A stretch of 64,000 nt of DNA from an uncultured Bacteroidota bacterium (GTDB lineage Bacteria > Bacteroidota > Bacteroidia > 2-12-FULL-35-15). This document shows positions 1-64,000 of this stretch, piece after piece. Where the stretch lies: positions 4,405 to 68,404 of the forward strand of contig CAIYIS010000025.1 in NCBI GenBank assembly GCA_903926385.1, given 5' to 3'. Below the pieces are notes generated by a model. That model did no database searches. It saw only the letters and a list, made by a program, of their open reading frames with translations, and was not told where the DNA came from. The stretch's first letter is position 1; the number at the start of each line of letters is the position of its first letter. A program made the position numbers and the translations under genes.

Positions 1-3000
1 CCGACTCCGTTGTTGCAACATGGTAAAACAACAAATGTTATTGTTTGAGGGCAAGGTCCATTTATAATATTAACTGTTACTGTGGCACCAACGGCTATTG
101 CGATATTATTCCATGTAATAATAAATCCGCCACTAATATTTGTAACAACTCCTGCTGGATTACCACTTCCATCATTTAATATTGGAATAATTTGATAGGT
201 ATATGCTCCGTCATATCCATTGATAGTAAAATTTCCATTACATGTAGTAGGGTTGGATAAAGCTTCGGGAATATATTGTTCTGGAGTTACAGTAATATCC
301 ATAGGTGTTGAAATTGCACATTGTCCAACAGTCGGTGTAAAGGTATAAACGGTTGTCCCTGCAACAGCCGTGTTTACAGCCGGAGCCCAAGTTCCGGTTA
401 TAGCGGGAAGATTGGTAGACGATAATGGTAATACCGGAGCAGTCCCAAATTGACAGACATTCGATATAGCTGCAAACGTAGGTGTTATCTGCGGATTAAC
501 GGTGATGCTTAATGTGGCGGTGGTGGCGCACTCACCGGCTGTCGGGGTGAATGTATACACGGTAGTGCCAGCCGTGGCGGTGCTCACTGCCGGTGCCCAG
601 GTGCCGGTGATAGTCGGTAAATTAGTGGATGTTAACGGTAACACAGGCGCTGCACTGTTTTGGCAAACATTGGCAATTGCATTAAATGTTGGTGTTATCT
701 GAGGATCAATAGTTACAACGAAGTCAGATGGAGTACCTAGACAAAAAGTCGGCCCGGGACCTGTAGGCGTAATCACATAGGTAACCGAGCCTGAGGTATT
801 TCCGGGATTAGTAAGCGTTTCTGAAATATTTCCCGTTCCGGCAGCACTGAATCCTGTTATAGTTCCCGTAGTCAGAGAGGCTGTCCATGCATATATAGTT
901 CCGGCAACGTTGGATGTTGGAACCAATGATGCTAAAGTTCCGGAACAAATGGTTTGGATTAATATCGGATTGGTAATAGTCGGCACCGGGTCAACAGTTA
1001 TAGTTACCTGACTAACCGATGGCGGACATGGGAGATGCGTTATTGTCCATTGAAATACATTCGCTCCAGTTCCCAACCCGGTAATGCCTGTTGTTTCAAG
1101 ATTCGGGTCTGTAATAGTACCTGTTCCACTGATTAATGTCCATAGGCCTGTCTCGACATTAGTTATTGGAGCGTTTCCGGCCATTGTTGCCGTTGTTCCA
1201 CATACCGATTGATTTGATCCTGCTTCAGCCACTGTTGAAGGATACAATGAGCCAGCTACGGGTGTAAAATCAAATTCCATTAACGTATTTTCTGCTAAAC
1301 ATTCTGCAGCATTACCTGGGCAAAAATACGATAGGGATACCGGCAGCTGCAGAGTATAATCTTCTGGAGGGAATAGACACGAAGATGCTGTCACGAAGTT
1401 ACTTACTAATCTAAAACAGCGGCAGGAGGGTCCTGCTAGTGAATTTATATCAAATGTTCCTGAACCAGCAGGTGTTTGTGGAATATGAGCAATACCGGGA
1501 ATCGGGGTTCCGGCATTAGGCCCGTCACAATATAACACTTCTAACTCAGGGTAGTTCAAAAGTGCATTTATGAATGGAGAAAACAACACAGCATTCGGAA
1601 ATACACTAGTACCATTAGGATATACATATGAATTGCAGATTTTAAATGCCGATGAGTGAAAGATACCCATAGAATTAACTGTTGTTAACCCTGGATAAGC
1701 AAAAGTTATTGTAGGACTATAATGAGTTACGGGATTACTTGGTAAAATTCCACCTCCAGAATTAACAACTGTTACAGGGCCGGTTGTTGAAATACCATAA
1801 TTAGCCGGATTCTGAAAATTTTCTGTATAACCTCCTGGGGCTGTTACTACAAAGTTAGTTGGTGAAGGAACCGTATTTCCGCAATCAACACTGAAAGTTA
1901 AAGTAATTAATTCTTGCGGATGAAGATGACTAACTGGGTCATATTTCCCGTCAATTAATGGCCATTTTGGTAATGACCCTAATAATCCTGACGAACTTAG
2001 TATAAACCCTCCAGGAATAAAAGTTGGAGTAATCGGGATTCCTAATGTTACTAAATGTGATTCCCCGTCAGCAAAATGATTATCACTTGCTCCGAGAGCA
2101 TAAGGAGGGCTGGGTAAAGTTGTTGTAAGTGTATGATAGTTATCCTGTGTATATTGATATTTTGCACTGCTAAGCGTATAACCCGTTGGTACCTGGACTT
2201 CTATATCACCGTTAATATTGGCATAAGGTCTGAATTCATAAGGAAAATCTGCTTGATTTAATTCATTTATGCCAAGCGCGTCCACTACTCTAAATTTTAT
2301 ATCCATCTGATATTCGCAAAAGGAAGCCAATCCGTTTTCAACTTCTAATGTTACTGTTGGTTGAAGTACCGTTAAATTTGCTCCCCAGTCATCACAGGAA
2401 TGGTTTTCTAAAAGTGAGCCCGATAAAACACCCATATAATCAGCCCGAAAATCAATTAAATGATGTGCTTTGGGTAGATGAGAGAAAAATTCATTCGTAC
2501 CGCTAATGCCCGGGCCTGTTCGTAAGGCAAAATGAATATCGGCTATAAAATAAAATCCTCCCGCTGTGGTAAGACCTTGCAAAATACTTACAGGTATATT
2601 AATATTTTGTCCTTCCTGCAAAGAAGATAAAATACCAGATGTTAAAGTCAGTTGTCCAGGCGCTGTAGTTAGAGTTGTAAGTAGTGTCCCATTAGTCAAA
2701 TCATAAACTTTAACTGTACTTCCAGATAACATCTCAAAAATATTTGCTGACTGACTTTCTAATGTTGTCGTAAGATCATTGTATCTGAATTGTAAATAAA
2801 TGCTTTGAAAATTGTTTAAAACCCCGTTAAACGAACCTTCTATTTTTGCTTCGGTTTCATCCCCTGGATACACCCTGTCAAGCAGAGGTAAAGAAATCAA
2901 CGGTGGTATACCAGCAGAAACGCCAACGAGAGAGGCTCCTCCTATTGTAGCACTATTATAACTATAGAGTGAAGTAGGGTCAGCCGGATCAGGGCAATAA

Positions 3001-5300
3001 TACCCGAAGGTGTTGCGCAAAAATGTATAAGGCTGTTCTTGAGGCAAGGATGCCGGTATATTACTTCCTCGAGTCATATTGTAAGTTTGAAAGTAAGTAC
3101 CTGTTGCACAAGTGCTGCATGAATGATGAACAATGTGTGTCGATTTCTTTGCTATTACATCTAAACAGCTTTCATTGCAACAAATGTATTGTAATTCACA
3201 TGTAAAATTATCTGTAAATGCAGCACTTGGGCTTGATCCAACAGGTGGTGTCACAACTACCGGACAATCGCAGGTATATACAAGTGGTATAAAAACACAA
3301 TTAAGTGAAGACCCTAGGGGTAAAAGCGAAAAATCAATATCTATATAACCTGAGGTATATGCATATGGGACGTTGATTCCATCGCCAATGCATACACCTG
3401 GAGTTTCTGTCACAACCGCTTTAGGTTTATGTCCTATTCCAATCCCCCCATCGTATAAGGTAGTTTGAATTCCTGCTATTGCCGTTAATTCCATTTCAGC
3501 GGTATGATTTCCACTGTTTGCAGAAAATAATTGTGAACTTGAATAATCAAGATGATACCCAGCAGGTAGATTTATATGTATTCTGTCTTTACCATTTAAA
3601 CAATCAAACACATAATTTGTTCCAATCCATTCTTGACTAAATGAAGGACAAAAGCTGAAAACAAATCCTTGACCAGCTACCGCATCCGAAGGTCCTGTAA
3701 GGGCACTCGGACCTTCGGTATCCTTATAACCATAAAAAGCGTCCGGATAGGGAACCGTTGGAGTATAAATATTCGCAATATCAGCAACATGATAATTGTA
3801 AACGGTTGTGCCCGATGCATGATAAATCAAATTTTCACATTGATTCTGATAATAAGTATACGTGCTGATTAATAAGCTTTTCCCAATACCTCCTGAATTA
3901 TCTCGATACGTTTGTGTAAATGGATATGGGCAACTGGTGTTATAATTAAAATCAAAAGAGATATAAAAACTTTCTCCTTCATACAAATCATCCATTTTCC
4001 CGTCTCCGTCTGCATCGCACAGGCTGTGAAGTGCAGATGAACCAGGCAAATAGTTATACGCTGTTACAACCCATCCACTAAAATCCAAAATATAATAGGT
4101 ATAAGCATTTGTACCGGTTCCAAAATTAAATGGCCCTGATATTACTCCAGTTCCTGATAATGACGTTGTTGTGCCTGCTAATGTATTATGAACTGTAAAA
4201 CTGCCCGCATTTATTTGCCCTAATTCATTAAATGCCGATATATAAATCTTTAGGTTGGTTGCTTTTGCCCATCCCGGGTTGTCTGCTCCTGAAAAAGGGC
4301 CCCCGCTGTTCGTATATTTGAAGGTAAGGTTAGTGGCTCCGCTACTGCTGCAGACTTGATAAGAACCATTGTTTAACGATTGTGACGCATCTACAGTTAA
4401 ATTTGGCTGTCCAGTAACATTAAAATTTATGTTGGATGGAAATGAAAGTCCTGTTTGGCATACTGAAACCGTTGAGCAATCTGTCCCCCATGAATATATT
4501 ACGTCCCCTCCATGTCCATTGACAGAAGATGAACTGCATTTACCCCTTATACTTACATGAATAAAAACTGTGCTTAATTGAGGTACTGTAATATTTAGGA
4601 TGCTTGTTCCGCTTAATGCATTGCACGTAACTCCGGCAAATCCTGAGGAAACACTATAATCTATTGGAAGCAGGGCTAATGTGTTATTTTGGTAATAACC
4701 AAGGAAATCAACGTATGCAGCTTGTCCTGATAAATCAAGCACAGCACTTGTAATGTCTTCATTACCTGTATTTTCCAGCTTAATTACCCAATCCATTATC
4801 GTCCCAGTACTAATAAAACACGCATTGGCATTTGCTAAACTTGCAACAAGAAATGGTGCATCCACTTTCAGCGATGTAGGAGAGTTAGTATTATTTGAGA
4901 GGTTATAATTCATTATAGTATAGCCTGTCACTCCTCCATAGCAAGGTGAACTTATAGGTATATCTATAATAATACCCGTTGCAGGCGCATTTATTGAACA
5001 TGTAAATAGGGACTGTGCAGTTCCTGCTCCTGAAGCATATGTTATTACTGTAGGGCTGTAATTGCCATTATAAACAATACCGCAAGGGAACTGCAGAGCT
5101 ATATTGTTAATCGTATTTGTTGAGATGGTTAAATTATATCTTAAAAAATAATTGGTACAGGGCAACAAATCACCTATATGTTGTGTACCAGCAATTCCAA
5201 AATTGTCAGTATAAACAGTTTCAGAATTGATAGTAATTTGTGCTTTCCCATTCTGCAAAGCTAAAATTGCTATTGCTAAAAAAATAATAGTTTTTTTCAT
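1..5300 (-). CDS. Giant secreted adhesin-like protein with tandem Ig-like/beta-sandwich repeats (N-terminal ~1766 aa; C-terminus lies beyond window start)
   Basis: ATG at 5298-5300 (minus) gives MKKTIIFLAIAILALQNGKAQ, a Sec signal peptide. The minus-strand reading frame stays open to position 1. Thr/Gly/Ser/Asn-rich composition typical of Bacteroidota surface/gliding or T9SS cargo proteins. ~75-aa units (..ITGTWAPAV..GTTVYTFTPT.G.CA..) are repeated near the window start. The ORF track shows only short plus-strand shadow ORFs here, consistent with one long minus-strand ORF running off the edge. Confidence 0.7.
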   Translation of the reverse strand, partial: MKKTIIFLAIAILALQNGKAQITINSETVYTDNFGIAGTQHIGDLLPCTNYFLRYNLTISTNTINNIALQFPCGIVYNGNYSPTVITYASGAGTAQSLFTCSINAPATGIIIDIPISSPCYGGVTGYTIMNYNLSNNTNSPTSLKVDAPFLVASLANANACFISTGTIMDWVIKLENTGNEDITSAVLDLSGQAAYVDFLGYYQNNTLALLPIDYSVSSGFAGVTCNALSGTSILNITVPQLSTVFIHVSIRGKCSSSSVNGHGGDVIYSWGTDCSTVSVCQTGLSFPSNINFNVTGQPNLTVDASQSLNNGSYQVCSSSGATNLTFKYTNSGGPFSGADNPGWAKATNLKIYISAFNELGQINAGSFTVHNTLAGTTTSLSGTGVISGPFNFGTGTNAYTYYILDFSGWVVTAYNYLPGSSALHSLCDADGDGKMDDLYEGESFYISFDFNYNTSCPYPFTQTYRDNSGGIGKSLLISTYTYYQNQCENLIYHASGTTVYNYHVADIANIYTPTVPYPDAFYGYKDTEGPSALTGPSDAVAGQGFVFSFCPSFSQEWIGTNYVFDCLNGKDRIHINLPAGYHLDYSSSQLFSANSGNHTAEMELTAIAGIQTTLYDGGIGIGHKPKAVVTETPGVCIGDGINVPYAYTSGYIDIDFSLLPLGSSLNCVFIPLVYTCDCPVVVTPPVGSSPSAAFTDNFTCELQYICCNESCLDVIAKKSTHIVHHSCSTCATGTYFQTYNMTRGSNIPASLPQEQPYTFLRNTFGYYCPDPADPTSLYSYNSATIGGASLVGVSAGIPPLISLPLLDRVYPGDETEAKIEGSFNGVLNNFQSIYLQFRYNDLTTTLESQSANIFEMLSGSTVKVYDLTNGTLLTTLTTAPGQLTLTSGILSSLQEGQNINIPVSILQGLTTAGGFYFIADIHFALRTGPGISGTNEFFSHLPKAHHLIDFRADYMGVLSGSLLENHSCDDWGANLTVLQPTVTLEVENGLASFCEYQMDIKFRVVDALGINELNQADFPYEFRPYANINGDIEVQVPTGYTLSSAKYQYTQDNYHTLTTTLPSPPYALGASDNHFADGESHLVTLGIPITPTFIPGGFILSSSGLLGSLPKWPLIDGKYDPVSHLHPQELITLTFSVDCGNTVPSPTNFVVTAPGGYTENFQNPANYGISTTGPVTVVNSGGGILPSNPVTHYSPTITFAYPGLTTVNSMGIFHSSAFKICNSYVYPNGTSVFPNAVLFSPFINALLNYPELEVLYCDGPNAGTPIPGIAHIPQTPAGSGTFDINSLAGPSCRCFRLVSNFVTASSCLFPPEDYTLQLPVSLSYFCPGNAAECLAENTLMEFDFTPVAGSLYPSTVAEAGSNQSVCGTTATMAGNAPITNVETGLWTLISGTGTITDPNLETTGITGLGTGANVFQWTITHLPCPPSVSQVTITVDPVPTITNPILIQTICSGTLASLVPTSNVAGTIYAWTASLTTGTITGFSAAGTGNISETLTNPGNTSGSVTYVITPTGPGPTFCLGTPSDFVVTIDPQITPTFNAIANVCQNSAAPVLPLTSTNLPTITGTWAPAVSTATAGTTVYTFTPTAGECATTATLSITVNPQITPTFAAISNVCQFGTAPVLPLSSTNLPAITGTWAPAVNTAVAGTTVYTFTPTVGQCAISTPMDITVTPEQYIPEALSNPTTCNGNFTINGYDGAYTYQIIPILNDGSGNPAGVVTNISGGFIITWNNIAIAVGATVTVNIINGPCPQTITFVVLPCCNNGV
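270..715 (-). repeat. In-frame tandem ~225-bp domain repeats inside the adhesin gene; one copy is recoded with GC-rich codons
   Basis: Translated copies: ITPTFAAISNVCQFGTAPVLPLSSTNLPAITGTWAPAVNTAVAGTTVYTFTPTVGQCA and ITPTFNAIANVCQNSAAPVLPLTSTNLPTITGTWAPAVSTATAGTTVYTFTPTAGECA. The copy at ~500-715 uses gcc/gtg/ggc/ccg codons and is locally far GC-richer than the surrounding sequence. Confidence 0.6.
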
Positions 5301-5645
5301 AAGTTTATTTTTATTTGGTGTTGACTTATTTTAAATACATTTGTTTTCAATGTAAATTTTCGGAATAAATTTTTATTAGAAATAATTATTGAATTAAAAG
5401 CACTTATTAAGAATTTGAAATTTTACTAAATAAAAATTTAAGAAAAAGAAATTTATTTTTTGGTTGGAATTATTTGTTTGAAGGGTATTCAGAGAGATGT
5501 AATTCACAATTGAAGTGCGAGTTTTTTTAAATTTTATGATTGTTTTAATTATAAAAATCATTAATTATTTTTGAATTACAGCGTAAAAATATTAATAATA
5601 TTGAGATTTACAATTTATTTTAACAATTAAATTGCTTCCAAAAAT

Positions 5646-5673
5646 AAAAACCCGACATAATATCGGGTTTTTT
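5646..5673. terminator. Bidirectional rho-independent terminator hairpin (aaaaaCCCGAcataatatCGGGttttt)
   Basis: 5-bp GC stem flanked by an A-run and a T-run, immediately downstream of the stop of the minus-strand gene 5694..6626. Confidence 0.5.
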
Positions 5674-5693
5674 GTTGATGTTTAAGCATGAAA

Positions 5694-6626
5694 TTAAAAA
5701 GGTAAATCATCACTTCCATGCGGTATTTCCTCCAATTTGGATTCTGATTGTGTTGGGGTTTCATTTGATTGGTAACTTATATTCAGAATATAATCAGTAG
5801 CTTTTTGCGCAAGTGTAGAAGCATACACAATGAAACGCCTGTCGTTCTTGATTTTCTCCAACCATCCTTTCATGTCAGCTTCATTAGTTGAAAAGTGTTC
5901 TTTACCGAAACCGGCAAATGATTTTAAATAACAAGCACCAATTTCAGCCATGAATTCCTCTGTTGAATAAGGTTCTGCTCCGAATGCTTTTTGTTGCATT
6001 ACTTCTTTTCTGTTTACCCTGCTTTGGTGTCCGGTGCTGTGGACAAGCTCTACAAAGAGTTTACTGAAATAGCTTTCTTTGCTATCAAAACTTTCTTCTT
6101 TAGGAATGTTTACAAAATCAAGTAAAGGATTGTAATACGACTTGTTTTCTTTGTGTTTGATTTTTGGTAGGTTCTGCATGTGCATAATGATATCCTCACA
6201 AGCCTTTAATGGATTGTTTTGTAAATCTATCATTGGAATTTGAGTTTCAGGTATTCCATCGCATTGTGCAATGTTATATACACTGTTGTAACGAAGAAAT
6301 GGAACATTTGCTATTTGATCAGTCCCCTCGTCTTTTACTTCTAACCATTTCCAGAAAACAGTCATGTTACCTTTTTCACCTTCTTTGATTGTCGCCCCTA
6401 TTTCCTTTATCTGGTGAGAAGTCAGGAAATAGTTTTGTTCGTAACCAAGAGGATTGAGAAGCCATACATTAATTCCCCTGTAAGGTCTTCCTGTGATTAA
6501 GTTTTTAGGAAGCCCGGCATCTCCCCAAGGTTGTTGCCAAGGGACTATTCCCTTCTCAATTTGTTTTGTGATTCGGTTGTTTACCATTGCGTACACATCC
6601 GTTGTTGATGATTTTTTTTCATTCAT
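5694..6626 (-). CDS. ArdC-like antirestriction/ssDNA-binding protein (DUF1738 N-domain + zincin-like HExxH domain), copy 1
   Basis: Motifs VPWQQPWGDAGLPKNLITGRPYRGINVWLL (ArdC N-terminal domain) and HELVHSTGHQSRVNRKE (HExxH metallopeptidase-like). Paralogous to 12555..13598. Confidence 0.7.
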   Translation of the reverse strand: MNEKKSSTTDVYAMVNNRITKQIEKGIVPWQQPWGDAGLPKNLITGRPYRGINVWLLNPLGYEQNYFLTSHQIKEIGATIKEGEKGNMTVFWKWLEVKDEGTDQIANVPFLRYNSVYNIAQCDGIPETQIPMIDLQNNPLKACEDIIMHMQNLPKIKHKENKSYYNPLLDFVNIPKEESFDSKESYFSKLFVELVHSTGHQSRVNRKEVMQQKAFGAEPYSTEEFMAEIGACYLKSFAGFGKEHFSTNEADMKGWLEKIKNDRRFIVYASTLAQKATDYILNISYQSNETPTQSESKLEEIPHGSDDLPF

Positions 6627-6806
6627 TGCTTTATAGTATTAAATTGTGTGGAACTGTTTCCGAGATGTAGTATAGCTGGGGAAGAAATATATGCAATAGA
6701 CGAAAATTGCTATTTGTAGCAAGTGGTGGGGAAAAGAAATATCAATGAAATTTGTTGAATTTATAGCACTTTTAGCGAAATAATATTCACTAATAAATCA
6801 AAACAA

Positions 6807-7754
6807 ATGAACACTATTCAAAACAAGATTAAAGAATTTCTAAATCATTGTAAGTATGAAAAAAATCTAAGTAGTAAAACGATAAAGGCATATACAATAG
6901 ATTTGATGCAGTTTACAAAGTTTTTAATTGAGAAAAAATACTCTCTTGAAATATTGAATATTTCTAAAGTCGAAATTCGTGGATTCTTAGAATCAATTTC
7001 AGTTATGAAACCAAAATCAATAAAGAGGAAAATTGCAACAATTAAGGCCATGTTTAACTTCTTGGAGTATGAGGATTCAATTCTAATTAATCCATTTCGA
7101 AAAATGAGAATTAAGATTCAGGAAGAAAAAAAGTTGCCAAGAGTAATGGAATTAAAGGAAGTAAACTCTATGATGAAATTTGTGTATCGAGAAAATGGTT
7201 TATGCAAAGACTTTGATTCCTATAGCTATTCCGAAACATTAAGGAATACGGTTGTTATAGAGTTATTGTTTGCAACTGGTGCACGAGTTTCAGAAATTGC
7301 AAATCTCAGACTGGAAAATATAAATGTTTCAATTGGTGCTATAACCATTAAGGGTAAAGGAAACAAGGAGAGGATCATTGAAGTATGCAACAAAGAAACG
7401 CTTCAATTATTAAAAAGGTATCAGGGTCATTTCATTGATAAAATAACCGATTCTGGAGGCTTCTTTCTGATTAATCGTTTTGGGAACAAGCTTTCAGACC
7501 AGTCTATCCGTGGGATTGTAAAGAATGTATCAAAAAGTGTAGGAATTACAAAGCTAATTACACCGCATGTATTCAGGCATTCTCTGGCTACTCTCCTTTT
7601 AGAAAATGATGTGGATATAAAATATATTCAATCAATTTTAGGTCATAGTTCTATTATGACCACTCAAATTTATACTCATGTAAACCGCAAGAAACAAAGG
7701 CAAATACTCACTTTGAAACATCCTAGAAAGAATCTTATTATGATAGCTGATTAG
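6807..7754 (+). CDS. Tyrosine site-specific recombinase / integrase (XerD-like)
   Basis: C-terminal catalytic region: ...ARVSEIANLRLENI..., HVFRHSLATLLLENDVDIKYIQSILGHSSIMTTQIYTHV (R..H..R..Y box II signature). N-terminal SAM-like core-binding domain. Confidence 0.85.
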   Translation: MNTIQNKIKEFLNHCKYEKNLSSKTIKAYTIDLMQFTKFLIEKKYSLEILNISKVEIRGFLESISVMKPKSIKRKIATIKAMFNFLEYEDSILINPFRKMRIKIQEEKKLPRVMELKEVNSMMKFVYRENGLCKDFDSYSYSETLRNTVVIELLFATGARVSEIANLRLENINVSIGAITIKGKGNKERIIEVCNKETLQLLKRYQGHFIDKITDSGGFFLINRFGNKLSDQSIRGIVKNVSKSVGITKLITPHVFRHSLATLLLENDVDIKYIQSILGHSSIMTTQIYTHVNRKKQRQILTLKHPRKNLIMIAD

Positions 7755-7785
7755 TTTTCCTGAATGAAGGATAACTAAATATTAT

Positions 7786-8571
7786 ATGTTGTTTGCAATA
7801 GCAAAATTGATCCGTATTGAGAAGAGTATATCCAATTCACTTTCAATTTTTTTTCCGTTAATATACATTACTCGAAACATTTCTTTTAGTTTAAATTATT
7901 CTATTCCCATATTTTTTATGTTTGCGGCTGCTTTTGTCATAAATGATATAAATGATTTAGAAAAAGATAAAATCAATCATAGTAATAGAGCATTGCCTAA
8001 GAATGATATTTCTATTAATATGGCAATCATTTTATATTATTTCTTTCTTGCTGGTGCTTTATTATCAATTAAACTGACCGTTCCTTTTAATTATGTATTT
8101 ATTTACTTGCTTTATATTGTTCTGATTACGAATTATGACTATTTGAATATGGGATACCCATACTTGAAAAACCTATATGTTGTGCTGGTTTTTTCGATTC
8201 ACTTTGCAATACTGTATTTAATAATCCCAATAAATATATTTATATTGATAGGGTTGGTGATAAATATATTATGTAAGGAGATTTACATGGATATCAGAGA
8301 TATTAAAGGAGACGGAAAAACTTTTGCTAAAGTTATGGGTATAAAAAACACTGGTAAAGTAATTCTTTGTTTGCAATTTTTATTGTTGGCTTCTACATTT
8401 ACTGTACTCTATCAAGAATTTTCAATTATTCATTGTTTAGCTTTTATTATTGTTGTCATTACCTTTATTTCTAATGCTATAATTTGGTATCGATATAATG
8501 TACTTAATCTAAAATCCAACATAAATATTATTGTCTTTCAAAATTTTATTATTTATGGACTAATCTTGTGA
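7786..8571 (+). CDS. UbiA-family polyprenyltransferase (membrane)
   Basis: First Asp-rich motif FVINDINDLEKDKINHSNRALPKNDIS (NDxxDxxxD...RxLP) and second motif YMDIRDIKGDGKTFAKVMG (DxxDxxGDxxxGxKT). Eight or more hydrophobic helices. Very AT-rich codon usage. Confidence 0.65.
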   Translation: MLFAIAKLIRIEKSISNSLSIFFPLIYITRNISFSLNYSIPIFFMFAAAFVINDINDLEKDKINHSNRALPKNDISINMAIILYYFFLAGALLSIKLTVPFNYVFIYLLYIVLITNYDYLNMGYPYLKNLYVVLVFSIHFAILYLIIPINIFILIGLVINILCKEIYMDIRDIKGDGKTFAKVMGIKNTGKVILCLQFLLLASTFTVLYQEFSIIHCLAFIIVVITFISNAIIWYRYNVLNLKSNINIIVFQNFIIYGLIL

Positions 8572-9609
8572 TTATTTTAATGCTAAATCAGCAAGCATAA
8601 TAATAATCGTTATTATAAGGGGTAAATCATTAATAGCTAATCGTAGTTGATACTTCAATTCATCCCTTGATATTTTATCTTTTTCACTTAGATATTTGAT
8701 TTTCTCAAACTCGCTTATATTTTCTTTAGAGCTTAATTCTTTATTTAAAATTTCAATTTTAATATCTATTGATTTAGTATATAATTTTCTTAAAAGAGTT
8801 TTAGGATAATAATTAAAAACTATTAATACTGGCATTGCAATTATGGCAAGGTAAAACATAAATATTTTTACAGCTTGACCAAGTTCGGAACTATATTTAA
8901 ATGGACCATGATAATAACTATTAACTTGAAACCATACTGCAAGAACAGTAAATGTTGTTACTACATTTATGTAGGTTGAAATTCCTTCCAATTTATTATC
9001 ACTAAACAAATCTTCATTAAATTCAATATCCTCAATCGATTGCAACATTTGAGCAACATAGAAAATTTTTCTCCCAATATATACTGCACAACCATACATT
9101 GCACACCCATATATTATCATAGTGCTTTCCAAAAACTTATTTTCATAGGGAAACCTGGCAAAATAAAATAAAAGAAAAGAAAGTATAATGTGTATTGTAA
9201 CGATTCTCATAGAACTTTTGATTGAGAAATACGTTGTCTTGTGACGATGAAATATTTTATTCTCAGCCAACTTGGTTTCTCCGAAAACCCTAGATAATAA
9301 ATTTGGGATGTATTCTTGAGTTTTATAAATTTGATAGGTAAGCCCAAATAACAATCCTCCTGTTATAAAGCAATTAAAGCCAATAAAAAAGTCGTGTAGA
9401 TACTGATAAAACGAGTTTCTTAAAAAAATGTATGAAATTAATGAAATAATAAAACCATAAAGGAAGCTTATAAAAAAGCCAAGATAAACGGAGTTCATAA
9501 TAAAAAAAATATTTCTAGATTTGCTATCTTGTTTAGGGTCATTTAGCAACACATTATATTTCATGTATGACGTTAATTCCTTAAAGAGAGTTTGAGCAAA
9601 GTTTTTCAT
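8572..9609 (-). CDS. Polytopic membrane protein of unknown function with charged C-terminal coiled-coil tail
   Basis: 345-aa ORF with ~8 predicted TM segments, no recognisable catalytic motif. Its stop codon abuts the stop of the convergent UbiA-like gene (8571/8572). Confidence 0.4.
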   Translation of the reverse strand: MKNFAQTLFKELTSYMKYNVLLNDPKQDSKSRNIFFIMNSVYLGFFISFLYGFIISLISYIFLRNSFYQYLHDFFIGFNCFITGGLLFGLTYQIYKTQEYIPNLLSRVFGETKLAENKIFHRHKTTYFSIKSSMRIVTIHIILSFLLFYFARFPYENKFLESTMIIYGCAMYGCAVYIGRKIFYVAQMLQSIEDIEFNEDLFSDNKLEGISTYINVVTTFTVLAVWFQVNSYYHGPFKYSSELGQAVKIFMFYLAIIAMPVLIVFNYYPKTLLRKLYTKSIDIKIEILNKELSSKENISEFEKIKYLSEKDKISRDELKYQLRLAINDLPLIITIIIMLADLALK

Positions 9610-9793
9610 ATTGATAATATTTAGTTATCCTTTATTAACAAAAATCTAAAAAAATACGATTACGGCATAAATGTAAGGAAAATATAAATATCCTAAAAAT
9701 TCAATAAACGAACATAATGTATTTTGATGATATTTTATTTGCCATAATAGATTTCTTGCATTATAAATCTACTACAAGTATAATATAAATTAT

Positions 9794-10399
9794 ATGGTGA
9801 TTGATAAAAATGAATTCTTTAATAATTTTAAAAGAGCTAAATCACGATATAAAGAACTTCAAGATGTATCCATTACTTTACGTTTCGGTAAAAGTCCTTT
9901 TTTTACAATGCAAGCATTACTAGAACCAATATCACTTTTTCAAAAGAAAAAAAAATACTTTGTATTAATAAATTTGAAAAGAACAGATTTTCTTTCTCAG
10001 TTATCAGAGGATAATATTCTTGGTTGGTTTGGGCACGAATTAGCCCATATAGTAGAATATGAAAAATTGACCAATTTAAATCTTTTTGTTTTTGCAGTAA
10101 AATACCTGTTTGATTCAAAATTCAGATACTTCGTTGAACGAAGTACTAATGCATTTGCCTTCAATAATGGTTTCGCGCTTGAATTATTTTTGGTTTGGAA
10201 GAAATTTATCTCAATGGATATTAAAGATATAAATTACAAAAAGTATATACTTGAAAATTATTGTCCACATTGGGCTGACATCAAAGAAACCGCACAAAAT
10301 TTCGGCATAAGTAAACAAATTTATGAGTCAATGAAACAGACCAAGGTAGTTAATTTTAAGACTACTGCAAAGATAAAGAACAAAATTAAGTCAAAATAA
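9794..10399 (+). CDS. HExxH-motif protein, possibly ImmA/IrrE-family metallopeptidase-like
   Basis: WFGHELAHIVEYEKL (HExxH plus downstream E). It sits in a mobile element that also encodes an XRE-type HTH protein. The family assignment is an inference from the motif only. Confidence 0.35.
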   Translation: MVIDKNEFFNNFKRAKSRYKELQDVSITLRFGKSPFFTMQALLEPISLFQKKKKYFVLINLKRTDFLSQLSEDNILGWFGHELAHIVEYEKLTNLNLFVFAVKYLFDSKFRYFVERSTNAFAFNNGFALELFLVWKKFISMDIKDINYKKYILENYCPHWADIKETAQNFGISKQIYESMKQTKVVNFKTTAKIKNKIKSK

Positions 10400-10400
10400 A

Positions 10401-10434
10401 CCCCTCTTCGTATTTTAAACGATAGAGGGGTTTT
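10401..10434 (+). terminator. Rho-independent terminator (CCCCTCTtcgtattttaaacgatAGAGGGGtttt)
   Basis: 7-bp GC-rich stem plus T-tract directly after the stop of 9794..10399. Confidence 0.6.
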
Positions 10435-10456
10435 GAAATAAGGTTGAAAAATATGC

Positions 10457-10581
10457 TTCTACGTCATCGTAACGTAATGAAATCACGATTATTCAATCCT
10501 TGCTTACTATTTGAATCCCATATTCTGAAAAATATAATTCTACGTCATCGTAACGTAATGAAATCACGATTATTCAATCCT
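10457..10581. repeat. Two perfect 44-bp direct repeats (TTCTACGTCATCGTAACGTAATGAAATCACGATTATTCAATCCT) separated by a 37-bp spacer
   Basis: Copies at 10457-10500 and 10538-10581 are identical by eye. Each contains the dyad TACGT-N7-ACGTA. Confidence 0.8.
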
Positions 10582-10848
10582 AGGTATTCAATTAAATTAT
10601 ACATACTTTGAATCATTTTGCAATGTATACGCTACATCTCAACAATTTAGACAACCAAAAACACATATTTAACAAATGAATCAATTAATAATGTTGGTGT
10701 TATACCCTTGCGAAAAATCAGTAATAGCATCAGGAAGTCTAAATTATTAACATTTTTTAATGAAATAATGTTAATAATATACCAAAATTGATTTATAAAA
10801 ATCGGGAAATAACATATCTTTGTCGAAGAAAACTATCCAAATAACTGA

Positions 10849-11304
10849 ATGGACGAAAATTTAATTAAATCTTTTAAATGGGTTGGGTTACTTTTTTCAT
10901 TTGCTTTTATTACTGAAAGCCTTTGTATTTATATTAAGTACGGACTAGTGAATACCTATCCATTACCAACTGGAATTAATAGTTGGTACGAAATGGCTGT
11001 GGATATGGAAAGGTTAATGATATACTCGATAATAATCATGAGTGCCATTTTAACTGATGTGATTTTAAATCCGAACCGATTTATGACATGGAAGATATGG
11101 AGTACTTGGACAGGGTTAATATTATTAGCCTCACTTATCACCTTTTATATTCTACACAAAGTATTTGAACAAAGCTGTTTACTTAAATTTAAGCAATCTG
11201 CTCCTCGAGCTGAGGAAATTTTACATTACATCGAATCGTCTTTGCCTCTTGGGGCTTTTTTAATTTCCGTTGTGTGGAAGTATTCTATTAACGTCACAGA
11301 ATAA
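10849..11304 (+). CDS. Small membrane protein, unknown function
   Basis: 151-aa ORF with 4 hydrophobic helices. No motif recognised. Confidence 0.4.
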   Translation: MDENLIKSFKWVGLLFSFAFITESLCIYIKYGLVNTYPLPTGINSWYEMAVDMERLMIYSIIIMSAILTDVILNPNRFMTWKIWSTWTGLILLASLITFYILHKVFEQSCLLKFKQSAPRAEEILHYIESSLPLGAFLISVVWKYSINVTE

Positions 11305-11474
11305 AAAGTGTTTCATTTAATTTTAAATAGCGCTTTGTTTTTGGTAATTACTTATTTCATTTATGAATTTTTTCATGATATCAAATCCATTAAAGAAATA
11401 AAACGAAAGAAATTTAAAAGAAGGTCAACAAAGACAACTAATACGAAACTTAAAGAAAAAATATACCAGAATAA

Positions 11475-12314
11475 ATGAATTTATTATTTTTTGTTATTTT
11501 CTTTTTAGGATTCTGCACATTCTTTTTTTTAGTTTTCATTACTGACATAAAAAAATTAAGTGGATTCCGTAAAGCAGCCGCTCAAGAAAACGAATTATTT
11601 AATTTGAAAGGTGGCAATTTTAGTTATTCACATCGAATTGACTATAACGAGAAGGATGAAGGGATATTACAAACCAACATTGATCAGTACTTTAAAATCA
11701 TGAAAAACGCTATAAAAAAAGCGGAAAGTGAAATTATTATTGTTGATTATACAAAACATGGAAAACATTTAGAGAAAATTGATTCAGATATTCATTTGTT
11801 TTATAATATCTCTCGGCATTATGAAGATTATTATTGTGAATTAGAGAAAATCATCACCAATAAAGAGGTTGAATACAACAGAATAATTTGTCTTCCTCCA
11901 TCGCAAAAGAACCTTAAAGATTTAAGTAAAATTTTATATAATGCTGTAAGATATGTATTTTATGGCACTTATAAACACCTTAAAAAACTTAAAAATAATC
12001 CCAATTTTAATTTATATATCTTACCCGGCCCAATTCGGACGAATAGTTTAATAATCATTGATAAGAAAATAGTACTATTTGAGTATGATTCCTACGGCCC
12101 TAATTTAGAATGTCGACCTGATTTACTTTTTATTCATTTTGACGATAATTTAGCAACTAATGAATATAATAAGGTTAAAGAGAGGATACATAATATTTCA
12201 AAAATTAATGTCGATGATTTATTAGCGGTGTATCTTGAAAAGATAATAAATCCAAAAACTTCGGTTGACGCATTCGGCAAAAAGAATATTGCAAAAACAG
12301 ATTTGACTAAGTAA
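11475..12314 (+). CDS. Hypothetical protein with N-terminal TM anchor
   Basis: 279-aa ORF. N-terminal hydrophobic helix (LLFFVIFFLGFCTFFFLVFI) followed by a soluble domain. No recognised family. Confidence 0.4.
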   Translation: MNLLFFVIFFLGFCTFFFLVFITDIKKLSGFRKAAAQENELFNLKGGNFSYSHRIDYNEKDEGILQTNIDQYFKIMKNAIKKAESEIIIVDYTKHGKHLEKIDSDIHLFYNISRHYEDYYCELEKIITNKEVEYNRIICLPPSQKNLKDLSKILYNAVRYVFYGTYKHLKKLKNNPNFNLYILPGPIRTNSLIIIDKKIVLFEYDSYGPNLECRPDLLFIHFDDNLATNEYNKVKERIHNISKINVDDLLAVYLEKIINPKTSVDAFGKKNIAKTDLTK

Positions 12315-12552
12315 CTTGTTTTAGCTTAAATTCCCTATAGCTTTCCAAATACAACTCATTCATCAAGGTTGCATAGAGAGCACTTAACTTTATCAGATTC
12401 TCTACACTCGGCATTGCCAGCCCCTTTTCCCATTTCGAAATTCTACTCGCAGATTTTAATCCGAGTAGTTTAGCAACTTCATTTTGTTTGTATCCCATTA
12501 ACAGCCTGTGCTTCCTTAAACTATTTTTATAACGTTTAGTTTTTTTCTTCAT
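12307..12552 (-). CDS. XRE-family (Cro/C1-type) helix-turn-helix transcriptional regulator
   Basis: LLMGYKQNEVAKLLGLKSASRISKWEKGLAMPSVENLIKLSALY is a canonical HTH_3 pattern. Immediately upstream of and co-oriented with ArdC-like copy 2. Confidence 0.7.
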   Translation of the reverse strand: MKKKTKRYKNSLRKHRLLMGYKQNEVAKLLGLKSASRISKWEKGLAMPSVENLIKLSALYATLMNELYLESYREFKLKQVT

Positions 12553-12554
12553 TG

Positions 12555-13598
12555 CTATCGTTCCATTGCTACAGTCTGTTCCTCTCCTCTCTCCCGTGTT
12601 TTCTGTAAATCGTTTTCTCGGCTATTTGTTTTGTCTTTTTTGTTTGTGTCCTTTGTTGATGGTTCTAATTCTTTTTCTTCTGGTTCAATTTCTTTTTCTT
12701 TCTCCTGAATATTCAAAATATAATCAGTCGCCTTTTGTGCCTGTGAACTGGCATAGACAATAAACTTCTTATCCTTTTTCAGTTTAGTAAGCCAGTTTTG
12801 AATATAGGCAGCGTTGTTCTCCAATTTTTCAATCGGAATGCCTGCAGATGATTTCAGATAAGAAGCACCCATTTCTGCGGTTAGTTCTTCAATAGCATAC
12901 TTTTCAGAACCAAACGCATTAGCATCGGTTATTTCTTTTCTGTTTAATCTGCTTTGGTGTCCACTACTGTGGACTAATTCATGGAAGAGTGAACCGTAAT
13001 AACTTTCACTATCCTTGAAAGTTTCCATTTTAGGCATATTCACAAAGTCTTTTTCTTTGTGATAAAAAGCTTGTTGTTCTTCATGCTTAATTTCAGGACG
13101 ATTCGGCATTTCCTTGATTATCTTTTCACATTCTTGAATCGGATCATTTTGTTTTTCTGCTATAGGTGGAAGTTTTGATTCTGGTATTCCTGTACATTGG
13201 GATATGTTGAATACTTTGTAGTATCTAAGGAGTGGTTTCTTTTCAATTTTCTTTGTTTCGGGATTTTCCTTCTCTATCCATTTCCAGAAAACAATGATAT
13301 TTCCCTTCTCATCTTTTTTAATACTTCCTCCTAGTTCTTTTACCTGTTTAAAGGTCAGAAATTCGTTCTGAGAGTATTTTAGTGAGGATAACAGCCAAAC
13401 ATTAACTCCTCTGTATTTATTGCGTGTAATCAAGTTTTTTGGCTGTCCTGCATCTGCCCAAGGTTGTTGCCAAGGTACAACGCCTTTTTCAAGATGTTCA
13501 ATGATTCGGTCAGTCACCATTTGATATACATCTGGTGCTGTCTTTGGTTTTTCATTTGTGTCTTTAGTTTGATTTTGGTTTGTATTAGTTGTGGTCAT
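12555..13598 (-). CDS. ArdC-like antirestriction/ssDNA-binding protein (DUF1738 + HExxH), copy 2, with extra N- and C-terminal charged extensions
   Basis: VPWQQPWADAGQPKNLITRNKYRGVNVWLL and HELVHSSGHQSRLNRKE. Collinear with copy 1 at roughly 50% identity by eye. Confidence 0.7.
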   Translation of the reverse strand: MTTTNTNQNQTKDTNEKPKTAPDVYQMVTDRIIEHLEKGVVPWQQPWADAGQPKNLITRNKYRGVNVWLLSSLKYSQNEFLTFKQVKELGGSIKKDEKGNIIVFWKWIEKENPETKKIEKKPLLRYYKVFNISQCTGIPESKLPPIAEKQNDPIQECEKIIKEMPNRPEIKHEEQQAFYHKEKDFVNMPKMETFKDSESYYGSLFHELVHSSGHQSRLNRKEITDANAFGSEKYAIEELTAEMGASYLKSSAGIPIEKLENNAAYIQNWLTKLKKDKKFIVYASSQAQKATDYILNIQEKEKEIEPEEKELEPSTKDTNKKDKTNSRENDLQKTRERGEEQTVAMER

Positions 13599-13645
13599 AG
13601 TTTTATATTTTAAATAGGTTTATTTATTAATAATTAAATTGTCTT

Positions 13646-14300
13646 TTATCGGTCAATATCTCTTTCTTGCTCTTCTGATTTGTCTGCCCGTAAGTCCTCT
13701 AATTCCTGTTGTCTTTCTTCGGCTTTGTTGTCGGTTGGTCCGATTTCATTGGATTTTTCTGTTTCATTTTCAATATCTTTTTCTGTTTCGATATGTTTTA
13801 ACTCATAGTAATAATGAGGCGAATGACTTTTTGTTACTGGCTCCAACTCTTTTGTTTCTTTTTAGTGGCATAGTATGGAGATGGTTTTCCTTTGGTTTGG
13901 TCTGAAAATACATTTAGACTAATTTTCTCCTTTTTCTTCTTGATTTTAACCGGCAGTTTTTTTAGTGTTTTTTCAATTCCTACAATAATTTTTGTTGCTA
14001 CATGGTGATATAGGTCAAATGGTGTCCTTATCTCCTTTCGGTTTTCTTCTTTCCCTTTCATGTTTATCTTGTTTTTGAAATGACTCTACTTTTTGTTTTT
14101 GACCTTATTTCATTTAGGGATTTTTCCCGTCTTTCTAATTCAGAAGGGCTGACCATACATTCACAGTATCCTGCATCTTCTGTTTGAATTTCGGAGTAAT
14201 AAATGCTTTCGATGTTTTCTGATTCTATTTCCTGATCGTTTTGGTAACTATTGTCTTTATTGAGTTCAGTGTCCTTGGTTTTATTTTCTTCGATTTCCAT
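13646..14300 (-). other. Three consecutive small highly charged ORFs (66, 75, 78 aa). Possibly small mobilization-associated proteins or a frameshifted remnant
   Basis: ORFs 13646..13846, 13834..14061 and 14064..14300 are head-to-tail on the minus strand between ArdC-like 2 and the relaxase. Low-complexity E/K-rich sequences with no motif. Confidence 0.25.
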
Positions 14301-14329
14301 TTTTAATTTATTTAGTTCTGATTTTTTAT

Positions 14330-15175
14330 TTATCTGCTTCTTTGGATATTTCTATTATTCATTTTTTCTCTTACTCTGTTTAATTCATTCGCTCTTGTTT
14401 TTGTCTTATTCAAATCTTGTATTCTTTCTTCTGTATATCCGAGACGATTGAAACGAAATTTGTGTTTACCGAATATGATACCTGTTGTTTTACCGCTTCT
14501 GTTGTATGTTTCAATTCCGCATTCTTTTAGTTTGTTGTAAAAATCTTCTATTGAGTTCGATGCTTTGTAACATGTTTTCAGCATTCCTATAACCTGTTCC
14601 TTTTCTGATTGCCTTCCTGTTCTTAATTTAAATTGATATTCTTTATCACTCGTTACTGCTTTTTCTTTCTTCCAATGTTCTACTACTGATTTTGATAATT
14701 CAGGATAATGTTTCTGCTGGTATTCTTGTATGTCTTTTTTGAGTTTTCTGAATTCACCTTTCGACATTCGCATGGCTTTGCCTGTGTGATATTCCAGTCC
14801 TGATGCACAAATATGAATGTGGTAATGGTTTTTATCAAAATGAGGAGCGATGACATATATTCCTTTTGGGTTTCTCCTTTGAATGTATTCCCTTGCCATT
14901 GCTTCCATCTTTTCAATGGATATATGTTTTGCATCTTCTTTGTGCCAGGAAAGTATTTCATGGGTAAGGATGACACTGTCTTTTCTTTTGTGTTTCCGGT
15001 ATGTTTCATTCTTTTTAAATTGTTTCTCCCAGCTTTCTATATTTCTTCCTTTCAGATTATGCGTTAGCATAAAGGTGTTTCCTTCTTTGTCAACTAAACG
15101 GTCTTTATCATTGGTTATGTATTCAAGTAGTTTTTTGTAGTTTGGTCTTTTATATGTTTTGACTTTGACTATCAT
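14330..15175 (-). CDS. Mobilization relaxase (MOB_P-type / Bacteroides MobB-like, PF03432)
   Basis: Histidine triad HFDKNHYHIHICAS (HxDxxxxHxH). N-terminal region MIVKVKTYKRPNYKKLLEYI is typical of the relaxase family start. Confidence 0.75.
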   Translation of the reverse strand: MIVKVKTYKRPNYKKLLEYITNDKDRLVDKEGNTFMLTHNLKGRNIESWEKQFKKNETYRKHKRKDSVILTHEILSWHKEDAKHISIEKMEAMAREYIQRRNPKGIYVIAPHFDKNHYHIHICASGLEYHTGKAMRMSKGEFRKLKKDIQEYQQKHYPELSKSVVEHWKKEKAVTSDKEYQFKLRTGRQSEKEQVIGMLKTCYKASNSIEDFYNKLKECGIETYNRSGKTTGIIFGKHKFRFNRLGYTEERIQDLNKTKTRANELNRVREKMNNRNIQRSR

Positions 15176-15647
15176 TTTTTTGTAAAGGAGGATTTCTAAA
15201 GAAATTATTGATTGCCTCTTCTAATGCGGTTATCTTCTTTTCAATTTCCTCTAGTTTTCGTTGACTCTCCCAATGATATTTTTCTTTTGGTTTTACTATG
15301 CTTTGTATCTGGTTTAAACAGTCAGAAAGGATTTGTTCTAAATACGCTATTTGCTCAGGATACGGGACAACAAAGGTCTGACTGATATAGGCAAGCACCG
15401 CCTGATGAATAAATCGGGTAATGGTCATTTTATGCCTTTCTGCCTCCCTCTGTACTTTGTCGTATTCCCCGTTATTTGAAAAATTAACGGTGAATTCGGG
15501 TTTACTTTTCCGTTGTTCCTGCTTGTATTTCAAAAGGTATTCTTTTCGATATGTCTTTTTTGCAAACTTGATTTCTTCGTCTGTTCCGTTTTCCAATACT
15601 CCTGTTGACTCCAGATATTCCCACATCTTTCCTGTTCGATTACTCAT
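15150..15647 (-). CDS. Relaxosome accessory protein (MobC/ribbon-helix-helix family)
   Basis: KMTITRFIHQAVLAYIS-type C-terminal motif. Overlaps the relaxase start by 26 bp and the T4CP end by 8 bp, suggesting a translationally coupled operon. Confidence 0.5.
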   Translation of the reverse strand: MSNRTGKMWEYLESTGVLENGTDEEIKFAKKTYRKEYLLKYKQEQRKSKPEFTVNFSNNGEYDKVQREAERHKMTITRFIHQAVLAYISQTFVVPYPEQIAYLEQILSDCLNQIQSIVKPKEKYHWESQRKLEEIEKKITALEEAINNFFRNPPLQKNDSQSQNI

Positions 15648-17085
15648 TGTCTTTCTTTTTAAGTGGTAAAATCGGTATGATCTCCATATTTGCAGATGTC
15701 TCTATTTCTTTGGGTGGAATCAAACTGTATTTTAAATAATGGCTTCGTTTGTAATATGGTTTCAGTCTTGCCATGATTGGTGGTTTGTTTCCGCAAATGA
15801 GTAATGCTCGTGTTTCTTTCATTGTTCGTATTTCATCGTTGGTCATTAAGGGTCGTACTACTTTTACTTTCTTGTCATTTTCGTATTCATATTTACCGAG
15901 TGTTTGTTCTAATTCTTTGGATGTTTCCAGTGATGTTCCTGTAAAATACATCTTAGCAAAACAGTTTGCTTTGATTGCATCTCCGTCATTTTTTCCATAG
16001 TGGTGAATGAGCTGACTGAAATCTTGTACCAAGAGCATTATTCCCGAACGGTGTTTTCTGACATTGGCAACTGCTAGTGGAAGGGTCGGAAGATTGAGTG
16101 AGGAGGCTTCATCTATTAAAAGAAAAATGTCTTTTTCATTTTGATTTGGAAAACGGGAAAGCAGAAAGGCAAAGAATTGTTCGAAGAAAAGGGACGTAAG
16201 AACGCTATAATATTTTTGATCGGCAACGGAGTTTTGAATATACAGGGCTGTTGGTTTGTCTCTGAATTCCTGTAAATTCAGATTATCCTTTGAGGTTACT
16301 TTGGCTACTGCTTCATCATTAAATATTTGAAGTGCTGCCTTACAGGTGGCAATTACTCCGCTTCTTACTTTTTCATCATAAGCAATGAAAGATTTGTATT
16401 CGGCAAATAATACCTCATCTGCATGTTTACTGAAAAGCGCATCTACTGATTCGGGATTGCCTCCTAATTGGTTTAACAGTTGTCTGACATTATATAGGTT
16501 TTGATATTGGACTTCTTGTTTCTTTAGAATGGTAATGAGCATGGCAAGTAAGGAGCTGGATTGTGTATTCCAGAAAGGGTCTTTGGTTTTACCTCCCAAA
16601 GCTGTTTCAACTAGCATGGATGCTACCTTTTGAATTTCAGAGGATGAGTTCGCACGTTGCAGTGGATTGTAACCGGAAGATTTTTCAGGTTTTGCAAAGT
16701 TTAATACTTTAATGTCATATCCTTTTTGTTGCAGGTATCCTGCACTTTTGGAAAAGAGTTCTCCCGATGGGTCGTGTATGACAAAACTTCCGTTCATAGA
16801 GTACAGGGATGGGAAAAGGACAACGCTAGATTTTCCTGTTCCTGTTCCTCCTACTATCAAGGCATTTTGGTAGGATAGCTTAATACTTAAATTCCGTGTG
16901 CCTGTTAAGCAGAAACCGAAATATCTTCGTGATAGTAATGTTCCCTGTCTTACAAATTCCGCATTGTACTCATTTTTCTTTTTAGGTATGGCTGTAATGG
17001 CAAAGGTGATGAGTTCTACTAATAGTTTGAAAAAACTTTCAAGTAGTTTGATTAATAGGGTAAAGAATTGTTCGATGATTATCAT
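15640..17085 (-). CDS. Type IV coupling protein (VirD4/TraG/MobC family ATPase)
   Basis: Walker A VGGTGTGKSS, Walker B LLIDEASSL, and a LLVQDFSQLIHHYGK motif. N-terminal TM anchor. Confidence 0.75.
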   Translation of the reverse strand: MIIIEQFFTLLIKLLESFFKLLVELITFAITAIPKKKNEYNAEFVRQGTLLSRRYFGFCLTGTRNLSIKLSYQNALIVGGTGTGKSSVVLFPSLYSMNGSFVIHDPSGELFSKSAGYLQQKGYDIKVLNFAKPEKSSGYNPLQRANSSSEIQKVASMLVETALGGKTKDPFWNTQSSSLLAMLITILKKQEVQYQNLYNVRQLLNQLGGNPESVDALFSKHADEVLFAEYKSFIAYDEKVRSGVIATCKAALQIFNDEAVAKVTSKDNLNLQEFRDKPTALYIQNSVADQKYYSVLTSLFFEQFFAFLLSRFPNQNEKDIFLLIDEASSLNLPTLPLAVANVRKHRSGIMLLVQDFSQLIHHYGKNDGDAIKANCFAKMYFTGTSLETSKELEQTLGKYEYENDKKVKVVRPLMTNDEIRTMKETRALLICGNKPPIMARLKPYYKRSHYLKYSLIPPKEIETSANMEIIPILPLKKKDNE

Positions 17086-17279
17086 TTGTATCGTGTATTA
17101 GTTGGTTTGGTAATAATGAACTGCAGGAATAGGTTGATTTGTTGTAAGGTAAGTTCTGCTAATCGCAGGACTCCCCATATACATATCACAATCAGTTTCA
17201 GGATAATTTTCAGGATGGTCCAAAGGATATTTTTCATTGTATTTTCTTTTTAAGGTTCTACTTCATTCTTTTTTGTTTT

Positions 17280-17993
17280 CTATATATTCAGGTTTGCAGA
17301 GATGGTTACGGTTGCTCCTTTATTTTGTAAAATCGTTTTGTAAAATTCAGAAGCGATTTTAAAGTCCGAATCGCTTTCAGGGTTTACGGGTTGAAAGACA
17401 AAATGTATTTCAATTCCTTTTAAATCCTGTATTTGTTGCATTTGCTCCAATTGTGTTTGTATTGACTCTGGTTTTGTTTTGAGAATCTTAATGGTCTGTT
17501 TATTATAAAAAGACAATTCCTTTGTGTTTTCCATTAAGTCGGAGTAAATAATCAATACTCTTTTTTGTGAATTACTTCGACTTAATTGGTTTAGCTTTCG
17601 TACCAATGGGAGATAGATAGAAGAGTTCCGTTTACCTATCGTGTCTTTATTACTGTTTTCAATAATTTTGGTTGCCCGATTCTTGAAATTTTTGATTTCC
17701 TTTTCTCTTTCCAGTTCATTTGATAACCATTGATTTTGTATATTAATCTTTGCTTCATTGATTGGGTTATAACTGACATCTGTAATATTCCCAAAAGAAA
17801 AGTTTGATCCATTCCATTGATTGTTTTGTAAATCAAAAAGGCTGAGAATTTCATCGGCATTTGGTTTGGCTATACTCTTTTCGGTGACATCTCTCAATAC
17901 AACGATTTCAGTTGTGGTTGGTTTTACGGATGTGCAGGACACAATGAACATTATTGCTATTAGTGTGATAATGATTATGGATGTAGTTTTCAT
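17280..17993 (-). CDS. Lipoprotein of unknown function (element cargo)
   Basis: Signal peptide plus lipobox MKTTSIIIITLIAIMFIVSCTS. No catalytic motif. Confidence 0.45.
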   Translation of the reverse strand: MKTTSIIIITLIAIMFIVSCTSVKPTTTEIVVLRDVTEKSIAKPNADEILSLFDLQNNQWNGSNFSFGNITDVSYNPINEAKINIQNQWLSNELEREKEIKNFKNRATKIIENSNKDTIGKRNSSIYLPLVRKLNQLSRSNSQKRVLIIYSDLMENTKELSFYNKQTIKILKTKPESIQTQLEQMQQIQDLKGIEIHFVFQPVNPESDSDFKIASEFYKTILQNKGATVTISANLNI

Positions 17994-18003
17994 TTTTGTT
18001 TTA

Positions 18004-19059
18004 TTAAAAGGTTATAGTGATAATGTCAGGTTCTGAGACTTGTTGTGAAAAGCATTCGGGTATAATTTTGTCTGTACGGTACATCAGGTTTGTTGATTTG
18101 AATATTTCTAAGGTTTCAAAATACATTTTACGTATTCTGTCATTCGCTGAATTGGCATAGTGAATTACTCGAAGTCTGTCCTTGGTTCTTTCTAAAACCG
18201 TTTTCTTGATTTCTTGTCTCTCCTGTTTTAGTTTACCTATCTCTTTCTTCCGTTTATTAATTCTTTTTAGTGTTAATAGATGCTGTGTGTTTTGTTTTAT
18301 TTCAGTCCATGTCGGAAGGATGAAGAAGGATAGAAAAGCTGAAACGATAAAGAAGAAGAGGTTTACTACAACAAAATAGGACGGGTTGATATGTACTTCA
18401 TGGTCGGCTAGGTATTCTGATCTGAATATGGCCAGTACAGAAAATACGATTGTTACAAAGGTTAGACAACCGAAAAGTATAAGTCTTCTTTGTAGGGTTG
18501 TTTTCGCTCCTTTATACAAAAAGGTGGAAAAATGGGCGAATGCTAACACGGCTACTGATACTGAAAAGGAAAGGATAAGGGCAAACAACATGCTTTCTCC
18601 TGTAACTTGAAATGCTTTTGTATTAAATATGATTTCTCCTAAGGTGACGATAAGGGACAGAATTCCTGCCCAAATCATTCTTTTTACGATACTGCCATGA
18701 TTAAAATTTCCCATTTCGTATTCATCGTTTCGGTTGTTGTCTTCTCTGACCTTTATCTCATTTTCAAGGTTTTTGTCCTTTTCCTTAAAAAAGTCCGCAT
18801 CCATTTTGGCTTCCGGGAAATGTGCCTCCGGTTGTAAATAATGCATTACCTCACTTGCGAGTTTTTCATACCCCGCTTTTATCTCTCCTGTGTAATGTGA
18901 AATGTTATCACTTTCAGGTGCTGGTAGATTTTGCCTCGCAAAATGTTTTGCATTTTTCCTTGTTTGTTCTTTTAGTTCAGAATCTCTTTTCTGAATCATT
19001 TCTTCCAATACTGTATCTTGGATACTGCCGGAAGCAATTGTGATTGCTTTAGTGTTCAT
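18004..19059 (-). CDS. Membrane protein with central TM bundle and C-terminal coiled coil, unknown function
   Basis: 351-aa ORF with ~4 TM helices (aa ~120-250) followed by a K/E-rich helix. Last gene before the element end. Confidence 0.4.
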   Translation of the reverse strand: MNTKAITIASGSIQDTVLEEMIQKRDSELKEQTRKNAKHFARQNLPAPESDNISHYTGEIKAGYEKLASEVMHYLQPEAHFPEAKMDADFFKEKDKNLENEIKVREDNNRNDEYEMGNFNHGSIVKRMIWAGILSLIVTLGEIIFNTKAFQVTGESMLFALILSFSVSVAVLAFAHFSTFLYKGAKTTLQRRLILFGCLTFVTIVFSVLAIFRSEYLADHEVHINPSYFVVVNLFFFIVSAFLSFFILPTWTEIKQNTQHLLTLKRINKRKKEIGKLKQERQEIKKTVLERTKDRLRVIHYANSANDRIRKMYFETLEIFKSTNLMYRTDKIIPECFSQQVSEPDIITITF

Positions 19060-19106
19060 TTTTTATTTAGATTAAGGATTAATAAATCGTATTTTTGCGA
19101 AAATTG

Positions 19107-19138
19107 GAGTGCGGACGAAGTGCGGAAACAGAGTGCGG
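19107..19138 (+). repeat. Three direct AGTGCGGA repeats spaced 11 and 13 bp, putative integrase/excisionase arm-type sites
   Basis: ggAGTGCGGAcgaAGTGCGGAaacagAGTGCGGAaatg, located ~70 bp inside the element end next to the tRNA fragment. Confidence 0.5.
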
Positions 19139-19206
19139 AAATGTTCAATTTCGCTCTTTTTTGCATACTTAGATGCCTTGATTTTAGGGCTATTTCAGGG
19201 GGTATA

Positions 19207-19253
19207 ACAGACTCATAATCTGTGGGTGCTTGGTTCGATTCCAAGTGGGCCCA
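19207..19253 (+). tRNA. tRNA-Met(CAT)-like 3' half (anticodon arm + variable loop + T arm + 3' acceptor strand); no matching 5' half, so an att-site remnant rather than a gene
   Basis: Anticodon stem ACAGA/TCTGT with loop CTCATAA (U33, CAT, A37). T arm CTTGG-TTCGATT-CCAAG. 3' acceptor TGGGCCC plus discriminator A. Upstream sequence cannot form a D arm or a complementary acceptor 5' strand. Confidence 0.6.
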
Positions 19254-19257
19254 CTAA

Positions 19258-19296
19258 AGGGAAGGAAAGCTTAGAATAGCTTCTTTCCCTTTTTTG
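19258..19296 (+). terminator. Imperfect hairpin + T-tract terminator following the tRNA fragment
   Basis: GGGAAGGAAAGC-ttagaata-GCTTCTTTCCC-tttttt. Confidence 0.45.
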
Positions 19297-19330
19297 TTTT
19301 AATTTTGCAACAATACTTAACCATTAAATC

Positions 19331-20377
19331 ATGCTAGAAAATACAGAACGTACCGAATTAAGTTCTCTTGGAGAATTTGGATTGATAAAACACCTTACTG
19401 AGTTTATTGAAATAAAAAATGAAAGCACCATAAAAGGTGTGGGTGATGACGGAGCTGTGATAGACTATAAAGGTAAACAGATGGTAGTGTCTACAGATAT
19501 GTTAGTGGAAGGAGTTCATTTCGACCTTTCGTATGTTCCGCTTAAACATTTAGGATTTAAAGCCGTTTCGGTAAACCTATCTGACATTTATGCAATGAAT
19601 GCAACACCGAAGCAGATTACTGTATCGCTTGCCATCTCCAACAGATTTTCTGTTGAAGCCATGGAAGAATTGTATGCAGGGATGATGCTGGCATGTGAAA
19701 AACATAAAGTAGATATTGTTGGAGGTGATACAACCACAAACAAATCGGGATTGGTAATAAGCATAACAGCATTGGGAGAAATCTCCCCCGAAGATGTTGT
19801 GTATCGCAATGGTGCAGGTGAAGGAGATTTGTTGTGTGTAACCGGTGATTTGGGAGGAGCTTATGTAGGATTACAACTGCTGGAAAGAGAAAAAAGAATT
19901 TTTTTGGAAACACCAAATGTTCAACCTGATTTAGGAGGTAATGATTACATCCTAGAACGTCAACTTAAACCTGAAGCACGAAAAGATATTCCTGTTTTAT
20001 TAAAAAAACTGGAAGTAAAACCCACTTCCATGATTGATATTTCGGACGGACTGGCATCCGAAATACTTCATCTGTCAACTCAATCGGATGTAGGGTGTAA
20101 TTTATATGAAGAAAAAATCCCAATTGATCCGCAAACGTATAACATGGCGCGTGAATTTAACCTCGACCCAACTGTTTGTGCTTTGAGCGGAGGAGAAGAT
20201 TATGAATTATTGTTTACCATCAAACAATCTGATTTTCCTAAAGTAAAAGCCAATCCTGACATTTCGGTAATAGGACATATGACTAATAAAAAAGATGGAG
20301 TAAATTTAATTACAAAAGGAGGCTCTTCGCATCCGCTTACTGCCCAAGGTTGGGATTCGTTGCTGAATAAAAATTAG
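19331..20377 (+). CDS. thiL: Thiamine-monophosphate kinase
   Basis: GDDGAVIDYKG...VVSTDMLVEGVHF...VSVNLSDIYAMNATP...DIVGGDTT is an AIR-synthase-related ThiL signature. Confidence 0.8.
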   Translation: MLENTERTELSSLGEFGLIKHLTEFIEIKNESTIKGVGDDGAVIDYKGKQMVVSTDMLVEGVHFDLSYVPLKHLGFKAVSVNLSDIYAMNATPKQITVSLAISNRFSVEAMEELYAGMMLACEKHKVDIVGGDTTTNKSGLVISITALGEISPEDVVYRNGAGEGDLLCVTGDLGGAYVGLQLLEREKRIFLETPNVQPDLGGNDYILERQLKPEARKDIPVLLKKLEVKPTSMIDISDGLASEILHLSTQSDVGCNLYEEKIPIDPQTYNMAREFNLDPTVCALSGGEDYELLFTIKQSDFPKVKANPDISVIGHMTNKKDGVNLITKGGSSHPLTAQGWDSLLNKN

Positions 20378-20472
20378 GTTGTATCGAAATTAAAATTAAT
20401 TTTGAGACCTGTTACTGCTATAGATTTGAAAATGCATGAGCAGTAACTTTACTCACTTTCTGTGCAAACACA

Positions 20473-23469
20473 ATGATGAAAAAACAAAGAATTATTCTAT
20501 TACTTTTTTGTGCTTTCACTCTCCTATTGTGTGTTCCTAAAACATTTGCCCAATCTTATTATTTCAGAAATTATTCTGTTGAAGATGGCTTGCCTTTCAT
20601 TGAGGCTTCCGTAATTTTTCAGGATATGAATGGTAACTTGTGGTCGGGAGGTTATGGGGGATTGAGTAAATTTGACGGAGTTCAGTTTACTAATTACTCT
20701 CCTAAAGACGGCTTATTAAACCACCTTGTAACAACCATAAACGAAGACAATTCAGGAAATTTATGGATAGGAACCATAAGCGGTATCAATAAATTTGATG
20801 GTAATAAATTTACCAGTTATACCACCAAAGATGGATTGCCTAGTAACACCATTTCTTGTATTCTCAAGGCCATAAACGGAGATTTGTGGATTGGTACAGA
20901 CAAAGGGTTAAGCCGTTTCAGTGAGGAGGTGTTTACAAATTATTCAGTAAAAAACGGATTGGAAAATGCTGATATCCGTTCGCTTTATCAAGATAAAAAA
21001 GGCACTATTTGGATTGGGACTTCTTGCGGAATCAGCTATTACAATGGAAATAAGTTTGAAAGTAATGATGCCGTTGTTTCCTTTTTTAAATCTTCCGAAA
21101 GTAATGAAGCCAATATAATTAATGGGTTTTCGGAAGACGAGCAGGCCATGTGGATAGCAACTGAAAAGGGATTGCTGAAATGTGTGACAGATGCAACGGG
21201 GATAAAAAAATATACTTCCATAGAACAATGTTGGAACAAAAGTTTAAGTTCGGCACTTGTGGATGCAAGAAATACGATTTGGCTGGGTACAGAAAAAGGA
21301 CTAATAAAATATGACCGCAATACTATTTCGAAATTATCTATACGCATAACACAAAACAGTAACATTGTTCATTGTTTGTTTCAGGATTATGAGAACAATT
21401 TATGGATTGGTACTTCTGCAGGATTATTTAAGTACAGAGGAAATCCATTTATCAGCTTTGGGCTTAATGATGGTTTAACCAATAATTTTATTCATGGTTT
21501 AAAACGAGATTCACATGGCAATTTATGGGTAGGTTCTCAAAGTGGTTTGTTTAAATACAGCAATCATCAGTTTACTAATTACGATGAAGTAGATGTAAAA
21601 AAAGGAACAAACATTAATGACATTCTGGAGGTGGATTCGAAAACGCTATGGCTAGCCACTAACAAAGGTTTAATGACTTATGACGATGGCTTTTTTATTC
21701 GTAAACTAAAACCAAAAGGAGAAGGAGTTTATAAAAATCCAATCAACACATTTTTTAAAGATTCGAAGTCGAATATATGGATAGCGGGCAATAATGAAGT
21801 GTATAAATATGACGGGAAAGAATTTATCCACTATACATTTAAAAGCAGGAGCGAAAACTATCAGGCTTGGTGCTTTGTGGAGGACAGACAGGGAAACATC
21901 TGGATTGGCACTTATCTGGGAGGTTTGATAAAATATGACGGGAAAACTTTTACCGAATGTTCTGAACAATTAGGTTTTGGAAACGATTCTTTCCTTACTT
22001 CAATTATTGACAAAGAAGGTAACATTTATTTCGGCTGTTTAAATGGGGTGTGGATGTATAACCCATCTGCTCCGGCTAACAAACCAATAAATTTCAGCAA
22101 GGCTGATGGTATGAGTTCTGACTTGGTGTACTCGCTTACGTTTGGAAAAAGAGAAGATGTAATATGGGCAGGAACCAATCAGGGGTTGAATCAGATTGAC
22201 ATTGCCGGGTATAAAAAGAACGGCCAGAAAAATATTATTCCTTTCGGCAAACAGGAAGGTTTTACAGGAGTGGAATGCAATTCGAACGGAACATGGGTGG
22301 ACGCTGATGGTTCCATTTGGTTTGGCACTGTTTACGGATTAATAAAATACGACCCGAATGAATACATCGAAAACAAAATGGAATCGAAAATCAGTATTAC
22401 CGGTTTCAGTTTGTTTTACAACGACACTGTTTTAAAAAACAATGTTCATTTGGGATACAGTGACAATAACATTACGTTTAATTTTTCAGGAATATGTCTG
22501 ACCAACCCCGGAAAGGTGAAGTACTCATATATTCTGGAAGGCTCACAAAAAATCTGGTCGCCACCATCGGGCGAACGCACCACCAATTATTCCAATCTCC
22601 CTCCCGGAACATATACTTTTAAAGTAATCAGTACAAACAACGAAAATGTATGGAACAAAACTCCGGCAACATTTACATTTACCATCGAACGTCCGTATTG
22701 GAAAACATGGTGGTTTAACACCATTCTGTTTGCCTCTCTGTTTATTTCCATTTTCATTTATTTCAGAGTACGCATTCACAATATTAAACTGAGAGAGAAA
22801 CAAAAAACAGAATTGAACAAGAAGATTGCCAACATTGAATCGCAGGCGCTGCGCTCTCAAATGAATCCTCATTTTATATTCAACACACTTGCCTCTATTC
22901 AAGATTATATTCAGGATAACGACAGCGAATCGGCATTGAGGTATCTTACCAAATTTGCGCAACTGATGCGGAAAATTATGGAGAACTCCAAACAGCAACT
23001 CATCACCATAGCCGAAGAAGTGAATGCTTTGAAACTTTATTTGGAGCTGGAAGTAATGCGATTTAAAAAGAAATTTGAATACCATATTAATATAGACGCA
23101 AACATAGATGCAAACTACGACCAAATTCCGTCAATGCTTATTCAGCCTTATGTTGAAAATGCTATTAAACACGGATTGCTGCCGAAAGAAGGAAACGGGA
23201 AACTGGAAATAACGCTGGAAAGGAATGATGATACCATACAATGTATTATAGAAGATAACGGAGTGGGGCGCAAAAAATCGATGGAGTCGAAACGCAACCA
23301 TATCCATCAGCACAAATCGATGGGGATGAACATTACTCAAGAACGATTAACCATTTTAAATTCGAGTTTGAAGAGTAATATTTATGTTGAGATAATCGAT
23401 TTGTATGAAAACGGTGAAGCGGCCGGAACAAAAGTGAAATTGATAATTCCGCTCGAAACAAATGAATAA
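20473..23469 (+). CDS. Sensor histidine kinase: signal peptide, periplasmic two-component-regulator beta-propeller/Y_Y_Y repeats, TM, LytS-type His_kinase + HATPase
   Basis: Repeated NxWIGT/GLxxFDG propeller blades. TM WWFNTILFASLFISIFIYF. The QMNPHFIFNTLASIQ motif is the PF06580 LytS/YehU signature. C-terminal ATPase G-boxes. Confidence 0.75.
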   Translation: MMKKQRIILLLFCAFTLLLCVPKTFAQSYYFRNYSVEDGLPFIEASVIFQDMNGNLWSGGYGGLSKFDGVQFTNYSPKDGLLNHLVTTINEDNSGNLWIGTISGINKFDGNKFTSYTTKDGLPSNTISCILKAINGDLWIGTDKGLSRFSEEVFTNYSVKNGLENADIRSLYQDKKGTIWIGTSCGISYYNGNKFESNDAVVSFFKSSESNEANIINGFSEDEQAMWIATEKGLLKCVTDATGIKKYTSIEQCWNKSLSSALVDARNTIWLGTEKGLIKYDRNTISKLSIRITQNSNIVHCLFQDYENNLWIGTSAGLFKYRGNPFISFGLNDGLTNNFIHGLKRDSHGNLWVGSQSGLFKYSNHQFTNYDEVDVKKGTNINDILEVDSKTLWLATNKGLMTYDDGFFIRKLKPKGEGVYKNPINTFFKDSKSNIWIAGNNEVYKYDGKEFIHYTFKSRSENYQAWCFVEDRQGNIWIGTYLGGLIKYDGKTFTECSEQLGFGNDSFLTSIIDKEGNIYFGCLNGVWMYNPSAPANKPINFSKADGMSSDLVYSLTFGKREDVIWAGTNQGLNQIDIAGYKKNGQKNIIPFGKQEGFTGVECNSNGTWVDADGSIWFGTVYGLIKYDPNEYIENKMESKISITGFSLFYNDTVLKNNVHLGYSDNNITFNFSGICLTNPGKVKYSYILEGSQKIWSPPSGERTTNYSNLPPGTYTFKVISTNNENVWNKTPATFTFTIERPYWKTWWFNTILFASLFISIFIYFRVRIHNIKLREKQKTELNKKIANIESQALRSQMNPHFIFNTLASIQDYIQDNDSESALRYLTKFAQLMRKIMENSKQQLITIAEEVNALKLYLELEVMRFKKKFEYHINIDANIDANYDQIPSMLIQPYVENAIKHGLLPKEGNGKLEITLERNDDTIQCIIEDNGVGRKKSMESKRNHIHQHKSMGMNITQERLTILNSSLKSNIYVEIIDLYENGEAAGTKVKLIIPLETNE

Positions 23470-23513
23470 TATTTTAGATTTGTAGTTTCATAACCGGTAA
23501 TGTTTTTTTAAAT

Positions 23514-24263
23514 ATGATAAAAGCTATAATAATAGATGACGAGAAAGGCGCCCGTGAGTCTTTATCTAAAATGATAGAAAAATACTGCCCTGAAATAAGA
23601 GTGGTAGAAAAAGCAGACTGTATGAAAGCCGCACTCGAGGCTATCGAACTTTACGAACCTCAACTTATTTTTCTGGATATTGAAATGCCCAACGGAAATG
23701 CCTTCGATTTGCTCGAAAAGGTGCGCGATATCAATTTTGAAATAATTTTCACTACCGCTTATGATCATTATGCCATAAAAGCCATAAAATTCAGCGCCAT
23801 TGATTACATTCTAAAACCCATAGACCCCGAAGAACTGGTACTGGCTGTAAACCGCTTGCAAAGTAAGGTGAATCAGAAGGAGGTTATGAAACAAAAGTAC
23901 GATACCCTGATAGGCAATATGAAACCCGGAAGCAAATCAAAAAAAATAGGCTTGCTCGATGGCGATTCGTACGTGTTTGTTGATATTTCCACCATCATTC
24001 GGTGCGAATCTTCGAATAACTTTACCATTTTTTTCTTCACCGATGGAAGAGAATTGGTGGTAACCCGCACTATGGGCGATTTTGAGCAGCTACTCACCGA
24101 TGATGATTTTATGCGGGTTCACCGTTCTCACCTTATCAATTTTAATCATATCAAAAAATTTATTCGTGGCGAAAATGCGTACGTTATTATGGACGATAAT
24201 GCCGAAGTTGAAGTGTCGCGAAGAGGAAGAATGGACATTTTAGACAGAATTTCCAGAGGGTGA
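23514..24263 (+). CDS. LytTR-family response regulator (REC + LytTR DNA-binding domain)
   Basis: MIKAIIIDDE...FLDIEMP is the receiver domain. C-terminal VHRSHLINFNHIKKF is the LytTR signature. Immediately downstream of the LytS-type kinase. Confidence 0.85.
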   Translation: MIKAIIIDDEKGARESLSKMIEKYCPEIRVVEKADCMKAALEAIELYEPQLIFLDIEMPNGNAFDLLEKVRDINFEIIFTTAYDHYAIKAIKFSAIDYILKPIDPEELVLAVNRLQSKVNQKEVMKQKYDTLIGNMKPGSKSKKIGLLDGDSYVFVDISTIIRCESSNNFTIFFFTDGRELVVTRTMGDFEQLLTDDDFMRVHRSHLINFNHIKKFIRGENAYVIMDDNAEVEVSRRGRMDILDRISRG

Positions 24264-24267
24264 CCTA

Positions 24268-24330
24268 CCATTCACCCTGCCAAAAGTACCATTCACACCC
24301 CCTAAAGTACCAAATTCTAAAAGTGCCCCC
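24268..24330 (+). repeat. Repeat element copy A (CCATTCACCCTGCCAAAAGTACCATTCACACCCCC + degenerate third unit), starting 5 bp after the LytTR gene stop
   Basis: 35/35 identity with 28527-28561. Internal 9-bp direct repeats AAAGTACCA-12 bp-AAAGTACCA, and a further AAAGTGCCC. Confidence 0.75.
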
Positions 24331-25098
24331 TTTTTTATTTTTTTCCTCGGTAAATTTGTGCCAGAAATAGCAATCAATTAAAATTTAATCCGATTCTGTT
24401 TTTTTATCAGATTTTATCCTGATAAGTTCTTTGAAAAGAAAAATAAGTAAGAAGGGTTGGCAATTCGTTCTTTTTTTGATTTACTGCATGGGGATGTTGT
24501 ATCAAAAATCAATTCGGCCCTTCCCTTATTTTTTTCGACTCGAAAAAAGTTTAACAATTAATAAATAGAAATCATGAACAGAAAAATCGCATCCATCCGC
24601 AGGCACTATTTCCGCAAAGAGGAGGTAGGAACTGGAACCATTTTGTTGGCTATTGCCACAGTAATTATTATCTTTTTAAGTATTTATAACGCATAGTTGT
24701 TTGTTTAGTTAGTAGTTTGTTTGGTTGTTCAGAGGCGGTATTCATAAGAATATCGCCTTTGTTTTTTTACCGCAATTCCGAAATTCGCCTCCTATTTTCC
24801 TATTTTTCACCATAAATTAAACGCTTTTTATAAATGATTTAACTGTTTTGGATAATTCTTTTATCCGTTTTGGATAAATGTTATAGACGTTTTGTTTATG
24901 ATTTTGTGAGTATGTTTCAATAAATTGATTTAACGGCCATTTGGCGAAAACCTTTTCTATGCCTTAAAAACGTTTCCGAACTCAAAAAGACTACCCAAAA
25001 AAAGGTGTCCTTTTTATAAAAAATGCTTTGTAACCACGTTTTTTAGTACTTTCGCCTTCCATTTATAATTCATCATTTATCATCAATAATTTATTGTC

Positions 25099-26847
25099 AT
25101 GTTACGTACACACACTTGCGGAGAATTAAGAATAACTAATGTTTCACAAACGGTTACCATAAGCGGATGGGTGCAGGGAGTGCGCGACAAAGGCTCCTTA
25201 CTTTGGATTGACTTGCGCGACCGTTACGGAATTACACAAATAACCATCGAAACCGAAAATGCCGATAAAGCAGTTGTTGATAAGGCTCGTTCGTTGGGTC
25301 GCGAATATGTAATCAGTGTTACCGGAAAGGTAAACGAACGGTATTCCAAATCGGATAAAATTCCTACCGGTGATGTGGAAATAACTCCCGAAAAGATTGT
25401 AATTCTCAATACCTCCATCACTCCACCTTTTACCATCGAAGATGATACTGACGGAGGTGACGATATTCGAATGAAATATCGTTACATCGATTTGCGAAGA
25501 AATGCAGTACGTAAAAACCTGGAACTTCGCCACCGAATGGCTATCGAAACCAGATTATATCTTGATAAATTAAGTTTTCTGGAAGTAGAAACACCCGTAC
25601 TTATTAAATCTACTCCCGAAGGAGCCCGCGATTTTGTGGTGCCATCGCGTATGAATCAGGGTGAGTTTTATGCCTTGCCTCAATCGCCTCAAACATTTAA
25701 ACAACTACTGATGGTAGGAGGTTTCGACCGTTATTATCAAATTGTAAAGTGTTTTAGAGATGAAGATTTACGTGCCGACCGTCAGCCCGAGTTTACCCAA
25801 ATAGATTGCGAAATGGCTTTTGTGGAGCAGGAAGATATTTTGAATACCTTCGAAGGATTGATTCGTCATTTATTCAAAAGCGTGAAAGGTATTGATATTC
25901 CTGCGCTATCGCGAATGACCTATGCTGATGCCATGAAATTTTATGGAAACGACAAACCGGACATCCGTTTTGAAATGAAATTTGTGGAATTAAACGACAT
26001 TGTAAAAGGCAAGAGTTTTAAAGTGTTTGACAATGCCGGCTTGGTGGTTGGTATATGTGCCAAAGGTGCTGCCGAATATACCCGCAAGCAACTGGACGAG
26101 TTGACCGAATTTGTGAAACGCCCTCAGATAGGCGCTACCGGCTTGGTGTATGCCCGCTACAACGTAGACGGAACCATAAAATCATCCGTAGATAAATTTT
26201 ATAACGAAGAAGAATTGAAAAAATGGGCAGCTGCATTCAATGCTCAGCCCGGAGACCTTATACTATTGCTTGCCGGAGAAGAACACAAAACCCGCAAAGC
26301 TCTTTCCGAATTGCGTTTGGAAATGGGCAACCGACTTGGCTTACGCGATAAAAACACCTTTGCCTGCCATTGGGTAATCGATTTTCCTTTGCTCGAATTT
26401 AACGATGAGCTCAATCGCTGGTATGCCATGCATCATCCGTTTACTTCACCAAAACCGGAAGATATTCCAATGTTAACCTCCAATCCTGGCACAGTAAGAG
26501 CGAATGCTTACGACATGGTGATAAACGGAGTGGAAGTAGGTGGTGGTTCCATTCGTATTTTCAACAAACAATTACAATCGCAAATGTTCGATTTACTAGG
26601 CTTTTCGAAAGAAGACGCTCAGGCTCAATTTGGATTTTTGATGAATGCCTTCGAATTTGGCGCTCCTCCTCACGGTGGTATTGCCTTCGGATTCGACCGT
26701 TTATGCTCGCTTTTTGGCGGAGCCGAAGTAATCCGCGATTTTATTGCTTTCCCTAAAAACAATTCGGGACGCGATGTAATGATCGATTCACCTTCGCCTA
26801 TTGCACAAGCACAATTGGATGAGTTAGGTATTGGTTTGAAAAAATAA
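25099..26847 (+). CDS. aspS: Aspartate--tRNA ligase
   Basis: N-terminus [11 protein letters not shown], class II motifs [17 protein letters not shown] and GGSIR..., and full length 582 aa. Confidence 0.95.
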
Positions 26848-26857
26848 GGAAGATTAC

Positions 26858-27460
26858 TTAATATTTAAGTTCAATCTTAACACTGTCATTAAGTGTTTTC
26901 GGGGTAGGAAGTTCGTTCGCACCTAAAGGTAATTCTGTAAACGATTCTATCAACTTTATCATGTCTTTCTCGTATTTCTCTTTATTATCGGCCCTTGTCC
27001 ATACAAGAATTTGGTAAAAAGTATAAGGAGTTTCCAAAACAGCAAGTTTATAAAACACTTCTGTTTGATCTACTTTACCCGAAATGTCGGCTACCAATGC
27101 CTTATTTCCATTAATGGTTTCCCTTCCTGGAATACTAATCTTTCCGTTTTTTATCGTTTCGATGAAGCCCTGAGAAGCAATGTTATTAAAGTATAAATCC
27201 ACATTGTAATTCATATCAAAATTAGCCATGGTCTTCTTTTTTTCTTCTATCACTATGGCGTAAATATCTTTTTCAGTATTCAGATATTGCAGAGAAGCAT
27301 CCTTATGCAGGTCGGCACAGGGGTGAAGATAATCGGGCATAAGAATAGTATAACGGTTATTAATTTTAACCTCTGTAAAAACAGCATCACGATGGCACGA
27401 TACCAAAAACACCAGCAGGCTCATTGAAAAAACAAATTTCTTTACCATAGTCAGTCTCAA
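26858..27460 (-). CDS. Lipoprotein of unknown function
   Basis: Signal peptide and Cys (MVKKFVFSMSLLVFLVSCHRD). 200 aa. Confidence 0.4.
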   Translation of the reverse strand: MRLTMVKKFVFSMSLLVFLVSCHRDAVFTEVKINNRYTILMPDYLHPCADLHKDASLQYLNTEKDIYAIVIEEKKKTMANFDMNYNVDLYFNNIASQGFIETIKNGKISIPGRETINGNKALVADISGKVDQTEVFYKLAVLETPYTFYQILVWTRADNKEKYEKDMIKLIESFTELPLGANELPTPKTLNDSVKIELKY

Positions 27461-27658
27461 AATAGTTGAACAAAGAACTTAATTTTTTTTGTCAAAAAAA
27501 AATAAAACACCTGACGTAAGGATAATTTTGTCAAAAAAGGAATGATTTTGTTGAACGAGAAACGAAAAAATCAGTGCAACAGAAATTATATTGAATATCG
27601 ATGACTTCTGCACCATACGATATTCAGTATAATAGATAAAGATTTTGTAAAAATTAAT

Positions 27659-28399
27659 TTACTCTTTCTTTCGTCTTGCAATTTCCTTTCTGCGCATTTC
27701 GGCTTTGTAATCTTTGGTAGTGATAATCACAAGCCCCCCAGTACAATCACCATATTCAGCCGGCACACCTCCGGTGAGAACTATCATTTCGCTTATCCCT
27801 ATGCCCGGAACTGTTGCAGTACCTATCACTCGGTTTCCATCCACATAATACGCATTCGTTCCTCGTCTGGAACCGCGCATATACAAATCTTTTCCATCTT
27901 CTGTAGGTTGCACATCTGGCGAAATAGCAGTTGCTATTTTCACAATATCTGTACTGCCCGAAGCCAAATGGTCTATCTGGTCTATCGAAATGATTTGCAT
28001 GGCAGAAAAATTATTGTCCACAATAGGTTTTACCCAGGCATCGGCAAACACTTCTGTGCCGCCTAACTCAGTTGTGCCGGTGGTCATTTTCCAGTAAACA
28101 TACGATGTAATATTGGGGCTTACTTCCACACTATTTACTAGCATCGTCTTGAATCCGATAAACGAGAATTTAAGATTATACATTCCGGGAGTGAGTAGCC
28201 GAAACGTAAAGTCACCATTATTATCGGTAGATATAGCCGAAATAAGAGTGGAGTCTTCCATCAGTGCAACTGTAACCATGGGCAGATTTCCTCCTTTATC
28301 ATCGGTAATGGTTCCTTTAATAGTTCCTGATACTTGTGCTGAGAGCAGAGTTGACATGCTTAATGCCATTAATACTGCCATTTGTTTTAGATTTTTCAT
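27659..28399 (-). CDS. Truncated TonB-dependent-receptor-like protein: carboxypeptidase-regulatory-like domain + plug only (no beta-barrel)
   Basis: Start moved to MKNLKQMAVLMALSMSTLLSAQ (signal peptide). The track ORF begins 52 codons upstream. SGTIKGTITDDKGGNLPMVTVAL matches the CarbopepD_reg fold. A plug-like C-terminus ends GGLVIITTKDYK. Confidence 0.5.
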   Translation of the reverse strand: MKNLKQMAVLMALSMSTLLSAQVSGTIKGTITDDKGGNLPMVTVALMEDSTLISAISTDNNGDFTFRLLTPGMYNLKFSFIGFKTMLVNSVEVSPNITSYVYWKMTTGTTELGGTEVFADAWVKPIVDNNFSAMQIISIDQIDHLASGSTDIVKIATAISPDVQPTEDGKDLYMRGSRRGTNAYYVDGNRVIGTATVPGIGISEMIVLTGGVPAEYGDCTGGLVIITTKDYKAEMRRKEIARRKKE

Positions 28400-28526
28400 A
28401 TTGATTTTTGTTTTAGTGAAACGATTCTTTATATCTAAGACAAACTGAAAAGCAAATTCCATAAAATAATTTGTTAAATCTTTCATTTTTTCTGCAAACA
28501 ACATCCAATTCTTAAAAACACAATTG

Positions 28527-28576
28527 CCATTCACCCTGCCAAAAGTACCATTCACACCCCCAAAAGTGCCGAATTC
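28527..28576 (+). repeat. Repeat element copy B in the divergent promoter region between the plug-like gene and the ECF sigma gene
   Basis: CCATTCACCCTGCCAAAAGTACCATTCACACCCCC is identical to copy A, followed by AAAAGTGCCGAATTC. Confidence 0.75.
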
Positions 28577-28687
28577 AAGATTTGGTCGGCTAGGAGAAAA
28601 TAAATGTAGTATAACTTTATGGAAAGAGACCTCTAAGATTGTCTTACTAATAGAGACCCGTTTCCGTAACTAATAAAATATTCGGCT

Positions 28688-29260
28688 ATGAGTTATTCAG
28701 AAATCAATTTCAGCAAGCTTAGCGATAGCGAGCTACTGGAGAATTACAAACAAACACACGATAAGAAGGTGATTGGCGAACTTTATAAACGTTACACTCA
28801 CTTAATTTTGGGTATGTGTATTAATTTTTATAGAGATAGAGACGATGCAGAGGATGCATTGCTCCAGATTTTCGAACAGTTAATGGAAGACCTGAAAAAG
28901 CATGAAGTAAATTGTTTTAAAGCCTGGCTAATTTGCAAAGTAAAAAATTATTGTCTGAACGACTTAAGGTGTAAAGATTTTCAGAATCTGGCAATGCAGC
29001 AATTCCAACAATTTGTCAGCACAGATGTTTCGGAACCCGACAATGAGTTGCTCGATAAAAAGGAAAATATGTTAGAACGCCTCCATAAGTCGATTCATGA
29101 ATTAAATGATTTTCAAAAAAAATGTATTGAATTGTATTACCTGCAAAATAAATCCTATGCCCAAATTGTTGCTATAACAGGCTATTCCCTCAAGGAAGTG
29201 AAAAGCTATTTGCAAAACGGAAAACGTAATTTGAAATTAATATTGTTAAATAATAAATAA
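28688..29260 (+). CDS. RNA polymerase sigma-70 factor, ECF subfamily
   Basis: Region 2 (ELYKRYTHLILGMCINFYRDRDDAEDALLQIF) and region 4 HTH (LYYLQNKSYAQIVAITGYSLKEVKSYL). Confidence 0.75.
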   Translation: MSYSEINFSKLSDSELLENYKQTHDKKVIGELYKRYTHLILGMCINFYRDRDDAEDALLQIFEQLMEDLKKHEVNCFKAWLICKVKNYCLNDLRCKDFQNLAMQQFQQFVSTDVSEPDNELLDKKENMLERLHKSIHELNDFQKKCIELYYLQNKSYAQIVAITGYSLKEVKSYLQNGKRNLKLILLNNK

Positions 29261-29270
29261 ATCATCCCCA

Positions 29271-30362
29271 ATGAAAAATTCATATCATCATTCAGAATGC
29301 CTGTCGTACGAGCAATTAAAACAGTATTGCGAAGGCTCATTAGAAACAGAAATTAAACAAGAAATTTACACCCATCTTTCGGGATGTGCATTATGCGCCT
29401 CGGCCGTAAACGGTTTTGTGGCTATTCCTTTTTCAAGAAAAGACATTCAGCGTTTAAATAATAAACTGGACACAAAAATCAATTCAGCTCCTAATCATTA
29501 TCACTTGCCTGTTGCAGAGGTTTTATTGGCAGGTATCTTAATGCTGTTTGGTTTCGGTTATTTTGTTTTTGTAAATCAAAAAGAAGAAATAAAACCACAA
29601 TTGGCTGCTTTAGAAACTCACGAAAAGAAAATGGTAAGACCTACTATGGTTCCAACGCATGAGTCAATTAATAGAGATACGATAAACTACAATCAAATTA
29701 CTCAAAATGTAAGTGCGCCATCTCAACACAACATAGAGGTGACTTCAGTGGACAGTATTACACCTGAAAAACTTCCAACTCCTGCAATTTTCAATTGTGA
29801 GGCTTTTAATGTTGCCGATGCTGTGCAGAACATCACTCGTTCGTCCATCACCGATGAGGTTACATTTATTGAAGATTTAAAAGTACTCGACTTCAGCCAA
29901 ATTTATTTTTGTAAGTCGAATGTTCTAACTGAATCTACAGACAATTTGCCTGCATCAAAAGAAAACAGAATGATGGCAACAGATGATTTTTCGAAGGAAG
30001 ATGGTCAACGAATGATTGCATGGCAAGTTCTCAAAACAAGTTTGCATTATTTCAAAAAACAAAATTATTTGGAAGCCAATACTGGTTTCCAGCTATTGCT
30101 TGATAAAAATGCAAACGATGTGAATGCCTTATTTTATAGTGGCATTTGTTGCGCAGAACAGGGTAATTTCCGTTTAGCGGTTATACGATTAAGTACTGTG
30201 TTAAGTTATCCTAACCCTCAGTTTAGGGAAGAAGCGAATTGGAAATTAGCATTAACGTATAAGAAATTTGGAGATAATGAAAATGCAAAACAACTATTCA
30301 GAGAAATAGCTGCATCCAAAGGGTTTTATGCAGAGCGAGCGAAACAGCAATTGGATAAATAA
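29271..30362 (+). CDS. Anti-sigma factor (zinc-finger HxxxCxxC N-domain, single TM, C-terminal TPR-like periplasmic domain)
   Basis: HLSGCALCASAV is the ZAS-type motif. TM LLAGILMLFGFGYFVFV. It starts 11 bp after the ECF sigma gene stop. Confidence 0.55.
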   Translation: MKNSYHHSECLSYEQLKQYCEGSLETEIKQEIYTHLSGCALCASAVNGFVAIPFSRKDIQRLNNKLDTKINSAPNHYHLPVAEVLLAGILMLFGFGYFVFVNQKEEIKPQLAALETHEKKMVRPTMVPTHESINRDTINYNQITQNVSAPSQHNIEVTSVDSITPEKLPTPAIFNCEAFNVADAVQNITRSSITDEVTFIEDLKVLDFSQIYFCKSNVLTESTDNLPASKENRMMATDDFSKEDGQRMIAWQVLKTSLHYFKKQNYLEANTGFQLLLDKNANDVNALFYSGICCAEQGNFRLAVIRLSTVLSYPNPQFREEANWKLALTYKKFGDNENAKQLFREIAASKGFYAERAKQQLDK

Positions 30363-30386
30363 AGAATCCAAGTTGCCGTTTTGTTG

Positions 30387-31991
30387 CTACTTCATTAATT
30401 TTATTGCTTCTTTCAGCACATTATCGTCCGACTGCAATACTAAATAGTACCATTCCGAATTCCAGATGGTACGTGCTATCAATGCTTTTATTTGGTTTTT
30501 AAGAACGGGTGCGGAAATTTTAATTTGCTTATCATTTCTCTTCACCTTATTCTTCTCTGCATACACAACAAAGTTTTCGAGTAATTCAGCCGATACGTCA
30601 AAGTCCTTATTGAATTTTTCAGGGGTTTTGTACGAGTTCAGTTTCTTTCTGTTCTTGTCTGCATATTCGAACGCAAAATCATTAAGCAGGCCGCTGTAAG
30701 CAACCTCGGTTAAATAATGCGAGTGTCCTGCAGTATCCATTGGCACAAAAACATCAGGAGTAATGCCCCCTCCTCCATACACCACTTTTCCCATTGGTGT
30801 TTTATACTTAATCGTGTCCTTCACTTTCATGCTGTCAGCATTCTCTAGCTCACCATTCGTGTAACGAGAATATTCCTCGTCATAGTATGCATCTACACCA
30901 TTAGCATACGATTTTTGAATACATCTTCCTGTGGGAGTATAGTATCTTGCTATAGTAAGACGTATGGCCGAACTGTCTGAAAAATCACTTTGTTCCTGAA
31001 CCAATCCCTTTCCAAAAGAACGTCTTCCAACCAGTGTAGCTCTGTCGTTATCCTGCAACGAACCCGAAAGAATTTCGCTTGCAGATGCCGAGCCATCGTC
31101 TATTAGTATAGTAAGTTTTCCATGCTCAAAACTACCGGTAGCTGTCGCTTTATAATCTTTTCGAGGGCGCGCTTTTCCGTAAGTATACACAATCTCTTTT
31201 CCATCACCCAGAAATTCGTCAGCAATGCTAACGGCTGTATTCAAGAATCCACCGCCATTTCCACGCAAGTCAATAATCAATTGTTGCATTCCTTTTTTCT
31301 GAAGTTTATTAAATGCGGTCATATATTCTTCATAAGTAGTAGCCGCAAATCGGGATATCTTAATATATCCTGTTTTAGCATTCACCATATAAGATGCATC
31401 GATACTGAAAATCGGAATGGTGCCACGGGTAATTACGAAATCCATCAAATCCTTTTTATCTCTTCTCATCACACTCACTTTAACTTTGGTGCCTCCTTTG
31501 CCTTTGAGTTTACTCATCACACCTTTGTTGTTTATTTTCACTCCGGCCACCTTCACTCCATCTACCAAAACTACTTTATCTCCGGCCTGCACACCCACAC
31601 GTTCGGCAGGGCCGCCAACAATAGCATTCACCACTCGTATGGTATCTTCAACAATATTAAATTCCACACCAATTCCTTCAAAATTACCTTGCAAAGGTTC
31701 GTTCATATCGGCCATTTCTTCTTTAGTGATATAAGCCGAATGTGGGTCGAGTTGACGAAGCATAGCGATAACGGTTTTATCCACCAGCTTTTCGGCCCGA
31801 ATGGTATCTACATATTCTTCGGTAACGTATTTAAGAATTTCATCTACTTTACTGAATTTGCCAGAAGTGCCTACAAGTTTTGCGCCTCGGGCATTGTCAA
31901 GATGGAAAGTGCTTCCAATAAAAATTCCGAGAATTAATATCAGTGCAAAAACTATAGGAAGGTAAACGTAAAATTTGGGTCGATTGATCAT
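30387..31991 (-). CDS. S41 family C-terminal processing peptidase (Ctp/Prc-like)
   Basis: PDZ segment GVEFNIVEDTIRVVNAIVGGPAERVGVQAGDKVVLVDG. Catalytic region LIIDLRGNGGGFL with a downstream conserved K. N-terminal signal anchor. Confidence 0.85.
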   Translation of the reverse strand: MINRPKFYVYLPIVFALILILGIFIGSTFHLDNARGAKLVGTSGKFSKVDEILKYVTEEYVDTIRAEKLVDKTVIAMLRQLDPHSAYITKEEMADMNEPLQGNFEGIGVEFNIVEDTIRVVNAIVGGPAERVGVQAGDKVVLVDGVKVAGVKINNKGVMSKLKGKGGTKVKVSVMRRDKKDLMDFVITRGTIPIFSIDASYMVNAKTGYIKISRFAATTYEEYMTAFNKLQKKGMQQLIIDLRGNGGGFLNTAVSIADEFLGDGKEIVYTYGKARPRKDYKATATGSFEHGKLTILIDDGSASASEILSGSLQDNDRATLVGRRSFGKGLVQEQSDFSDSSAIRLTIARYYTPTGRCIQKSYANGVDAYYDEEYSRYTNGELENADSMKVKDTIKYKTPMGKVVYGGGGITPDVFVPMDTAGHSHYLTEVAYSGLLNDFAFEYADKNRKKLNSYKTPEKFNKDFDVSAELLENFVVYAEKNKVKRNDKQIKISAPVLKNQIKALIARTIWNSEWYYLVLQSDDNVLKEAIKLMK

Positions 31992-32298
31992 TTTGTTTTT
32001 TTGAAAACGCGCAAAGATAAGTTAAATTTACTTTATGAAATGATACAATTAATTCATGAGTTAATTACTCCATAAAACGTAGTCGATAAATTCTCCCGTT
32101 AGTGGTGAAAAATTTGTCATATAAAAATCAAAGTAATGTTCAAATAAGCATATTAATAAATCTTAACAATATTCGTTCAACGATTTTTTTTTGTTTCTTT
32201 GCCTAACCAATTTTATCAGGAGTTTAAGGGACTGAACATTGTCATGAACCAAAAATGGCCTGGTAAAATAATTCTGAACCAACAGAACCATTAGAAAA

Positions 32299-34323
32299 TT
32301 GTATAGTAGAAATCGTATTTCCTCGCTGCCCCTTAGAACAGCGATTGTATGTTTTATGATGTTGTACGGCATTTTGAGTTATGCTCAGAAAGAAAATGCA
32401 GTATGTAAACAATTGCGTGAAAAAATATACACCGCCAAGAGCGATACTACACTCGCTCGTTTGTACGGCTTACTAGCATGGGAACTCAAGTTTAGTAATA
32501 CCACAAAGGCTATTGAACTTGCCGGTAATGAAATTGCAATTGCTTCCAAACATCAGGATTATTTATTACTTGCAGATGCACACAGAATAAAGGCACTAGC
32601 GTTTGTTATTCTCGAACATACCGAGGAAGGGATGGCGCAGTACGATTCGAGTATTATGTATGCCAAGCGTGCAGGCAGCTTATATTATCAGGCATCATGC
32701 TATAGTTTGATGGGCGGAATGTATGGCGACCATGGCGATTACCACAAAGCAATTGAATATTATTCAAAGGGACTGGAGATTGCACAGAAATCAGGAAATG
32801 CAATGCTGATTGCAACTCTGAGTAATAATCTTGCAGAGTCTTATCAAAGTGATTCAAGAGAAACGGATCTTTCACAAAAATATTTTACGATGGCTCTCGA
32901 AAATTCGATGAAGTCTGAAAACTGGGCCGTGGCTTGTATGAATTCATCCAATCTGGCTAATGAATATATTAGAAATGGGTTAAACGAGAAAGCAAAAACT
33001 GAATTGATTCGAGCTATAGATTTGTTGAACCGCGACAAGAAAAGTGATTATCAATTTGCCACCAACTCTCATGTATTGGCTTCTATATTCTATTCCATGG
33101 GAGATATGACCAAGGCGGAACAGTATGCACTGCCATCGCTTCGAATTCTGGATAGTCTTCAGCGGCCTGATAATGCCATGCGCCCGCTCACCGTTTTAAC
33201 CGATATTTATATTAAAACAAAAAATCTGCAGAAGGCTGAACTGTATGCAAACAGAATGTTGAAAGAGGCTTTGGTTAGAAACGCTAAACTGTATATAAGA
33301 GATGGGTACAAAGCTCTCTCGGATATTGCCCGATTAAAAAACAATTATCGGGAAGCACTTCGAAACTTTGAATTGTACAAATCATGGAATGATAGTGTCT
33401 TTAAAATATCGCGAGAACAAAGCATTTCAAATATAGAAACTCAAGCCCGAATGGCCCAAACCGAACTCAAAATTAAATTTGAAACCGAAAAGAAGGAAAA
33501 GGAAATACAAGTTCAAAACGCTAAGTTGAGCGAACTGCATGCCCAGCAAAAAAACTTAATCATAGGTGTTATACTAATATTGGTTATCGCATTTTTCAGT
33601 TTTCTTATTTATCGTTCTTCCAAATTAAAAAAAGATAAAATTAATTTGGAAACTACTGTTTCCAAAAGGACCAAACAAATTCAGGAATCGCTTGCCGAAC
33701 GCGAGTTACTGATAAAAGAAATTCATCACAGGGTAAAAAATAATTTGCAAATCATTTCGGGATTATTGGAGATGAAAGGTTCCCGAACAAAGGATGAAAA
33801 TATCAGAGAAGCCATTACCGAAAGTCAGAATCAGGTGCTGTCAATTGCATTTATTCATCAAAATTTATATCAGCACGATGATCTGGAAGAAGTGGAGTTT
33901 GCAAGCTTTTTGCAAGAACTCATTACTCACATGAAAAATGTTTTTGCCAAACCAGACAAACACATTGAAGTAAGTTTTGATGTTCCAAAATTATCATTGG
34001 ATATAGATACAGCCGTGCCTCTGGGTTTAATCATTAATGAATTGCTTACTAATTCTTATAAATACGCCTTTGTGAATGAAATCGAAGGGAAAATTACTAT
34101 TGAATTGAAGGAAATAAGTGACGGAGATTATTTATTTGTTTATACAGATACAGGAGTCGGACTGCCTACCGTATTCGATATTGGTAAAACCAATTCGCTG
34201 GGATTACGCTTGGTTTATCAACTCAGTCGACAACTGGCGGGAGAAATAAAATATACATTTGTAAACGGAAGCAGATTTGAATTGAATTTGAAGAATCTGA
34301 AAAATCGTAATATGATGGAATAG
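32299..34323 (+). CDS. TPR-repeat sensor histidine kinase (periplasmic TPR domain, TM, HisKA_2/HWE-type H-box + HATPase)
   Basis: Multiple TPR-like YYxxA repeats. TM IIGVILILVIAFFSFLIY. H-box IHHRVKNNLQIISGLL. ATP lid DTGVGLP. Confidence 0.7.
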   Translation: MYSRNRISSLPLRTAIVCFMMLYGILSYAQKENAVCKQLREKIYTAKSDTTLARLYGLLAWELKFSNTTKAIELAGNEIAIASKHQDYLLLADAHRIKALAFVILEHTEEGMAQYDSSIMYAKRAGSLYYQASCYSLMGGMYGDHGDYHKAIEYYSKGLEIAQKSGNAMLIATLSNNLAESYQSDSRETDLSQKYFTMALENSMKSENWAVACMNSSNLANEYIRNGLNEKAKTELIRAIDLLNRDKKSDYQFATNSHVLASIFYSMGDMTKAEQYALPSLRILDSLQRPDNAMRPLTVLTDIYIKTKNLQKAELYANRMLKEALVRNAKLYIRDGYKALSDIARLKNNYREALRNFELYKSWNDSVFKISREQSISNIETQARMAQTELKIKFETEKKEKEIQVQNAKLSELHAQQKNLIIGVILILVIAFFSFLIYRSSKLKKDKINLETTVSKRTKQIQESLAERELLIKEIHHRVKNNLQIISGLLEMKGSRTKDENIREAITESQNQVLSIAFIHQNLYQHDDLEEVEFASFLQELITHMKNVFAKPDKHIEVSFDVPKLSLDIDTAVPLGLIINELLTNSYKYAFVNEIEGKITIELKEISDGDYLFVYTDTGVGLPTVFDIGKTNSLGLRLVYQLSRQLAGEIKYTFVNGSRFELNLKNLKNRNMME

Positions 34324-34339
34324 TAAATAAATATACAGC

Positions 34340-35077
34340 ATGAAAAAATTAAAAATAGGAATCGTAGAAGATGAAATGATTATTGCTAATGTGCTCGAAG
34401 AAATGCTGACTGCAGTAGGATACGAGGTAACCGAATTTGCTTGTCGGTACAGCGAAGCCATAACAATGATTGAAAACGAAAAGCCTGATTTGCTTTTGCT
34501 CGATATCAATTTGCTCGGACAAAAGAACGGTATTGATGTGGCCGAAACAGTGCGCAGTAAGTACGACATCCCTTTTATTTTTCTTACCGCCAACTTGGAT
34601 AACAAAACCATTGAACAGGCAAAACAAGTGAAGCCCTCTGCATACCTTGTTAAACCAGTTACCAAAGAGCAATTGTATTCAGCCATAGAAATTGCATTCA
34701 GTAATTATAATGACGAAAACAGAATTTTGCCAACTGTGGCTTCTGCACACCCGCAAGCGGTTCACGACTTTATATTTATTAAAGATGGATACGTTTTCAG
34801 AAAAATATTCTTTAAAGACATTCTGTATCTCGAGAGTGATGCCAATTATGTAACCATTCATCTTGAAAACGGAAAAAAACTAATGGCTCGATTCACGATG
34901 AATGATTTTCTGGAACAAATAGACCAAAAAATATTTGTGCGCATTCATCGTAGTTTTGTGGTAAACTTTACCATGATTGAAAATGTTTTTCCAAGCGAAG
35001 TTTCGGTGAAAGGCACAATGGTGGCCATTGGCAAGAGTTATAAAGACGACCTAATGAAATTGCTCGGCTTAAATTAA
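34340..35077 (+). CDS. LytTR-family response regulator
   Basis: REC domain (KIGIVEDEMI...LLLDINL) and LytTR domain (VRIHRSFVVNFTMIENV). Immediately downstream of the TPR kinase. Confidence 0.85.
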   Translation: MKKLKIGIVEDEMIIANVLEEMLTAVGYEVTEFACRYSEAITMIENEKPDLLLLDINLLGQKNGIDVAETVRSKYDIPFIFLTANLDNKTIEQAKQVKPSAYLVKPVTKEQLYSAIEIAFSNYNDENRILPTVASAHPQAVHDFIFIKDGYVFRKIFFKDILYLESDANYVTIHLENGKKLMARFTMNDFLEQIDQKIFVRIHRSFVVNFTMIENVFPSEVSVKGTMVAIGKSYKDDLMKLLGLN

Positions 35078-35212
35078 ACCCCATTTCACTTTTGCTCATC
35101 CATTAAAGTCAAACACATTTCATCCCTAACCTGATGCATTATGTCCCTAACCTGCATCATTCATCCCTTTTCTTTTATCAATAAGAATTAACTAAGGTTC
35201 TTTGCAACCGTA

Positions 35213-35407
35213 ATGTTAATAGATGATATCTCAAAAATAGAACTGAAGAAAAACACTTTGGGCGCTTTATGCCCAAAGTGTGGGAACGATTTGGTGCCGA
35301 TAAAGACTACATCAACAAAAAAGATCATTCAGATTTTTACGCTGGGCTCTGCTAAAATGCATCATTACCGGTGCGAAAACTGTAATACCAATTTTAATTT
35401 ATTCTAA
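35213..35407 (+). CDS. Small zinc-ribbon protein (two CxxC pairs)
   Basis: CPKCGNDL ... CENCNT. 64 aa. Could be a spurious ORF. Confidence 0.3.
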   Translation: MLIDDISKIELKKNTLGALCPKCGNDLVPIKTTSTKKIIQIFTLGSAKMHHYRCENCNTNFNLF

Positions 35408-35724
35408 TATGTCTACCAATAAAAGTGTTTCTTCTTCTTCTTCATTTTGGGCAAACCAACTTCAAGTTGAAGTCTCCTCTAATCGTAAAATAGAGGAATG
35501 TAGAAGAAACCTGTTTATTGATATAGAAATATTAAACTAAAAATTAAATCAGGAAACAATAAAAACAAATAACCGATAAATGTAAAATCTATTTAACTTT
35601 AACAAAATAGTTTAAACAATGGGGTACTTTACATTATTTATTTTGTAAAAGTAATCAGCACTAATAAACAACAGGTGATTAAACTCATCAAACAATAAGC
35701 ACTACTTTTAAGTGATACAAAAAA

Positions 35725-35760
35725 ATCCCTTCTGATTAAGTTCAGAAGGGATTTTTATTT
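35725..35760. terminator. Bidirectional rho-independent terminator (ATCCCTTCTGAttaagtTCAGAAGGGATttttattt)
   Basis: 11-bp perfect stem flanked by an A-run upstream and a T-run downstream. Confidence 0.55.
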
Positions 35761-35936
35761 ACTGCCAAAATTGCTTGTATTGTCAGTAGTTTCGACTTGA
35801 GTGTTACATCATCATTCATCCTAATTCAAATCATTATTATTTTTTATCCGCATGAATCCGTTTTATCAGCGTACCATTTTTCATTGTCTTATCAATATGA
35901 ATAAATAATTTTGTCCTTAAGCTAAAGGCTCTACTT

Positions 35937-36869
35937 TCACTCTCCTTTTAAAACCCCAAATGTTTTTAATAAAAGCTGAGTAGAAGTTTCGGTGAGAATA
36001 TAATTACCGGGTGGTAGCTTTTTTATTAAACCCATTCGTTTCAGCTTGGGCAGATGCTTTGCAAAACCTCCTGTAGAGAGGCCTGCAATAGTGCGCAGTT
36101 CGTTGCCGGTAGCTTTTCCATTATTATGCAAACAAAGCAATTCCTTTGCAACATTTGTATATAAATCGTGCATAGCAGTACGGGGCAAATAACCGTGCAA
36201 TGCAGCTTCCAGCCTTTTCAGGGTAGCTTTATCTATTGTTATTTTCGATGGCAAAGTATGCGTATCCTCTATTCTAGGCGCTATAACCGATGCTCGATTT
36301 TTCTCCGCATTGCTATTTCTTTCTTCAATGGCTTTCAGAAAATCGAGGTAGAATGTATAAAGCGATTGTTGCCTATCCCCGGTTTTTAAATACTCTTCCA
36401 AAGCAGTTATTAGTTTATCTTCAAAAATGTGATAGGGTATATTTTCCGAATTATCCCAATTCTGCAAAGCCGCCAATGCCTTTAAAAATGATTGTATGCT
36501 ATTCCCAATTTCAGGAATATAGATTGAAGAAGAATTTATTCCAACCTTATTTTCAGGAATAGCTTCTGAACTCGTTTTTACACCAACCCTATTTTCGGGA
36601 ATGCCCGTTGAAGAAGTTTTTTCTCTATTCCCATTTTTCGGAATATCGGTTGAAGAAGATTTTATACCATCCCTGTTTTCAGGAATAGGCTCTGAACGAG
36701 AATTTATACCAACCTTATTTTTGGGAAAGCCTTCTGAATAAGAATTTATGTCTAACTTGTTTTTGAGATACGCATTTTCATTCTTTAGAATCATCAAGTG
36801 CTTTAAGAGAATCTGAATTATCTTTTCGGGAATGATATTCAGTTTTTCGGCTTCATTATTTGTATCCAT
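35937..36869 (-). CDS. Protein with 7 tandem 13-aa repeats (..GIPENxVGxxSSS..) and a C-terminal winged-helix-like DNA-binding domain
   Basis: EGFPKNKVGINSRSEPIPENRDGIKSSSTDIPKNGNREKTSSTGIPENRVGVKTSSEAIPENKVGINSSSIYIPEIGNS. C-terminal NELRTIAGLSTGGFAKHLPKLKRMGLIKK. Confidence 0.45.
   Translation of the reverse strand: MDTNNEAEKLNIIPEKIIQILLKHLMILKNENAYLKNKLDINSYSEGFPKNKVGINSRSEPIPENRDGIKSSSTDIPKNGNREKTSSTGIPENRVGVKTSSEAIPENKVGINSSSIYIPEIGNSIQSFLKALAALQNWDNSENIPYHIFEDKLITALEEYLKTGDRQQSLYTFYLDFLKAIEERNSNAEKNRASVIAPRIEDTHTLPSKITIDKATLKRLEAALHGYLPRTAMHDLYTNVAKELLCLHNNGKATGNELRTIAGLSTGGFAKHLPKLKRMGLIKKLPPGNYILTETSTQLLLKTFGVLKGE
36480..36790 (-). repeat. ~39-bp in-frame tandem repeat (about 7 copies) inside gene 35937..36869
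   Basis: Recurrent ttcaggaatagcttctgaactcgttttt-type units visible on the plus strand, with periodic 'ggaat' and 'ttga'/'ctga' landmarks every ~39 bp. Confidence 0.6.
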
Positions 36870-36969
36870 GATTATTGATAGTTAAAAATCTTCAGCAAGT
36901 ATCGTTCGCTTCTTATCTCCAATCCCCAATCATTTCACCGCTGTAATTCTTCAGCAGTGCATCATCCCG

Positions 36970-37944
36970 CTACTTCATCAGCGAACCAATCACTATATTC
37001 TCGTCAATGTCGTTCATACATTTGAAATGTTTTTTCGGACATTGCTCATACCCAATTTTGGAACAAGGCCGGCAGGCCAGATTATTTACTTCCACCATAC
37101 GCGAAGCCGCTCCGGGCAAGTAAGGCGTGAAACCAAAAGCCGGCACTGTGTTTCCCCACACCGAAATAATATCCTTCTTAAATGCCGAAGCAATATGCAT
37201 CAATCCGGTGTCGTGAGTTATGATAGAGGTAGCTTGTTTAACCAAACTTGCACTCTGGTTCAAATTGTATTTTCCACATGCATTGTAAACAGTGACTCCC
37301 ACTGCTTTTTCGATAGCATCACCTGCAGTGTGGTCTTCTTTTCCGCCAAGCAAAACAAGAGGTTGATTTAATTTTTTACAAATGGAAATTATTTTTTCGG
37401 CAGGCATTTGTTTAGTGGCATGGCGCGCACCTATAACAAAACCAATGTATCCGTGTTGATGAGTGGCAGGCAATGACGAAATAGCCACTACATCTTTTTC
37501 AGGAATAAAATAATCTATTCCTTTGTAATCATTTTTTATTCCGAGCTTTTCGGCAGCCTGCAAATAGCGGTCTACAATGTGCATAGCGGGCATTCTGTTA
37601 ATTTTGAAATTAACCAGAATCCATTTTTTAAAATTCAATTTTTTGAACGATGCCGATGGTTTTCCCAATGCAGTCTTGGTTTGCATGGAACGTATGTTAT
37701 TATGCAAATCGATTACAAAGTCGAAATTTTCTTTCTTAAGTAAATGAACAATCTCCTTCACATCTTTGTCTATCGTGTGAATTTTGGTAAGATAGGGGTT
37801 GTGTTCTAAAATAGATTTGAAACTATTTTTGGTCAAGTAATGCACCTCTGTCTCGGGCTGCTGCTGCTTAATGCAGCGAATAACAGGAGTAGTTAGCACG
37901 ATGTCGCCAATAGAACTAAAACGTATGATGAGTATTTTTTTCAA
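36970..37944 (-). CDS. Glycosyltransferase family 9 (LPS heptosyltransferase-like)
   Basis: MKKILIIRFSSIGDIVLTTPVIR is the GT9 N-terminal motif. C-terminal HDTGLMHIASAF and the CxxC-containing tail are typical of RfaF/WaaC-like enzymes. Confidence 0.7.
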   Translation of the reverse strand: MKKILIIRFSSIGDIVLTTPVIRCIKQQQPETEVHYLTKNSFKSILEHNPYLTKIHTIDKDVKEIVHLLKKENFDFVIDLHNNIRSMQTKTALGKPSASFKKLNFKKWILVNFKINRMPAMHIVDRYLQAAEKLGIKNDYKGIDYFIPEKDVVAISSLPATHQHGYIGFVIGARHATKQMPAEKIISICKKLNQPLVLLGGKEDHTAGDAIEKAVGVTVYNACGKYNLNQSASLVKQATSIITHDTGLMHIASAFKKDIISVWGNTVPAFGFTPYLPGAASRMVEVNNLACRPCSKIGYEQCPKKHFKCMNDIDENIVIGSLMK

Positions 37945-38051
37945 AGCCCTGCAAACTTTCTCAACGAGAAAGAAATATTAGTATGACATGATTAATCTAT
38001 TTTTATCAGCACTCGCTCTTCCCCTGCGGGGAGAATGAAAGCGGCTGTATC

Positions 38052-39083
38052 TTATTCCGAAAAAAGTAGCTCAAGTAAAAGTTGTCCCACCATCTTCAAT
38101 GTGCCTTTATCAATCACATCCATATTATCAGAGTGCGCATGATGAAAGTAGGGATAGTTATGTTTTGCCACTTCATAATGCACAATATCTATACATTTCA
38201 GATTGGCAAGCGTATTTAGGTATAAGTGGTCATCAGTAGTTTCTCCGGTGATGTCGTTAGTGAAATACTTTCCGTAACCCATGCGATTGGCCACATCCCA
38301 TACTTTATCCACTATTCCCGAGGCATACGCCACCGAAGTTCCCTCCTTAGGAAACACCGGATTTTTCCCTCCCACCATATCCAACAGAATTCCATAATTA
38401 GCAAAGTAGCCGGGTTTGTGCGGATTCTTAGCCCAATATTGCGAGCCAAGGCACCATGTGTCGGCTTGTTGAGGTTCTGTGTTTGACGATTGCTGTCCGT
38501 AGTCTTCTATATCGAAGAAAATAATATCAACACCTTTATCAATCTTCGAAAGACTTAATTGTCGCGCCAACTCTACCAACACACCCACTCCACTACCTCC
38601 GTCATCAGCTCCGTCAAACGGTTTGGTTTTGTTCAATGAGTCCAAATCGGCCCAGGGACGGGTATCCCAGTGAGCTGTGAGCAGCACCCGGTTTCCTAAA
38701 TCAGGTTTGTATTCTGCAATAATGTTTTTCAAAACAAATTGTTTGTCATCATACGTTTTCACAGTGCCATTCTGAACACTTACTTGTAATCCATACGATT
38801 TAAGTTTTGCTACCAAGTAGTCGGCACACTTGGCATGAGCCTTGGTGCCCGGTATTCGAGGCCCAAAATCTACCTGAGCTTTCACACAAGCATAAGCCGA
38901 GTCGGCATTAAAGTCGGGTGTAGGAATTTTTTGAACTACCTTTTCTTCCTTCGGTAATTCCTTGGTTTGTTTTGAATCGTTGTTGCACGATGCAATGGCA
39001 AAAAACAGTATCGTCACCATCACCGCATTCGACACACGCACTACCGCACGAATATTTGCTGGGTTCGTTTTTTTAATTTTCAT
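38052..39083 (-). CDS. M28-family zinc peptidase / glutaminyl-cyclase-like lipoprotein
   Basis: LLTAHWDTRPWAD and FDGADDGGSGVGVLVELARQL metal-ligand motifs, then FFDIEDYG. Signal peptide with Cys lipobox. Confidence 0.7.
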   Translation of the reverse strand: MKIKKTNPANIRAVVRVSNAVMVTILFFAIASCNNDSKQTKELPKEEKVVQKIPTPDFNADSAYACVKAQVDFGPRIPGTKAHAKCADYLVAKLKSYGLQVSVQNGTVKTYDDKQFVLKNIIAEYKPDLGNRVLLTAHWDTRPWADLDSLNKTKPFDGADDGGSGVGVLVELARQLSLSKIDKGVDIIFFDIEDYGQQSSNTEPQQADTWCLGSQYWAKNPHKPGYFANYGILLDMVGGKNPVFPKEGTSVAYASGIVDKVWDVANRMGYGKYFTNDITGETTDDHLYLNTLANLKCIDIVHYEVAKHNYPYFHHAHSDNMDVIDKGTLKMVGQLLLELLFSE

Positions 39084-39089
39084 ATTTTA

Positions 39090-40586
39090 TTATTCTTTAT
39101 AACTCCAACTAACTCCTTCTTTGGTGTCTTTTATAATTATGCCTTCAGCATCGGCTCTCTTTCTGATGAAATCTACCCTCGCATAATCTTTCGTTTCTTT
39201 CGAACCCTTATATAATTCAAGTAAGATGTCGTACAAATCATCAATCAAATTTGGTTTGTAAAACTTTTCCTCTTTCAATCCAAGAATATCTTCCACAAAC
39301 TGTATAAATGTAGTTTTCATTTTTTCGAATGTGGTTTCAGATAAAGATGCCAAAGGAATTATTTTGTGCGAAAACGAATTGATATATTTTAATAAATTAA
39401 AAAGATTAGCAATAACTATTGCAGAATTAAAATCATCATTCATCCCGGCATAGCACAGCTCGCAAAGTCTTTCTATTTCTGTATTCAGTTTTTCATCCTG
39501 CACTTCCGATTCCGGTTGATACACCAACGTTTTTAAAGTTACCAAACCGTTTATGATTCTTCTGTATCCCTTTTCGGAAGCACGTAAGGCTTCGTTCGAA
39601 AAGTCGAGTGTGCTGCGATAATGCGTTTGCATCATAAAAAATCTTACGGCCATCGGACTATACCCTTTGTCCAGCAACGGATGATTTCCTGTAAATAATT
39701 CTCCGGGCAAAAACCCATTCCCTGCCGACTTCGACATCCGAACGCCATTTACGGTAAGCATATTGGTATGTAGCCAGTAATTAACCGGTGAAGTATGATT
39801 ACACGCTTGCGATTGCGCTATCTCGTTGGTGTGATGTGTAGCCTGCAAGTCCATTCCTCCTCCATGAATGTCGAATGTATTGCCAAGGTATTTGCTGCTC
39901 ATAGCCGAACATTCGATATGCCAGCCCGGAAAACCCCATCCCCATGGCGAATTCCATTTCATCAATGTTTCTGGCTTGGCTGATATCCACAGGGCAAAAT
40001 CAAGTCGTCCTCTTTTTTCATCCTGTCCGCTCAGTTCTCGAGTGCCTTCCAAAAGGTCTTCCAGCTTGCGGTTGGTAAGTTGTCCATATGGAAATTCAGT
40101 ATTGTATTTTTCTACATTAAAATAAACGGTTCCATTAATTTCATAAGCATATCCATTCGAAATAATTTCTTTAATCATTTCTATTTGTTCGCTGATATGC
40201 CCGGTGGCTGTGGGCTCAATACTTGGAGAAAGTGTATTAAACTCGCGCATTACATCATGAAAACCCAATGTATATTTCTGAACAATCTCCATGGGTTCGA
40301 GTTGTTCGAGTTTTGCTTTTTTCACAAATTTATCGTCACCCTCATCTCGGTCACCTTCCAAATGCCCTGCATCCGTTATGTTTCGAACATAACGAACCTT
40401 AAACCCCAGATATAATAAGTAGCGATAAATTAAATCGAAAGAAATAAATGTGCGGCAATTGCCCAAATGAACATCACTGTATACTGTAGGCCCGCAAACA
40501 TATATCCCCACCCGCCCCGGATGAATGGGTGTAAATTTTTCTTTTGTTCTGGTTAACGTATTAAATAGATAAAGTTGGTTTCGCAT
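39090..40586 (-). CDS. cysS: Cysteine--tRNA ligase
   Basis: GPTVYSDVHLGNCRTF (HIGH region), KMSKSAGN, and Zn-binding C/H residues. 498 aa. Confidence 0.95.
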   Translation of the reverse strand: MRNQLYLFNTLTRTKEKFTPIHPGRVGIYVCGPTVYSDVHLGNCRTFISFDLIYRYLLYLGFKVRYVRNITDAGHLEGDRDEGDDKFVKKAKLEQLEPMEIVQKYTLGFHDVMREFNTLSPSIEPTATGHISEQIEMIKEIISNGYAYEINGTVYFNVEKYNTEFPYGQLTNRKLEDLLEGTRELSGQDEKRGRLDFALWISAKPETLMKWNSPWGWGFPGWHIECSAMSSKYLGNTFDIHGGGMDLQATHHTNEIAQSQACNHTSPVNYWLHTNMLTVNGVRMSKSAGNGFLPGELFTGNHPLLDKGYSPMAVRFFMMQTHYRSTLDFSNEALRASEKGYRRIINGLVTLKTLVYQPESEVQDEKLNTEIERLCELCYAGMNDDFNSAIVIANLFNLLKYINSFSHKIIPLASLSETTFEKMKTTFIQFVEDILGLKEEKFYKPNLIDDLYDILLELYKGSKETKDYARVDFIRKRADAEGIIIKDTKEGVSWSYKE

Positions 40587-40727
40587 TCAGATTATTTGGC
40601 TTTGTACTTTCTTTGTTTGTTTAGTATTTGCTGATTTCTTTTTCAACTCTTGTCAGGAGTGTTAAAAAAAGGACTTATGTTTTTTCATAAGTCCTGAGAT
40701 ATTAAGTTAACGACAATTCTGATTATA

Positions 40728-41612
40728 TTATTTATCCTCCTCTATTATGGCATCTCCTGCATATCTGCCACCTTTGTAAATGGCAATTCTCACCAGTATT
40801 CCATCCGAATTATAAATATAATTTTTACCGTCCATCAATTTGAAATCATGAAAAGTTCCGTCTTTGGAAACTTGTTTATTCATATTAAAAAGTTTCCATA
40901 CACCTTCTCCATTAAAAGGTTTACCCATGTTATCTTTCTCAGTTTTTTGAGGAATAACCGGGGGGGACACTTGTTTTTCTTCAGGAGTCTTCACTACTAT
41001 CGGCTGCTTTGGCTCATACGATTTAGATGTGGCAGCATCAAAAACACCATCGTTAAAATTTTTCTCTTCTCTTACATCTCCGTTTTCATAATATTCCTTC
41101 ACTATTCCCGATTCTTTACCGGCAGCCCAATTGCCCTCTATCATTAATTGTCCACTCTCGTAATAATATTTCTGAGGGCCTTCGCGTTTACCTCCGGGCG
41201 TAAACTTAAATTCCTGTTGCACTTGTCCATTGTCGTAATAAAGTTTATAATCTCCTACCCATCTTGCCATTTGCCATAAACCTTCTTCTTTTACTTTTCC
41301 ATTTTCGTGATACATCACCGCATATCCATTCGGTCTTCCGTTTTCATAAGTAATTCTGCTTTTCAGGTTAGTGTTGGGATAATATTCTTTCCAAATGCCG
41401 GTTTTCTTGCCATCTACATAAATACCTTCTTCCACTTTCTGGTCGTCAGTGTAGTTAAGTTTGTGAGCTGTTTTACCGTAAATGATCCATTTACCTTGCT
41501 TTTTATCGTTAGCATCTGTGTAGTTTATCGAATCCTTTCCGGGTGCTGCCAATGCAACGGAACTAACCATATTGCAAAGCAGAAAAAGCGAGAATAAAAG
41601 TATTTTTTTCAT
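40728..41612 (-). CDS. Secreted MORN-repeat (YwqK-like) protein
   Basis: Signal peptide MKKILLFSLFLLCNMVSSVALA. Repeated Y(Y/H)ENGxxxxEG(x)W/…GK..G motifs. Confidence 0.55.
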   Translation of the reverse strand: MKKILLFSLFLLCNMVSSVALAAPGKDSINYTDANDKKQGKWIIYGKTAHKLNYTDDQKVEEGIYVDGKKTGIWKEYYPNTNLKSRITYENGRPNGYAVMYHENGKVKEEGLWQMARWVGDYKLYYDNGQVQQEFKFTPGGKREGPQKYYYESGQLMIEGNWAAGKESGIVKEYYENGDVREEKNFNDGVFDAATSKSYEPKQPIVVKTPEEKQVSPPVIPQKTEKDNMGKPFNGEGVWKLFNMNKQVSKDGTFHDFKLMDGKNYIYNSDGILVRIAIYKGGRYAGDAIIEEDK

Positions 41613-41710
41613 TCGGATAAATAATTAGATTTTTTTCAGCGATAAAGTTATAATAAATTTTTCTTCTAAAACTGTTTTTACCTTATCACTTTAATTTTAA
41701 ACTGTGATGA

Positions 41711-42679
41711 TTATTTAGCAAGACTTACAGTCTCCGATTTAATTCTTTTCAAATTTAACATCATATCGTCTGTCATTCTTTTTAAATCATAATCCGGTTT
41801 CCAGCCCCAGTCCTTGGCTGCTTCAGACGCATCAATACTTTGAGGCCAGCTGTCGGCTATTTGCTGACGACTATCTGGTTTATACGATATAGTAAATTCA
41901 GGAATATGCTTTTTTATCTCCTCGGCAATTTGCTTTGGAGAAAAACTGAATCCGGCCAGGTTGTAACTTGAGCGTATTTTAACTTTTGCAGCATCAGCCT
42001 GCATAATTCCGATGGTGGCCTTAATTGCATCAGGCATGTACATCATAGGCAGTGTAGTATTTTCAGATAAGAAGCATTCGTAGGTTCCAGTTTTTAATGA
42101 TTCATGAAAAATATGAACAGCATAATCGGTTGTTCCTCCTCCCGGAGCCGATTGCCATCCTATCAATCCCGGATAGCGCATACTGCGTACATCCACATTG
42201 TATTTGTTAAAGTAATATTCGCACCAGCGTTCGCCAGCTTGTTTACTTATACCATATACTGTTGAAGGTTCCATAATGGTAAATTGAGGCGTGTTTTCCC
42301 GAGGTGTGTTAGGTCCAAAAACAGCGATAGAACTTGGCCAATAAATACGGTCAATCAGTTTTTCTTTTCCCAAATCGAGTACGTTGAACAGTCCCTGCAT
42401 ATTTAAAGCCCAACCAACTTTAGGCATCTTTTCGGCAGTAGCCGAAAGCAATGCTGCAAGCAGGTACACTTGTGTTACTTTATGTCGACTCACCACTTCG
42501 CCTAGTTGCTGAGCATTCATCACGTCTATAACTTCAAAAGGCCCCTCTTTAACTTGATCGGTTAATTTAATATCGGAAGCAATTACATTGTCTGTTCCGT
42601 ATTCCGCCCTCAAATTATGAACTAATTCAGTACCTATTTGTCCAGATGAACCTATTACTATTATTTTGTCTTTTGACAT
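41711..42679 (-). CDS. NAD-dependent epimerase/dehydratase family protein (SDR-type L-threonine 3-dehydrogenase-like)
   Basis: N-terminal Rossmann IIVIGSSGQIGTELV and catalytic YxxxK (YGISKQAGE). Length 322 aa. Confidence 0.6.
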   Translation of the reverse strand: MSKDKIIVIGSSGQIGTELVHNLRAEYGTDNVIASDIKLTDQVKEGPFEVIDVMNAQQLGEVVSRHKVTQVYLLAALLSATAEKMPKVGWALNMQGLFNVLDLGKEKLIDRIYWPSSIAVFGPNTPRENTPQFTIMEPSTVYGISKQAGERWCEYYFNKYNVDVRSMRYPGLIGWQSAPGGGTTDYAVHIFHESLKTGTYECFLSENTTLPMMYMPDAIKATIGIMQADAAKVKIRSSYNLAGFSFSPKQIAEEIKKHIPEFTISYKPDSRQQIADSWPQSIDASEAAKDWGWKPDYDLKRMTDDMMLNLKRIKSETVSLAK

Positions 42680-43020
42680 ATCGCAAAAATCTTAATTTTT
42701 TCTATTAAAAAATAATGGCTAAAAATAGTTTTTTATTGGCAGATAAAATTAAAAATACGTTTGTTTTTCGTCATAGTTTGAAAAACAGAAAATTGTTTAC
42801 AGAAAAAAATAATTACAAGTAGTTCCTTTATTATGCTGCTCATTTGCTTTTCCTTAGCGAAATTATTCGTATACAAGGAAAGATGTTGAAATTTTGTAAG
42901 ATATTTCTTTTCTGAAATCCATACTGAAAGGAGGGTAGAAAAAGTAATTTTTCATTACAATTTTAGTCATTTTGAAAAGTCAAATAATTTTATATTTTTG
43001 TCCTGTTCTAACCTGAAAAT

Positions 43021-44517
43021 ATGGAGCAGGAATATTTAAATAAAGGCAAAAACTATAGGCTACCGATACTTTTCTTTTGTCTGATTGCGGGAATTCGAGT
43101 TTTTATTTATTCCATTTCCTTTCCTTTTTTTAGTAATGTGGATGAACAATGGCACTTTGATTTGGTATTGAAGTATAGCGAAGGACATTTCCCAAAATCG
43201 TTGGAAACAATGTCGCCTCACACAGCAGAATATGTTGTAAAATACGAATCTCAAGAATACTTTAAGTCACCAGATTATTTTCCAGAACATCACTTTCCTG
43301 TTCCCATCTGGAAGTATCCTGAATCGAATTCACGAGATTATGTTAATCAAGGCATTGCCACTTGGAGTTCTGATTTCAATCACGATTCGTTGCAACCTCC
43401 CCTTTATTATTTGATAGCTGGCGCATGGGCAAAACTGGGGAATTGGCTTGGGTTTAGCGGAGGTTACTGGCTGTATTGGATACGTTGGTTAAACGTGCTT
43501 TTAATAGTTGCACTTGTTTGGATTTCGTATCGTACGGTTTCCTTAATCTACCCCGGAAATAAAATGATGATACTTGGAGTGCCTTTATTTACCGCAATTC
43601 TACCTCAGGACACTTTTTATTCTATACAAAGTGATGTGTTATCACCCGTTTGTTTCGGTCTAGCATTTCTGTATCTGATTCGTTTTGTTTTCGAAGATAA
43701 GCCTAGGACAAATTATGGAGTCATTGCCGGTTTGTCTTTAGTTGCTACTATATTGGTAAAAAACACGAACCTTCCATTGCTCCTTGTTTCCTTTGGTATT
43801 TTAGTGTTTGCGGTTTATCGCTGGAAGAAAACTCAATCATTTAAAGAAATCATTAAACCAGTGGCAATGTTTGTGGTATCCGGATATTTCCCTGTAATGC
43901 TGTGGTTTTTGTATAATCATATTATGCATGGGGATATAACCGCATCAGAAAGTAAAATTCAATTTTTAGCATGGACTCACAAACCCATTTCAGATTGGAT
44001 AAACCACCCCATATTTACTGCAAATGGATTATGGTTATATTGGAAAGATACCATTGTTAGTTATTGGAGAGGCGAATTTAACTGGTATTTAAAAATCCTA
44101 GCAATGCCCGCTATGGATGTATTTTATTGTGTATCTTCGTTTGTATTTATGATAATAGGAGCTTTTTTAATACGTAGCAGAAACACCATTTTCCAGAAGC
44201 AGATAAATCTTATTTCGTTATGTGTATTTATTTCGCTTTTGTTATTCATGATAGTGCTATCCATTAGTTTTGATTACGGAGATTGCACTTATCCCTCTCA
44301 AACATATCCATATTTTGCTTCAGGTCGTCTGATAAGTGCTTCACTTATTCCATTTCTGATTTTGTATGTTCAAGGTTTGGAAAAGGTGCTATGTTGGATC
44401 AAGAGCGAGATACTCCGTATTGGCATCTTAACTGTTCTGGCAATAACCATTACCATTTCAGAAGTCATTATTAACCTCCCTGCTTTTTTCAGCGAGTTTA
44501 ATATGTTTAATTTATAA
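43021..44517 (+). CDS. Polytopic membrane protein, probable GT-C-fold glycosyltransferase (PMT/ArnT-like)
   Basis: 12 or more TM helices. Conserved acidic DE motif in the first extracytoplasmic loop (FFSNVDEQWHFD). Confidence 0.4.
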   Translation: MEQEYLNKGKNYRLPILFFCLIAGIRVFIYSISFPFFSNVDEQWHFDLVLKYSEGHFPKSLETMSPHTAEYVVKYESQEYFKSPDYFPEHHFPVPIWKYPESNSRDYVNQGIATWSSDFNHDSLQPPLYYLIAGAWAKLGNWLGFSGGYWLYWIRWLNVLLIVALVWISYRTVSLIYPGNKMMILGVPLFTAILPQDTFYSIQSDVLSPVCFGLAFLYLIRFVFEDKPRTNYGVIAGLSLVATILVKNTNLPLLLVSFGILVFAVYRWKKTQSFKEIIKPVAMFVVSGYFPVMLWFLYNHIMHGDITASESKIQFLAWTHKPISDWINHPIFTANGLWLYWKDTIVSYWRGEFNWYLKILAMPAMDVFYCVSSFVFMIIGAFLIRSRNTIFQKQINLISLCVFISLLLFMIVLSISFDYGDCTYPSQTYPYFASGRLISASLIPFLILYVQGLEKVLCWIKSEILRIGILTVLAITITISEVIINLPAFFSEFNMFNL

Positions 44518-44553
44518 TATCTCTATTGGATTTTTAGAGGACGAAGAATAAAT

Positions 44554-45051
44554 CTACTCCGGAATACTCAGCTTGCGAATTGCTACAAGTGGCCCGGGAC
44601 AGTGTTCTGAATGGCAACTTACACATGCATTCACCACAGCATTGTAATTTTGTTTCAGTTGTTCTTTTGGAGAATGATACAGATTATTTAGATTAGTCAG
44701 ATAAGCGGATGCAAATCCATCAAAGGAAGGCTTTTTGGTATCTGCATCAGTAGGTTGTGCAGTATGTATTTTCAGAAATTCTTCTGGAAATTTTTCGGGT
44801 AATTTACCTTGCTTAATCAGTTCTTTCATACTGGCTGATGATTTTAGCATTGAGCGCATCAAAACGGAAAGTTCGCTACTTCCATTCGGATTAATTTTAT
44901 TTGCGGCACATGCCGATGTATCCTTATTTGCAACAGCGTCTTTTTTCTCAATGCCATGTGAACACTGAGAAAAAAGACCTGTCAAACAAACGAACAGTAC
45001 TAAAACAGAATATTTATTTTTTAATGATAACACCACTTGCTTCAAAGCCAA
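44554..45051 (-). CDS. Secreted protein with a single CxxCH haem-binding motif (c-type cytochrome-like)
   Basis: Signal peptide, and ACVSCHSEHC near the C-terminus. The start overlaps the upstream gene's 3' end by 38 bp, so the true start is uncertain. Confidence 0.35.
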   Translation of the reverse strand: MALKQVVLSLKNKYSVLVLFVCLTGLFSQCSHGIEKKDAVANKDTSACAANKINPNGSSELSVLMRSMLKSSASMKELIKQGKLPEKFPEEFLKIHTAQPTDADTKKPSFDGFASAYLTNLNNLYHSPKEQLKQNYNAVVNACVSCHSEHCPGPLVAIRKLSIPE

Positions 45052-45502
45052 TATTGATTTCGGGTTCTGTAATTTTTGCTATTTCTTCTTTGGACTTTCC
45101 GGCATCTTCAGCATAATGTTGAAGTTCTTTGACAGAAGTTGTATCGTTTTTGGCAACACCTTCAATAAATACCGTCTTTCCGGCAGCATCTTTAGGAACA
45201 AAGAAAGCATAGTCTTTAAAACGAACTTGCATTTCCTGATTATTGCCAATCGCGACTTTCATCCAGCATCCTTTTTTCTGACAAACGGCATTAATAACTC
45301 CTGTTAATTTCACTTTCATCGAATCCTTACCTTTCATCATGGTCGAAATCTGATCGGCCGCAACGGCTCCTGCTGTGGTGATGCTGTCACCGAAATACGA
45401 CAAAGTAGTGTCCTTAGCCGGTGCTTGATTTTTTGTTTCTCCGCTGTTGTTTCCGCAAGCCGAAAACAAAGCAATTCCTGCAATAAATAGTAATTTTTTC
45501 AT
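45014..45502 (-). CDS. Lipoprotein, DUF4920-like (CxxxGCW motif)
   Basis: MKKLLFIAGIALFSACGNNSG lipobox and VCQKKGCWMKV. Confidence 0.4.
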   Translation of the reverse strand: MKKLLFIAGIALFSACGNNSGETKNQAPAKDTTLSYFGDSITTAGAVAADQISTMMKGKDSMKVKLTGVINAVCQKKGCWMKVAIGNNQEMQVRFKDYAFFVPKDAAGKTVFIEGVAKNDTTSVKELQHYAEDAGKSKEEIAKITEPEINIGFEASGVIIKK

Positions 45503-45634
45503 AATTTATTTTTATTTGGTTTATATTGAATTCTAAATAACGAACACAAGCTACAGCATACTCAAAACAATGTCGAATTGCTATGAGAGGTAATTACATA
45601 AATGAGAAACAAACTTTAGAGAAGGTTCCGAATA

Positions 45635-46987
45635 TTAGTGAGCCTTGTCTTCCGTTAAATCAAATGTATCCAAAAATTTGGTTGTGTAATTTCCTGCTAT
45701 AAAGTCCGGATCTTTCATTAATCTCAGGTGAAAAGGAATAGTTGTTTTTACTCCTTCTATTACATATTCACTCAACGCACGGTGCATTTTGGCAATAGCT
45801 TCTTCTCTGGTTTGAGCCACAGTAATAAGTTTTGCCACCATACTATCGTAATTTGGAGGAATGGTGTAACCTGAATAGATATGTGAATCGATACGTATTC
45901 CGTGACCTCCGGGAGTATGAAGGTTGGTTATTCTTCCCGGTGATGGTCTGAAATTATTAAATGGGTCTTCTGCATTAATTCTGCATTCGATGGCATGTAA
46001 TTGAGGGAAGTAATTTTTCCCTGAAATAGGCACACCTGCAGCAACTAAAATCTGTTCGCGAATTAAGTCGTAATTAATCACCTCTTCTGTAATCGGGTGT
46101 TCTACCTGAATACGAGTGTTCATTTCCATAAAATAGAAATTACGGTGTTTGTCTACCAAAAATTCCACTGTACCTACTCCTTCGTATTTAACAGCCAAAG
46201 CAGCTTTTATGGCAGCAGCACCCATTGCATCGCGCAATTCATCCGTCATAAACGGAGATGGTGTTTCTTCGATTAATTTTTGGTGACGTCTTTGAATAGA
46301 ACAATCTCTTTCTGAAAGGTGACAAGCTTTTCCATACTGGTCGCCTACAATTTGAATTTCGATATGGCGAGGTTCCTCAATGTATTTTTCCATATACATT
46401 GCACCATTACCAAATGCAGCTTCGGCTTCTTTAAAAGCAGAGTCGTAAAGCGCATTCATATCTTCTTCTTTCCAAACGATGCGCATACCACGACCGCCAC
46501 CACCTGCAGTAGCTTTAATAATTACAGGATAGCCAACTTTTGGAGCCAATTCAATGGCCTGTGCGGCACTTTCCAATAACCCGTCAGAACCGGGAACACA
46601 GGGAACTCCGGCAGCAATCATTGTTGCTTTAGCCGATGCCTTATCTCCCATTTTGTTAATCATGGCAGGTGATGCACCAATAAATTTGATATCGTGTTCC
46701 TGACAAATTTCAGAGAACTTTGCATTCTCAGATAAAAATCCATACCCCGGATGAATGGCATCGGAGTTGGTTATTTCTGCTGCAGAAATAATGCTTGGAA
46801 TATTAAGATAGGATTCTTTGGATGGAGGAGGGCCTATACAAACAGCCTCATCTGCAAACTTAACATGCAGCGATTCTTTGTCGGCAGTGGAATAAACAGC
46901 CACAGTCTGAATTCCCATTTCTTTGCATGTACGAATAATTCGCAATGCTATTTCACCTCTGTTTGCAATTAATATTTTTTTAAACAT
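45635..46987 (-). CDS. accC: Acetyl-CoA carboxylase biotin carboxylase subunit
   Basis: [29 protein letters not shown]-grasp motifs and the [12 protein letters not shown] signature. 450 aa. Confidence 0.95.
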
Positions 46988-47100
46988 GTTTTGTCAATTT
47001 GAAAATTAAACAATTTGAAAATTTGAAAACGAATTAAAATGATACACCAACTGAAATGCGATCTGCATTTTCAAATCAGTACCTATTTCAAATTGTCAAA

Positions 47101-47589
47101 TTAACTTGGGTCAACTAAAAATAATGGCTGATCGTATTCCACCGGAGTGGCATCGTTAACCAATACTTTTACTATTTTACCTTTAATGTCCGATTCGATT
47201 TCGTTGAATAATTTCATTGCTTCAATTATACAAACTGTTTTTCCTGGTGTAATCTCATCACCTACATTAATGAATGGAGGTTTGTCGGCTCCAGGAGCGC
47301 GATAGAATGTTCCAATCATTGGAGATTTAATGGTCACATATTTTGCATCTTCCGAAGGAGCCGGAGGTTTCACTTCAGGAGCTTTGGCTTCTACAACCGG
47401 CTGCTGAACCACAGGTGCTGCCATTGTTTGCATCATTGGCTGAGCTATTTGCTGAACAATGGTTTGTTCTTTTCCTTTACCAGCAGGAGTTTTAATAATA
47501 ATTTTAATATCCTTTGTTTCTACTTCCACCTCGCTAACGCCAGATTTTGCAACAAACTTTATCAGGTCTTGAATTTCGTTTAGTTTCAT
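47101..47589 (-). CDS. accB: Acetyl-CoA carboxylase biotin carboxyl carrier protein
   Basis: Biotinyl-lysine motif IEAMKLFNEIE, and an Ala/Pro-rich linker. Confidence 0.9.
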   Translation of the reverse strand: MKLNEIQDLIKFVAKSGVSEVEVETKDIKIIIKTPAGKGKEQTIVQQIAQPMMQTMAAPVVQQPVVEAKAPEVKPPAPSEDAKYVTIKSPMIGTFYRAPGADKPPFINVGDEITPGKTVCIIEAMKLFNEIESDIKGKIVKVLVNDATPVEYDQPLFLVDPS

Positions 47590-47660
47590 TTTTTTAAATT
47601 ATTAAATTGTTACTTTACTAAATTGCTAATGTATTTTACTTAAAATATTATCTGTTTTAC

Positions 47661-48656
47661 TTATTTGCCGTTATAGGCCCATTTAATGTAAATGGCACCC
47701 CAGGTAAAACCTGCCCCAAAGGTAGAAATTATCAGATTGTCGCCTTTTTTAAGCTGACTTTCATAATCCCATAAACAAAGAGGAATGGTACCGGCTGTTG
47801 TGTTACCGTAGCGCTGAATATTCAGCATTACTTTTTCGGGAGGCACTCCCATACGCTCGGCTGTAACATCTATTATCCGTTTGTTGGCCTGATGTGGCAC
47901 CAACCAATTTACATCTTCAGATGTTAAATTGTTTTTTTGCATGATGGCGGCCGAAACATCTGCCATACCAACCACAGCTCTTTTAAATACCGGTTGTCCA
48001 TCCTGGTAAACAAAATGTTCTTTGGCATCTATGGTTTGGTGAGTAGGTGGTTTTACCGAACCTCCGGCTTTCTGATGCAAGTATTTTCTACCCGAACCAT
48101 CCACTCCAAGAATAGAATCGAGAACCCCGTAACCTTCGGTATTAGGCTCAAGAAGCACAGCTCCTGCTCCATCTCCGAAAATGATACAAGTAGAACGATC
48201 GGTATAATCGAGTATGGACGACATTTTATCGGCACCTACCACAATCACCTTTTTATATTTTCCGGTTTCGATAAATTGAGAACCGGTAACCAGTCCGAAA
48301 ACAAAACCCGAACATGCTGCCGAAAGGTCATACCCCCAGGCATTGGTGGCACCCACTTTATCGCAAATTACATTGGATGTAGAAGGAAAGACAAAATCAG
48401 GTGTAACCGTACCCACTATAATCATGTCGATTTCCAAAGGTGAAATGCCTCTTTTTTTGAGCAACATTTCAATGGCTTTAACACACATATCGGAAGTGCC
48501 CAGCCCTTCACCTTTTAAAATTCTTCTTTCTTTAATCCCTGTTCTGGTTTCAATCCATTCTGCTGTGGTAGGGACCATTTTTACCAAATCTTCATTAGTA
48601 AGAACATCTTCAGGAACAAATCCCGCAACAGCGGTAATAGCGGCTGTTATTTTCAT
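47661..48656 (-). CDS. fabH: 3-oxoacyl-ACP synthase III
   Basis: Active-site Cys [10 protein letters not shown], His/Asn region ([10 protein letters not shown]), and GNTTAGTIP. Confidence 0.9.
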
Positions 48657-48658
48657 AA

Positions 48659-49597
48659 TTATTGAAACACGTTTTTAATTTTTTCCGAAAGTTTTGCTTC
48701 CACCACATCTTTGGTAAGCAGAAGCATATTTTTTACTGCAAAATCATTGGATATGCCATGACCAATCATTACGGTTGAATTGATTCCTAAAACAGGAGTA
48801 CCTCCGTAAATTTCGTAATTGAAACGTTCGAAATATTCGTCTTTTATTCCTCTACGCTGAATGAGTTCGTAAAAAGCTTCTTCTTGTTTCAACACAATGT
48901 TTCCGGTAAATCCGTCACATACTATAACATCAGCCTTGTCGTTAAACACATCGCGGCCTTCTATATTACCGATAAAGTTAAAGTCTTTAGAATCTTTCAT
49001 TAAAGCATGAGCCGATTGGGCCACCAGATTACCTTTTTCGGATTCTTCACCGATATTTAGCAAACCAACTTTTGGATTTTTGATACCATAAACACTTTCG
49101 GCAAGTATAGAACCTACCACCCCAAACTGGTACAATACATCCGGTTTGCAGTCGGCATTAATACCCACATCGAGTATCAAACCTACTCCTCCGTTTTCTT
49201 TTGGCAAAATGGTGGTGATGCAGGGACGAATAATGCCCGCAATGGTTTTGATGGTAAACATACAGCCGATGAGCATAGCACCGGTGTTTCCGTTGCTGGC
49301 AAATGCATCAATCTTTCCTTCTTTTAAAAGATGAAACCCAACTACAATGCTGGAGTTGGGTTTTTGAGAGAATGCTTTGGTAGGATGTTCGCCCATACCT
49401 ATTACTTCGGGAGCATCCACAATATCGAAATTGGCAACATCGGCATTGAGTTTTGCAAGACCTGCTTCAATCTGAATTTTATCTCCGATTAATACAAGTC
49501 TGACATCCGAAGGTAATTCGTTATAAGCCTGCACAGCTCCTAAAATAGTAGCTCCGGGTGCAAAATCACCGCCCATAATATCTATACCTATTTTCAT
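48659..49597 (-). CDS. plsX: Phosphate acyltransferase
   Basis: [15 protein letters not shown]...; collinear with the rpmF-plsX-fabH arrangement. Confidence 0.9.
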
Positions 49598-49730
49598 CTT
49601 TGGTAAATTTGGTAATTACTTAATCAGGTTAAAGGTGGTTAAAACAAAAAATAAGAATTCCTGCAAAACAAGAAGAACTTGTTTTGCTGGAATTTTGTTT
49701 ATTTAATGTGTAACCGAATTAGCCAAATTA

Positions 49731-49916
49731 TTAGGCATTAACTTTTTTCTCAATAGCAAGTTTTCCTCTGTAGTAACCGCACTCACCGCATACACGGTGG
49801 TATAAAGTAGGTGCTCCGCAGTTCGAGCAGGTAGACATGGTAGATGCTACCGCTTTGTCTTGACCTCTACGGCTATCTCTTCTCGATCTCGATAATTTTC
49901 GCTTTGGATGTGGCAT
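49731..49916 (-). CDS. rpmF: 50S ribosomal protein L32
   Basis: MPHPKRKLSRSRRDSRRG...CSNCGAPTLYHRVCGECGYYRGK (zinc ribbon). Confidence 0.9.
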   Translation of the reverse strand: MPHPKRKLSRSRRDSRRGQDKAVASTMSTCSNCGAPTLYHRVCGECGYYRGKLAIEKKVNA

Positions 49917-50010
49917 TTTCTTATTATTTTATTGTTTATTTATTAATTGGAGATTAGATAATTTTAAGACCTTAAGAAATCTCCGAATCTTATGGTCTCT
50001 ATATTTTTAA

Positions 50011-50544
50011 TTAATTCAATTTAATGTTTTTCAATCCGTCCCATCTTGGGTCGGTTTTGTCTTTTTTCTCTTCTTTGGTCAAAAACTTTTTGAGTTTTTT
50101 GAGCACTTCCTTGTTACATGTCGATTTTCCTTTGCTGTCGAGCGGATGTTCGCGCTTAATAGGCAACGAAAGCGTAATGTATTCATAAATATACTGCGAC
50201 AAATCGAGTTGGTGTTCGTTAGACGACACTGAAATAATATCATCGTCCTCGCTTTCCTCTTCGGTTCCGCCAAATTTCACAATGAGTTTATATGTACCTG
50301 ATATAGGTAAATCGAACTCGGTAGCACATAAATCGCAAATAACTTTTACAGTTCCCGATATTTCGAACTGCAGAATCATCATTTGAGATTGACGAAGCAA
50401 ATTTAGGTTTACGGTAATGTCGGCTTGCTTAATTTCTGAATAATCAAGGTGCTCAAAGAACGCATCATTAACCTTAAACTCATATTTATGCTCCCCAAGA
50501 GCTAATGCTACAAACTGAATAATGTACTGTTTCCGGTTTTGCAT
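50011..50544 (-). CDS. yceD: DUF177 / YceD-family protein (23S rRNA accumulation protein)
   Basis: Conserved position upstream of rpmF, typical length, acidic C-terminus. Confidence 0.75.
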   Translation of the reverse strand: MQNRKQYIIQFVALALGEHKYEFKVNDAFFEHLDYSEIKQADITVNLNLLRQSQMMILQFEISGTVKVICDLCATEFDLPISGTYKLIVKFGGTEEESEDDDIISVSSNEHQLDLSQYIYEYITLSLPIKREHPLDSKGKSTCNKEVLKKLKKFLTKEEKKDKTDPRWDGLKNIKLN

Positions 50545-51017
50545 TTTATAAAAGTTTTAAAGAAAAGACCGCAAAGGTAAAAAAATAAGCTTTACGTCAA
50601 AATCTTATCGAAAATTTAATTTTTAGGCTCCATTTTGAGTTTATTTTGGAGTTTTCAATGTAAAAAAAGGTCGTATTAGGTTTCAAAGAGGCAATAAATG
50701 TTGATTGGTTTGACTAAAAAACATTTATGTTTATCACTTGGCAACATTCTCACATAGAAATAAGTCGGACCATATCTGAGTAAAAAAACGGAAATCCCGT
50801 AAAATCTCAGATTCTATTAAGCCAAGAAACGCTGGCCTTCATAAATAAAACTTGCCTTACCATCTTTTTGAGAAAAACAATGTTTTCTGCCCTTACTTAC
50901 TCTTCAAAACACCCTATACTTTATATTATAATACATTACGAAAATAAAATGCATTTTAAAACAGATTTTCGGCAAAAAAACACGAATTAATAAGTGGTCG
51001 GATCACTATATTTTTTT

Positions 51018-51295
51018 TATACTAGTCTTTTTGCCATTTATACTAGTCTAAAAAAAATTATACTAGTCTCTTTGGTATTTTTACTTGTCTTATTAAAAAC
51101 ATACTAGTCTTTTTGACATTTATACCAGTCTAAAAGAAATTTTACCGGTCTCCTTGATACGTATACTAGTCTAAAATGAATTATACAAGTCTTCTGGGCA
51201 TTTATATCAGTCTAAAAGTAATTATATTAGTCTTTTAAACTTTTAGACTTGTCTTTTTATAAATACACTAGTCTTTTTGATAAAGATACTACTCC
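51018..51295. repeat. Iteron-like array: about 14 copies of TAYACTAGTCT at ~20-22-bp phase, alternating T-rich (TTTTTGNCATT) and A-rich (AAAANNAAT) spacers
   Basis: tatACTAGTCTttttgccatttatACTAGTCTaaaaaaaattatACTAGTCTctttgg...ttACTTGTCT...atACTAGTCTttttgacatttataCCAGTCTaaaagaaattttaCCGGTCT...gtatACTAGTCTaaaatgaattataCAAGTCT...tatATCAGTCTaaaagtaattataTTAGTCTtt...agACTTGTCT...acACTAGTCT. The core contains the palindrome ACTAGT. Confidence 0.8.
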
Positions 51296-51549
51296 GAAAT
51301 AATTTTTACTGACATCTTGTTCAGTTTACTTGTTGCTTTGCTATTTAATCCATTATCAGAATCTTTTGGTAAGCCCCCATCTGCCTGTAGTTTTCAAATC
51401 TATTCAAATCTTGATAAAAAAGTGAAGGTATTTACCGTGAAAAACAAAATCCCCAACTAATGAGTTGGGGATTTTAATTACCAATTATTTTTCCAGCATC
51501 AATATCAAAAAAGACCTATATACATATATATGTATACAAAAGATGAATT

Positions 51550-53202
51550 TTATAAGAACAAACTAAAAATCCAATAAAACAAAGCTCCCAAAATAGCGCT
51601 GATTGGAATGGTAAGAATCCATGCCCATAATAAACTTACAGTAACTCCCCATTTAACAGCACTAAGTCCTTTGGTGGCACCAACCCCGATTATTGCACCT
51701 GTAATGGTATGGGTAGTAGAAACCGGGATACCCATTTGCTCAGTTAGAAACAAAGTTGTGGCCCCGGCAGTTTCTGCACAAACGCCTTCCAAAGGAGTAA
51801 CCTTTGTGATTTTGGTTCCCATGGTTTTCACAATTTTCCAGCCTCCACTCAGTGTTCCGAGTCCAATAGCAAGGTAACACGATAATGGAATCCAATCAGG
51901 CATAGATTTTATATCAACAATGCTTCCGTTTGCAACCAAAGCTGCTGCTATAATTCCCATTACTTTTTGTGCATCATTACCTCCATGTCCTATACTGAAA
52001 GCTGCAGAAGAAAGTAATTGAGCTCTTTTAAAGGAAGTAGACGTTCGTTTGGCACTCGGTTTTTTAATTTTTTCGTTGTAAATGAACATGAATGCAAAAA
52101 TCATTAGCATCACTACAAGACCCCAGCGTATAATTTTGTTATCTGCTTTATTTAGTTCTTTGGTAAGATCGGCTTTTATGTCAATCTTCATGGCTTTACT
52201 AAAGTCTTTTATCTTATCCGGAGCAATCGGGCATTTTGTGTTCATGGTAGCCACCATGCCGTCAAGTCCCAATTCAAAATACTGTTTAGTTATTGATTTT
52301 AACGAGTCAATAATCTTTTGCGTAGCTAAATATTCGTCCTTATACGATGGATCAACTTTGGCTTTGTTTTTTAGTTGCTCAATCTTGAAATAGGCATTTA
52401 GTTTATCACCAAGTTTGCTAATGGTAATTTCCTTCATATCTACATTATTCACTATTTCATTGGCTACATATTCCGAACCATGGTACTCGTATTTGGAGAG
52501 AAATGGGGTACACAACGAAGCATTCAAAAGTGCCTTTTCGAGTTTATGAGTCTTGGTACTATCGTGTTTTACATTTATTTCGTATGTGTATTTATCAACC
52601 TTAAAAAACTTGCTTACATTTTCAGATAATTTTGTTTCCTGAAAACCGATAAATAAAAAGTAAATCATACAGGCCGAAGCTCCAAGTATACCCACTTTTA
52701 GCCAAGTTCTGTTTTGTATAAAAATAAGTGTGTAAAAAATGGAAATTACCATACCTATAAGTGGGGCAAAAAGAATAAACATAACGGTTTTACCTATTTT
52801 TTCACTATCGATAATTTCATTTATTGGCATCAAACCTTTACTTAAAAAAGCATAAGCTATGGCAGCCCCGGCAAAGCCACCGATTAAAGTGTGTGAAGAA
52901 GAAGATGGGATACCATACCACCAGGTAAGTAAATTCCATAAGATGGCAGCTATTAATCCGCTACAGATAACAGGCAAAGAAATAAAATCGGAATAAACTG
53001 TTTTGCCAATAGTGTTGGCTACCGCATGGTCTTTAAATATTAAAAACGCAACAAAATTAAAGAACGCTGCCCACAAAACTGCCTGAAATGGCGTCAATAC
53101 TTTAGTGGAAACAATGGTGGCTATGGAATTAGCCGCATCGTGAAACCCATTGATGAAATCGAATATCAGAGCGAGTGCTATAACTATTACAAGTAAACTC
53201 AT
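51550..53202 (-). CDS. Inorganic phosphate transporter, PiT (PHO4) family, with a large central cytoplasmic insert
   Basis: N-terminal GFHDAANSIATIVSTKVLTP and repeated C-terminal GGNDAQKVMGII PHO4 motifs. Confidence 0.85.
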   Translation of the reverse strand: MSLLVIVIALALIFDFINGFHDAANSIATIVSTKVLTPFQAVLWAAFFNFVAFLIFKDHAVANTIGKTVYSDFISLPVICSGLIAAILWNLLTWWYGIPSSSSHTLIGGFAGAAIAYAFLSKGLMPINEIIDSEKIGKTVMFILFAPLIGMVISIFYTLIFIQNRTWLKVGILGASACMIYFLFIGFQETKLSENVSKFFKVDKYTYEINVKHDSTKTHKLEKALLNASLCTPFLSKYEYHGSEYVANEIVNNVDMKEITISKLGDKLNAYFKIEQLKNKAKVDPSYKDEYLATQKIIDSLKSITKQYFELGLDGMVATMNTKCPIAPDKIKDFSKAMKIDIKADLTKELNKADNKIIRWGLVVMLMIFAFMFIYNEKIKKPSAKRTSTSFKRAQLLSSAAFSIGHGGNDAQKVMGIIAAALVANGSIVDIKSMPDWIPLSCYLAIGLGTLSGGWKIVKTMGTKITKVTPLEGVCAETAGATTLFLTEQMGIPVSTTHTITGAIIGVGATKGLSAVKWGVTVSLLWAWILTIPISAILGALFYWIFSLFL

Positions 53203-53320
53203 TGTGAATTATAAATTATGAATTATGAATTTTACGATTTGAGGAGTTATAAATGATGAATGAAAGTACAAAAGAAATGCTCTGTTTATAATCTACTATT
53301 CACCTTCTATAATTTCAACC

Positions 53321-53965
53321 CTAAGCGTTTTTAATTAAAATGGTATTAATAATGTTGGCGGCCTCTTCGCATTTATCGGTTGCTGTTTCCAAAACAAACA
53401 AAACGTCTTTCATTTTAATAACCTCCACAGCATTTTTTTCTTCTTCAAATAATTTAGCAATAGCCATGTCGAATATATCGTCAGCATGATTTTCGATGCT
53501 GTTAATTCTTACAGTCGACTCTTTTATTTTTGAAATATTTTTAAGATTTCTCAATTCAGAAACAGCTATCTGCAACTCTTCTGTACTTTTCAAAATAAGT
53601 TCGGCCAGTTTAACAATTGCCGGAGTCATAGTTTCCACTTTATACAGTTCTATGCGTTTGGACGCACCATGTATATAATCCACTACATCATCTATGGCCG
53701 AAACCAGATTATGAATATCATCTCTATCGAAAGGGGTAATAAAATTTATGCTTAACTGATTATAGGTTTCGTGTGTAATATCATCACCAACGTGTTCCAA
53801 GCGTTCTATTTCGCGAAATAATTCTTTTCTTCTTTCGTGTGAGGAAGTGTTTACCAATTCCACCAATGCCTTTGAAGTTTCGGTAGCATTAGCAGTGGCT
53901 TTTTGAAAAAGCAGGAAAAATATTTTGTCTTTTGGCTGAAAAAAATGAAAGATATTTAAGTTCAT
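53321..53965 (-). CDS. DUF47 / PhoU-like phosphate transport regulator (TIGR00153)
   Basis: Helical DUF47 pattern. Canonical partner directly upstream of the PiT gene. Confidence 0.7.
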   Translation of the reverse strand: MNLNIFHFFQPKDKIFFLLFQKATANATETSKALVELVNTSSHERRKELFREIERLEHVGDDITHETYNQLSINFITPFDRDDIHNLVSAIDDVVDYIHGASKRIELYKVETMTPAIVKLAELILKSTEELQIAVSELRNLKNISKIKESTVRINSIENHADDIFDMAIAKLFEEEKNAVEVIKMKDVLFVLETATDKCEEAANIINTILIKNA

Positions 53966-54340
53966 CTGTATAATTTATTTGTTAAAATAAGGTTAAAAAA
54001 ATGTTAGGCAAAAGTAGGAATCTTACCCCGCCAGCCCAATTTTTTAATATTACCATTTAGTTAATCTAATGTTAAGGCTATGTTAAGGATTCGAAAAATT
54101 AACATCATTATTGAGTTGATTTTCTGCATTACATCTAAGTTCTTCTAAATAGTTTTTACTCTAATGGAAAGTTCATTTAAAAATAACAAGCCCATTTAGT
54201 TTATTTGAATTCCAATTAATCACATTGAAACACCTCAGCTGTCATTGTTGTGTCTACATAATTATCAATGTTTGTAAGACACATCAGTTTTTAACCCTCC
54301 TGTACTTTTGTAGCGTAATAAATCTTTAAAAATTATTCAA

Positions 54341-55069
54341 ATGAAAAAGATAAATTCTCCGCTAAATGTTCGAATGATATACAATCCGAAACAAGTTGGT
54401 AACAATGTCGCCAAGACACCAATTGCACAAAACAAAATTAAATTTACAGGTCCGGTTAAACCATACACTCCCATCAAGGTTAAAAACATCGTCAAGACGT
54501 TTTTAACCATTTTACTTTTTATTACTTGTTCTTATGTCGCAAATGGGCAAAGTAAAGATGCTACTCTTGTTACTTACGGAATAGGTGGAAGTACTTCCAT
54601 TTCGGGATGCGGACATGGTACCTTTTATTCGGGTTATGTATTCGTGGACTATAACAAAACGATGTTCAGTATTGGGCCTTGTATGCAGAAAGGCTCAAAC
54701 CTTTTGAAGAGTTTAAAATTTAATTGTTCTTACAAAATTGCAGACAGCGACCGATTGCTCCAGCTAAGTGTATTTTCATATTTACAATACATGGAAAACT
54801 TACCTGTAAGTTTTTCAACATTACAAACAGAAGAGCGTGCAGAAGTTAGGGAGACAAACAAGACCGATTGGAGCAAAGTTAGACTAAACACCTTAGAAAT
54901 GGGGACAGGTATTGAGTTAGGAATACGCTTTGGGAAAAACATAATGATGCGAAATTTCGTTGCCTTGTCAGGATTTTACCATACAAGTTACGCTGACAAT
55001 ATGTTTTCTAACCGAATGGCACCGGTACTTATGTTAGGAACTAGTATAAATTTGGCCATGCCAAAGTAA
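54341..55069 (+). CDS. Hypothetical exported or outer-membrane protein
   Basis: Internal signal-like segment FLTILLFITCSYVANGQS after a 47-aa N-extension, so the start is uncertain. beta-Strand-rich alternating pattern with a C-terminal aromatic residue. Confidence 0.3.
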   Translation: MKKINSPLNVRMIYNPKQVGNNVAKTPIAQNKIKFTGPVKPYTPIKVKNIVKTFLTILLFITCSYVANGQSKDATLVTYGIGGSTSISGCGHGTFYSGYVFVDYNKTMFSIGPCMQKGSNLLKSLKFNCSYKIADSDRLLQLSVFSYLQYMENLPVSFSTLQTEERAEVRETNKTDWSKVRLNTLEMGTGIELGIRFGKNIMMRNFVALSGFYHTSYADNMFSNRMAPVLMLGTSINLAMPK

Positions 55070-55151
55070 CATTTGAATCAATGAAAACTGCTAAACCACC
55101 TTGATAGAATAAGAATAAAAATAAAAACCAACTAATCTAACACCAACCATT

Positions 55152-57119
55152 ATGAACAATTTATTTGATTTGGATTTTGGCCGATGGAATATAGTTCTGC
55201 TATACTTAGTGCCAGCCGCAGTTAATCTCTGTTTGTTTATCTATTCGTCCTTTTACTTACCGAAGAGCAATACAAATTATACTTTGGGCGTATTTGTGTT
55301 TTTAATCATGATGTGGCAATTGTCAGATGGCTTCATGATGCTTAGCCCAAACCCACAAACAGCAGCATTATGGTGCAAAATGTTATGGATGTTTCTGCTT
55401 TTCGCAGTTCCTTTCGGAGTTGTATTTGTTTTAAATTTTTTACGCATTTCATACCGAATACCCATTAGTATGATTTTCGTTTCACAGTTTGTTCCACCTA
55501 TCTTCTTTTTGTTATTTATTATCACCGGAATGGCAAAATTCCATTTATTATCCTCAAACATTTGGTACTGGATAGCTAATCCCGAACCATCACGTCTGAA
55601 TAAAGTCATATACTTATGGGTTAGTGCAGAATCATTACTGGCACTTTCTCTCTTGTGGTTTTATTATGCGAAAATTAAAAAACAAAGTATGAAAAGAAAA
55701 CAAATTTTATTAATGGCTCTAGGATTTTCAGTCCCTGTTATTTCTGGTATTATAGGTGAAGCTATTCTACCGCTTATTTATCACCTCAATGATATTCCTG
55801 TCCTGGCGTCTGTTTTTACAATCTTTTCGGTTACCGCAGTCATTGCCATTAAACACTTTGATTTATTGATTTTTTCTCCCAAACATCAATGGAATCAAAT
55901 TGCCGAAACAATGAGCGAAGGAATTGTGATTGTAGATTTACAAGAAAATATAATGTACGCCAACATCATGTTTTGTAATATGATGGGGTATAAAATGGAA
56001 GAAATGAAAGACAAAGTATTGCATAAATTCTTGTCCAACAATTATGAAATGCAGCGCAAAATAGAAACAGCCGTAAAACTGAGACATTCAGCTCCATGTG
56101 AATTAGAGCTAATTTCGAAATCTGGAGAAAAAATCTGGGTACAGGTTAACAGTTCAGATTACTTAGATTCGAAAGGAAAAGTGATAGGGACTATAAGTGT
56201 GCATACAAGTATAACGGAACGAAAAAAAGCCGAAAGTGAAATAAAACTATTAAATGCCGAACTCGAGCAAAAAGTAATATGCCGTACGGCAGAACTAGCT
56301 AATGCCAACAAGTCTCTATTAGAAAAGGCAGATATGCTAAGCCTTGTAAGTGATATGATAGAACAGAAAAATAAAGACATGGCTGATAGTCTAAATTATG
56401 CAATGCTTATTCAGAAAAAAGTTATTCGTAAAAAGAAAACTCTCGACAAATTATTACCTCAATCATTTGTCATCAATCTCCCACTAAACGTGGTGAGTGG
56501 AGACTTTGTGAGTGTGAGTGAAAAAAACAATAAAATTTCAATTGCTTTAGCTGACTGCACTGGTCACGGTGTACCAGGGGCAATGGTCAGTATGATAGGA
56601 TACACAATGGTGAATGAAATTGTGAATAACAGAAATGAAACCAATCCTCCAAAAGTATTAAAAATGCTGAACAATGCATTTAACGGTTTGGCAAAAGAAG
56701 AAAACGGTATTAATGACGGTATGGATGTTGGTTTCTGCAGTATTGACAAACAAAGAATGGTATTGAATTTTGCAGGAGCTCACCGTCCTTTGTATTTTAT
56801 TCGGAACAGAGAATTGGTAGTAATAAAAGGTGACAATTTGTCGATAGGCGGTCATTCGGAAAAACCAAGTGTATTTAAAAATCACACTTTAAAACTCCAG
56901 AAGAACGATTCAATATACATGTTTTCGGATGGTTATACGGATCAATTTGGCGGAGAAAAAGGGAAAAAATTTTCTAGTAAACGTTTTAAAGAACTGTTAT
57001 TATCAATTCAACATTTAAATATGAATGAACAACGGGCCTATTTAAAAAGCACAATTCAAGAATGGAGAGGCAACTTGTATCAAGTGGATGACATTTGTGT
57101 TGTTGGTGTTACCATATAG
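55152..57119 (+). CDS. Membrane sensor serine phosphatase (multi-TM N-domain + PAS + PP2C/SpoIIE domain)
   Basis: 7-8 N-terminal TM helices. PAS region (MSEGIVIVDLQENIMYAN...). A coiled coil. PP2C motifs ALADCTGHGVPGAMVSMIG and FSDGYTDQFG. Confidence 0.7.
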   Translation: MNNLFDLDFGRWNIVLLYLVPAAVNLCLFIYSSFYLPKSNTNYTLGVFVFLIMMWQLSDGFMMLSPNPQTAALWCKMLWMFLLFAVPFGVVFVLNFLRISYRIPISMIFVSQFVPPIFFLLFIITGMAKFHLLSSNIWYWIANPEPSRLNKVIYLWVSAESLLALSLLWFYYAKIKKQSMKRKQILLMALGFSVPVISGIIGEAILPLIYHLNDIPVLASVFTIFSVTAVIAIKHFDLLIFSPKHQWNQIAETMSEGIVIVDLQENIMYANIMFCNMMGYKMEEMKDKVLHKFLSNNYEMQRKIETAVKLRHSAPCELELISKSGEKIWVQVNSSDYLDSKGKVIGTISVHTSITERKKAESEIKLLNAELEQKVICRTAELANANKSLLEKADMLSLVSDMIEQKNKDMADSLNYAMLIQKKVIRKKKTLDKLLPQSFVINLPLNVVSGDFVSVSEKNNKISIALADCTGHGVPGAMVSMIGYTMVNEIVNNRNETNPPKVLKMLNNAFNGLAKEENGINDGMDVGFCSIDKQRMVLNFAGAHRPLYFIRNRELVVIKGDNLSIGGHSEKPSVFKNHTLKLQKNDSIYMFSDGYTDQFGGEKGKKFSSKRFKELLLSIQHLNMNEQRAYLKSTIQEWRGNLYQVDDICVVGVTI

Positions 57120-57184
57120 AATGTCCTAGGCTATATAAAACGTTTTTATAAAATGTCTTAAAGTAATTTTTAACAATAAATTGT

Positions 57185-57661
57185 ATGAAACCCCAAAGAA
57201 ATTCACTTCAGGAAACATCTTTCAAACCAAAAGGCCTACAAAATCAGCATTTTTTTTTTAAGTTCTCCTGTTTATTCGTAGTTGCTTTTTCAAATATAAC
57301 TTACAGTCAAAATAAAAATACAGACACAAACAATTACATGACTTATCAAATCAAAGCTCCCCTCAACAGTAATAAGGATAATTCGAAAAATCACACCAGG
57401 AGAGGTTCTGCATTAGATACAATTGGATTTGGATTTGGTGAACCTGTAATTTGGGATTTTGGTGAAAATGCCGAACCCCAAAAAGCTACAGGAAGAGGAC
57501 CCTTTAAAATAAATTATACTAAGGGAGGAGTTAAGAAAGTTAAAATGATTACTTACAATCCAATCCTGAAAGATTCAATTGTAAAAATAAATTATATAAG
57601 TGTAAATTTGAACAAACAGAATACAAGCTACCGATTTAGAATTAAAGATTCTAGGCCATAA
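57185..57661 (+). CDS. Small secreted protein with a PKD-like domain
   Basis: Signal-anchor FFFKFSCLFVVAFSNITYSQ, and PVIWDFGENAEPQKATGRGPFKINYTKGGVKKVKMITYNP resembling a PKD fold. Confidence 0.3.
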   Translation: MKPQRNSLQETSFKPKGLQNQHFFFKFSCLFVVAFSNITYSQNKNTDTNNYMTYQIKAPLNSNKDNSKNHTRRGSALDTIGFGFGEPVIWDFGENAEPQKATGRGPFKINYTKGGVKKVKMITYNPILKDSIVKINYISVNLNKQNTSYRFRIKDSRP

Positions 57662-57678
57662 AAACACTTAACATGGCA

Positions 57679-58371
57679 TTATTTAATTATAGGTTCTCCA
57701 TTGACATGCCCCCTTTCACTGCTGTCCAACAAATTATTTTTGATGGCATACATAACGGCTCCAATGATGTTTTTCGAATTAGTTTTTTGAATAATATTCC
57801 GCTTGTGCGTTTCAACGGTTTTGATATCAATAAATAATTTTTCTGCAATTTGCAGATTTGTGTACTCCTTGCAAACAAGCACAAGCACTTCCTTCTCCTT
57901 TTCAGTTAATTTAACGTTATTGAAACTTGGCTTTATTTTATGATGAAACAATAACCCCTTAACCATTGCCTTTGAAACATTATCATTAAAATAAAATCCA
58001 TTTTCTAATACAGCATGAATAGCATCAATAATTGTTTCTATATGGTCATTCTTTAGCAAGAACCCATGTGCTCCACGCTCTATTAAGTTGTATATGTAAT
58101 CCTCCGAATTATGTAGTGTAAGAATTATGATTTTTATTTCTGGATATTTTTGATGAAGAAGCAAAGTAACTTCAAATCCATCCATAAAGGGCATTTCGAG
58201 ATCAAGCAAAACAACTTGAGGTTGAATCTTTTTTACTTTATCCACAAACTGTTTCCCATTTTCAGCTTCGATTACTATTTCTATTTCAGGATAATCTTTA
58301 AGTAAAGCAATTAACCCTTGGCGAAATAAATGTAAATCTTCTACAATTGCAAGTTTAATTTTTTTCTTCAT
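57679..58371 (-). CDS. NarL/FixJ-family response regulator (REC + LuxR HTH)
   Basis: KLAIVEDLHLFRQGL...VLLDLEMPFMDGF. HTH LTEKEKEVLVLVCKEYTNLQIAEKLFIDIKTVETHKRNI. Confidence 0.85.
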   Translation of the reverse strand: MKKKIKLAIVEDLHLFRQGLIALLKDYPEIEIVIEAENGKQFVDKVKKIQPQVVLLDLEMPFMDGFEVTLLLHQKYPEIKIIILTLHNSEDYIYNLIERGAHGFLLKNDHIETIIDAIHAVLENGFYFNDNVSKAMVKGLLFHHKIKPSFNNVKLTEKEKEVLVLVCKEYTNLQIAEKLFIDIKTVETHKRNIIQKTNSKNIIGAVMYAIKNNLLDSSERGHVNGEPIIK

Positions 58372-58693
58372 TCTTTTCTTTTTAATGTAAGCTCAACTCA
58401 TATTTCCTTTTAAACAATCGCTAAAAAAACAAACTAAATAATATAAAAACAATCTTTTCTTTTAGCAAACTCAATTTAACAAGTCTGTTTCAGAAATGCG
58501 TAAAACAAGTTATTCGAAAAAAAATCTGGCAAAAAATGAAATTCTAATCTGCCTCCCCATTTTAGTTCTCTTTACTTAAAAATTATTGAGGTAAAAGTAT
58601 AAATTATTTTTAAAGATTTACCCATAATTCGATGAGTTAAAATCAATGACTTTTTTTATTGATTTTGAAGCTACGTTAACAATCAAGTAAGTT

Positions 58694-58900
58694 AAACCCT
58701 TAGTCGAACTAAGGGTTTCCCTTAGAGCTGTCGATAAGGGAATCCCTTAGACAATTAGGGGTTTTAGATTTGGCTTGAGTCATTTAATGCTAGTACTTTT
58801 GTGACGGATTTTTAAAGTGGGTTATTTAGAAATCTATAGTGATTAAGTGTTTTGATTGGTAAGAAAGAAAAAGCAACTTCCCTTAAGGGGTTTTGGGAGG
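58694..58900. repeat. Cluster of four palindromic hairpins built on CCCTTAG/CTAAGGG plus a long AAGAAAGAAA/TTTCTTTCTT stem in a 740-bp divergent intergenic region
   Basis: AAACCCTTAGtcgaaCTAAGGGTTT is a perfect 10-bp inverted repeat. Also CCCTTAGagctgtcgaTAAGGG, CCCTTAGacaatTAGGGG, GTAAGAAAGAAAaagcaacttCCCTTAAGGGGttttgggaggttgacTTTCTTTCTTTTAC. Confidence 0.5.
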
Positions 58901-59113
58901 TTGACTTTCTTTCTTTTACAAGGTGATTTTTTTCACAGCTGGCACCTTAGCCTTATGAATTGAATTTTAACATTTTTGACAACAATCATACTAATACTAC
59001 ATTCAGTTGCTTAAAGCATCTGTAGGTTTCTTACAATTATTAAGGTGCTTTACAAACCAAAACAGATCTACTTTCAATAAAAGCATCAAAAAAATTAATT
59101 TAATTGATGATTT

Positions 59114-61249
59114 ATGAGGAAAACACACGCCATTTTTTTGTTTTTAAAACAGCATCATTTTCAAGTAAAAATGATTGGCGGTTGTGCTTTGATATTAGTT
59201 GTACTACAATTCATTATTTATAATTTTCATCTAAGTAATAACAATGTAATTACAGCCTCCAAAAACACACAAAGTTTGCGAGAGGTGCTCTATAAAATAG
59301 ATCAATTAAATTCGGAAATAAACAATCTCGAAAGAATAAATCGATTTACCTTTGATGACAATCTTTTTTTTGTCCCAGAATTAGCACAATCTACCACACT
59401 TTATTATCTACATCTAAATAAAATCGCTAATTTACTTAAAGGCGATGAAAAGGAAGTAAAAATCATCAAAACGCTCAATCATCTAATTACAGATCGAATT
59501 GAAATGTATTACATTCAAAATGTAAACAGCCAGAATAGCAAAATTTCAACCCCACCCAATGAAGATCTGTTATTGGCAAGTCGTCTAAATTTTGATAAGA
59601 TAGATGAGCTAATAATTCAATTAAAGAAAAAGCAAAATGAAAAATTATCTAAACAATTCTTAGAAAATGAAAAACAAGAAATCTTTGCGACTCAACTTGA
59701 ATACTGCTCTGCTGGATTAATTGTTTTAATTTTAGTACTGCTTTTTTTAGCAATTCAAAGCACTTTTCACAAGTTAAAAGATGTCGAAGGGAAATTAGTC
59801 AGAAAAAAATCTTTTCTAAATGCCGTCTTTGATCATATGCCTGACACCGTATTTGTTAAAGACGCGATTGATCTGAGCTATATAAGAATGAACTTAGCCG
59901 GAGAAAAAATCATAGGTAAAAACAAGAAAGACATTATAGGCAAAACAGATATTGAAATATTTAATCCAAAACAAGCCGTTTTTTTTTACGAAATGGATAG
60001 AGAGGCTTTATCTGCTGGCAAGTTAATAGAGGTTCCTGTTCAAAAGTTAGTAACGAGCCAAGGAGAATATTATGTGCGTACTAAAAAAATACCTATTTAT
60101 GACGAAAAAGGGAATCCAAAGTATTTACTAGGTATCTCGGAAAACATCACAGCACAGCAATTAAATGAACAAAAATTAAATAAAAGCATTAAAGAATTAG
60201 CTAACTATAAAATGGCGTTGGATGTATCATCAATAGTGGAGATTACTAACCTACTTGGCATAATAACCTATGTAAATGATAATTTCTGTAAAATTTCCGG
60301 ATATGAACGGGAGGAAATTATTGGCCAAACTCACAGATTGGTCAATTCAAATCATCATACAAAAGATTTTTTCAATTCTATGTGGAATACAATATCTGAA
60401 GGAAGTGTGTGGAGAGGAGAGGTAAAAAACAAAACGAAAAACGGTGTTTTTTTCTGGATGGATTCAACAATTGTACCCTTAATGGATGAAAGAGGCCATC
60501 CTCACCAGTATATTTCTATCCGGAACGATATAACCCAGCGTAAGGAAGCGGAACAACAAATAATAGAAGCCAATAAAGAATTGGAAGCATTCACTCATTC
60601 CGTTTCTCACGATTTACGGTCACCTCTGCGTTCAATAACAGGATTTACAAAAATCCTTCTCGAGTGTGAGACTGATAAACTCAATGAAGAAACATTAAAT
60701 TACTTAAGAATAATTCATGAAAGTGGCAATAAAATGGATCAACTGATTAATGAATTATTGGAGTTTGCTCATCTAAGTAAAAAGGAATTAAGGAAGACTA
60801 AACTTGATATGGAGGGAATCGTAAACATAGTTACTTTAGATCAAATTCACAAACAAAGAACTGCAGAAATAATTATTGAAACAAAGAAGTTGTTGCCGGT
60901 TTATGGCGATGAAGGAATGATAAAACAGGTAATCACGAATCTGGTTGAGAATGCGCTTAAATACACAAGTAAAAAGGACAAAGCTATAATTGAAATTGGG
61001 TCCTACAGAGAAAACGGATCTGTTGTTTATTATATTAAAGATAATGGAGTTGGATTCGACATGCAATATTACAAGAAACTTTTCCATGTATTTCAACGAT
61101 TGCATAGTTCAAAAGAATTTGAGGGAACAGGTGTTGGGTTATCTATCGTTCAAAGAATAATAAATAAACACGGTGGCTATATTTGGGCCGAAGGAAGAGT
61201 GAATGAGGGCGCCACATTTAACTTCTCTTTACCGCAATATAATAATTAA
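59114..61249 (+). CDS. Sensor histidine kinase (N-terminal TM/periplasmic region, two PAS domains, HisKA + HATPase)
   Basis: H-box FTHSVSHDLRSPLRSITGF. G-boxes GTGVGLSIVQRIINKHGG. PAS-like segments FLNAVFDHMPDTVFVKD and ITYVNDNFCKISGY. Confidence 0.8.
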   Translation: MRKTHAIFLFLKQHHFQVKMIGGCALILVVLQFIIYNFHLSNNNVITASKNTQSLREVLYKIDQLNSEINNLERINRFTFDDNLFFVPELAQSTTLYYLHLNKIANLLKGDEKEVKIIKTLNHLITDRIEMYYIQNVNSQNSKISTPPNEDLLLASRLNFDKIDELIIQLKKKQNEKLSKQFLENEKQEIFATQLEYCSAGLIVLILVLLFLAIQSTFHKLKDVEGKLVRKKSFLNAVFDHMPDTVFVKDAIDLSYIRMNLAGEKIIGKNKKDIIGKTDIEIFNPKQAVFFYEMDREALSAGKLIEVPVQKLVTSQGEYYVRTKKIPIYDEKGNPKYLLGISENITAQQLNEQKLNKSIKELANYKMALDVSSIVEITNLLGIITYVNDNFCKISGYEREEIIGQTHRLVNSNHHTKDFFNSMWNTISEGSVWRGEVKNKTKNGVFFWMDSTIVPLMDERGHPHQYISIRNDITQRKEAEQQIIEANKELEAFTHSVSHDLRSPLRSITGFTKILLECETDKLNEETLNYLRIIHESGNKMDQLINELLEFAHLSKKELRKTKLDMEGIVNIVTLDQIHKQRTAEIIIETKKLLPVYGDEGMIKQVITNLVENALKYTSKKDKAIIEIGSYRENGSVVYYIKDNGVGFDMQYYKKLFHVFQRLHSSKEFEGTGVGLSIVQRIINKHGGYIWAEGRVNEGATFNFSLPQYNN

Positions 61250-61300
61250 TAGTTTCCGATAAAATAAATATAAATTCATTTAAAACAAATATCAATTAAC

Positions 61301-62386
61301 ATGAAGACAATAAATATTTTATTCATTGAAGACACCTTTGGTGATGTAGAATTAATCAAAAACGAATTAAGAAAAGCTCATGTACTTTTCGATAGTAGGT
61401 GGGTAGATTCAAAAGAGGAATTTATGTTTGAACTAGATGATTTTTCGCCAGATGTTATCATATGCGACTACTCTCTGCCCTGCTTCACAGGTATGGAATT
61501 ACTACTGATGTTTAAAGAGACTAAAAAGAATATACCTTTCATAATTGTTACAGGTAACTTAAGTGAACAGTTAGCTCTTGATTTTATTGAAGCGGGAGTG
61601 GATGATTTTATAGTTAAGTCGAGCTTTGGAAGAGTGCCTAATGCAATAAAAAAGGCCATTGAAAAGAAAGAAATAGAAAAAGAAAAAGAATTTATTGCAG
61701 CTGAATTAATGCAATCACAAATTCAATTACGGGCATTACTAAAGAATAATCAGGTGGTAAGAGAAGAAGAGCGTTCGAGTATTGCCTTGGAAATTCATGA
61801 CGAACTTGGACAACAACTGACCGCTTTAAAAATGGATATTGATTGGATTATGTACCATCAAAAAGACCCTGAATCGAACATGGTGAACAAACTTAAGGAG
61901 ATGATTAAATTGAATAACGATATTATCAATTCGGTCAGAAGAATTTCATTCTCTTTACGCCCTGCCATTATCGATGACCTAGGCTTACTAGCTGCTCTAG
62001 AATGGAAGTGTGCAGATTTCGAAGAAAAAACAGGGATTGTTTGCCATTTCAATTCAACCGTCAAAGAAAGGAAGTTTGATAAAAACTTCTCTATTTCAGC
62101 TTTTCGTATATTGCAAGAATCTTTGCATAATGTAACAAAACATGCTGCTGCGAAATCGGTGAGTGTTTCGTTAGAAGAAACTGATAAAGAGTTGTTGATG
62201 GAAATCTCAGACGATGGAATTGGTATTACGAATGACAAAATAAATAACAACAAAACTCTTGGTATTTTCGGAATGAAAGAGAGGGCCATGATGCTCGGTG
62301 GGAAATTGGTGGCAAAAGGGATTCAAAATAAAGGCACCAAAATAGAATTAGCATTACCATTCGAAGCTGAATTGAATAACAAATAA
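61301..62386 (+). CDS. Hybrid protein: N-terminal receiver domain fused to a NarX/DegS-type (HisKA_3) histidine kinase + HATPase
   Basis: REC domain (ILFIEDTFGDVEL...VIICDYSLP..FIIVTG). Coiled coil. H-box EEERSSIALEIHDELGQQLTAL. ATPase HNVTKHAAA....DDGIG. Confidence 0.7.
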   Translation: MKTINILFIEDTFGDVELIKNELRKAHVLFDSRWVDSKEEFMFELDDFSPDVIICDYSLPCFTGMELLLMFKETKKNIPFIIVTGNLSEQLALDFIEAGVDDFIVKSSFGRVPNAIKKAIEKKEIEKEKEFIAAELMQSQIQLRALLKNNQVVREEERSSIALEIHDELGQQLTALKMDIDWIMYHQKDPESNMVNKLKEMIKLNNDIINSVRRISFSLRPAIIDDLGLLAALEWKCADFEEKTGIVCHFNSTVKERKFDKNFSISAFRILQESLHNVTKHAAAKSVSVSLEETDKELLMEISDDGIGITNDKINNNKTLGIFGMKERAMMLGGKLVAKGIQNKGTKIELALPFEAELNNK

Positions 62387-62461
62387 CTTATCCGTTTACT
62401 AATTGAAAGTAAACTCATATAAGAACCTTAAAACTAAAACAAACAGTAAAATTATTCAATT

Positions 62462-63088
62462 ATGAATATTTTGTTAGTGGATGACCACGAATTAATAAGA
62501 AATGGAATAGCACGAATTATTTCGGAAGAATTTCCGTTCTCTACTTTAGTGGAAGTTGGTAATGGAAATTCGGCAGAGAGACTTGCAAGAGCAGATAAAT
62601 TCGATATAATTATCATGGATATTTCAATGCCCGACAAAAATGGACTTGATGTTTTAAAGCAACTTAGGTCAGAATCTAATAAAACTCCTATTCTCATTCT
62701 TAGTATTCATCCCGAAAACCAATATGCTTTACGTTCATTACGTGCGGGAGGCAATGGTTATCTTACCAAAAACTGTGGCAGAACCGACTTAGTAAACGCA
62801 ATTAATACGGTGGTAAAAGGTCGAAAATTCATCAGCCCGGAAGTGGCTGAAAAACTTGTTTCTGTATTTGATAATACAGTAGAAAAGGAACAGCATGAAC
62901 TTGTTTCTGATCGAGAACTTCAGGTACTTAAACTAATCGCATCCGGAAAAACGGTTTCTGAAATAGCAAATGAACTCACATTAAGTGTCGCCACCATCAG
63001 TACTTATCGGGCAAGGCTAAAAGAAAAAATGAACATGAAGAATAATGCCGAACTGACTACATATGCAATAAACAACCACTTGGTGTGA
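62462..63088 (+). CDS. NarL/FixJ-family response regulator (REC + LuxR HTH)
   Basis: MNILLVDDHELIRNGI...IIMDISMPDKNGL. HTH SDRELQVLKLIASGKTVSEIANELTLSVATISTYRARLKEKM. Confidence 0.85.
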   Translation: MNILLVDDHELIRNGIARIISEEFPFSTLVEVGNGNSAERLARADKFDIIIMDISMPDKNGLDVLKQLRSESNKTPILILSIHPENQYALRSLRAGGNGYLTKNCGRTDLVNAINTVVKGRKFISPEVAEKLVSVFDNTVEKEQHELVSDRELQVLKLIASGKTVSEIANELTLSVATISTYRARLKEKMNMKNNAELTTYAINNHLV

Positions 63089-63175
63089 TTATCTCATAAG
63101 CCATCTAAATTCAAAAATAAGTAGTTCAGAAAATTAATCTCTGAAGTACTTTTTATTCTAATCTTCGGCATCCAA

Positions 63176-64000
63176 TTACAGTGTCCCTCTTTTCTCCTGC
63201 TCTCTTTCTATAGATTCGAATAATGCCTTGAAATTACCCGCTCCGAAACCTTTAGCTCCCATACGCTGGATTATTTCATAAAACAAAGTTGGACGGTCCT
63301 CAACAGGTTTTGTAAAAATCTGCAACAAATATCCTTCTTCATCAGCGTCTACAAGAATGGCAAGTTTTTCAATCTCGTTCATATCTTCATTCATCATCTC
63401 CATGTGCTTGCCCAAACGGTTAGGGATATCTTCGTAATAAGCATGAGGAGGTGCCGACAAGAATTCAACACCACGTGCGCGAAGTTCTTTTACAGTTTTA
63501 ATAATATCATCAGTAGCCACAGCTATGTGTTGTACTCCCGGGCCTTCATAAAAGTCAATATACTCTTCTATCTGCGATTTCTTTTTACCTACAGCAGGTT
63601 CGTTAATCGGGAATTTAATTCTTCCGTTTCCGTTACTCATTACTTTACTCATCAATGCAGAATATTCTGTAGTGATTTGTTTGTCGTCAAACGAAAGGAA
63701 GTTTACAAAACCCATCACTTCCTCATACCATTTCACCCATTGGTTCATTTCTCCCCAGCCTACATTACCTACCATGTGGTCAATAAATTTTAAACCAACA
63801 GGAGTTGGATTGTATTCCGATTTCCATGTTGTATAACCTGGCAAGAACACTCCTTTGTAGTTTTTGCGCTCCACAAAAATATGGACAGTTTCCCCGTAGG
63901 TATAAATTCCGGAACGAACAACTTCACCATGTTCATCTTTTTCTACAGTAGGTTCCATAAAAGGTTTAGCTCCTCTTTTCACCGTTTCTTCAAACGATTT
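63176..64000 (-). CDS. hppD: 4-hydroxyphenylpyruvate dioxygenase (C-terminal ~275 aa; N-terminus beyond window end)
   Basis: VOC-fold repeats, and C-terminus GFGAGNFKALFESIEREQEKRG. The frame remains open to position 64000, and the track ORF begins at a GTG. Confidence 0.8.
   Translation of the reverse strand, partial: KSFEETVKRGAKPFMEPTVEKDEHGEVVRSGIYTYGETVHIFVERKNYKGVFLPGYTTWKSEYNPTPVGLKFIDHMVGNVGWGEMNQWVKWYEEVMGFVNFLSFDDKQITTEYSALMSKVMSNGNGRIKFPINEPAVGKKKSQIEEYIDFYEGPGVQHIAVATDDIIKTVKELRARGVEFLSAPPHAYYEDIPNRLGKHMEMMNEDMNEIEKLAILVDADEEGYLLQIFTKPVEDRPTLFYEIIQRMGAKGFGAGNFKALFESIEREQEKRGTL

Follow-up and report, generated by a model that had tools for sequence, protein, structure and literature searches.

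A giant surface-protein gene encodes two adjacent, predicted Ig-like repeats, one of which carries a short patch with a codon composition unlike that of its surroundings: 27 of its 37 codons end in G or C (GC3 0.73), with a total GC of 0.64 over 111 nt. The patch occupies codons 1564-1600 (ITGTWAPAVSTATAGTTVYTFTPTAGECATTATLSIT; minus strand, positions 501-611 of the 64,000-nt stretch of DNA that was analyzed, hereinafter the window), as delimited by a maximal-scoring-segment search, a resampling null and an empirical scan, with the edges being uncertain by about three codons per side. The observation is real but narrower than first described. According to the original prediction, one copy of the repeat is written almost entirely with G/C-ending codons: while the peak does exist, it is limited to these 37 codons, and the first 30 codons of the same copy show a GC3 of 0.30, no different from the 0.27 of the neighboring copy. 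The patch is probably a small recombination scar or a product of local GC-biased drift, the candidate causes being conversion from a GC-richer close homolog, GC-biased conversion among paralogs, or chance.

The giant gene and its tandem repeats

The gene is a single long open reading frame on the minus strand, which starts with an ATG at 5300 and runs past the left end of the window. The window thus holds its 5' 5.3 kb (1-5300; 1766 codons), as seen from the open frame, its translation, Pfam matches and a second assembly, L075, which contains the full-length gene (L075:4369-12426, 2685 aa) and is 100% identical to the window across the common 5300 nt. The translated protein begins with a signal-peptide-like N-terminus, MKKTIIFLAIAILALQNGKAQ, and contains PKD-like domains, among them a PKD_5 domain at aa 1449-1534 (699-956, minus strand; PF19406, E=9.3e-10, 38.7 bits against a cut-off of 25), directly upstream of the first repeat. 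Past the window edge come a region resembling a beta-helix and a C-terminal Por_Secre_tail domain; precomputed annotation places both PF19406 and PF18962 on the 2685-aa product. The product thus combines the signal peptide and the Por_Secre_tail/CTD that define T9SS cargo, and from its sequence is predicted to be a T9SS-secreted surface protein, with a putative adhesin function. Among 5.8 billion proteins no full-length ortholog was recovered: a protein profile search returned fragments only (at most 123 aa and at most 78% identical), and a short-query protein search, which was nearly blind as it missed the source protein itself, returned only six candidates. The gene adjoins two ArdC-like genes, a tyrosine recombinase, a relaxase and a T4 coupling protein, and a Mu-like transposase gene lies downstream in the same neighborhood. 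These mobile-element neighbors point to a setting prone to horizontal exchange.

The two repeats lie in tandem: repA (aa 1534-1603; 492-701, minus strand), with an overall GC3 of 0.53, is followed in the protein by repB (aa 1604-1673; 282-491, minus strand), with a GC3 of 0.27. Both were delineated by codon-by-codon alignment and tblastn. They share 52 of 70 residues (74% at the protein level, 64% in DNA), in keeping with the 75% identity originally given, whereas the unit length proves to be 70 rather than about 75 aa. The AF2 model of the pair (mean pLDDT 95.3) consists of two small all-beta domains with three main strands each, and the patch covers all three of these strands in repA. In Foldseek searches against the PDB the model matches, with probability 1.0 and E-values of 2e-4 to 1e-2, tandem Rib domains, Ig-like domains of BbgIII and a chitinase, and fragments of GhpA. 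Thus, on the strength of the structural model, repA and repB appear to be tandem Ig-like all-beta domains, as initially suggested for this adjacent pair. At the sequence level, the only curated-model match near the repeats is that to the preceding PKD_5 domain: the 70-aa units have no Pfam match even at E<=1, no NCBIfam match, and nothing better than E=0.36 against PDB sequences. The family as a whole has thousands of members and reaches 32 tandem copies, against the two in this gene.

Extent and composition of the patch

The GC3 profile of the gene is not uniform: it peaks at 0.70-0.73, against 0.264-0.276 for the gene and 0.33 for the other genes of the window, and the anomaly in codon composition is thereby confirmed. 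Positions 401-600 form the highest-GC 200-nt bin of the 64 kb (0.54). The AT-to-GC changes specific to repA cluster at about 501-585, and the shifted stretch is about 85-111 nt in length.

In a per-gene resampling of synonymous codons, the observed segment score was reached in 1 of 5000 trials with the gene's own codon usage and in 17 of 5000 with that of the other window genes; the binomial tail of the patch lies between 2e-8 and 4e-6. An empirical scan of about 202,000 codons, drawn from low-GC3 ORFs of 74 related loci and the window, ranks the patch as the top GC3 segment, with a score of 17.5 versus 13.8 and 12.3 for the next two. By both the resampling and the scan its composition departs significantly from flanks and host, and its top rank among this many codons makes chance unlikely at the scale of a window. 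The empirical tail is, however, heavier than the independent-sampling null, such that a fluke would be less surprising if many windows were scanned.

Among the G/C-ending codons of the patch ACC predominates over ACG (8 versus 1), alongside GCC, GGC and GTG; the patch thus follows a real codon preference among such codons and not a raw mutation spectrum. This ranking is the same as the host's own, and therefore codon choice gives no pointer to a foreign genome. The codons used are themselves a minority in this organism, with fractions of their synonymous sets of 0.09-0.16 for ATC, 0.12-0.17 for GGC, 0.11 for AGC and 0.16-0.19 for CCG.

Homologous repeat units and potential donors

The homologous 37 codons in other units have a mean GC3 of 0.25 and a maximum of 0.57 (106 to about 134 units from 8-16 other loci). 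The lack of any patch-like GC3 among these approximately 134 units indicates that the patch is no family-wide constraint; likewise, a codon constraint on the core throughout the family was rejected, as across 16 loci the core exceeds the first half of the unit in GC3 by only 0.054, in part owing to an invariant TGG.

The nearest DNA relative of repA is not repB but an array of ten units in L086 (L086/L087), a further T9SS cargo gene. This array comes from the two samples that also yielded the giant gene, and is the sequence against which the patch is to be compared. repA is 86% identical to its units in amino acids and 0.76 in nucleotides, versus 74% and 0.64 for repB. A longest-common-substring scan recovered two exact runs on the minus strand: 32 nt at 676-707, shared with a repeat-unit start at L086:3697-3728, and, inside the patch, 20 nt at 586-605 (GGCACCTGGGCACCGGCAGT), shared with L086:3589-3608. 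A Logan contig that maps to window positions 7785-678 (L076) breaks at 678, i.e. at the end of the 32-nt run. These runs suggest that segments have been exchanged between the genes, and the 20-nt identity indicates that the 5' part of the patch is of an L086-type backbone and not foreign. Both runs flank more diverged stretches, and protein identity to relatives stays even over the length of the unit.

Measured against the L086 consensus, the synonymous third-position differences of repA are directional: 22 are S in repA and W in the consensus, versus 6 of the opposite kind (p=0.004). In the patch alone the counts are 14 versus 2, with one or two further differences within the same class; in the first half of repA they are 7 versus 3, and the bias does not differ significantly between the halves. 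Neither the unit-wide excess nor that in the patch is independent of the way in which the patch was selected. repB, taken as a control, displays no directional bias (9 versus 10). The patch agrees with the consensus at 16 of 33 third positions and has a single same-class difference from it. The best nucleotide identity to it, 0.81, is found in L086 unit 665, whose GC3 is only 0.43; the L086 units are 86-91% identical to each other with a core GC3 of 0.32-0.43. The patch peptide is identical at 35 of 37 positions to the closest unit of the L086 family. Counted codon by codon, 19 of the 26 G/C-ending codons of the patch recur at their own position in one or more of the ten L086 units, and 25 of the 26 do so somewhere among the sampled units; the repA-specific codons include GTG at k47, absent from all 139 sampled units, and ACC at k31/40/51/60. 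Overall, about 11 of the 27 G/C-ending codons represent a backbone shared with L086 units, with some 14-15 being extra.

No donor emerged: none of the sampled homologous units exceeds 0.57 in GC3 or 0.81 in DNA identity to the patch. Plasmid, phage and viral-contig searches returned nothing, GTDB representative genomes (a set not including the source genome) yielded distant relatives only, a JGI metagenome scan gave at least two distant matches among the matches listed, and nothing specific was found in the literature. Under a saturated-donor model the joint probability of the codon backbone shared by the patch is 0.003-0.005; the unsaturated backbone common to the patch and L086 thus argues against a distant high-GC donor; a better fit is a close relative, or a process that raised GC in situ. 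Accordingly, the original proposal of import or conversion from a higher-GC donor is retained in part: it accommodates the local anomaly and a repeat family that exchanges segments beside mobile genes, but no donor came to light and a distant one is disfavored.

Origin of the patch and comparison with known systems

The explanation we place first, tentatively and at well short of an even chance, is that the patch was written by gene conversion, in this case short-patch homologous recombination, from an unsampled, G/C-richer member of the same repeat sub-family. The corresponding array of some other organism that hosts the adjacent mobile island would be a candidate donor. repA might then be read as a mosaic whose 5' end and ITGTW region are of L086 type and whose 3' core is GC3-rich, and the patch would be a historical scar and not a device. 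As the patch peptide is typical of the family, no change in protein function is expected. Several observations sit uneasily with such a conversion. The donor would have to be closely related and yet much richer in GC3, an awkward pairing; the best identity of 0.81 and the empty searches of plasmids, phages and viral contigs offer nothing of the sort; and the ranking of G/C-ending codons, being host-like, is uninformative as to a foreign source. Moreover, given the weaker AT-to-GC bias in the first half of repA (7 versus 3), the patch may be less a clean import than the peak of a shift across the whole unit. If it is a conversion scar, it adds one more example of short-segment exchange among Bacteroidota T9SS Ig-like repeat modules; the stakes are small, as the predicted protein is unchanged and there is no evidence that the patch regulates anything.

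In-situ GC-biased gene conversion among paralogous units is a rival that we regard as somewhat less probable. In this scenario repA would repeatedly have formed heteroduplexes with the many related units of its genome, with W:S mismatches repaired toward G/C, and would thereby have gathered the G/C alleles present among its paralogs. It would account for the near-exclusive W-to-S direction of the differences from the closest backbone (22 versus 6 overall, 14 versus 2 in the patch), for exact 32- and 20-nt runs that record past exchange with the L086 array, and for an unsaturated shared backbone, which fits a local origin. The presence of 19 of 26 G/C-ending patch codons in at least one L086 unit is also in its favor, but with ten such units S alleles are available by chance and the overlap does not discriminate. 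In bacteria, such biased conversion is known only as a statistical signal and is generally considered weak. In the present case, the L086 array is clearly homogenized by conversion (86-91%) and yet has a core GC3 of only 0.32-0.43, repB is without bias, and the tie of L086 to the giant gene is one of co-occurrence in two samples. The stronger version of this idea, that the patch is a single-locus footprint of bacterial GC-biased conversion in which G/C alleles were ratcheted up via T9SS cargo paralogs, is doubtful. Were GC-biased conversion at work here, this would be a rare case in which each site could be compared with partner sequences that can be named, and hence a tractable single-locus example of a process debated in bacteria.

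It is also possible, if unlikely, that no special cause is needed: synonymous substitutions may have clustered here by chance to an extreme degree, and have drawn notice because many kilobases were scanned. The per-gene resampling P of 2e-4 to 3.4e-3 translates into about 0.002-0.03 per 64-kb window, and real genes have a GC3 tail several-fold heavier than the independent-sampling null, as attested by the other segments scoring 13.8 and 12.3. Furthermore, about 11 of the 27 G/C-ending codons belong to the inherited backbone, which leaves only about 14-15 as extra, and neither a function, a structure nor a donor can be attached to the patch. Set against this, no segment in about 202,000 codons is more extreme, none of the approximately 134 homologous units comes close, and the 14:2 direction of the changes opposes the composition of an AT-rich genome.

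Local selection on synonymous sites at the mRNA level is improbable, whether it acts on mRNA stability or, through a cluster of less-used or of optimal codons, on the pace of translation while the first Ig-like domain folds or is secreted. The coincidence of the patch with the three core beta-strands of the AF2 model and its use of codons that are in the minority here (ATC, GGC, AGC and CCG) are what such selection might produce; however, the fold is shared by repB, whose peptide is very similar, the other units (about 134) are unbiased, and the predicted RNA folding is no better than that of shuffled sequences (z = -0.15). The window contains no highly expressed genes, and therefore optimal codons could not be defined.

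Still less credible is the other cause originally put forward, selection against recombination between the adjacent repeats, or ectopically with the paralogous array. The longest exact run between repA and repB is indeed 5 nt within the patch as against 11 nt elsewhere. Nonetheless, the first halves of the two repeats, which are A/T-ending and unshifted, share only 67% identity, well under what any recombination threshold would demand, and are thus about as diverged as the GC-shifted halves (62%). Any synonymous change would serve the purpose, with no requirement for a one-way AT-to-GC shift; repA retains a 32-nt exact run with the L086 array; and in related arrays neighboring units coexist at 96-99% identity. 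We therefore set this claim aside.

Equally remote is an artefact or overlapping element (an assembly chimera, antisense ORF, embedded RNA or DGR mutagenesis), even though the data are metagenome assemblies and a 66-aa antisense ORF with a GTG start (502-702, plus strand, from the ORF list) spans repA. At least three assemblies, each from a different sample (L075, L078 and L079), carry the patch without a single DNA difference, and all assemblies compared are 100% identical to each other at the gene. An inversion elsewhere sets L075 apart from the window and marks it as an independent assembly and not a copy. The third positions of the antisense ORF coincide with the sense third positions, which makes it a by-product of high GC3 and not a gene; its counterpart in repB is closed by stops arising from T-ending sense codons. 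An embedded or structured RNA was rejected on the fold score, the sole Rfam match being irrelevant (E=0.15, elsewhere in the searched region) and tRNA genes being absent, and matches to promoter or terminator signals are no more numerous than in shuffles.

The configuration superficially recalls the variable/template pairs of DGRs, with two similar repeats of about 100-200 nt, one of them altered, in a surface-protein gene. In contrast to such pairs, both copies are coding and in tandem, and the mismatches are mostly synonymous and fall on all four bases (by repB base, T 31, A 22, G 13 and C 9). As they are not adenine-specific, there is no DGR pattern, and no reverse transcriptase was found among the 20 window proteins scanned.

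The favored reading, conversion from a G/C-richer member of the repeat sub-family, is best compared with the mosaics that gene conversion or short-patch recombination produces in bacterial surface-protein and repeat genes, which contain short in-frame segments with a history unlike that of their flanks, as proposed for the patch. Shared features are the repeated surface module, the exact runs in common with a paralogous array and the mobile-element-rich context. Unlike in those genes, the codon backbone of the patch is the local one, what sets it apart is a direction of change (AT to GC) and not general divergence, and no donor was found in searches. According to the proposal of bacterial GC-biased gene conversion, recombining regions are higher in GC3, a signal that is statistical and genome-wide. 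The directional W-to-S synonymous change, the exchange between paralogs and the AT-rich genome are in line with that process, whereas the restriction to one patch of about 100 nt in one repeat, and sister units that convert without being GC-enriched, are not.

Finally, at the level of the protein the closest parallels are the repeats of Bacteroidota T9SS cargo, such as SprB-like proteins, CHU_C 'gliding motility-associated C-terminal domain' proteins and GhpA of Aureispira. The present unit differs from these in being without a Pfam, NCBIfam or PDB sequence model and in occurring in two copies only. It resembles them in the accompanying signal peptide, PKD_5 domain and T9SS CTD, and in its 70-aa all-beta units, the model of which matches tandem Ig-like domains, including the GhpA fragments.

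The giant gene and its Ig-like repeats

A single open frame on the minus strand occupies the first 5.3 kb of the window, with its ATG at 5300, and runs off the left end. Its translation has a signal-peptide-like N-terminus, and the complete gene is present in an independent metagenome contig (L075), 100% identical to the window over the 5300 nt that both cover. The product of the complete gene has 2685 aa, with a PKD_5 domain and a T9SS C-terminal domain (Por_Secre_tail). The PKD_5 domain is followed by two adjoining 70-aa units, repA (aa 1534-1603; window 701-492, minus strand) and repB (aa 1604-1673; 491-282, minus strand). As originally predicted, these are adjacent repeats of high protein identity (52/70 residues, 74%); their nucleotides are 64% identical, the longest exact run in common being 11 nt. 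The units matched no Pfam, NCBIfam or PDB sequence model. An AlphaFold2 model of both, built from 61 homologs, comprises two small all-beta domains (pLDDT 95.3), and Foldseek matches it best to tandem Ig-like domains, namely those of Rib, BbgIII, chitinase and the Bacteroidota grappling-hook protein GhpA. Given this confident all-beta model and these matches, the description of the units as Ig-like repeats of a giant surface protein is borne out; the protein is presumably an adhesin.

Among 5.8 billion clustered proteins no full-length ortholog was found, the sole match being the identical protein from 8 contigs. An exhaustive HMMER scan of the repeat family gave 2836 cluster representatives (E<=1e-3), in which a protein can hold as many as 32 tandem copies; the consensus of the 70-aa unit is ..TPTF..I..VCQ...AP.LP..S.N.ITGTW.PA..T...GT..YTFTP..GQCA....L.I.V. 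Homologs of repA and repB (P0155-P0304) are inconsistently named, e.g. 'concanavalin A lectin', 'HYR domain' or 'gliding motility-associated C-terminal domain'. In four long-read metagenome contigs (L082, L083, L084, L085) giant repeat genes of this family are called as strings of many 70-470-aa ORFs, so that the profile protein search gave only fragments of <=123 aa; these fragmentary calls lie in near-identical (96-99%) tandem units, where frameshifts are apparently the cause.

A putative mobile island and an invertible segment

Mobile-element genes flank the giant gene across window ~5300-17100: two ArdC-like antirestriction/metallopeptidase genes (5694-6626 and 12555-13598, both minus), a tyrosine recombinase (6807-7754, plus), a MobA/VirD2-type relaxase (14330-15175, minus) and a T4 coupling protein (15640-17085, minus). 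Downstream of the giant gene, beyond the window, a further metagenome contig (L078:11106-14058) carries genes for a Mu-like transposase and a T9SS-tailed protein of 341 aa. Across 5.2-12.4 kb the GC content is only 0.18-0.30, and the G/C share of third codon positions (GC3) is 0.27 in the giant gene versus 0.33 in the housekeeping genes of the window. Possibly the giant gene is carried as cargo by an integrative element of the mobilisable or conjugative type. The 390 nt upstream of it (5301-5693) are extremely AT-rich (GC 0.14-0.21), and a terminator-like hairpin (AAAACCCGACATAATATCGGGTTTTTT, ~5648-5674) adjoins the stop codon of the neighbouring ArdC-like gene, whose transcription is directed away from the giant gene.

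Directly downstream of the tyrosine recombinase gene lies an invertible segment of ~1.9 kb (7755-9644), bounded by two inverted-repeat arms of 31 nt (7755-7785; 9614-9644). Their 19-nt core (AAGGATAACTAAATATTAT) is perfect and occurs at these two sites only in the window. In L075, window 7731-9649 (99.7% identical) lies in opposite orientation to the rest of the locus. This alternative gene order recurs in the contig 'cZKaopBK', and one break of the Logan contig L076 falls at the arm end, 7785. The two enclosed genes, encoding a UbiA-family prenyltransferase (7786-8571, plus) and a protein of 345 aa that matches nothing in Pfam (8572-9609, minus), face inward and start 0-4 nt inside the arms. 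Inversion would exchange which gene follows the recombinase, and the segment looks like a phase-variable gene-swapping switch.

A G/C-ending patch in repA

GC3 is 0.264 over the 1766 in-window codons of the giant gene, 0.276 over the full gene and 0.33 in the remaining genes of the window. The profile along the giant gene is, as predicted, non-uniform: maximal-scoring-segment analysis delimits a patch at codons 1564-1600 (window 611-501, minus strand), in which 27 of 37 codons are G/C-ending (GC3 0.73, against an amino-acid-based expectation of 0.28-0.36), while 30-300-codon blocks of the rest range from 0.17 to 0.35 throughout. Of all 200-nt bins in the 64 kb, that at window 401-600 has the highest GC content. 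The original prediction had one repeat copy (~500-715) G/C-ending almost in its entirety; this is real in the C-terminal 37 codons of repA only, its first 30 being ordinary (GC3 0.30, the same as in the first 30 of repB), and the neighbouring copy (repB, 0.27 overall) and the remainder of the gene are A/T-ending as it stated. In the AlphaFold2 model the patch spans the three main beta-strands of repA. Synonymous-codon resampling attains the patch score in 1/5000 draws with the gene's own usage and 17/5000 with that of other genes, and a simple binomial calculation gives a tail of 2e-8 to 4e-6. When ~202,000 codons from low-GC3 ORFs of the window and 74 related Bacteroidota loci were scanned empirically, the patch came out as the top segment (score 17.5; runners-up 13.8 and 12.3).

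Across homologous units (106 from 8 loci, later ~134 from 16 loci), the stretch corresponding to the patch has a mean GC3 of 0.25 and a maximum of 0.57, and the core exceeds the first half by only +0.054. Thus, the patch is specific to repA, and a family-wide codon constraint on the domain is rejected.

Three assemblies from different samples (L075, L078 and L079) match the window exactly throughout the giant gene, and L075 is independent, since it carries an inversion relative to the window elsewhere in the locus; an assembly artefact is ruled out by this identity. The mRNA folding of the patch segment is no better than that of shuffles (z = -0.15), searches of the region gave no relevant Rfam match and no tRNA, and promoter and terminator matches show no excess. 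A 66-aa antisense ORF (502-702, plus) is rejected as a real constraint because its third codon positions fall on sense third positions, making it an expected by-product of the G/C-ending sense codons. A DGR-type pattern is excluded, as mismatches between repA and repB hit all four bases. Hence, an artefact or overlapping element is a highly improbable source of the patch.

Closest relatives and the origin of the patch

P0162 is the closest relative at the protein level: its units share 86% identity with repA, rising to 95% in the patch. Its cluster includes a PKD/CHU_C T9SS cargo gene with ~ten units (1714 and 1574 aa in contigs L086 and L087), found in ERZ27313323 and ERZ27313325, the same two assemblies as the giant gene, whose genome it may share. 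At the sequence level the patch peptide, identical at 35/37 residues to the closest L086-family unit, is family-typical. The nucleotide identity of repA is 0.71-0.76 to the L086/L087 units versus 0.64 to its neighbour repB, and exact matches of 32 nt (window 707-676) and 20 nt (605-586, inside the patch) are common to repA and those units. The k=31 contig L076 breaks at 678, where the 32-nt match ends, which we read as a graph branch, the same repeat being also present in that run. L086 and L087 have 100% identical flanks (at least 3.7 kb per side) and arrays differing by two units (420 nt); this difference, at L086:3700-4446, is either true copy-number variation or assembler collapse of 86-91% identical units.

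The L086 units have a GC3 of 0.20-0.27 in the first 30 codons and already 0.32-0.43 in the core, and therefore ~11 G/C-ending patch codons (ATC, GGC, ACC, AGC, GCC and others, at fixed positions) belong to a shared backbone. Relative to the L086 consensus, synonymous third positions of the patch are the same in 17 cases, G/C for A/T in 14, A/T for G/C in 2 and otherwise different in 1 (P 0.004); the corresponding counts are 30, 22, 6 and 2 for the whole of repA (P 0.004), 13, 7, 3 and 1 for its first half (P 0.34) and 24, 9, 10 and 11 for the whole of repB (P 1), these bias tests not being independent of how the patch was noticed. Under a simulated donor with synonymous sites saturated relative to L086 and a GC3 of 0.73-0.85, ~10.5 third positions would be identical and ~3.5 would differ within the same class; 16 and 1 were observed, a joint outcome with a probability of 0.003-0.005, which speaks against a distant source for the predicted import from a higher-GC donor. 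Going by the third-position counts and this simulation, the patch appears to be L086-type sequence, and no piece of a distant high-GC gene; its silent sites would have changed almost only from A/T to G/C, with the strongest shift in window 501-585. The favoured G/C-ending codons (ACC, GCC, GGC, GTG, CCG) follow the host's own ranking, and hence codon choice identifies no foreign genome.

We tentatively rank first a short-patch gene conversion, in which an unsampled close homolog of the same repeat sub-family with G/C-richer codons would have donated the patch. Consistent with this, the GC3 anomaly is sharply local, segment exchange between genes is demonstrable in the repeat family, and the island offers its ArdC-like genes, recombinase, relaxase and coupling protein, with the transposase downstream; the main weakness is that the donor, which was not found among the sampled units, the metagenome matches listed or the plasmid, phage and viral sequences searched, would have to combine closeness with high GC3. 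GC-biased conversion among paralogs is more doubtful: the pure A/T-to-G/C pattern agrees with it and 19/26 G/C-ending patch codons occur among the ten L086 units, yet the sister units are also converting without enrichment. That the patch is a stochastic extreme is unlikely, though it was selected post hoc and the empirical tail is heavy, both of which count in favour. Translational or mRNA selection, unsupported by repB or the ~134 other units, is very unlikely. Selection against recombination between repeats, the other predicted origin, is as improbable as an artefact: the unshifted halves are equally diverged, the changes are directional, repA retains the 32-nt identity with a paralog, and adjacent units in related arrays are 96-99% identical.

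The patch is a real, minor compositional oddity without demonstrated function. That it records GC-biased gene conversion at a single bacterial locus is distinctly unlikely. If conversion from a close homolog is the correct reading, it would add one example to a known kind, mosaic or conversion patches within repeated surface-protein genes.

Follow-up and report, generated by a model that had tools for sequence, protein, structure and literature searches.

A candidate site-specific DNA inversion switch for a UbiA-family prenyltransferase gene and a convergent membrane-protein gene

A UbiA-superfamily prenyltransferase gene and the gene of a polytopic membrane protein lie enclosed, exactly and as a pair, by a 31-nt inverted repeat in the 64-kb stretch of DNA analysed here (the window), with a tyrosine recombinase gene alongside. 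From its sequence, we read this region as a probable site-specific DNA inversion switch for the two membrane-protein genes. This reading draws on conserved sites whose centres are identical within each pair, on both orientations of the segment in natural populations, on the strict pairing of the two genes and on intact catalytic motifs in the prenyltransferase and the recombinase. The preliminary description of positions 7786–12314 had overlooked both the repeat and the recombinase, and with them what seems to be the defining property of the pair: that it forms an invertible segment driven by the adjoining recombinase. The conserved unit consists of the Xer-like tyrosine recombinase and the convergent pair, and not of five genes as had been proposed. 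The same three-part arrangement is found in many bacterial phyla and, as far as we could find, has not been described.

Table 1. Features of the candidate switch and its surroundings (window coordinates)
Feature	Position	Strand	Evidence or remark
Xer-like tyrosine recombinase, 315 aa, inferred invertase	6807..7754	+	Pfam, NCBIfam, motifs
Left arm of inverted repeat, recombination site	7755..7785	+	Repeat search; breaks of L010 and L002
UbiA-superfamily membrane prenyltransferase, 261 aa	7786..8571	+	PF01040; recombinase-proximal in the window
Polytopic membrane protein, ~7 TM, 345 aa, constant convergent partner of UbiA	8572..9609	-	
Right arm of inverted repeat	9614..9644	-	Repeat search; ends of L002 and a 1988-nt contig; L001 junction
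Distal flank, intergenic between segment and divergent HExxH gene	9645..9793	.	Possible second expression site
Soluble HExxH metallopeptidase-like protein, M48/minigluzincin fold, 201 aa	9794..10399	+	Not core of the switch
Small membrane protein, 151 aa, lineage-specific	10849..11304	+	Outside the switch
Protein with N-terminal membrane anchor, 279 aa, lineage-specific	11475..12314	+	Outside the switch

Genes of the conserved unit

The recombinase carries both the catalytic domain (Phage_integrase, PF00589, 130.9 bits) and the SAM-like N-terminal domain (Phage_int_SAM_1, PF02899, 48.1 bits) of tyrosine recombinases, and has the R-K-HxxR-H-Y positions in the catalytic-type motifs ARVSE (159), KGKGNKER (182), HVFRHS (254), LGHSS (278) and QIYTH (287). 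Its top NCBIfam models were XerC and XerD, scoring 235.6 bits (cut-off 335) and 233 bits (cut-off 330), respectively. We rejected a housekeeping XerC or XerD, given these scores below the equivalog cut-offs and the position of the gene on a mobile element beside its own paired sites; an integron integrase was rejected as well (TIGR02249, 119 bits against a cut-off of 265), the sites being inverted, 16–17 bp long and not attC-like. We infer that the enzyme is the invertase of the segment. In the window, its stop codon lies 15 nt ahead of the 16-nt site core. A homologous recombinase adjoins the segment in most related loci, and some (L056, L067 and L030) had none within 5–8 kb. Where recombinase and segment are co-directional, the distance from stop codon to core ranges from -9 to +92 nt, and the stop often falls inside the core as the TGA of T-GATAAC.

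The identification of a UbiA-type prenyltransferase held up: PF01040 matched residues 42–236 with 54.9 bits (cut-off 34.2, E = 1e-14), and both Asp-rich motifs are intact, as had been noted (NDINDLEKD and DIRDIKGD, 116 residues apart). The corresponding family motifs, N[D/N]xxDxxxD and DxxDxxGD, are kept at fixed spacing in 48/48 and 47/48 full-length members, respectively, a sign of purifying selection on the gene. The family is rare, with six clusters recovered by a word-indexed search. The nearest solved relative of the window protein is the M. jannaschii DGGGP synthase (PDB 6m31, E = 2.4e-4), and both Asp-rich motifs of this archaeal branch align with those of the window protein. Against the NCBIfam equivalog cut-offs of named UbiA enzymes (269–353) the window protein reached about 55 bits, far too little for orthology to any of them. 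We accordingly rejected DGGGP synthase, MenA, UbiA, ChlG and DPPR synthase as candidates (best 55.6 bits versus 269 for PRK12884, other models lower), and likewise a housekeeping menaquinone or ubiquinone identity for the region.

The partner had been described as an 8-TM protein; we prefer about seven TM helices on the basis of an AF2 model (pLDDT 79) with seven long helices, the last of them split. A simple hydropathy scan gave just four strongly hydrophobic spans. Moderate evidence indicates that the fold is most like that of seven-TM ion channels such as the insect odorant and gustatory receptors. The comparison was with the 7TMIC superfamily, which includes these receptors and the prokaryotic 'Bac7TMICs' (bioRxiv 10.1101/2023.08.30.555482), and considered seven TM helices, long TM4–6, a split TM7 and structural similarity to members.

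The survey covered about 50 loci, from Bacteroidota, Proteobacteria, Acidobacteriota, Desulfobacterota and others; the UbiA gene and its partner were always together, and they were convergent in every locus that reached past the 3' end of the partner. Carriers include Mucilaginibacter gotjawali and Desulfovibrio caledoniensis. The partner lay next to the recombinase in 15 loci, UbiA in 12. That two unrelated proteins are so strictly paired suggests a process on which both act. The pairing is left unexplained by a simple model of two alternatives.

Recombination sites

Both arms of the repeat lie at translation starts, with a gap of 0–4 nt to the start codon in the window. The perfect core of the left arm, AAGGATAACTAAATATTAT (7767–7785, 19 nt), includes the 16-nt consensus core (7770–7785) and runs straight into the UbiA ATG; that of the right arm spans 9614–9632, and the ATG of the partner gene is 4 nt beyond its end. 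Two copies of the core are present in the 64-kb window, compared with 0.19 expected by chance. Across the roughly 50 surveyed loci, the site consensus was GATAAC-T-N3-RA-TTAT(G/C), a dif-like sequence of 16–17 bp inverted around the pair, in which the dyad arms GATAA/TTATC flank an asymmetric centre. The 36 inverted pairs of sites comprised 29 distinct cores, with positions 8–11 variable between loci; the centre was the same within every one of the 36 pairs and differed from locus to locus. Each pair was also recovered independently as the longest exact inverted repeat flanking both starts. The sites overlap the ribosome-binding region and the start codon, and in 34 of 72 arms the ATG overlaps the core, whereas in 23 it begins 1 nt past it. 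Such pairing of inverted sites, each with dyad arms and the same asymmetric centre, is what is expected of an inverton. Some genomes carry a second inverton, which has another site centre and alternates between a STAND NTPase and a glycan-modifying enzyme.

The repeats might instead serve as an operator or 5' leader common to two co-regulated genes, with alternative junctions arising as assembly artefacts at a short repeat. Their exact placement on translation initiation regions would suit such a role, but an operator accounts poorly for dif-like dyad arms whose asymmetric centre differs between loci and is identical within pairs, or for the adjoining tyrosine recombinase, and would not need a different centre for each segment in the two-segment genomes.

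Both orientations in natural populations

Both orientations of the segment were found with the same flanks. Metagenome scaffold L001, which comes from the population of this very element, consists of window 7731–9649 joined to the reverse complement of window 1–7785 (identity 99.7% for the segment block and 100% for the 1–7785 block). It displays the inverted junction, in which the right arm has moved to the recombinase and the order is recombinase 3' end, core and partner gene. Contigs L010 and L002 break precisely at 7785/7786, and L002 and a 1988-nt contig terminate precisely at 9632, although several of the short-read assemblies of this population may share read sets. L003, the closest relative element (UbiA 65%, partner 77%, recombinase 57%, relaxase and T4CP about 36% identical), carries the segment opposite to the window, and its inverted repeat, at the homologous positions, is perfect over 21 nt. 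In one sample, long-read contigs carry an identical (100%) 935-nt flank on the partner-gene end of the segment in L024 and on its UbiA end in L025. Many metagenome contigs contain the segment only and end precisely at the sites (L046, L058, L059 and L060); L059 is 100% identical to L030:8020–9793. For 13 of 23 homologues the longest contig was 1.4–1.95 kb.

Multi-k short-read assemblers can produce chimeric joins at inverted repeats, and the short-read assemblies of the window's population contain the recombinase/partner junction and not the reciprocal UbiA/distal-flank junction, as an artefact would allow. Yet the final assembly k-mers exceed the core (16–21 nt) in length, and exact breaks recur across many independent data sets and assemblers. 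The long-read contigs with the same flank at either end of the segment, and the related genomes that are oppositely oriented with breakpoints at the sites, also argue for genuine inversion. Of the explanations weighed here, we find an operator with artefactual junctions the least credible.

Predicted consequences of inversion

We propose that the recombinase would act on the two inverted dif-like sites at or just before the starts of the convergent genes. The 1.86-kb segment (7767–9632, ~1.9 kb) would thereby flip, placing the other ORF directly behind the recombinase, in its operon, and turning the remaining ORF towards the distal flank. The site itself would supply both ORFs with an identical ribosome-binding region and start codon, and the outcome would be two cell types, heritable and reversible, each making a different membrane protein from the recombinase-linked slot. 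The proximal gene would presumably be ON, and the distal gene OFF or lower. Such a switch may be a form of bet-hedging on envelope or membrane properties, with phage as one possible threat.

Orientation-dependent expression is suggested by the operon-like spacing to the recombinase and by the junction between the two genes. In the window, the two ORFs are stop to stop, as previously reported, with a gap of 0 nt; across loci the convergent stops are a median of 6 nt apart, within 60 nt in 42 of 47 loci and overlapping or abutting in 16. Stop codons this close leave no room for a terminator. A promoter search of both segment flanks located none: in the distal flank, the strict Bacteroidota -7 box (TAnnTTTG) was absent and sigma-70-like matches were no more frequent than chance. 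In about half of the related loci, a gene in the distal flank reads towards the segment, so the distal gene may also be transcribed, and expression may fall short of strict ON/OFF behaviour.

Inversion could also be real and have a milder effect: with promoters in both flanks, both genes would always be expressed, and a flip would swap only their regulation or level. We regard this as unlikely, though several features are compatible with it. In both the window and L003, the distal flank is intergenic and bordered by a divergent gene, making a bidirectional promoter region plausible; in L016, L022, L028, L032, L054 and L067, the gene before the distal ORF is co-directional and reads into it; and strict co-occurrence would suit proteins that work together. 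However, two-sided transcription of overlapping or abutting ORFs that lack terminator space would lead to collisions and antisense RNA, the recombinase side is the sole flank feature conserved across phyla, and identical ribosome-binding and start sequences on convergent ORFs are a known design of expression-site switches.

Neighbouring genes

All five ORFs of the preliminary description were recovered at its coordinates in our ORF listing of the window, and its remark on AT-richness was borne out (G+C 0.25–0.29 across 8–12 kb versus ~0.35–0.40 in the flanking chromosome). The genes are real and horizontally carried; what did not survive is their union into one joint system, as constant co-occurrence applies only to UbiA and the polytopic protein (~50 loci). 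The recombinase/UbiA/partner unit lies on a mobilizable element in the window but is not inherently its cargo: in L016–L018, the unit has plain chromosomal surroundings, with a DPPIV-type peptidase gene on one side and Omp85/RecQ genes on the other.

A static five-gene accessory set, carried jointly by the mobilizable element and never switching, would account for genes that are adjacent, AT-rich and located on such an element, and for an HExxH gene that is also adjacent in L003. We nevertheless consider it very improbable. The five genes do not co-occur: those for the 151- and 279-aa proteins have no counterpart in L003, and the HExxH gene is common to L003 only (50% identity), its product having no match in L014–L032 or L006, the loci checked with the window's proteins. 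The HExxH gene was also seen elsewhere in an unrelated context, the UbiA pair occurs in both orientations, and its unit with the recombinase exists outside mobile elements.

The HExxH protein had been called ImmA-like, but ImmA/IrrE (M78) was not among its Pfam, NCBIfam or PHROG matches at E <= 1. Its HExxH motif, third ligand Glu and gluzincin catalytic fold make it M48/minigluzincin-like instead. It resembles minigluzincins (selecase, proabylysin) and M48 peptidases (BepA, HtpX, Ste24) in combining the catalytic-domain fold with HExxH and a downstream Glu, whereas it differs from them in scoring under the Pfam M48 threshold (14.9 versus 20.3), in being soluble and in having an additional C-terminal helical part. 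It is not conserved together with the switch. By hydropathy, the 151-aa protein has three strong spans and not the four TM helices once assigned, and the 279-aa protein has a single N-terminal anchor, in keeping with its description as membrane-anchored. With regard to the suggested roles in defence or lipid-linked modification, neither the five proteins nor the recombinase matched a PADLOC-DB profile of known anti-phage systems; a neighbouring HTH protein was the sole match nearby, to generic HTH models only. Nor did the present results give any pointer to peptide prenylation, one of the roles suggested earlier.

Comparison with known systems

The G segment of phage Mu (Gin) and the C segment of P1 (Cin) are likewise invertible segments with two convergent alternative gene sets and an adjacent invertase gene, in which orientation selects the set read from a fixed outside expression signal. 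Gin and Cin, however, are serine invertases that use an enhancer and Fis, whereas a tyrosine recombinase is present here. In Mu and P1 the two choices are homologous tail-fibre variants with a constant N-terminal part in common, in contrast to two unrelated complete ORFs with the crossover site in the ribosome-binding and start region. The vpma, vsp and vsa loci of Mycoplasma have an Xer-like tyrosine recombinase gene (Xer1/HvsR) beside them and sites in 5' untranslated leaders, and inversion moves promoterless ORFs into a single expression site. The window unit shares with them the adjoining Xer-like recombinase, short 5' sites and inversion. Those loci shuffle paralogous surface lipoproteins in one genus, whereas the window unit is a fixed non-homologous pair found across phyla, with a site that overlaps the start codon.

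Type I restriction–modification hsdS invertons with Xer-like recombinases occur in S. pneumoniae (PsrA/CreX) and B. fragilis (PMC7096588, PMC7672463, PMC7641763). They also place a tyrosine recombinase beside inverted repeats and generate population heterogeneity by inversion, but their repeats sit within coding sequence, so that half-genes (target-recognition domains) are swapped, whereas whole genes are exchanged here. To be detected by the pipeline of Milman et al., repeats must be 22 bp or longer and one of them must lie inside a CDS (PMC9881135). With these requirements on repeat length and CDS overlap, that pipeline would miss the class represented by the window.

The recombinase scores best on the XerC/XerD models, though below their equivalog cut-offs, which invites comparison with XerC/XerD-dif. 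The inner arms of the sites, ATAA...TTAT, we take to be dif-like. Unlike dif, the sites are inverted around cargo genes and unrelated to chromosome dimer resolution, and the module is found on a mobile element or in variable chromosomal places.

An inverted repeat encloses the UbiA and 345-aa genes

The preliminary description had read five genes as one accessory cargo module: a UbiA-family prenyltransferase, an 8-TM protein, an ImmA-like HExxH protein and two further ORFs. All five ORFs lie where they had been placed, G+C falls to 0.25-0.29 over 8-12 kb as the claimed AT-richness implied, and the UbiA and 345-aa ORFs do run stop-to-stop. Pfam supported the UbiA assignment (PF01040, 54.9 bits against a cut-off of 34.2), and both Asp-rich motifs are intact (NDINDLEKD and DIRDIKGD) and could be aligned to M. 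jannaschii DGGGP synthase (6m31, E = 2.4e-4). The observation holds with two corrections: about 7 TM segments fit the 345-aa protein better than 8, and the HExxH protein is M48/minigluzincin-like rather than ImmA-like. The genes are horizontally carried and accessory, as proposed, but they are not one five-gene system. Instead, we infer that the actual feature is an invertible switch between the UbiA and 7-TM (partner) genes, with the adjacent recombinase as its driver.

The region's longest inverted repeat encloses exactly this gene pair, hereafter the segment. One arm runs up to the UbiA ATG, and the second stops 4 nt short of the ATG of the partner gene. The core occurs twice in the 64-kb window, against 0.19 copies expected. 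The neighbouring recombinase scored best against XerC/XerD models, yet under their cut-offs, and contains the full set of catalytic-type motifs. The locus combines paired inverted sites, which have the anatomy of recombinase sites, with an adjacent intact tyrosine recombinase. We considered whether this enzyme is the element's own integrase, with a third or fourth site at the element ends, and rejected this because the window has just two copies; neither a second recombinase nor an additional copy of the switch site was found in the window. An hsdS-like swap of variants was also rejected, as UbiA and its partner share no detectable homology. The Bacteroidota -7 box TAnnTTTG was missing in every flank examined, and a generic scan of the flanks for sigma-70 promoters and terminators performed no better than chance.

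Coordinates of the switch, its surroundings and the compared loci
Feature	Locus	Position (strand)	Details
Xer-like tyrosine recombinase	window	6807-7754 (+)	directly upstream of UbiA; Phage_integrase 130.9 bits, SAM-like N-domain 48.1 bits
UbiA	window	7786-8571 (+)	261 aa
Partner, 7-TM	window	8572-9609 (-)	345 aa
Inverted repeat	window	7755-7785 and 9614-9644	31 nt each, 87% complementary; 19-nt perfect core AAGGATAACTAAATATTAT
HExxH protein	window	9794-10399 (+)	
56-nt direct repeats	window	10445-10500 and 10526-10581	96% identical, 81 nt apart
ArdC-type genes	window	5694-6626 (-) and 12555-13598 (-)	57% identical mutually
Mobilisation backbone	window	12307-19059 (-)	HTH_3 12307-12552, relaxase 14330-15175, T4SS coupling protein 15640-17085, others
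348-aa ORF	window	19331-20377	
Second inverton, Mucilaginibacter gotjawali	L015	12463-12489 and 17463-17489	27-nt perfect repeat, directly adjoins recombinase
Second inverton, Desulfovibrio caledoniensis	L026	9846-9868 and 15078-15100	repeat
Second segment	L023	5178-7900	2.7 kb; swap between 550-aa and 351-aa proteins
Sites	L006	2763-2780 and 5794-5811	outward-facing
Third gene in segment	L031	4267-4926 (-)	
Third gene in segment	L032	8963-9652 (-)	
Lipid-type flanking gene	L056	3524-4129	Acidobacteriota-type locus
Lipid-type flanking genes	L067	7730-8299 and 4820-5677	Acidobacteriota-type locus
Lipid-type flanking gene	L054	8941-9690	Acidobacteriota-type locus
UbiA homologue and recombinase	L007	1381-3101	
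Contig-end repeats	L029	1-108 and 1854-1961	108 nt
Contig-end repeats	L066	18-146 and 1890-2018	129 nt; the same 146 nt stand at both contig ends

Both orientations occur, with breakpoints at the sites

Both orientations of the segment are present in nature, and their breakpoints lie at the sites. We examined the element's own population through metagenome contigs with identical genes, found by exact-protein look-up. Scaffold L001 joins the segment block, window 7731-9649 (99.7% identity), to window 1-7785 in reverse complement (100% identity). The partner gene's 5' end is therefore linked, across the core, with the recombinase gene's 3' end, which is the product that inversion would be expected to give. 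L011 and nine similar contigs have the orientation of the window. Two contigs, L002 (1902 nt) and one of 1988 nt, represent the bare segment and terminate at 9632, and L010 and a 12-kb contig terminate at 7785; these positions are the points at which the two orientations part. The reciprocal junction, UbiA joined to the distal flank (9645-9793), was not directly seen among the population's metagenome contigs, and several of the assemblies compared here may rest on shared read sets.

In two Nanopore-assembly contigs from one sample (L024 and L025), the segment is 99.9% identical, and the same 935-nt flank (100% identical) lies on the partner-gene end in L024 and on the UbiA end in L025. Contig L059 equals L030:8020-9793 at 100% identity and is delimited exactly by both sites. 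Both contig ends also fall at sites in L046, L058 and L060, and one end does so in L029, L042, L048, L061 and L065. The contig L029 also has a 108-nt terminal "inverted repeat", and L066 carries the same sequence at both ends; we read these as one flank assembled onto both segment ends in a mixed-orientation population, not as true long repeats.

The closest relative of the element, L003, carries the segment in the opposite orientation with respect to the recombinase, with a perfect 21-nt repeat, AGGATAACTAATTATTATCAT, at homologous positions. Identity to the window was 65% for UbiA, 77% for the partner, 57% for the recombinase and 50% for the HExxH protein, against only ~36% for the relaxase and T4CP. 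Here too there is a segment-only contig, L005.

The site overlaps the start codons of both genes

In nearly all loci, one motif forms the longest exact inverted repeat around both starts, and a pattern search recovered 36 inverted pairs, among which 29 different 16-nt cores occur. The consensus is G-A-T-A-A-C/T-T-N-N-N-R-A-T-T-A-T, then G or C: dyad arms GATAA and TTATC with an asymmetric centre between them. The motif is similar to the inner dif arms. Its centre is free to differ from locus to locus, but the two sites of a pair always have the same one, a condition of strand exchange. Of 72 arms, 34 have a start codon that overlaps the core (TTATG), and 23 have one that starts 1 nt beyond it. 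The two ORFs therefore share the same translation-start region, and inversion would swap everything upstream of it. In our reading of the core list, centres are AT-rich in Bacteroidota and purine-rich in Proteobacteria and Acidobacteriota (GAGA, AGGA, GGAG), where they are Shine-Dalgarno-like.

UbiA and its partner are strictly paired across phyla

A word-indexed search of 5.8 billion sequences returned 6 clusters for this UbiA branch and 23 for the partner family, for which the longest contig was just 1.4-1.95 kb in 13 of the 23; a set of 1.84 billion proteins held 65 partner representatives. Scanning species genomes and JGI metagenomes with a partner-protein alignment returned 56 loci. Carriers include Flavobacterium, Mucilaginibacter, Balneolaceae, Alpha- and Gammaproteobacteria, Desulfovibrio, Acidobacteriota and Thermoanaerobaculia, among others. 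A plasmid database contained no similar DNA. The gene pairing is strict: UbiA is convergent with the partner in all loci that reach beyond the partner gene. At 15 loci the gene nearer to the recombinase is the partner, and at 12 it is UbiA. The recombinase is co-directional with and immediately upstream of the partner in L003, L016, L022, L031, L041, L045 and L051-L053, and of UbiA in the window, L027-L029, L032, L036, L054, L062, L064 and L069. Divergent arrangements occur with the partner in L021, L040, L044, L047, L050 and L057, and with UbiA in L073 and L076.

UbiA reached only 55.6 bits against a cut-off of 269 for its best NCBIfam equivalog and is no orthologue of any named enzyme. All 48 full-length members have motif 1, N[D/N]xxDxxxD, and 47 of the 48 have motif 2, DxxDxxGD, at a constant spacing of 116-120 residues; purifying selection therefore acts on this enzyme. 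The segments of L031 and L032 contain a third gene behind UbiA, coding for 219-229 aa. Its motif QI[AV]DDxLD is reminiscent of prenyl-diphosphate enzymes and gives a weak hint of an isoprenoid link; the Pfam polyprenyl_synt match was non-significant (E = 0.17). The segments of L053 and L060, like those of L031 and L032, are enlarged to 2.2-2.65 kb.

The remaining genes of the described set behave differently from the pair. The HExxH protein was rejected as a core component, being unmatched in the loci checked, with one homologue in an unrelated context; its AF2 model (pLDDT 86) is nearest to selecase, proabylysin and M48 peptidases. Both the 151-aa and the 279-aa protein are restricted to this lineage. 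PADLOC, PHROGs and NCBIfam gave nothing informative for the four non-UbiA proteins, and PDB sequence searches with profiles of the partner and of the HExxH protein, and with the 279-aa protein itself, gave no significant match.

At some Acidobacteriota-type loci, a fatty-acid-hydroxylase-family membrane enzyme and a CMAS/UbiE-type methyltransferase flank the switch, a hint that the pathway around UbiA could be lipid-related or prenyl-quinone-like. Two of these loci (L056 and L067) lack a recombinase within ~5 kb. L007 has a remote UbiA homologue (32% identity) whose gene immediately precedes and overlaps that of a Xer-like recombinase; the neighbourhood is ordinary chromosome and contains no partner gene. 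This could be an ancestral or an unrelated adjacency.

Companion invertons share the site arms

Three loci (L015, L026 and L023) contain a second invertible segment whose sites have identical arms and a different centre. The M. gotjawali inverton exchanges a 1128-aa AAA_16/STAND NTPase for a GT2 glycosyltransferase and a small P-loop protein. That of D. caledoniensis exchanges a 1193-aa SIR2-STAND protein, with PADLOC SIR2 matches and a weak Avs2 match, for a carbamoyltransferase. L006 is another wiring of the same parts: between its sites lie the recombinase gene and a gene for a 505-aa protein carrying Schlafen/AlbA_2 and HTH domains, and the ORFs behind them encode a 906-aa STAND NTPase at one site and UbiA at the other. 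One recombinase thus appears to serve several segments with different site centres, and the differing centres should keep companion segments from recombining with each other.

Proposed mechanism and role

We propose that the recombinase would invert the segment, that the gene brought next to it would be expressed along with it and that the distal gene would be silent or reduced. Where the recombinase is co-directional, its reading frame stops -9 to +92 nt from the core, frequently at a TGA that overlaps GATAAC; where it is divergent, a spacer of 84-173 nt could be a bidirectional promoter site. Both arrangements support joint expression of the recombinase-proximal gene. The median distance between the two convergent stop codons is 6 nt (at most 60 nt in 42 of 47 loci), and the proximal-gene transcript would therefore run antisense through the distal gene. 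At about half of the loci, flanking genes are oriented towards the segment, and the distal flank may also drive expression.

Neighbours at some loci are of defence or mobile type (Fic, nucleases, a Schlafen/AlbA_2-domain protein, Uma2 and PLD); the others are ordinary metabolic genes. From the former and the companion STAND/glycan-enzyme invertons, and from these only, our best guess for the role is bet-hedging between two membrane or envelope states, possibly phage-related, and we hold even this to be rather improbable. A broader reading is similarly improbable: the unit would be a pan-bacterial, horizontally mobile, self-contained toggle in which a dif-like site doubles as ribosome-binding site and start codon, one operon slot alternates between a membrane prenyltransferase and a bacterial homologue of insect chemoreceptor-type ion channels, and, in some genomes, companion invertons sharing the recombinase swap STAND or SIR2-STAND immune NTPases against glycan-modifying enzymes (GT2, carbamoyltransferase). 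If true, the unit and its companions would together let cells choose, by programmed phase variation, whether to remodel the envelope or to deploy suicide or immune effectors built on a channel or an NTPase.

The switch would work like the Mu G segment and the mycoplasma Xer1 expression-site switches, and more distantly resembles hsdS invertons. Unlike these, it exchanges two complete, unrelated membrane-protein genes, places the crossover site in the ribosome-binding/start region, forms a portable three-gene unit across phyla and includes several segments with sites of different centres. Our literature search found no description linking UbiA with phase variation, inversion and a recombinase. 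A published screen for gene-altering inversions demands repeats of at least 22 bp with one within a CDS (PMC9881135), so a switch of this type would go unreported there. The switch would add a widespread, compact class of phase variation: what changes places, at a recombination site embedded within the translation-start region, are entire unrelated genes and not promoters or parts of genes. Two orphan membrane-protein families, a rare UbiA branch and a candidate bacterial 7TM ion channel, would also become genetically accessible for the first time; they are always paired and may be mutually exclusive. Both are tied by the companion invertons to immune proteins of the STAND type and to surface-glycan enzymes. 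The site is short, differs in its centre between segments served by one recombinase, and could be of use as a synthetic-biology toggle.

The surrounding mobile element

On one side the element borders a giant T9SS-type gene, on the other an ORF of 348 aa that, from its sequence, looks like thiL. Window 1 to ~5300(-) is the 3' part of the giant gene (2685 aa in L001/L009), which encodes PKD_5 and Por_Secre_tail domains, that is, a T9SS substrate; no ORFs were listed there because its ORF runs past the window edge. A Bacteroidota host is suggested by this gene and by the relatives. Two ArdC-type genes (ArdcN and zincin MPTase-PolyVal domains) enclose the block of recombinase, switch, HExxH, 151-aa, 279-aa and HTH genes, which suggests a composite or rearranged element. 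In L003, the recombinase instead directly adjoins the relaxase gene. The HExxH and 151-aa genes are separated by 450 nt of non-coding DNA, in which the two 56-nt direct repeats lie; the contigs L012 and L013 begin near them, so this repeat breaks assemblies too.

Follow-up and report, generated by a model that had tools for sequence, protein, structure and literature searches.

A displaced 3' part of a tRNA-Met(CAU) gene beside thiL is the attR junction of a probable integrative mobilizable element in an uncultured Bacteroidota lineage

Findings

The segment at 19060-19299 of the window (the whole 64-kb stretch of DNA analysed here, which equals positions 6400-70399 of the 81,763-nt contig k141_500588 of ENA ERZ27313323) is a right attachment site, attR, with the arrangement P-O-B', at a tRNA-Met(CAU) gene located between a HAD-hydrolase gene and thiL. 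It very probably arose when a tyrosine integrase inserted an integrative mobilizable element into this tRNA gene in an uncultured, Bacteroidia-like member of the Bacteroidota; under the same reading the tandem repeats of the P arm would be arm-type sites, and transfer of the element would depend on a helper. The junction is of the textbook kind and requires no concept beyond the established model of tRNA-targeted integration. A first-pass annotation of the sequence had already interpreted it as attR, and the empty sites, the attL contig and the 49 bp shared between the two ends, all described below, bear out this interpretation. The relevant features are collected in Table 1.

Table 1. Features of the right junction and of the adjoining island DNA, in window coordinates
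Feature	Position	Strand	Basis or remark
Breakpoint	5493		To the left: promoter region of the 2685-aa T9SS adhesin in most assemblies, a different sequence in L008
ArdC-like protein, copy 1	5694..6626	-	About 66-73% DNA identity to copy 2
Xer-like tyrosine recombinase, 315 aa	6807..7754	+	Pfam, NCBIfam; under the XerC and XerD cutoffs
Invertible cassette, 1.86-1.9 kb	7755..9644		31-nt inverted repeats at 7755-7785 and 9614-9644
ArdC-like protein, copy 2	12555..13598	-	Pfam ArdcN + MPTase-PolyVal
MobA/VirD2-type relaxase	14330..15175	-	Pfam Relaxase 8.9e-17; 53% identity to L020 homologue
Conserved 165-aa protein between coupling protein and relaxase	15150..15647	-	54% identity to L020 homologue
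VirD4-like type IV coupling protein	15640..17085	-	Pfam T4SS-DNA_transf 4.7e-56
Putative lipoprotein, 237 aa, conserved module	17280..17993	-	46% identity to L020 homologue
Membrane protein, 351 aa, first gene of the conserved right-end module	18004..19059	-	34% identity to L020 homologue, same position relative to att
P arm, element DNA from the 351-aa gene start to the core	19060..19205	+	Identity with the empty site ends at 19205/19206
Three tandem repeats GGAGTGCGGAcg / cgaAGTGCGGAAA / cagAGTGCGGAAAT	19106..19144	+	Non-random; recur on the P' arm and in the clade
Terminator-like hairpin GCGGAAATGTTCAATTTCGC with T-run, overlapping the third arm repeat	19135..19164	+	
49-bp core/direct repeat AACAGACTCATAATCTGTGGGTGCTTGGTTCGATTCCAAGTGGGCCCAC	19206..19254	+	Displaced 3' part of tRNA-Met(CAU)
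Anticodon loop CTCATAA; inferred overlap region and core-type sites	19212..19218	+	Arms ACAGA 19207-19211 and TCTGT 19219-23
Native intrinsic terminator of tRNA-Met, B' side	19256..19299	+	Fold, T-run; identical in the empty sites
thiL (thiamine-phosphate kinase), chromosomal flank	19331..20377	+	TIGR01379 305.7 bits, cutoff 184

Empty and occupied sites

Contigs that encode exactly the ThiL of the window were retrieved, and they fall into two classes, island-bearing and island-free. The island-bearing class (L001, from ENA ERZ27313325) is identical to the window, while in the island-free contigs L002 (JGI 3300021354) and L003 (ENA ERZ27300129) ThiL is 100% identical and a HAD-hydrolase gene replaces the island. 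The latter two share the order HAD, an intact 75-nt tRNA-Met(CAU) recognized by ARAGORN, the terminator of the window, and thiL. In blastn comparisons they are 99.97-100% identical to the window over 3.7-5.9 kb, this identity starting exactly at 19206, and their sequence upstream of that point has no counterpart anywhere in the window. Island-free relatives with an intact tRNA ahead of thiL had been predicted by the first-pass annotation, and finding the tRNA between the HAD gene and thiL in both contigs contradicts the opposite arrangement, relatives devoid of island and tRNA alike. The tRNA terminator and chromosomal thiL that it placed after the fragment are likewise upheld, the former by its fold (the hairpin at 19256-19292 with its T-run has a free energy of -19.1 kcal/mol, z = -3.7) and the latter by its TIGR01379 match. 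Two short-read contigs, L004 and L005, begin at 19210 and 19226, within the repeated segment, as expected for a repeat or a polymorphic junction.

The other end of the element was reached through the HAD protein of the empty site, which led to contig L010 from the same sample as L001 (ENA ERZ27313325). In the orientation of the window it displays the HAD gene, a complete tRNA-Met (ARAGORN), a terminator supplied by the element, two copies of GGAGTGCGGAAAT, and the stop codon of a gene for a 475-aa integrase, which ends 120 nt from the tRNA and lies outside the window. The copy of the tRNA 3' end brought by the element is followed by CCA and then by the element's own terminator hairpin. A segment of 49 bp (AACAGAC...GGGCCCAC) is 100% identical between L010 4830-4782 and window 19206-19254, and the left flanks of L010 and L002 are 99.7% identical over 4.8 kb. 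As L010 thus shares the 49 bp with the window and its left flank with the empty site, the three configurations are assigned as attB = B-O-B' (L002), attL = B-O-P' (L010) and attR = P-O-B' (window). Both flanks are colinear with the unoccupied attB, the displaced fragment matches the 3' part of the complete tRNA at every base, and the intact tRNA-Met that had been expected to mark attL is present there with the same 49 bp and an adjoining integrase.

Look-ups of the integrase and of the 351-aa protein returned integrated contexts only, with no contig of an excised circle or attP of this element, and a search of JGI metagenome contigs with the exact pattern of B arm plus tRNA 5' half returned the known empty-site contig alone. 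Logan contigs break within the 49-bp repeat.

Gene content of the island

The first-pass annotation had described an island carrying an integrase, two ArdC proteins, a relaxase and a type IV coupling protein. Pfam matches support the last three items, and the coupling protein additionally scores 244 bits against NCBIfam conju_CD1115 (cutoff 250). An integrative mobilizable element (IME), a class defined by transfer through a helper conjugative element (PMC5704250), has a relaxase, with or without a coupling protein, but lacks the mating-pore genes of type IV secretion; here both a relaxase and a VirD4-like coupling protein are present. VirB4/Tra mating-pore families are absent among the scanned proteins of window 5.7-19.1 kb and L010 1-4.7 kb, so that transfer would need such a helper; if the IS21 discussed below is one copy, the gap within it leaves no room for a mating-pore system. 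The 165-aa protein has no family match in Pfam or NCBIfam and is possibly a relaxosome accessory factor. Applied to the unassigned island proteins, PADLOC and PHROGs gave 'integrase' and one marginal PHROG without an assigned function, and nothing else. As judged from homologous loci (see below), the right-end module comprising the 351-aa and 237-aa proteins, the coupling protein, the 165-aa protein, the relaxase and ArdC is conserved with the integrase clade.

The claim did not hold for the integrase, for which the recombinase encoded within the window had been taken. This 315-aa protein was rejected as the island integrase, as it adjoins an invertible cassette and it is the 475-aa protein that lies beside attL. 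The inverted repeats of the cassette share a 19-nt core, AAGGATAACTAAATATTAT, of which the window has just these two copies, and they enclose two genes in convergent orientation, one for a UbiA-family protein and one for a 345-aa membrane protein. Contig L006 has the junction in flipped form, the end of the recombinase gene being fused to the start of the 345-aa gene, and contig L007 stops at the left inverted repeat, at window 7785. Hence the 315-aa recombinase is most likely the invertase of the adjoining cassette, and inversion would switch which of the two convergent membrane-protein genes, the UbiA-family gene or the 345-aa gene, sits downstream of it.

Extent of the island

The junction was said to pin one boundary of an island of 13.6 kb or more. 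The right boundary stands, as the breakpoint at 19206; the size does not, the element being either about 30.6 kb long or rearranged. The left boundary near 5.4 kb that this size implies is not an attachment site, because the window has neither a second tRNA fragment nor a tRNA 5' half (it contains no further tRNA piece longer than 12 nt, including any second copy of the fragment), and attL lies outside the window. Instead, to the left of the first ArdC gene contig k141_500588 carries genes for a 2685-aa T9SS adhesin and a 341-aa T9SS protein, a C-terminal fragment of an MFS-like gene, and an IS21 element, within which it ends, having covered IstA and residues 1-122 of IstB. The attL contig L010 breaks off within IstB, of which it carries the final 107 residues, beside an N6-methyltransferase gene truncated by the end of the IS. 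Thus attL and attR are on separate contigs that both run into an IS21, and if one IS21 bridges them the element measures about 30.6 kb (4.83 + about 0.09 + 6.40 + 19.25 kb). The interior of the island may have been remodelled; alternatively, the window may contain a rearranged remnant that has become detached from the integrase end.

Under the latter alternative attR would be a stranded fossil, the left part with integrase and attL having been lost or separated by a deletion or rearrangement at 5493, and the attL contigs would derive from strains that co-occur with this one or from far away in its genome. We consider this possible, if somewhat doubtful. Such a history would suit several observations: 1) the sequence left of 5493 differs in L008, whose alternative flank (46 nt, 21 codons) matches neither the window nor any of the loci retrieved; 2) the ERZ27313325 assembly breaks at 5452/5484; 3) the block left of 5493, with the 2685-aa adhesin and the 341-aa protein, resembles chromosomal adhesin clusters of a related species, which have no mobile-element genes nearby; and 4) the would-be bridging IS21 has no target-site duplication and sits between two unrelated truncated genes (N6_Mtase' and the MFS-like fragment). 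Against this, the N-terminal half of IstB on the contig of the window and the C-terminal half on the attL contig are compatible in both orientation and reading frame with a single IS21, about 30 residues being missing; the 341-aa gene occurs in ERZ27313323, ERZ27313325 and ERR4195038, in each case with island genes, JGI being absent among the listed sources; and the adhesin block could itself be cargo, as the interior of related elements consists of highly variable cargo. The fossil reading in any case leaves the identity of the site as attR unchanged.

The cognate integrase and its relatives

The cognate integrase of the island is the 475-aa protein beside attL. Pfam detects in it a Phage_int_SAM_5 domain (33.8 bits) and a Phage_integrase domain whose score of 24.8 is just under the gathering score of 27.1. 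It has 111 homologues at E <= 1e-20, and the few of these with a named source come almost without exception from uncultured Bacteroidota. Among 39 aligned homologues R293, K322, R403, H425 and Y435, catalytic residues assigned by alignment position alone, are invariant; the first histidine of the RKHRH pentad is not conserved, a lysine standing three positions before R403. The same alignment has invariant C27, C30 and C48 and a nearly invariant C38 in the N-terminal region. The AF2 model (pLDDT 85.5) comprises a beta-sheet plus helix at 15-94, a disordered linker at 95-114, a core-binding domain at 122-221 and a catalytic domain at 247-466, and Foldseek ranks full-length lambda Int chains first among its PDB matches (E = 6e-12, 385-456 aligned columns). 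Used alone as a sequence query against the PDB, the integrase gave nothing useful, and a profile gave weak lambda Int matches (E about 0.01). The modelled fold thus predicts a heterobivalent, arm-binding architecture with an extra N-terminal domain, as known for this type of tyrosine integrase (PMC8138268). A small 116-aa ORF that overlaps the start of the integrase gene has a homologue in L020 and is a candidate directionality factor with no supporting family match; Pfam offers no excisionase support for this protein or for an 81-aa protein.

As a query against GTDB genomes, the single integrase sequence retrieved no relative; an alignment-based query retrieved 29 loci in Bacteroidota MAGs. 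At 14 of these 29 a tRNA gene lies 80-250 nt past the integrase stop codon on the opposite strand, and the tRNAs concerned are Leu-UAA/CAA/GAG, Met, Thr and Arg. Loci L018 and L019, whose integrases are 61% identical to that of the island, show the integrase stop codon followed by AAGGTGCGGAAAC and GAGGTGCGGAAAT, a terminator, tRNA-Met and a HAD gene. L045 is a complete 7.7-kb element in an Ekhidna chromosome with repeats on both arms; its far end has a tRNA-Thr 3' fragment that starts 1 nt before the anticodon loop, with two copies of GGTGTTAT about 90 nt inside. L020 (55% identity) has an uninterrupted, attP-like arrangement of three repeats, about 80 nt of further sequence, a tRNA 3' fragment, a terminator, three more repeats and the integrase gene. 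On its other side are homologues of the 351-aa protein, the 237-aa protein, the coupling protein, the 165-aa protein and the relaxase of the window. Contig w39PUk0k has a matching gene order, as far as Pfam families and gene lengths alone can tell, with a 361-aa protein in the position of the 351-aa one.

Probable arm-type repeats

The window has just three copies of the 8-mer AGTGCGGA that forms the heart of the P-arm repeats, where chance would give 0.61 in 64 kb; they start at 19108, 19119 and 19132, share the + strand and are spaced 11 and 13 nt apart. Any non-trivial 8-mer with three non-overlapping copies within 35 nt is found at two places in the window, these repeats and an AT-rich run at 46996, and first-order Markov simulations gave a mean of 0.025 such clusters per 64 kb, with at least one in 5 of 200 simulations. 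In the 336-nt attP reconstructed from the two junctions, the repeats stand at -98, -87 and -74 from the start of the core and at +88 and +101 from its end; all five, the three on P (window) and the two on P' (L010), have one orientation. The spacing of 11/13 nt recurs in the P arm of L020. Tandem RGTGCGGAAA repeats follow the integrase stop codon across the clade irrespective of the tRNA targeted, and exactly two RGTGCGG lie within 160 nt of that stop in 15 of 31 clade loci. In distant members this place is taken by other tandem repeats, namely GGTGTCAGAA (L035) and GGTGTTAT (L044, L045). The motif therefore follows the integrase and not the tRNA target, and it is present on both arms. From the homologous loci it also follows that the right-end mobilization module goes with the integrase.

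Hence the three AGTGCGGA repeats are most likely arm-type integrase sites. Of the two roles that the first-pass annotation had left open for them, integrase or excisionase binding, the recurrence on the other arm and the conservation in the clade favour the former, and the latter survives as part of a broader alternative that we rate as improbable: that the repeats are operators or sites of another protein, be it an excisionase (RDF), a relaxosome/oriT protein or a repressor of the operon encoding the 351-aa protein, the coupling protein and the relaxase. They do stand 47-80 bp ahead of the 351-aa gene's start codon, the promoter of that operon must share the same 146 bp, and the conserved 116-aa ORF could encode a DNA-binding RDF. 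However, the same motif in the same orientation occupies the other arm, right after the integrase stop and far from the mobilization operon; this position after the stop codon is conserved clade-wide, including at loci that show the integrase end alone; and the most divergent integrases are those with a changed motif. RDF sites of the lambda Xis type, moreover, are classically confined to one arm. Because the motif tracks the integrase and occupies both arms, and because the integrase and the module go together, arm-type sites are preferred over an operator specific to the mobilization operon.

With the repeats taken as arm-type sites, we propose, at a confidence of about one in two, that these proteins form an undescribed lambda-like integrase clade of uncultured Bacteroidota, in which a four-cysteine N-terminal domain would read an RGTGCGGAAA arm code with 11/13-nt phasing on both arms, while core recognition would have been retargeted among tRNA-Met, -Leu, -Thr and -Arg, and which would drive mobilizable islands with their own coupling protein and a defence-rich cargo. 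If this is true, the clade could supply modular integration tools for Bacteroidota.

Proposed integration mechanism

Comparison with the intact tRNA-Met shows that the 49-bp core spans the gene from the anticodon stem through the discriminator and one further base. Within it, 19207-19253 comprises the anticodon arm ACAGA/CTCATAA/TCTGT, the variable loop, the T arm and the 3' acceptor strand of tRNA-Met(CAU); this is the 3' half that the first-pass annotation had identified, the block of identity being one base longer at each end. As that annotation foresaw, ARAGORN calls zero tRNAs in the window. No Rfam family reaches its gathering score anywhere in the window; at relaxed thresholds the tRNA model scores 27.1 bits (gathering score 29) and aligns well from the anticodon arm on, the D stem and three of seven acceptor pairs remaining unformed, in keeping with the missing D arm and 5' acceptor strand. 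Decay of a tRNA gene on the spot into a pseudogene, or mere chance resemblance to a tRNA, either with no mobile element involved, is scarcely credible as the origin of the fragment despite a weak full-length Rfam alignment over 19187-19253 with four acceptor pairs from GGGC, as 48 tRNA bases are 100% as in the intact gene, the 27 nt ahead of them match the true 5' half at a random-level 7 of 27 positions, which makes 19206 a sharp breakpoint, and the intact 5' half exists elsewhere, fused to the second 49-bp copy beside the integrase. This breakpoint and the true 5' half at attL also rule out reading the GGGC...D-arm-like stretch of that alignment as a decayed 5' half.

For the insertion, we envisage that attP would carry the 49-bp tRNA copy from the anticodon stem to the 3' end, and that strand exchange with attB would most probably occur in the 7-nt anticodon loop, with the inverted arms of the stem as core-type sites. 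The location of the exchange is suggested by the tRNA-like block in the attP or attR of relatives, which starts 1-2 nt before the loop (L045, L020), as well as by the integrase family and by established knowledge of tRNA-targeting integrases. The chromosomal 5' half of the tRNA would thereby join the 3' copy of the element, giving a complete tRNA at attL beside the integrase, to which the element would contribute a terminator of its own as well as an encoded CCA; pushed to attR would be the original 3' half, along with its terminator and thiL. That a regenerated tRNA and a displaced fragment mark the ends of an island is a general principle (PMC4383910). The N-terminal domain of the integrase most likely binds the repeats of the P and P' arms and would bridge them to the core in an intasome, as in lambda.

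Implications and comparison with known systems

The junction fixes one island end precisely in an uncultured lineage of freshwater or environmental Bacteroidota, and recent mobility is indicated, because the island is polymorphic among otherwise near-identical strains. Taken together, attR and attL yield a complete attP/attB pair, the reconstructed attP measuring 336 bp and comprising the 49-bp core and five arm sites. This pair and the clade-wide consensus of the arm sites could serve for automatic annotation of islands or for tRNA-targeted Bacteroidota integration vectors.

Insertion at an anticodon-loop sublocation is on record for tRNA-integrated islands and prophages (Williams 2002, as cited in PMC6764341; Islander database, PMC4383910). 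These elements likewise have a copy of the tRNA 3' part, a regenerated gene adjoining the integrase at one end and a displaced fragment at the far end, and in them too the symmetric anticodon stem-loop is the likely crossover. There is no difference in principle from the present case, to which the target site, the host and the 49-bp repeat are particular. Lambda Int with its attP, the paradigm of a heterobivalent tyrosine integrase with arm-type sites, is alike in its three-domain integrase and in having short direct repeats on either arm, at about 75-100 bp from the core; the present element differs in its arm motif RGTGCGGAAA, in its tRNA gene target and in being a mobilizable island instead of a phage. 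To our knowledge, the cysteine cluster of the N-terminal domain (C27, C30, C38, C48) is absent from lambda Int.

NBU1 and NBU2 also integrate at the 3' part of tRNA genes, the common core of NBU1 being a short segment at the extreme tRNA 3' end, in contrast to the 49 bp from the anticodon stem seen here. Together with Tn4555, they belong to the IntCTnDOT subgroup and share with the present element a Bacteroidota host, a core-binding domain of the Phage_int_SAM_5 type, and helper-dependent mobilization with their own relaxase and no mating pore (PMC8138268, PMC5704250). Unlike them, the present element has its own VirD4-like coupling protein and ArdC. The 10K genomic island of Riemerella anatipestifer, a Bacteroidota island of about 10 kb at tRNA-Arg, is similar by description: it has a 53-bp perfect direct repeat at both ends and an IntN1-like tyrosine integrase beside the tRNA, and its excision and integration have been shown experimentally (PMC6764341). 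It differs from the island described here in the tRNA used and in its cargo.

A gene cassette that appears to invert

Within window positions 6807-9644, a cassette of 1.86 kb bounded by inverted repeats adjoins the gene for a Xer-like tyrosine recombinase of 315 aa. Inside it two genes converge, one encoding a UbiA-family protein and the other a membrane protein of 345 aa; PADLOC matched neither protein. The flipped cassette junction is present in L006, one of the other contigs overlapping the island, while a second such contig, L007, terminates at the left inverted repeat of the cassette (window 7785). Judging from these two contigs, inversion of the cassette seems to occur in natural populations, and the arrangement looks like a gene-swap phase switch. 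Further along, the intergenic region between the cargo genes for 201-aa and 151-aa proteins holds a 56-nt direct repeat with 96% identity between copies (10445-10500 and 10526-10581, 81 nt apart start to start).

Positions of features in the window and the contig to its left
Feature	Coordinates	Strand	Remarks
T9SS-secreted adhesin, 2685 aa	window 3-5330, continuing in L049 1896-9953	-	PKD_5, Por_Secre_tail
ArdC paralogue, first copy (ArdC1)	window 5694-6626		same orientation as second copy, 6.93 kb apart
ArdC paralogue, second copy	window 12555-13598		same orientation as first copy
Inverted repeat of cassette, left	window 7755-7785		31 nt
Inverted repeat of cassette, right	window 9614-9644		31 nt
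Terminator-like hairpin and T-run	window 19135-19164	+	overlaps third arm repeat

Details of the attachment site and integrase

In L010, the contig bearing attL, the regenerated tRNA-Met has a 3' end supplied by the element, after which come a CCA encoded in the genome (4780-4782) and the element's own terminator, whereas CTA follows the native tRNA-Met gene in the island-free contig L002 (9925-9927). At the opposite junction, the 3' arm of the terminator-like hairpin is similar to a degenerate inverted copy of the arm repeat, and a comparable hairpin (GGTGC...GCACC) occurs at the third repeat of the related element in L020. Apart from the arm repeats, the sole 8-mer with three copies within 35 nt in the 64-kb window is AATTTGAAAA (46996-47029). 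The chromosomal flank additionally contains a 50-nt repeat (94% identity) in two intergenic regions, at 24268-24317 and 28527-28576. Residues 22-50 of the integrase (gene at L010 3233-4660), within its predicted arm-binding domain, hold a conserved cluster of cysteines, C27, C30, C38 and C48, suggestive of a zinc-stabilised form of the domain.

The region between the island halves

The two halves of the island are separated by the 2685-aa adhesin and a 341-aa T9SS protein, and the homologous pair of a related species lies within a chromosomal adhesin cluster. Window 1-4500, which takes in most of the adhesin gene as far as it lies in the window, has a GC content of 38-46%, as against 25-39% over 5500-19000. 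In the segment 5452-5493 we observed a breakpoint at 5493, where most assemblies join the ArdC1 side to the adhesin promoter region; the Logan contig L008 carries an unrelated stretch of 46 nt in its place (GCCGTTAATTAAAGCAACTGATGATTATTCCAAGGCAGGATATCCA), and in sample ERZ27313325 contigs end or start at 5484 and 5452. An IS21-family element (IstA of 516 aa, and IstB) with several terminal CATTTCGGAGCAAATTGAGCA repeats is found in L049, to the left of the window (11460-13594), and in L010 (1-420), with a truncated gene for an N6-methyltransferase on one side and a C-terminal piece of an MFS-like gene on the other. This element in L049/L010 has no target-site duplication, suggesting either that an IS mediated a rearrangement or that two distinct copies of the IS are present. 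The two ArdC paralogues share 66-73% DNA identity, and the pair may be a trace of two-element accretion or of internal duplication.

Related elements in attP order

In two relatives, L020 and w39PUk0k, the integrase gene and the mobilization module occur in attP order inside contigs of 42-57 kb, namely integrase, attP, a homologue of the window's 351-aa membrane protein, coupling protein and relaxase. The uninterrupted attP itself is seen in L020 (11700-12000), the arrangement in w39PUk0k being known from gene order alone. Relatives ordered in this way could represent tandem arrays, insertions at secondary sites or extrachromosomal forms. Among their cargo are NACHT proteins and, as a Gabija-like pair, an OLD-type ATPase with UvrD; SIR2 and TIR proteins are present in the relative L018.

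Follow-up and report, generated by a model that had tools for sequence, protein, structure and literature searches.

Introduction

A short sequence occurs twice in the 64-kb window (the whole stretch of Bacteroidota DNA that was analysed), and one of its copies begins just after the stop codon of a LytTR response regulator gene. The question raised by this locus is whether the two copies are operators of that regulator, or whether they are recombination scars, dispersed repeats, or a duplication without function. LytTR regulators are abundant in Bacteroidota. A typical LytTR site is a pair of imperfect direct repeats, each 8-13 bp long and separated by about 12 bp, and the Gram-positive operators of this type lie upstream of activated promoters, with critical spacing (PMC4064291, PMC4847170). 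A first-pass annotation of the window had proposed a LytTR-type operator of direct repeats in 21-bp phase, a proposal that is now supported by arrays at orthologous positions and by a half-site like that of Escherichia coli BtsR. A literature search returned no paper characterising the propeller-kinase/LytTR system of this locus or its DNA sites. As judged from the sequence comparisons described below, the two copies are most likely an ordinary kind of bacterial operator, set in an unstudied Bacteroidota signalling circuit.

Results

A duplicated element of three phased units

The 35-mer CCATTCACCCTGCCAAAAGTACCATTCACACCCCC has two exact copies in the window, at 24268-24302 and 28527-28561, both on the plus strand, where none is expected by chance; the identical 35-mer reported earlier at 24268 and 28527 was thus confirmed. 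No third match was found in the window even with up to 3 mismatches, and none appeared in 100 shuffles. The likeness covers exactly 50 nt. Positions 24268-24317 and 28527-28576 are identical at 47/50 nucleotides, and the 60-nt flanks on each side of copy A and copy B share 25-30% identity, which is the random level. The edges of the likeness coincide with the first and the last unit of a repeat array, for which Tandem Repeats Finder gave a 21-bp period at both copies. Three 8-bp units, CCATTCAC, CCATTCAC, and CC(A/G)AATTC, make up each copy and follow one another in 21-bp phase. In operator A (24268..24317, plus strand), CCATTCAC occupies 24268-24275 and 24289-24296, and CCAAATTC occupies 24310-24317. 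In operator B (28527..28576, plus strand), the corresponding positions are 28527-28534 and 28548-28555 for CCATTCAC and 28569-28576 for CCGAATTC.

The direct repeats and the 21-bp phase had been described correctly in the first-pass annotation, but its repeat unit, AAAGTACCA with a 12-bp spacer, was not the one kept in other species, which retain the 8-mer CCATTCAC with a 13-nt spacer. Judged by its conservation, the predicted recognition unit is [CT]C[AG][CT]T[TCA]A[AC] with a 13-nt spacer, not AAAGTACCA with 12. The third unit had been given as AAAGTGCC. This sequence is in phase in copy B (28563) but out of phase in copy A (24320), because it starts there 16 nt after the preceding AAAGTACC; the in-phase third unit of copy A is the CCAAATTC at 24310. 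The formulation of the motif as AAAGTRCC-N13-AAAGTRCC had to be abandoned, as beyond the two copies it yielded only 3-mismatch matches (5, versus about 2 by chance) and the orthologs do not carry it.

Both third units (CCAAATTC in A and CCGAATTC in B) fit the consensus poorly; hence, the functional site may comprise two units only. The perfect pair score of 24 was reached in the window by the two sites alone. The three-unit degenerate consensus score was not discriminating, since about a third of the shuffles scored at least 31, and the sites are distinguished from shuffled sequence only by the perfect pair score and by conservation. No inverted repeat or hairpin was found in the element: either strand of copy A gave a minimum free energy of 0 kcal/mol, and copy B folded no better than shuffles.

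Gene neighbourhood of the two copies

The gene context ascribed earlier to both copies was correct, namely a stop codon just before copy A and a divergent intergenic region around copy B. Copy A is preceded at 4 nt by the TGA stop codon of RR1 (23514..24263, plus strand), a response regulator gene with REC and LytTR domains (PF00072 and PF04397 in Pfam). RR1 is kept in conserved synteny with HK1 (20473..23469, plus strand), which encodes a sensor histidine kinase with Reg_prop propellers, Y_Y_Y, a LytS-type His_kinase domain (PF06580), and HATPase_c. Copy B is flanked by a CarboxypepD_reg/Plug-like gene (27659..28399, minus strand) and an ECF sigma gene (28688..29260, plus strand; Sigma70_r2 and Sigma70_r4_2). 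Orthologs of the CarboxypepD_reg/Plug protein align from residue 1 of its assigned start. The sigma gene would be co-transcribed with that of a 363-aa putative anti-sigma/partner protein (29271..30362, plus strand), which has weak, below-cutoff TPR matches. The 4.26-kb segment between the two copies holds a small ORF, aspS, a 200-aa gene, and the Plug gene.

Two LytTR regulators had been counted in the window, and both were recovered. The second REC + LytTR gene, RR2, is located at 34340..35077. After its stop codon, RR2 has a phased repeat of its own (35123-35172), which consists of two copies of TCCCTAACCTG and one of TCCCTTTTC and is conserved in the ortholog L229. The putative RR2 half-site, TCCCTAAC, is one position off the consensus of sites A and B.

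Conservation of site A

Three phased units follow the stop codon of the RR1 ortholog in 13 non-identical loci (the window and 12 others), whose RR1 proteins share 58-72% identity. The units are spaced by 21 (or 20) and then 20/21 bp, the window having 21 + 21. In most orthologs the array directly follows the regulator stop codon; in L013, L018, and L019 it lies about 100-450 nt downstream. The 16 sites conform to the core [CT]C[AG][CT]T[TCA]A[AC], and in units 1 and 2 position 2 is C (16/16), position 5 is T (16/16), and position 7 is A (15/16 and 16/16). Across clades, the invariant positions are inside the 8-mer and the spacers vary. Within the window clade the spacers are partly kept too, with CCC..AAA ahead of each unit. 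Contigs of strain level (L001-L007 and L226) have both sites identical save one spacer substitution in L007; being near-identical, these contigs are uninformative on constraint.

Across related loci totalling 186 kb, pair scores of at least 23 were obtained at the orthologous promoters and at two further promoters only, both ahead of large secreted propeller proteins (L011 and L013). In L035 and L075, two more distant paralogous LytTR systems, a pair of the same kind stands 84-92 nt ahead of the system's own kinase gene, and a further paralogous system, L073, carries the same pair. A scan of the genome collection for CCATTCAC-N13-CCATTCAC gave, among the matches listed, a pair beside LytTR two-component genes in L137, L152, and L157. 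The listed matches were dominated by (CCATTCA)n heptanucleotide microsatellites of unrelated genomes, which match the pattern because 21 = 3 x 7. Of 63 more distant paralog loci, 13 had a phased repeat in the 220 nt that follow the regulator gene, versus 8.5% of control windows; as this signal is weak, a downstream phased repeat is not claimed as a general rule.

Conservation of site B

Two other genomes, L208 and L211, have orthologous Plug/ECF/partner modules with the same phased units at a different chromosomal location, and their anti-sigma orthologs share 44-48% identity. The units at these ECF loci are CCGTTTAA / TCGCTCAC / TCGTTCAC and CCATTCAC / TCATTCAC / CCGTATTC, and the arrays stand 43-44 nt before a conserved GTATAACTTTATGG. 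In relatives, the site B locus is between the COX15 and DUF1003 genes, and site A has no ECF module nearby. A and B are at separate loci there; hence, each site predates their juxtaposition. Since phased arrays are conserved at both orthologous positions, the comparison points to sites A and B being old, independent promoter elements and, in the 64-kb window and the related loci covered, speaks against REP-like repeats or att sites.

Predicted promoters downstream of the arrays

Promoters and start sites were predicted solely from the Bacteroidota -7 box consensus, TAnnTTTG at -12 to -5 (PMC9723704). Copies A and B have the same orientation and lie 41-43 nt upstream of conserved predicted -7-type boxes. 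For the small-ORF unit, the predicted sigma-A -7 box is TAAATTTG (24351..24358, plus strand), 41 nt after the start of unit 3, and the orthologs have TAATATTG, TAAAATTG, TACACTTG, or TATAATTG at the same distance. The box 41 nt after unit 3 is of the TAnnTTTG type in the window and L009, and the aligned position is kept in the other orthologs. For the ECF sigma operon, the predicted -7-like box is TAACTTTA (28612..28619, plus strand), 43 nt after the start of unit 3; the surrounding block GTATAACTTTATGGAA is kept in L208 and L211 (as GTATAAGTTTATGG). On the minus strand, a predicted -7-like box TTATTTTA (28462..28469) falls within a block, ATTCCATAAAATAATTTGTTAAATCTTT, that is conserved in three species (the window, L208, and L211), and it may serve as the promoter of the divergent Plug gene.

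When the -7 box is numbered -12 to -5, both arrays have their units centred at about -50, -71, and -92. No recognisable -33 element was found at either predicted promoter, and a sigma-70 scan (TTGACA/TATAAT) performed no better than on shuffles, which is the expected result in Bacteroidota. The HK1-RR1 operon showed no upstream site; thus, autoregulation as in the paralogous L035, L073, and L075 systems is not evident.

The small-ORF unit

Downstream of site A, the orthologs have a -7 box, then a leader with secondary structure, then a conserved membrane ORF of 40 aa, and finally a terminator. The small ORF, previously read as 43 aa, is 40 aa long (24574..24696, plus strand; MNRKIASIRRHYFRKEEVGTGTILLAIATVIIIFLSIYNA). 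The peptide is basic at its N-terminus and contains a single hydrophobic helix, and operator A is proposed to act on this ORF. It shares 49-77% identity across the 13 orthologous loci and was annotated as a gene by gene calling in L004 and L222; no Pfam family matched it. The predicted leader is about 210 nt long and includes a long hairpin (24451..24523, plus strand) with the apex CAUGGGGAUGUUG at 24487-24499. Every leader copy found has this same apex, with the exception of L214, where it reads CUGUGGGGAUGUC. An Rfam search of 23400-29400 at E<=1 gave no match, which leaves the leader hairpin without an Rfam family. The hairpin copies were analysed by single folds and a covariance model; MAFFT with RNAalifold on the mixed hairpin copies did not align the stems. 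An intrinsic-terminator-like hairpin (24730-24761) with a T run closes the unit (24730..24771, plus strand).

Discussion

Comparison with E. coli BtsR

RR1 aligns with E. coli BtsR at 30% identity (E 3e-26) and RR2 at 21% (E 2e-8). The BtsR/YehT site oligo reads CCGCTCAA-20-CCGCTTAC-21-CCACTCAG (PMC4847170, oligo table). In E. coli, the site precedes btsT by about 130 nt, counted to the start codon, and its unit CCGCTTAC is identical to unit 1 of L019. Kraxenberger et al. reportedly gave the BtsR consensus in 2012 as ACC[G/A]CT[C/T]A with a 13-bp spacer; compared with the E. coli oligo, the window half-site fits this type with a 13-nt spacer. The two systems are also alike in their proteins, BtsS/BtsR (YehU/YehT) having a REC + LytTR regulator and a kinase with the LytS-type His_kinase domain PF06580, and in the layout of the btsT (yjiY) site, which has three direct 8-bp units of the same family, 20/21-bp spacing, and a position upstream of the target. 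They differ in three respects. BtsS is a LytS-type membrane pyruvate sensor, whereas HK1 is a large periplasmic double-propeller/Y_Y_Y kinase. In E. coli, the regulated gene is btsT, which encodes a CstA-family pyruvate transporter, whereas the proposed targets here are a 40-aa peptide and an ECF sigma operon. Furthermore, the host is a member of the Bacteroidota, as judged from homolog labels (Bacteroidetes/Bacteroidia) and from T9SS/Gld genes in neighbouring loci, with promoters of the -7 box type. By these comparisons, the RR1 system is BtsR-like at the DNA level and outside the BtsS/BtsR orthologous group.

The regulator proposed to bind the arrays and other possible origins of the repeats

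Sites A and B have at least two direct repeats of 8-13 bp, an 11-13-nt spacer, and a linked LytTR gene, which are features of a LytTR operator. The two 50-bp elements are, in the most likely interpretation, candidate three-unit binding sites for the neighbouring regulator RR1, and RR1 rather than RR2 (34340-35077) is their likely binder. Binding by RR2 or by an unlinked paralog would leave A and B as LytTR operators and deserves attention in a window that encodes two LytTR regulators within 11 kb. Bacteroidota genomes are rich in LytTR paralogs (752 RR1-like and 1272 RR2-like proteins passed the threshold), and the half-site TCCCTAAC differs from the consensus at one position, so that cross-recognition is possible. 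However, site A stays downstream of the RR1 ortholog in 13/13 non-identical loci, RR2 has its own repeat at the equivalent place, kept in L229, and the BtsR half-site matches that of A and B, with RR1, not RR2, as the closer BtsR relative. We regard a binder other than RR1 as unlikely. The same low probability is assigned to a promoter-upstream element for a non-LytTR factor, or a structural role such as phased A-tract bending. The partly conserved CCC..AAA spacers of the window clade could reflect phased bending or another protein, but it is the 8-mer, outside the spacers, that holds the invariant positions across clades. Moreover, unit and spacing alike are those of a LytTR site already characterised; the array remains physically linked to a LytTR gene in over 13 loci, and the same pair is found ahead of paralogous LytTR operons.

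The locus also has features that recall mobile DNA. A gene block is bracketed by direct repeats of 35-50 bp that point the same way, and relaxase, coupling protein, and ArdC genes of mobile-element type are found 5-10 kb upstream. The copies might accordingly be recombination scars (att sites or a target duplication round the 4.26-kb segment) or members of a dispersed REP/MITE-like family, the latter being what the first-pass annotation named as fatal to its own proposal. Neither origin is at all probable, as A and B occupy different loci in relatives, where each has a phased array of its own, and the bracketed block includes the housekeeping gene aspS in conserved synteny. In the DNA examined, the element has 2 copies in 64 kb, occurs in the 186 kb of related loci at promoters only, and forms no hairpin. 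The explanation we consider least probable is a neutral, recent local duplication without function. The identical spacers do suggest recent copying, but homologous arrays occupy both positions in species whose neighbour proteins are merely 44-72% identical, and the copied tract is exactly the three units.

Proposed function of operators A and B

The reading that we favour, and consider probable, is that A and B are three-unit operators of RR1, which would activate both promoters, and that the two operators were homogenised after a rearrangement. RR1 would act as the partner of the propeller/Y_Y_Y sensor kinase HK1. Once phosphorylated, RR1 would occupy the array and assist RNA polymerase, by recruitment or stabilisation, at two promoters without a recognisable -33 element; as the 21-bp spacing amounts to two helical turns, the bound LytTR domains would be on one DNA face. 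Promoter A would drive a unit composed of the structured leader, the 40-aa membrane peptide, and the terminator. Promoter B would drive the operon of the ECF sigma factor and its partner protein, and possibly the divergent CarboxypepD_reg/Plug gene, a potential second target. If RR1 acts at both promoters, a single sensor would activate both a small membrane protein and a second-tier sigma cascade. A and B would be separate ancestral sites that a rearrangement in the window lineage set 4.26 kb apart in the same orientation, after which the full 50 nt, spacers included, would have been homogenised, probably by gene conversion. Binding requires no identity of the spacers, and the recent conversion is a second assumption.

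Relation to other regulatory systems

The Gram-positive LytTR operators (AgrA P2/P3, ComE, PlnC/D, and VirR boxes) resemble A and B in having spaced imperfect direct repeats and differ in the half-site sequence. Those systems serve peptide quorum sensing and usually autoregulate their own operon, whereas no site was found ahead of the HK1-RR1 operon, and the arrays of the present locus have a conserved third unit. PorXY-SigP of Porphyromonas gingivalis is a two-component system that acts through an ECF sigma factor (cited in PMC9723704 as reference 55). The present locus shares with it a Bacteroidota two-component system above an ECF sigma factor; the link proposed here is transcriptional, which is a difference. 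PorX has been reported to contact SigP rather than to use an operator upstream of the sigma gene, and to our knowledge it is not a LytTR regulator. MgrB, a very small single-helix membrane protein, is PhoP-activated and acts on PhoQ. The 40-aa single-helix peptide gene, apparently under direct regulator control, is comparable by analogy only; it has no sequence relation to MgrB, and an action of the peptide on the kinase is not implied.

The locus does not overturn the current understanding of LytTR regulators. It provides a concrete predicted operator (8-bp half-site, 21-bp phase, three units), common to E. coli BtsR across phyla, and a motif usable for scanning Bacteroidota genomes for regulon members. 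The conserved 40-aa membrane peptide and the ECF sigma operon would make up the first predicted regulon of a widespread propeller-kinase/LytTR pair, and the near-identical A and B would be a small, clean example of two homogenised operators of the same regulon. More tentatively, and on balance doubtfully, the locus may represent an uncharacterised conserved Bacteroidota circuit, in which a propeller kinase and a BtsR-like regulator drive a peptide with a new structured leader and an ECF cascade, through operators kept identical by gene conversion. In that event, the leader hairpin would be a new class of cis-regulatory or protein-binding RNA. Other hairpins, both within 5' leaders and behind a T9SS-cargo gene, carry the apex CAUGGGGAUGUUG as well.

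Structure of the duplicated element

The 35-mer CCATTCACCCTGCCAAAAGTACCATTCACACCCCC occurs exactly twice in the window, at 24268 and 28527, both on the plus strand. At up to three mismatches, no additional match was found in the 64-kb window, nor was any found in 100 shuffled sequences. The duplication reported in the first-pass annotation was thus reproduced. The similarity extends to 47 of 50 positions between 24268-24317 (copy A) and 28527-28576 (copy B); the 60-nt flanks are 25% and 30% identical, which is the random level. Tandem Repeats Finder reported a 21-bp period at both copies. Each copy contains three plus-strand 8-bp units, exactly 21 bp apart: CCATTCAC at 24268, CCATTCAC at 24289, and CCAAATTC at 24310 in copy A, and CCATTCAC at 28527, CCATTCAC at 28548, and CCGAATTC at 28569 in copy B. 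The duplicated tract runs from the start of the first unit to the end of the last. AAAGTGCC at 24320, formerly counted as a repeat of copy A, is out of phase; the in-phase third unit is that at 24310. Hairpin potential was sought on both strands and none was found, the minimum free energy being 0 kcal/mol for copy A and no better than that of shuffles for copy B. The maximal pair score (the consensus score of two phased units, 24) was reached in the window at A and B only.

Gene context and predicted promoters

Copy A is preceded by the genes of a sensor kinase, HK1 (20473-23469; Reg_prop propellers, Y_Y_Y, His_kinase (PF06580), and HATPase_c), and a REC+LytTR regulator, RR1 (23514-24263), whose TGA ends 4 nt ahead of the element. 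It is followed by a hydrophobic small ORF (24574-24696), which encodes 40 aa and not 43 aa as first annotated, and by aspS (25099-26847). Copy B lies between a minus-strand gene for a CarboxypepD_reg/Plug protein (27659-28399) and an ECF sigma gene (28688-29260), beside which lies the gene of a partner protein (29271-30362; 363 aa, weak TPR matches). A second kinase and REC+LytTR regulator occupy 32299-35077, the regulator (RR2) being at 34340-35077. Hence, the LytTR gene before A, the Plug and ECF sigma genes around B, and the presence of two LytTR regulators had been described correctly.

The sigma-A -7 box of flavobacteria, TAnnTTTG, spans -12 to -5 (PMC9723704). A perfect match, TAAATTTG, is located at 24351-24358, 41 nt past the start of unit 3 in copy A, and TAACTTTA is located at 28612-28619, 43 nt past unit 3 in copy B. 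With these predicted boxes as reference, the unit centres of either promoter fall at about -50, -71, and -92, and the two arrays have the same direction relative to the plus-strand gene downstream. The region 3' of A comprises a leader of ~210 nt, the 40-aa ORF, and a good intrinsic terminator (24730-24761), a predicted self-contained small transcription unit before aspS. A 22-bp unit (ATAAATGATTTAACCGTTTTGG) is present three times at 24830-24894, 3' of this terminator and ~200 nt 5' of aspS.

A relaxase, a T4SS coupling protein (TraG/TrwB-like), and an ArdC/MPTase-PolyVal protein are encoded at ~13514-19059 (L001:1-5546), just 5' of the AIR-synthase-like gene, which hints at a conjugative or mobilisable element integrated next to the locus. 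In strain L002, glyoxalase and HAD genes take their place.

Conservation of site A

The regulator protein was used to scan metagenomes, and closer homologs were looked up, which together yielded 12 further non-identical loci. In these, an AIR-synthase-like gene is followed by the kinase, the regulator, and the small ORF, and the regulators are 58-72% identical. Three units were found 3' of the regulator in 12/12 loci, directly after the stop codon in most and ~100-450 nt downstream in L013, L018, and L019. Examples are CCACTTAA, CCACTAAA, and CCATTTAC in L009, CCGCTTAC, CCGCTAAA, and CCATTTAC in L019, and CCGTTTAA, TCGTTCAC, and TCAAACTC in L222. Unit spacing in the orthologs is 21 (occasionally 20), then 20 or 21 bp. 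In a table of 16 sites, the first and second units invariably have C at position 2 and T at position 5, and 31/32 have A at position 7. The 21-bp phase of the first-pass annotation therefore stands, and its recognition unit is corrected by this table to the 8-mer [CT]C[AG][CT]T[TCA]A[AC]. The spacers vary in sequence from clade to clade. A -7-type box (TAATATTG, TAAAATTG, TACACTTG, or TATAATTG) lies at equal distance in the orthologs, followed by a leader that is also conserved and by the small ORF, whose product has 49-77% identity across 37-42 aligned residues. As judged from these alignments, the pattern is a phylogenetic footprint of a putative protein-binding site linked both to the regulator gene and to the small-ORF promoter.

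The small-ORF ortholog at L214:7050-7175 is broken because one of its A runs has six bases (A6) where A7 would keep it in frame, owing to a misassembly or to a true frameshift. Between the window and L214, L218, and L222, identity is 64-73% for the kinase and regulator and 82-93% for the AIR-synthase-like and AspS proteins that flank them. The kinase-regulator pair changes far more rapidly than the genes around it, and in parallel with the operator units.

Site B and the history of the two sites

Only eight homologs of the partner protein were found below E 1e-10. The loci of two of them, L208 (48% identity) and L211 (44%), keep the module Plug (-), ECF sigma (+), partner (+) at another chromosomal location than in the window, between COX15 and DUF1003 genes. 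The units upstream of sigma are CCGTTTAA, TCGCTCAC, and TCGTTCAC in L208 and CCATTCAC, TCATTCAC, and CCGTATTC in L211, in 21/20-21-bp phase and 43-44 nt before a conserved block, GTATAACTTTATGGAA or GTATAAGTTTATGG. A second conserved block, TTATTTTATGGAAT, lies on the minus strand on the opposite side of site B and is probably the Plug-gene promoter.

In close relatives of the window organism, which share 82-93% identity in the AIR-synthase-like and AspS proteins, site A, the small ORF, aspS, and a 200-aa gene follow in the same order, and the ECF module is absent from the vicinity of this block. Because relatives carry A and B at separate loci, the two are independent ancestral elements of predicted promoters, brought to 4.26 kb apart in the window lineage only; an att-site or target-duplication origin is thereby excluded. 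Copy A is 94% identical to copy B and 74% to the L211 B site, versus 48-68% to any orthologous A site. Since A is closer to B sites than to its own orthologs, the near-identity of the two copies suggests that a short tract was homogenised following their juxtaposition.

Motif specificity and candidate regulator

Across both strands of 186 kb of related loci, only the A and B sites and two other places reached a pair score of 23-24. The two others precede genes for large secreted propeller-repeat proteins, with the start codon 91 nt away in L011 and 293 nt away in L013. Distant paralogous LytTR systems have the same pair 84-92 nt 5' of their own kinase genes (L035 and L075), and L073 has the pair too. 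A scan of a genome collection gave, among the matches listed, at least three further pairs adjoining LytTR two-component genes (L137, L152, and L157).

RR1 is the obvious candidate to bind A and B, because its linkage to the units is invariant. Cross-talk, in which RR1 and RR2 would act at each other's operators, is possible, as their half-sites differ mainly at position 3. RR2 has a repeat of its own, starting 46 nt past its stop codon: TCCCTAACCTG at 35123 and 35144, 21 bp apart, and a third unit, TCCCTTTTC, 20 bp further at 35164 (whole array 35123-35172), 5' of a 64-aa zinc-ribbon-like ORF (35213-35407). The locus L229, with an RR2 ortholog of 63% identity, keeps TCCCTAAA-20-TCCCATTT (L229:3786-3816) and the small zinc-ribbon ORF (40% identity, E 3e-12). 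This repeat is probably a second, distinct LytTR operator; hence, RR1 and RR2 appear to have parallel but distinct operators.

Comparison with known LytTR operators and proposed mechanism

Known LytTR sites consist of two imperfect direct repeats of 8-13 bp or 9-11 nt, ~12 (11-13) nt apart, and the spacing is critical (PMC4064291, PMC4847170). In the oligo that served as the YehT (BtsR) site of the Escherichia coli yjiY (btsT) promoter, CCGCTCAA, CCGCTTAC, and CCACTCAG lie 20 and 21 bp apart (PMC4847170). In the E. coli sequence, the oligo is intergenic, 5' of btsT, and ends 132 nt before the start codon. Its 8-mers fall inside the consensus of the A and B units, and CCGCTTAC is exactly unit 1 of L019. 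BtsR shares 30% identity with RR1 along the full length (E 3e-26) and just 21% with RR2. Because the 8-mers fit and RR1 resembles BtsR, the element is predicted to act like a BtsR operator at the DNA level. BtsS has a LytS-type membrane sensor, whereas HK1 carries propellers and Y_Y_Y; as sensor domain and targets differ, the system is not a BtsS/BtsR ortholog. The first-pass reading of the element as a candidate LytTR operator is supported, its recognition unit now corrected and a probable regulator assigned: a predicted operator of the BtsR half-site type, a known kind. Full-text searches found no publication on this Bacteroidota system. Such an operator is of interest to the Bacteroidota signalling field and not surprising in principle.

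The units exist, are phased and conserved, and lie 5' of conserved -7 boxes; from this arrangement we infer the following scheme. The periplasmic propeller domains of HK1 would perceive a signal, leading to phosphorylation of RR1. RR1 dimers or oligomers would then fill the phased units on one helix face, upstream of weak promoters with a -7 box only, and activate them. The outputs would be the 40-aa membrane peptide and the ECF sigma/partner operon, through which a second tier of regulation would arise; a third output may be the divergent Plug-like gene. By analogy only, the peptide might feed back on the kinase, as MgrB does on PhoQ.

A predicted hairpin in the small-ORF leader

The small-ORF leader is predicted to form a long hairpin at 24451-24523, with the apex CAUGGGGAUGUUG at 24487-24499. 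The apex is invariant in all leader copies found except L214 (CUGUGGGGAUGUC). The stems vary between clades, being GAAGGG/CCCUUC in the window, GGUGU.GG/CC.ACACC in L009, and GUGAAAGAG/CUCUUUCAC in L214. The same apex occurs on unrelated, co-varying stems in 5' leaders at L013:9175 (hairpin 9148-9210) and L014:9378 (hairpin 9350-9416), and after a T9SS-cargo gene at L014:12389 (hairpin L014:12361-12423). Folding z-scores of apex-bearing hairpins elsewhere were -5.7 and -6.2.

A covariance model built from nine leaders finds the window copy weakly (20.9 bits, E 0.16), plus L222 and L218. In its alignment, 94.5% of cells are paired versus 34-54% with partners slid, and double-sided changes occur in 5 pairs versus 1.8 in shuffles; because the alignment was fitted to the model, the covariation evidence is moderate. 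The leader hairpin had no match in Rfam. It is a candidate undescribed RNA motif. The joint reading, a new structured RNA class together with operator homogenisation within a conserved circuit, is tentative and rather unlikely to hold as a whole.

Other repeats

Thirteen copies of TATACTAGTCT, some degenerate, are located at 51016-51291 with alternating 20/21-bp spacing. They fill the intergenic gap between a minus-strand PHO4 phosphate-transporter gene (51550-53202) and yceD (50011-50544), plsX, and fabH (minus strand), and look like iterons or a very long phased operator. At L228:5200-5520, ~15 tandem 21-bp units (ATAACTATACTYCACATTGCG) adjoin an RR2 ortholog (74% identity), 5' of a gene for a T9SS-secreted LRR protein, the second case in the clade of a long 21-bp-period array with a TATACT core. 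Microsatellites of (CCATTCA)n and kindred heptanucleotides (CCATTCA, CTATTCA, CGATTCA) occur in many unrelated genomes (L088-L207), including Acidobacteriota, Mesorhizobium, Chitinophagaceae, and Pyrinomonadaceae, often as two inverted arrays 50-200 nt apart. A minus-strand ORF (35937-36869) contains five tandem repeats of 42 bp (14 codons) at 36479-36772; its 310-aa product shows a weak winged-helix match at the C terminus.
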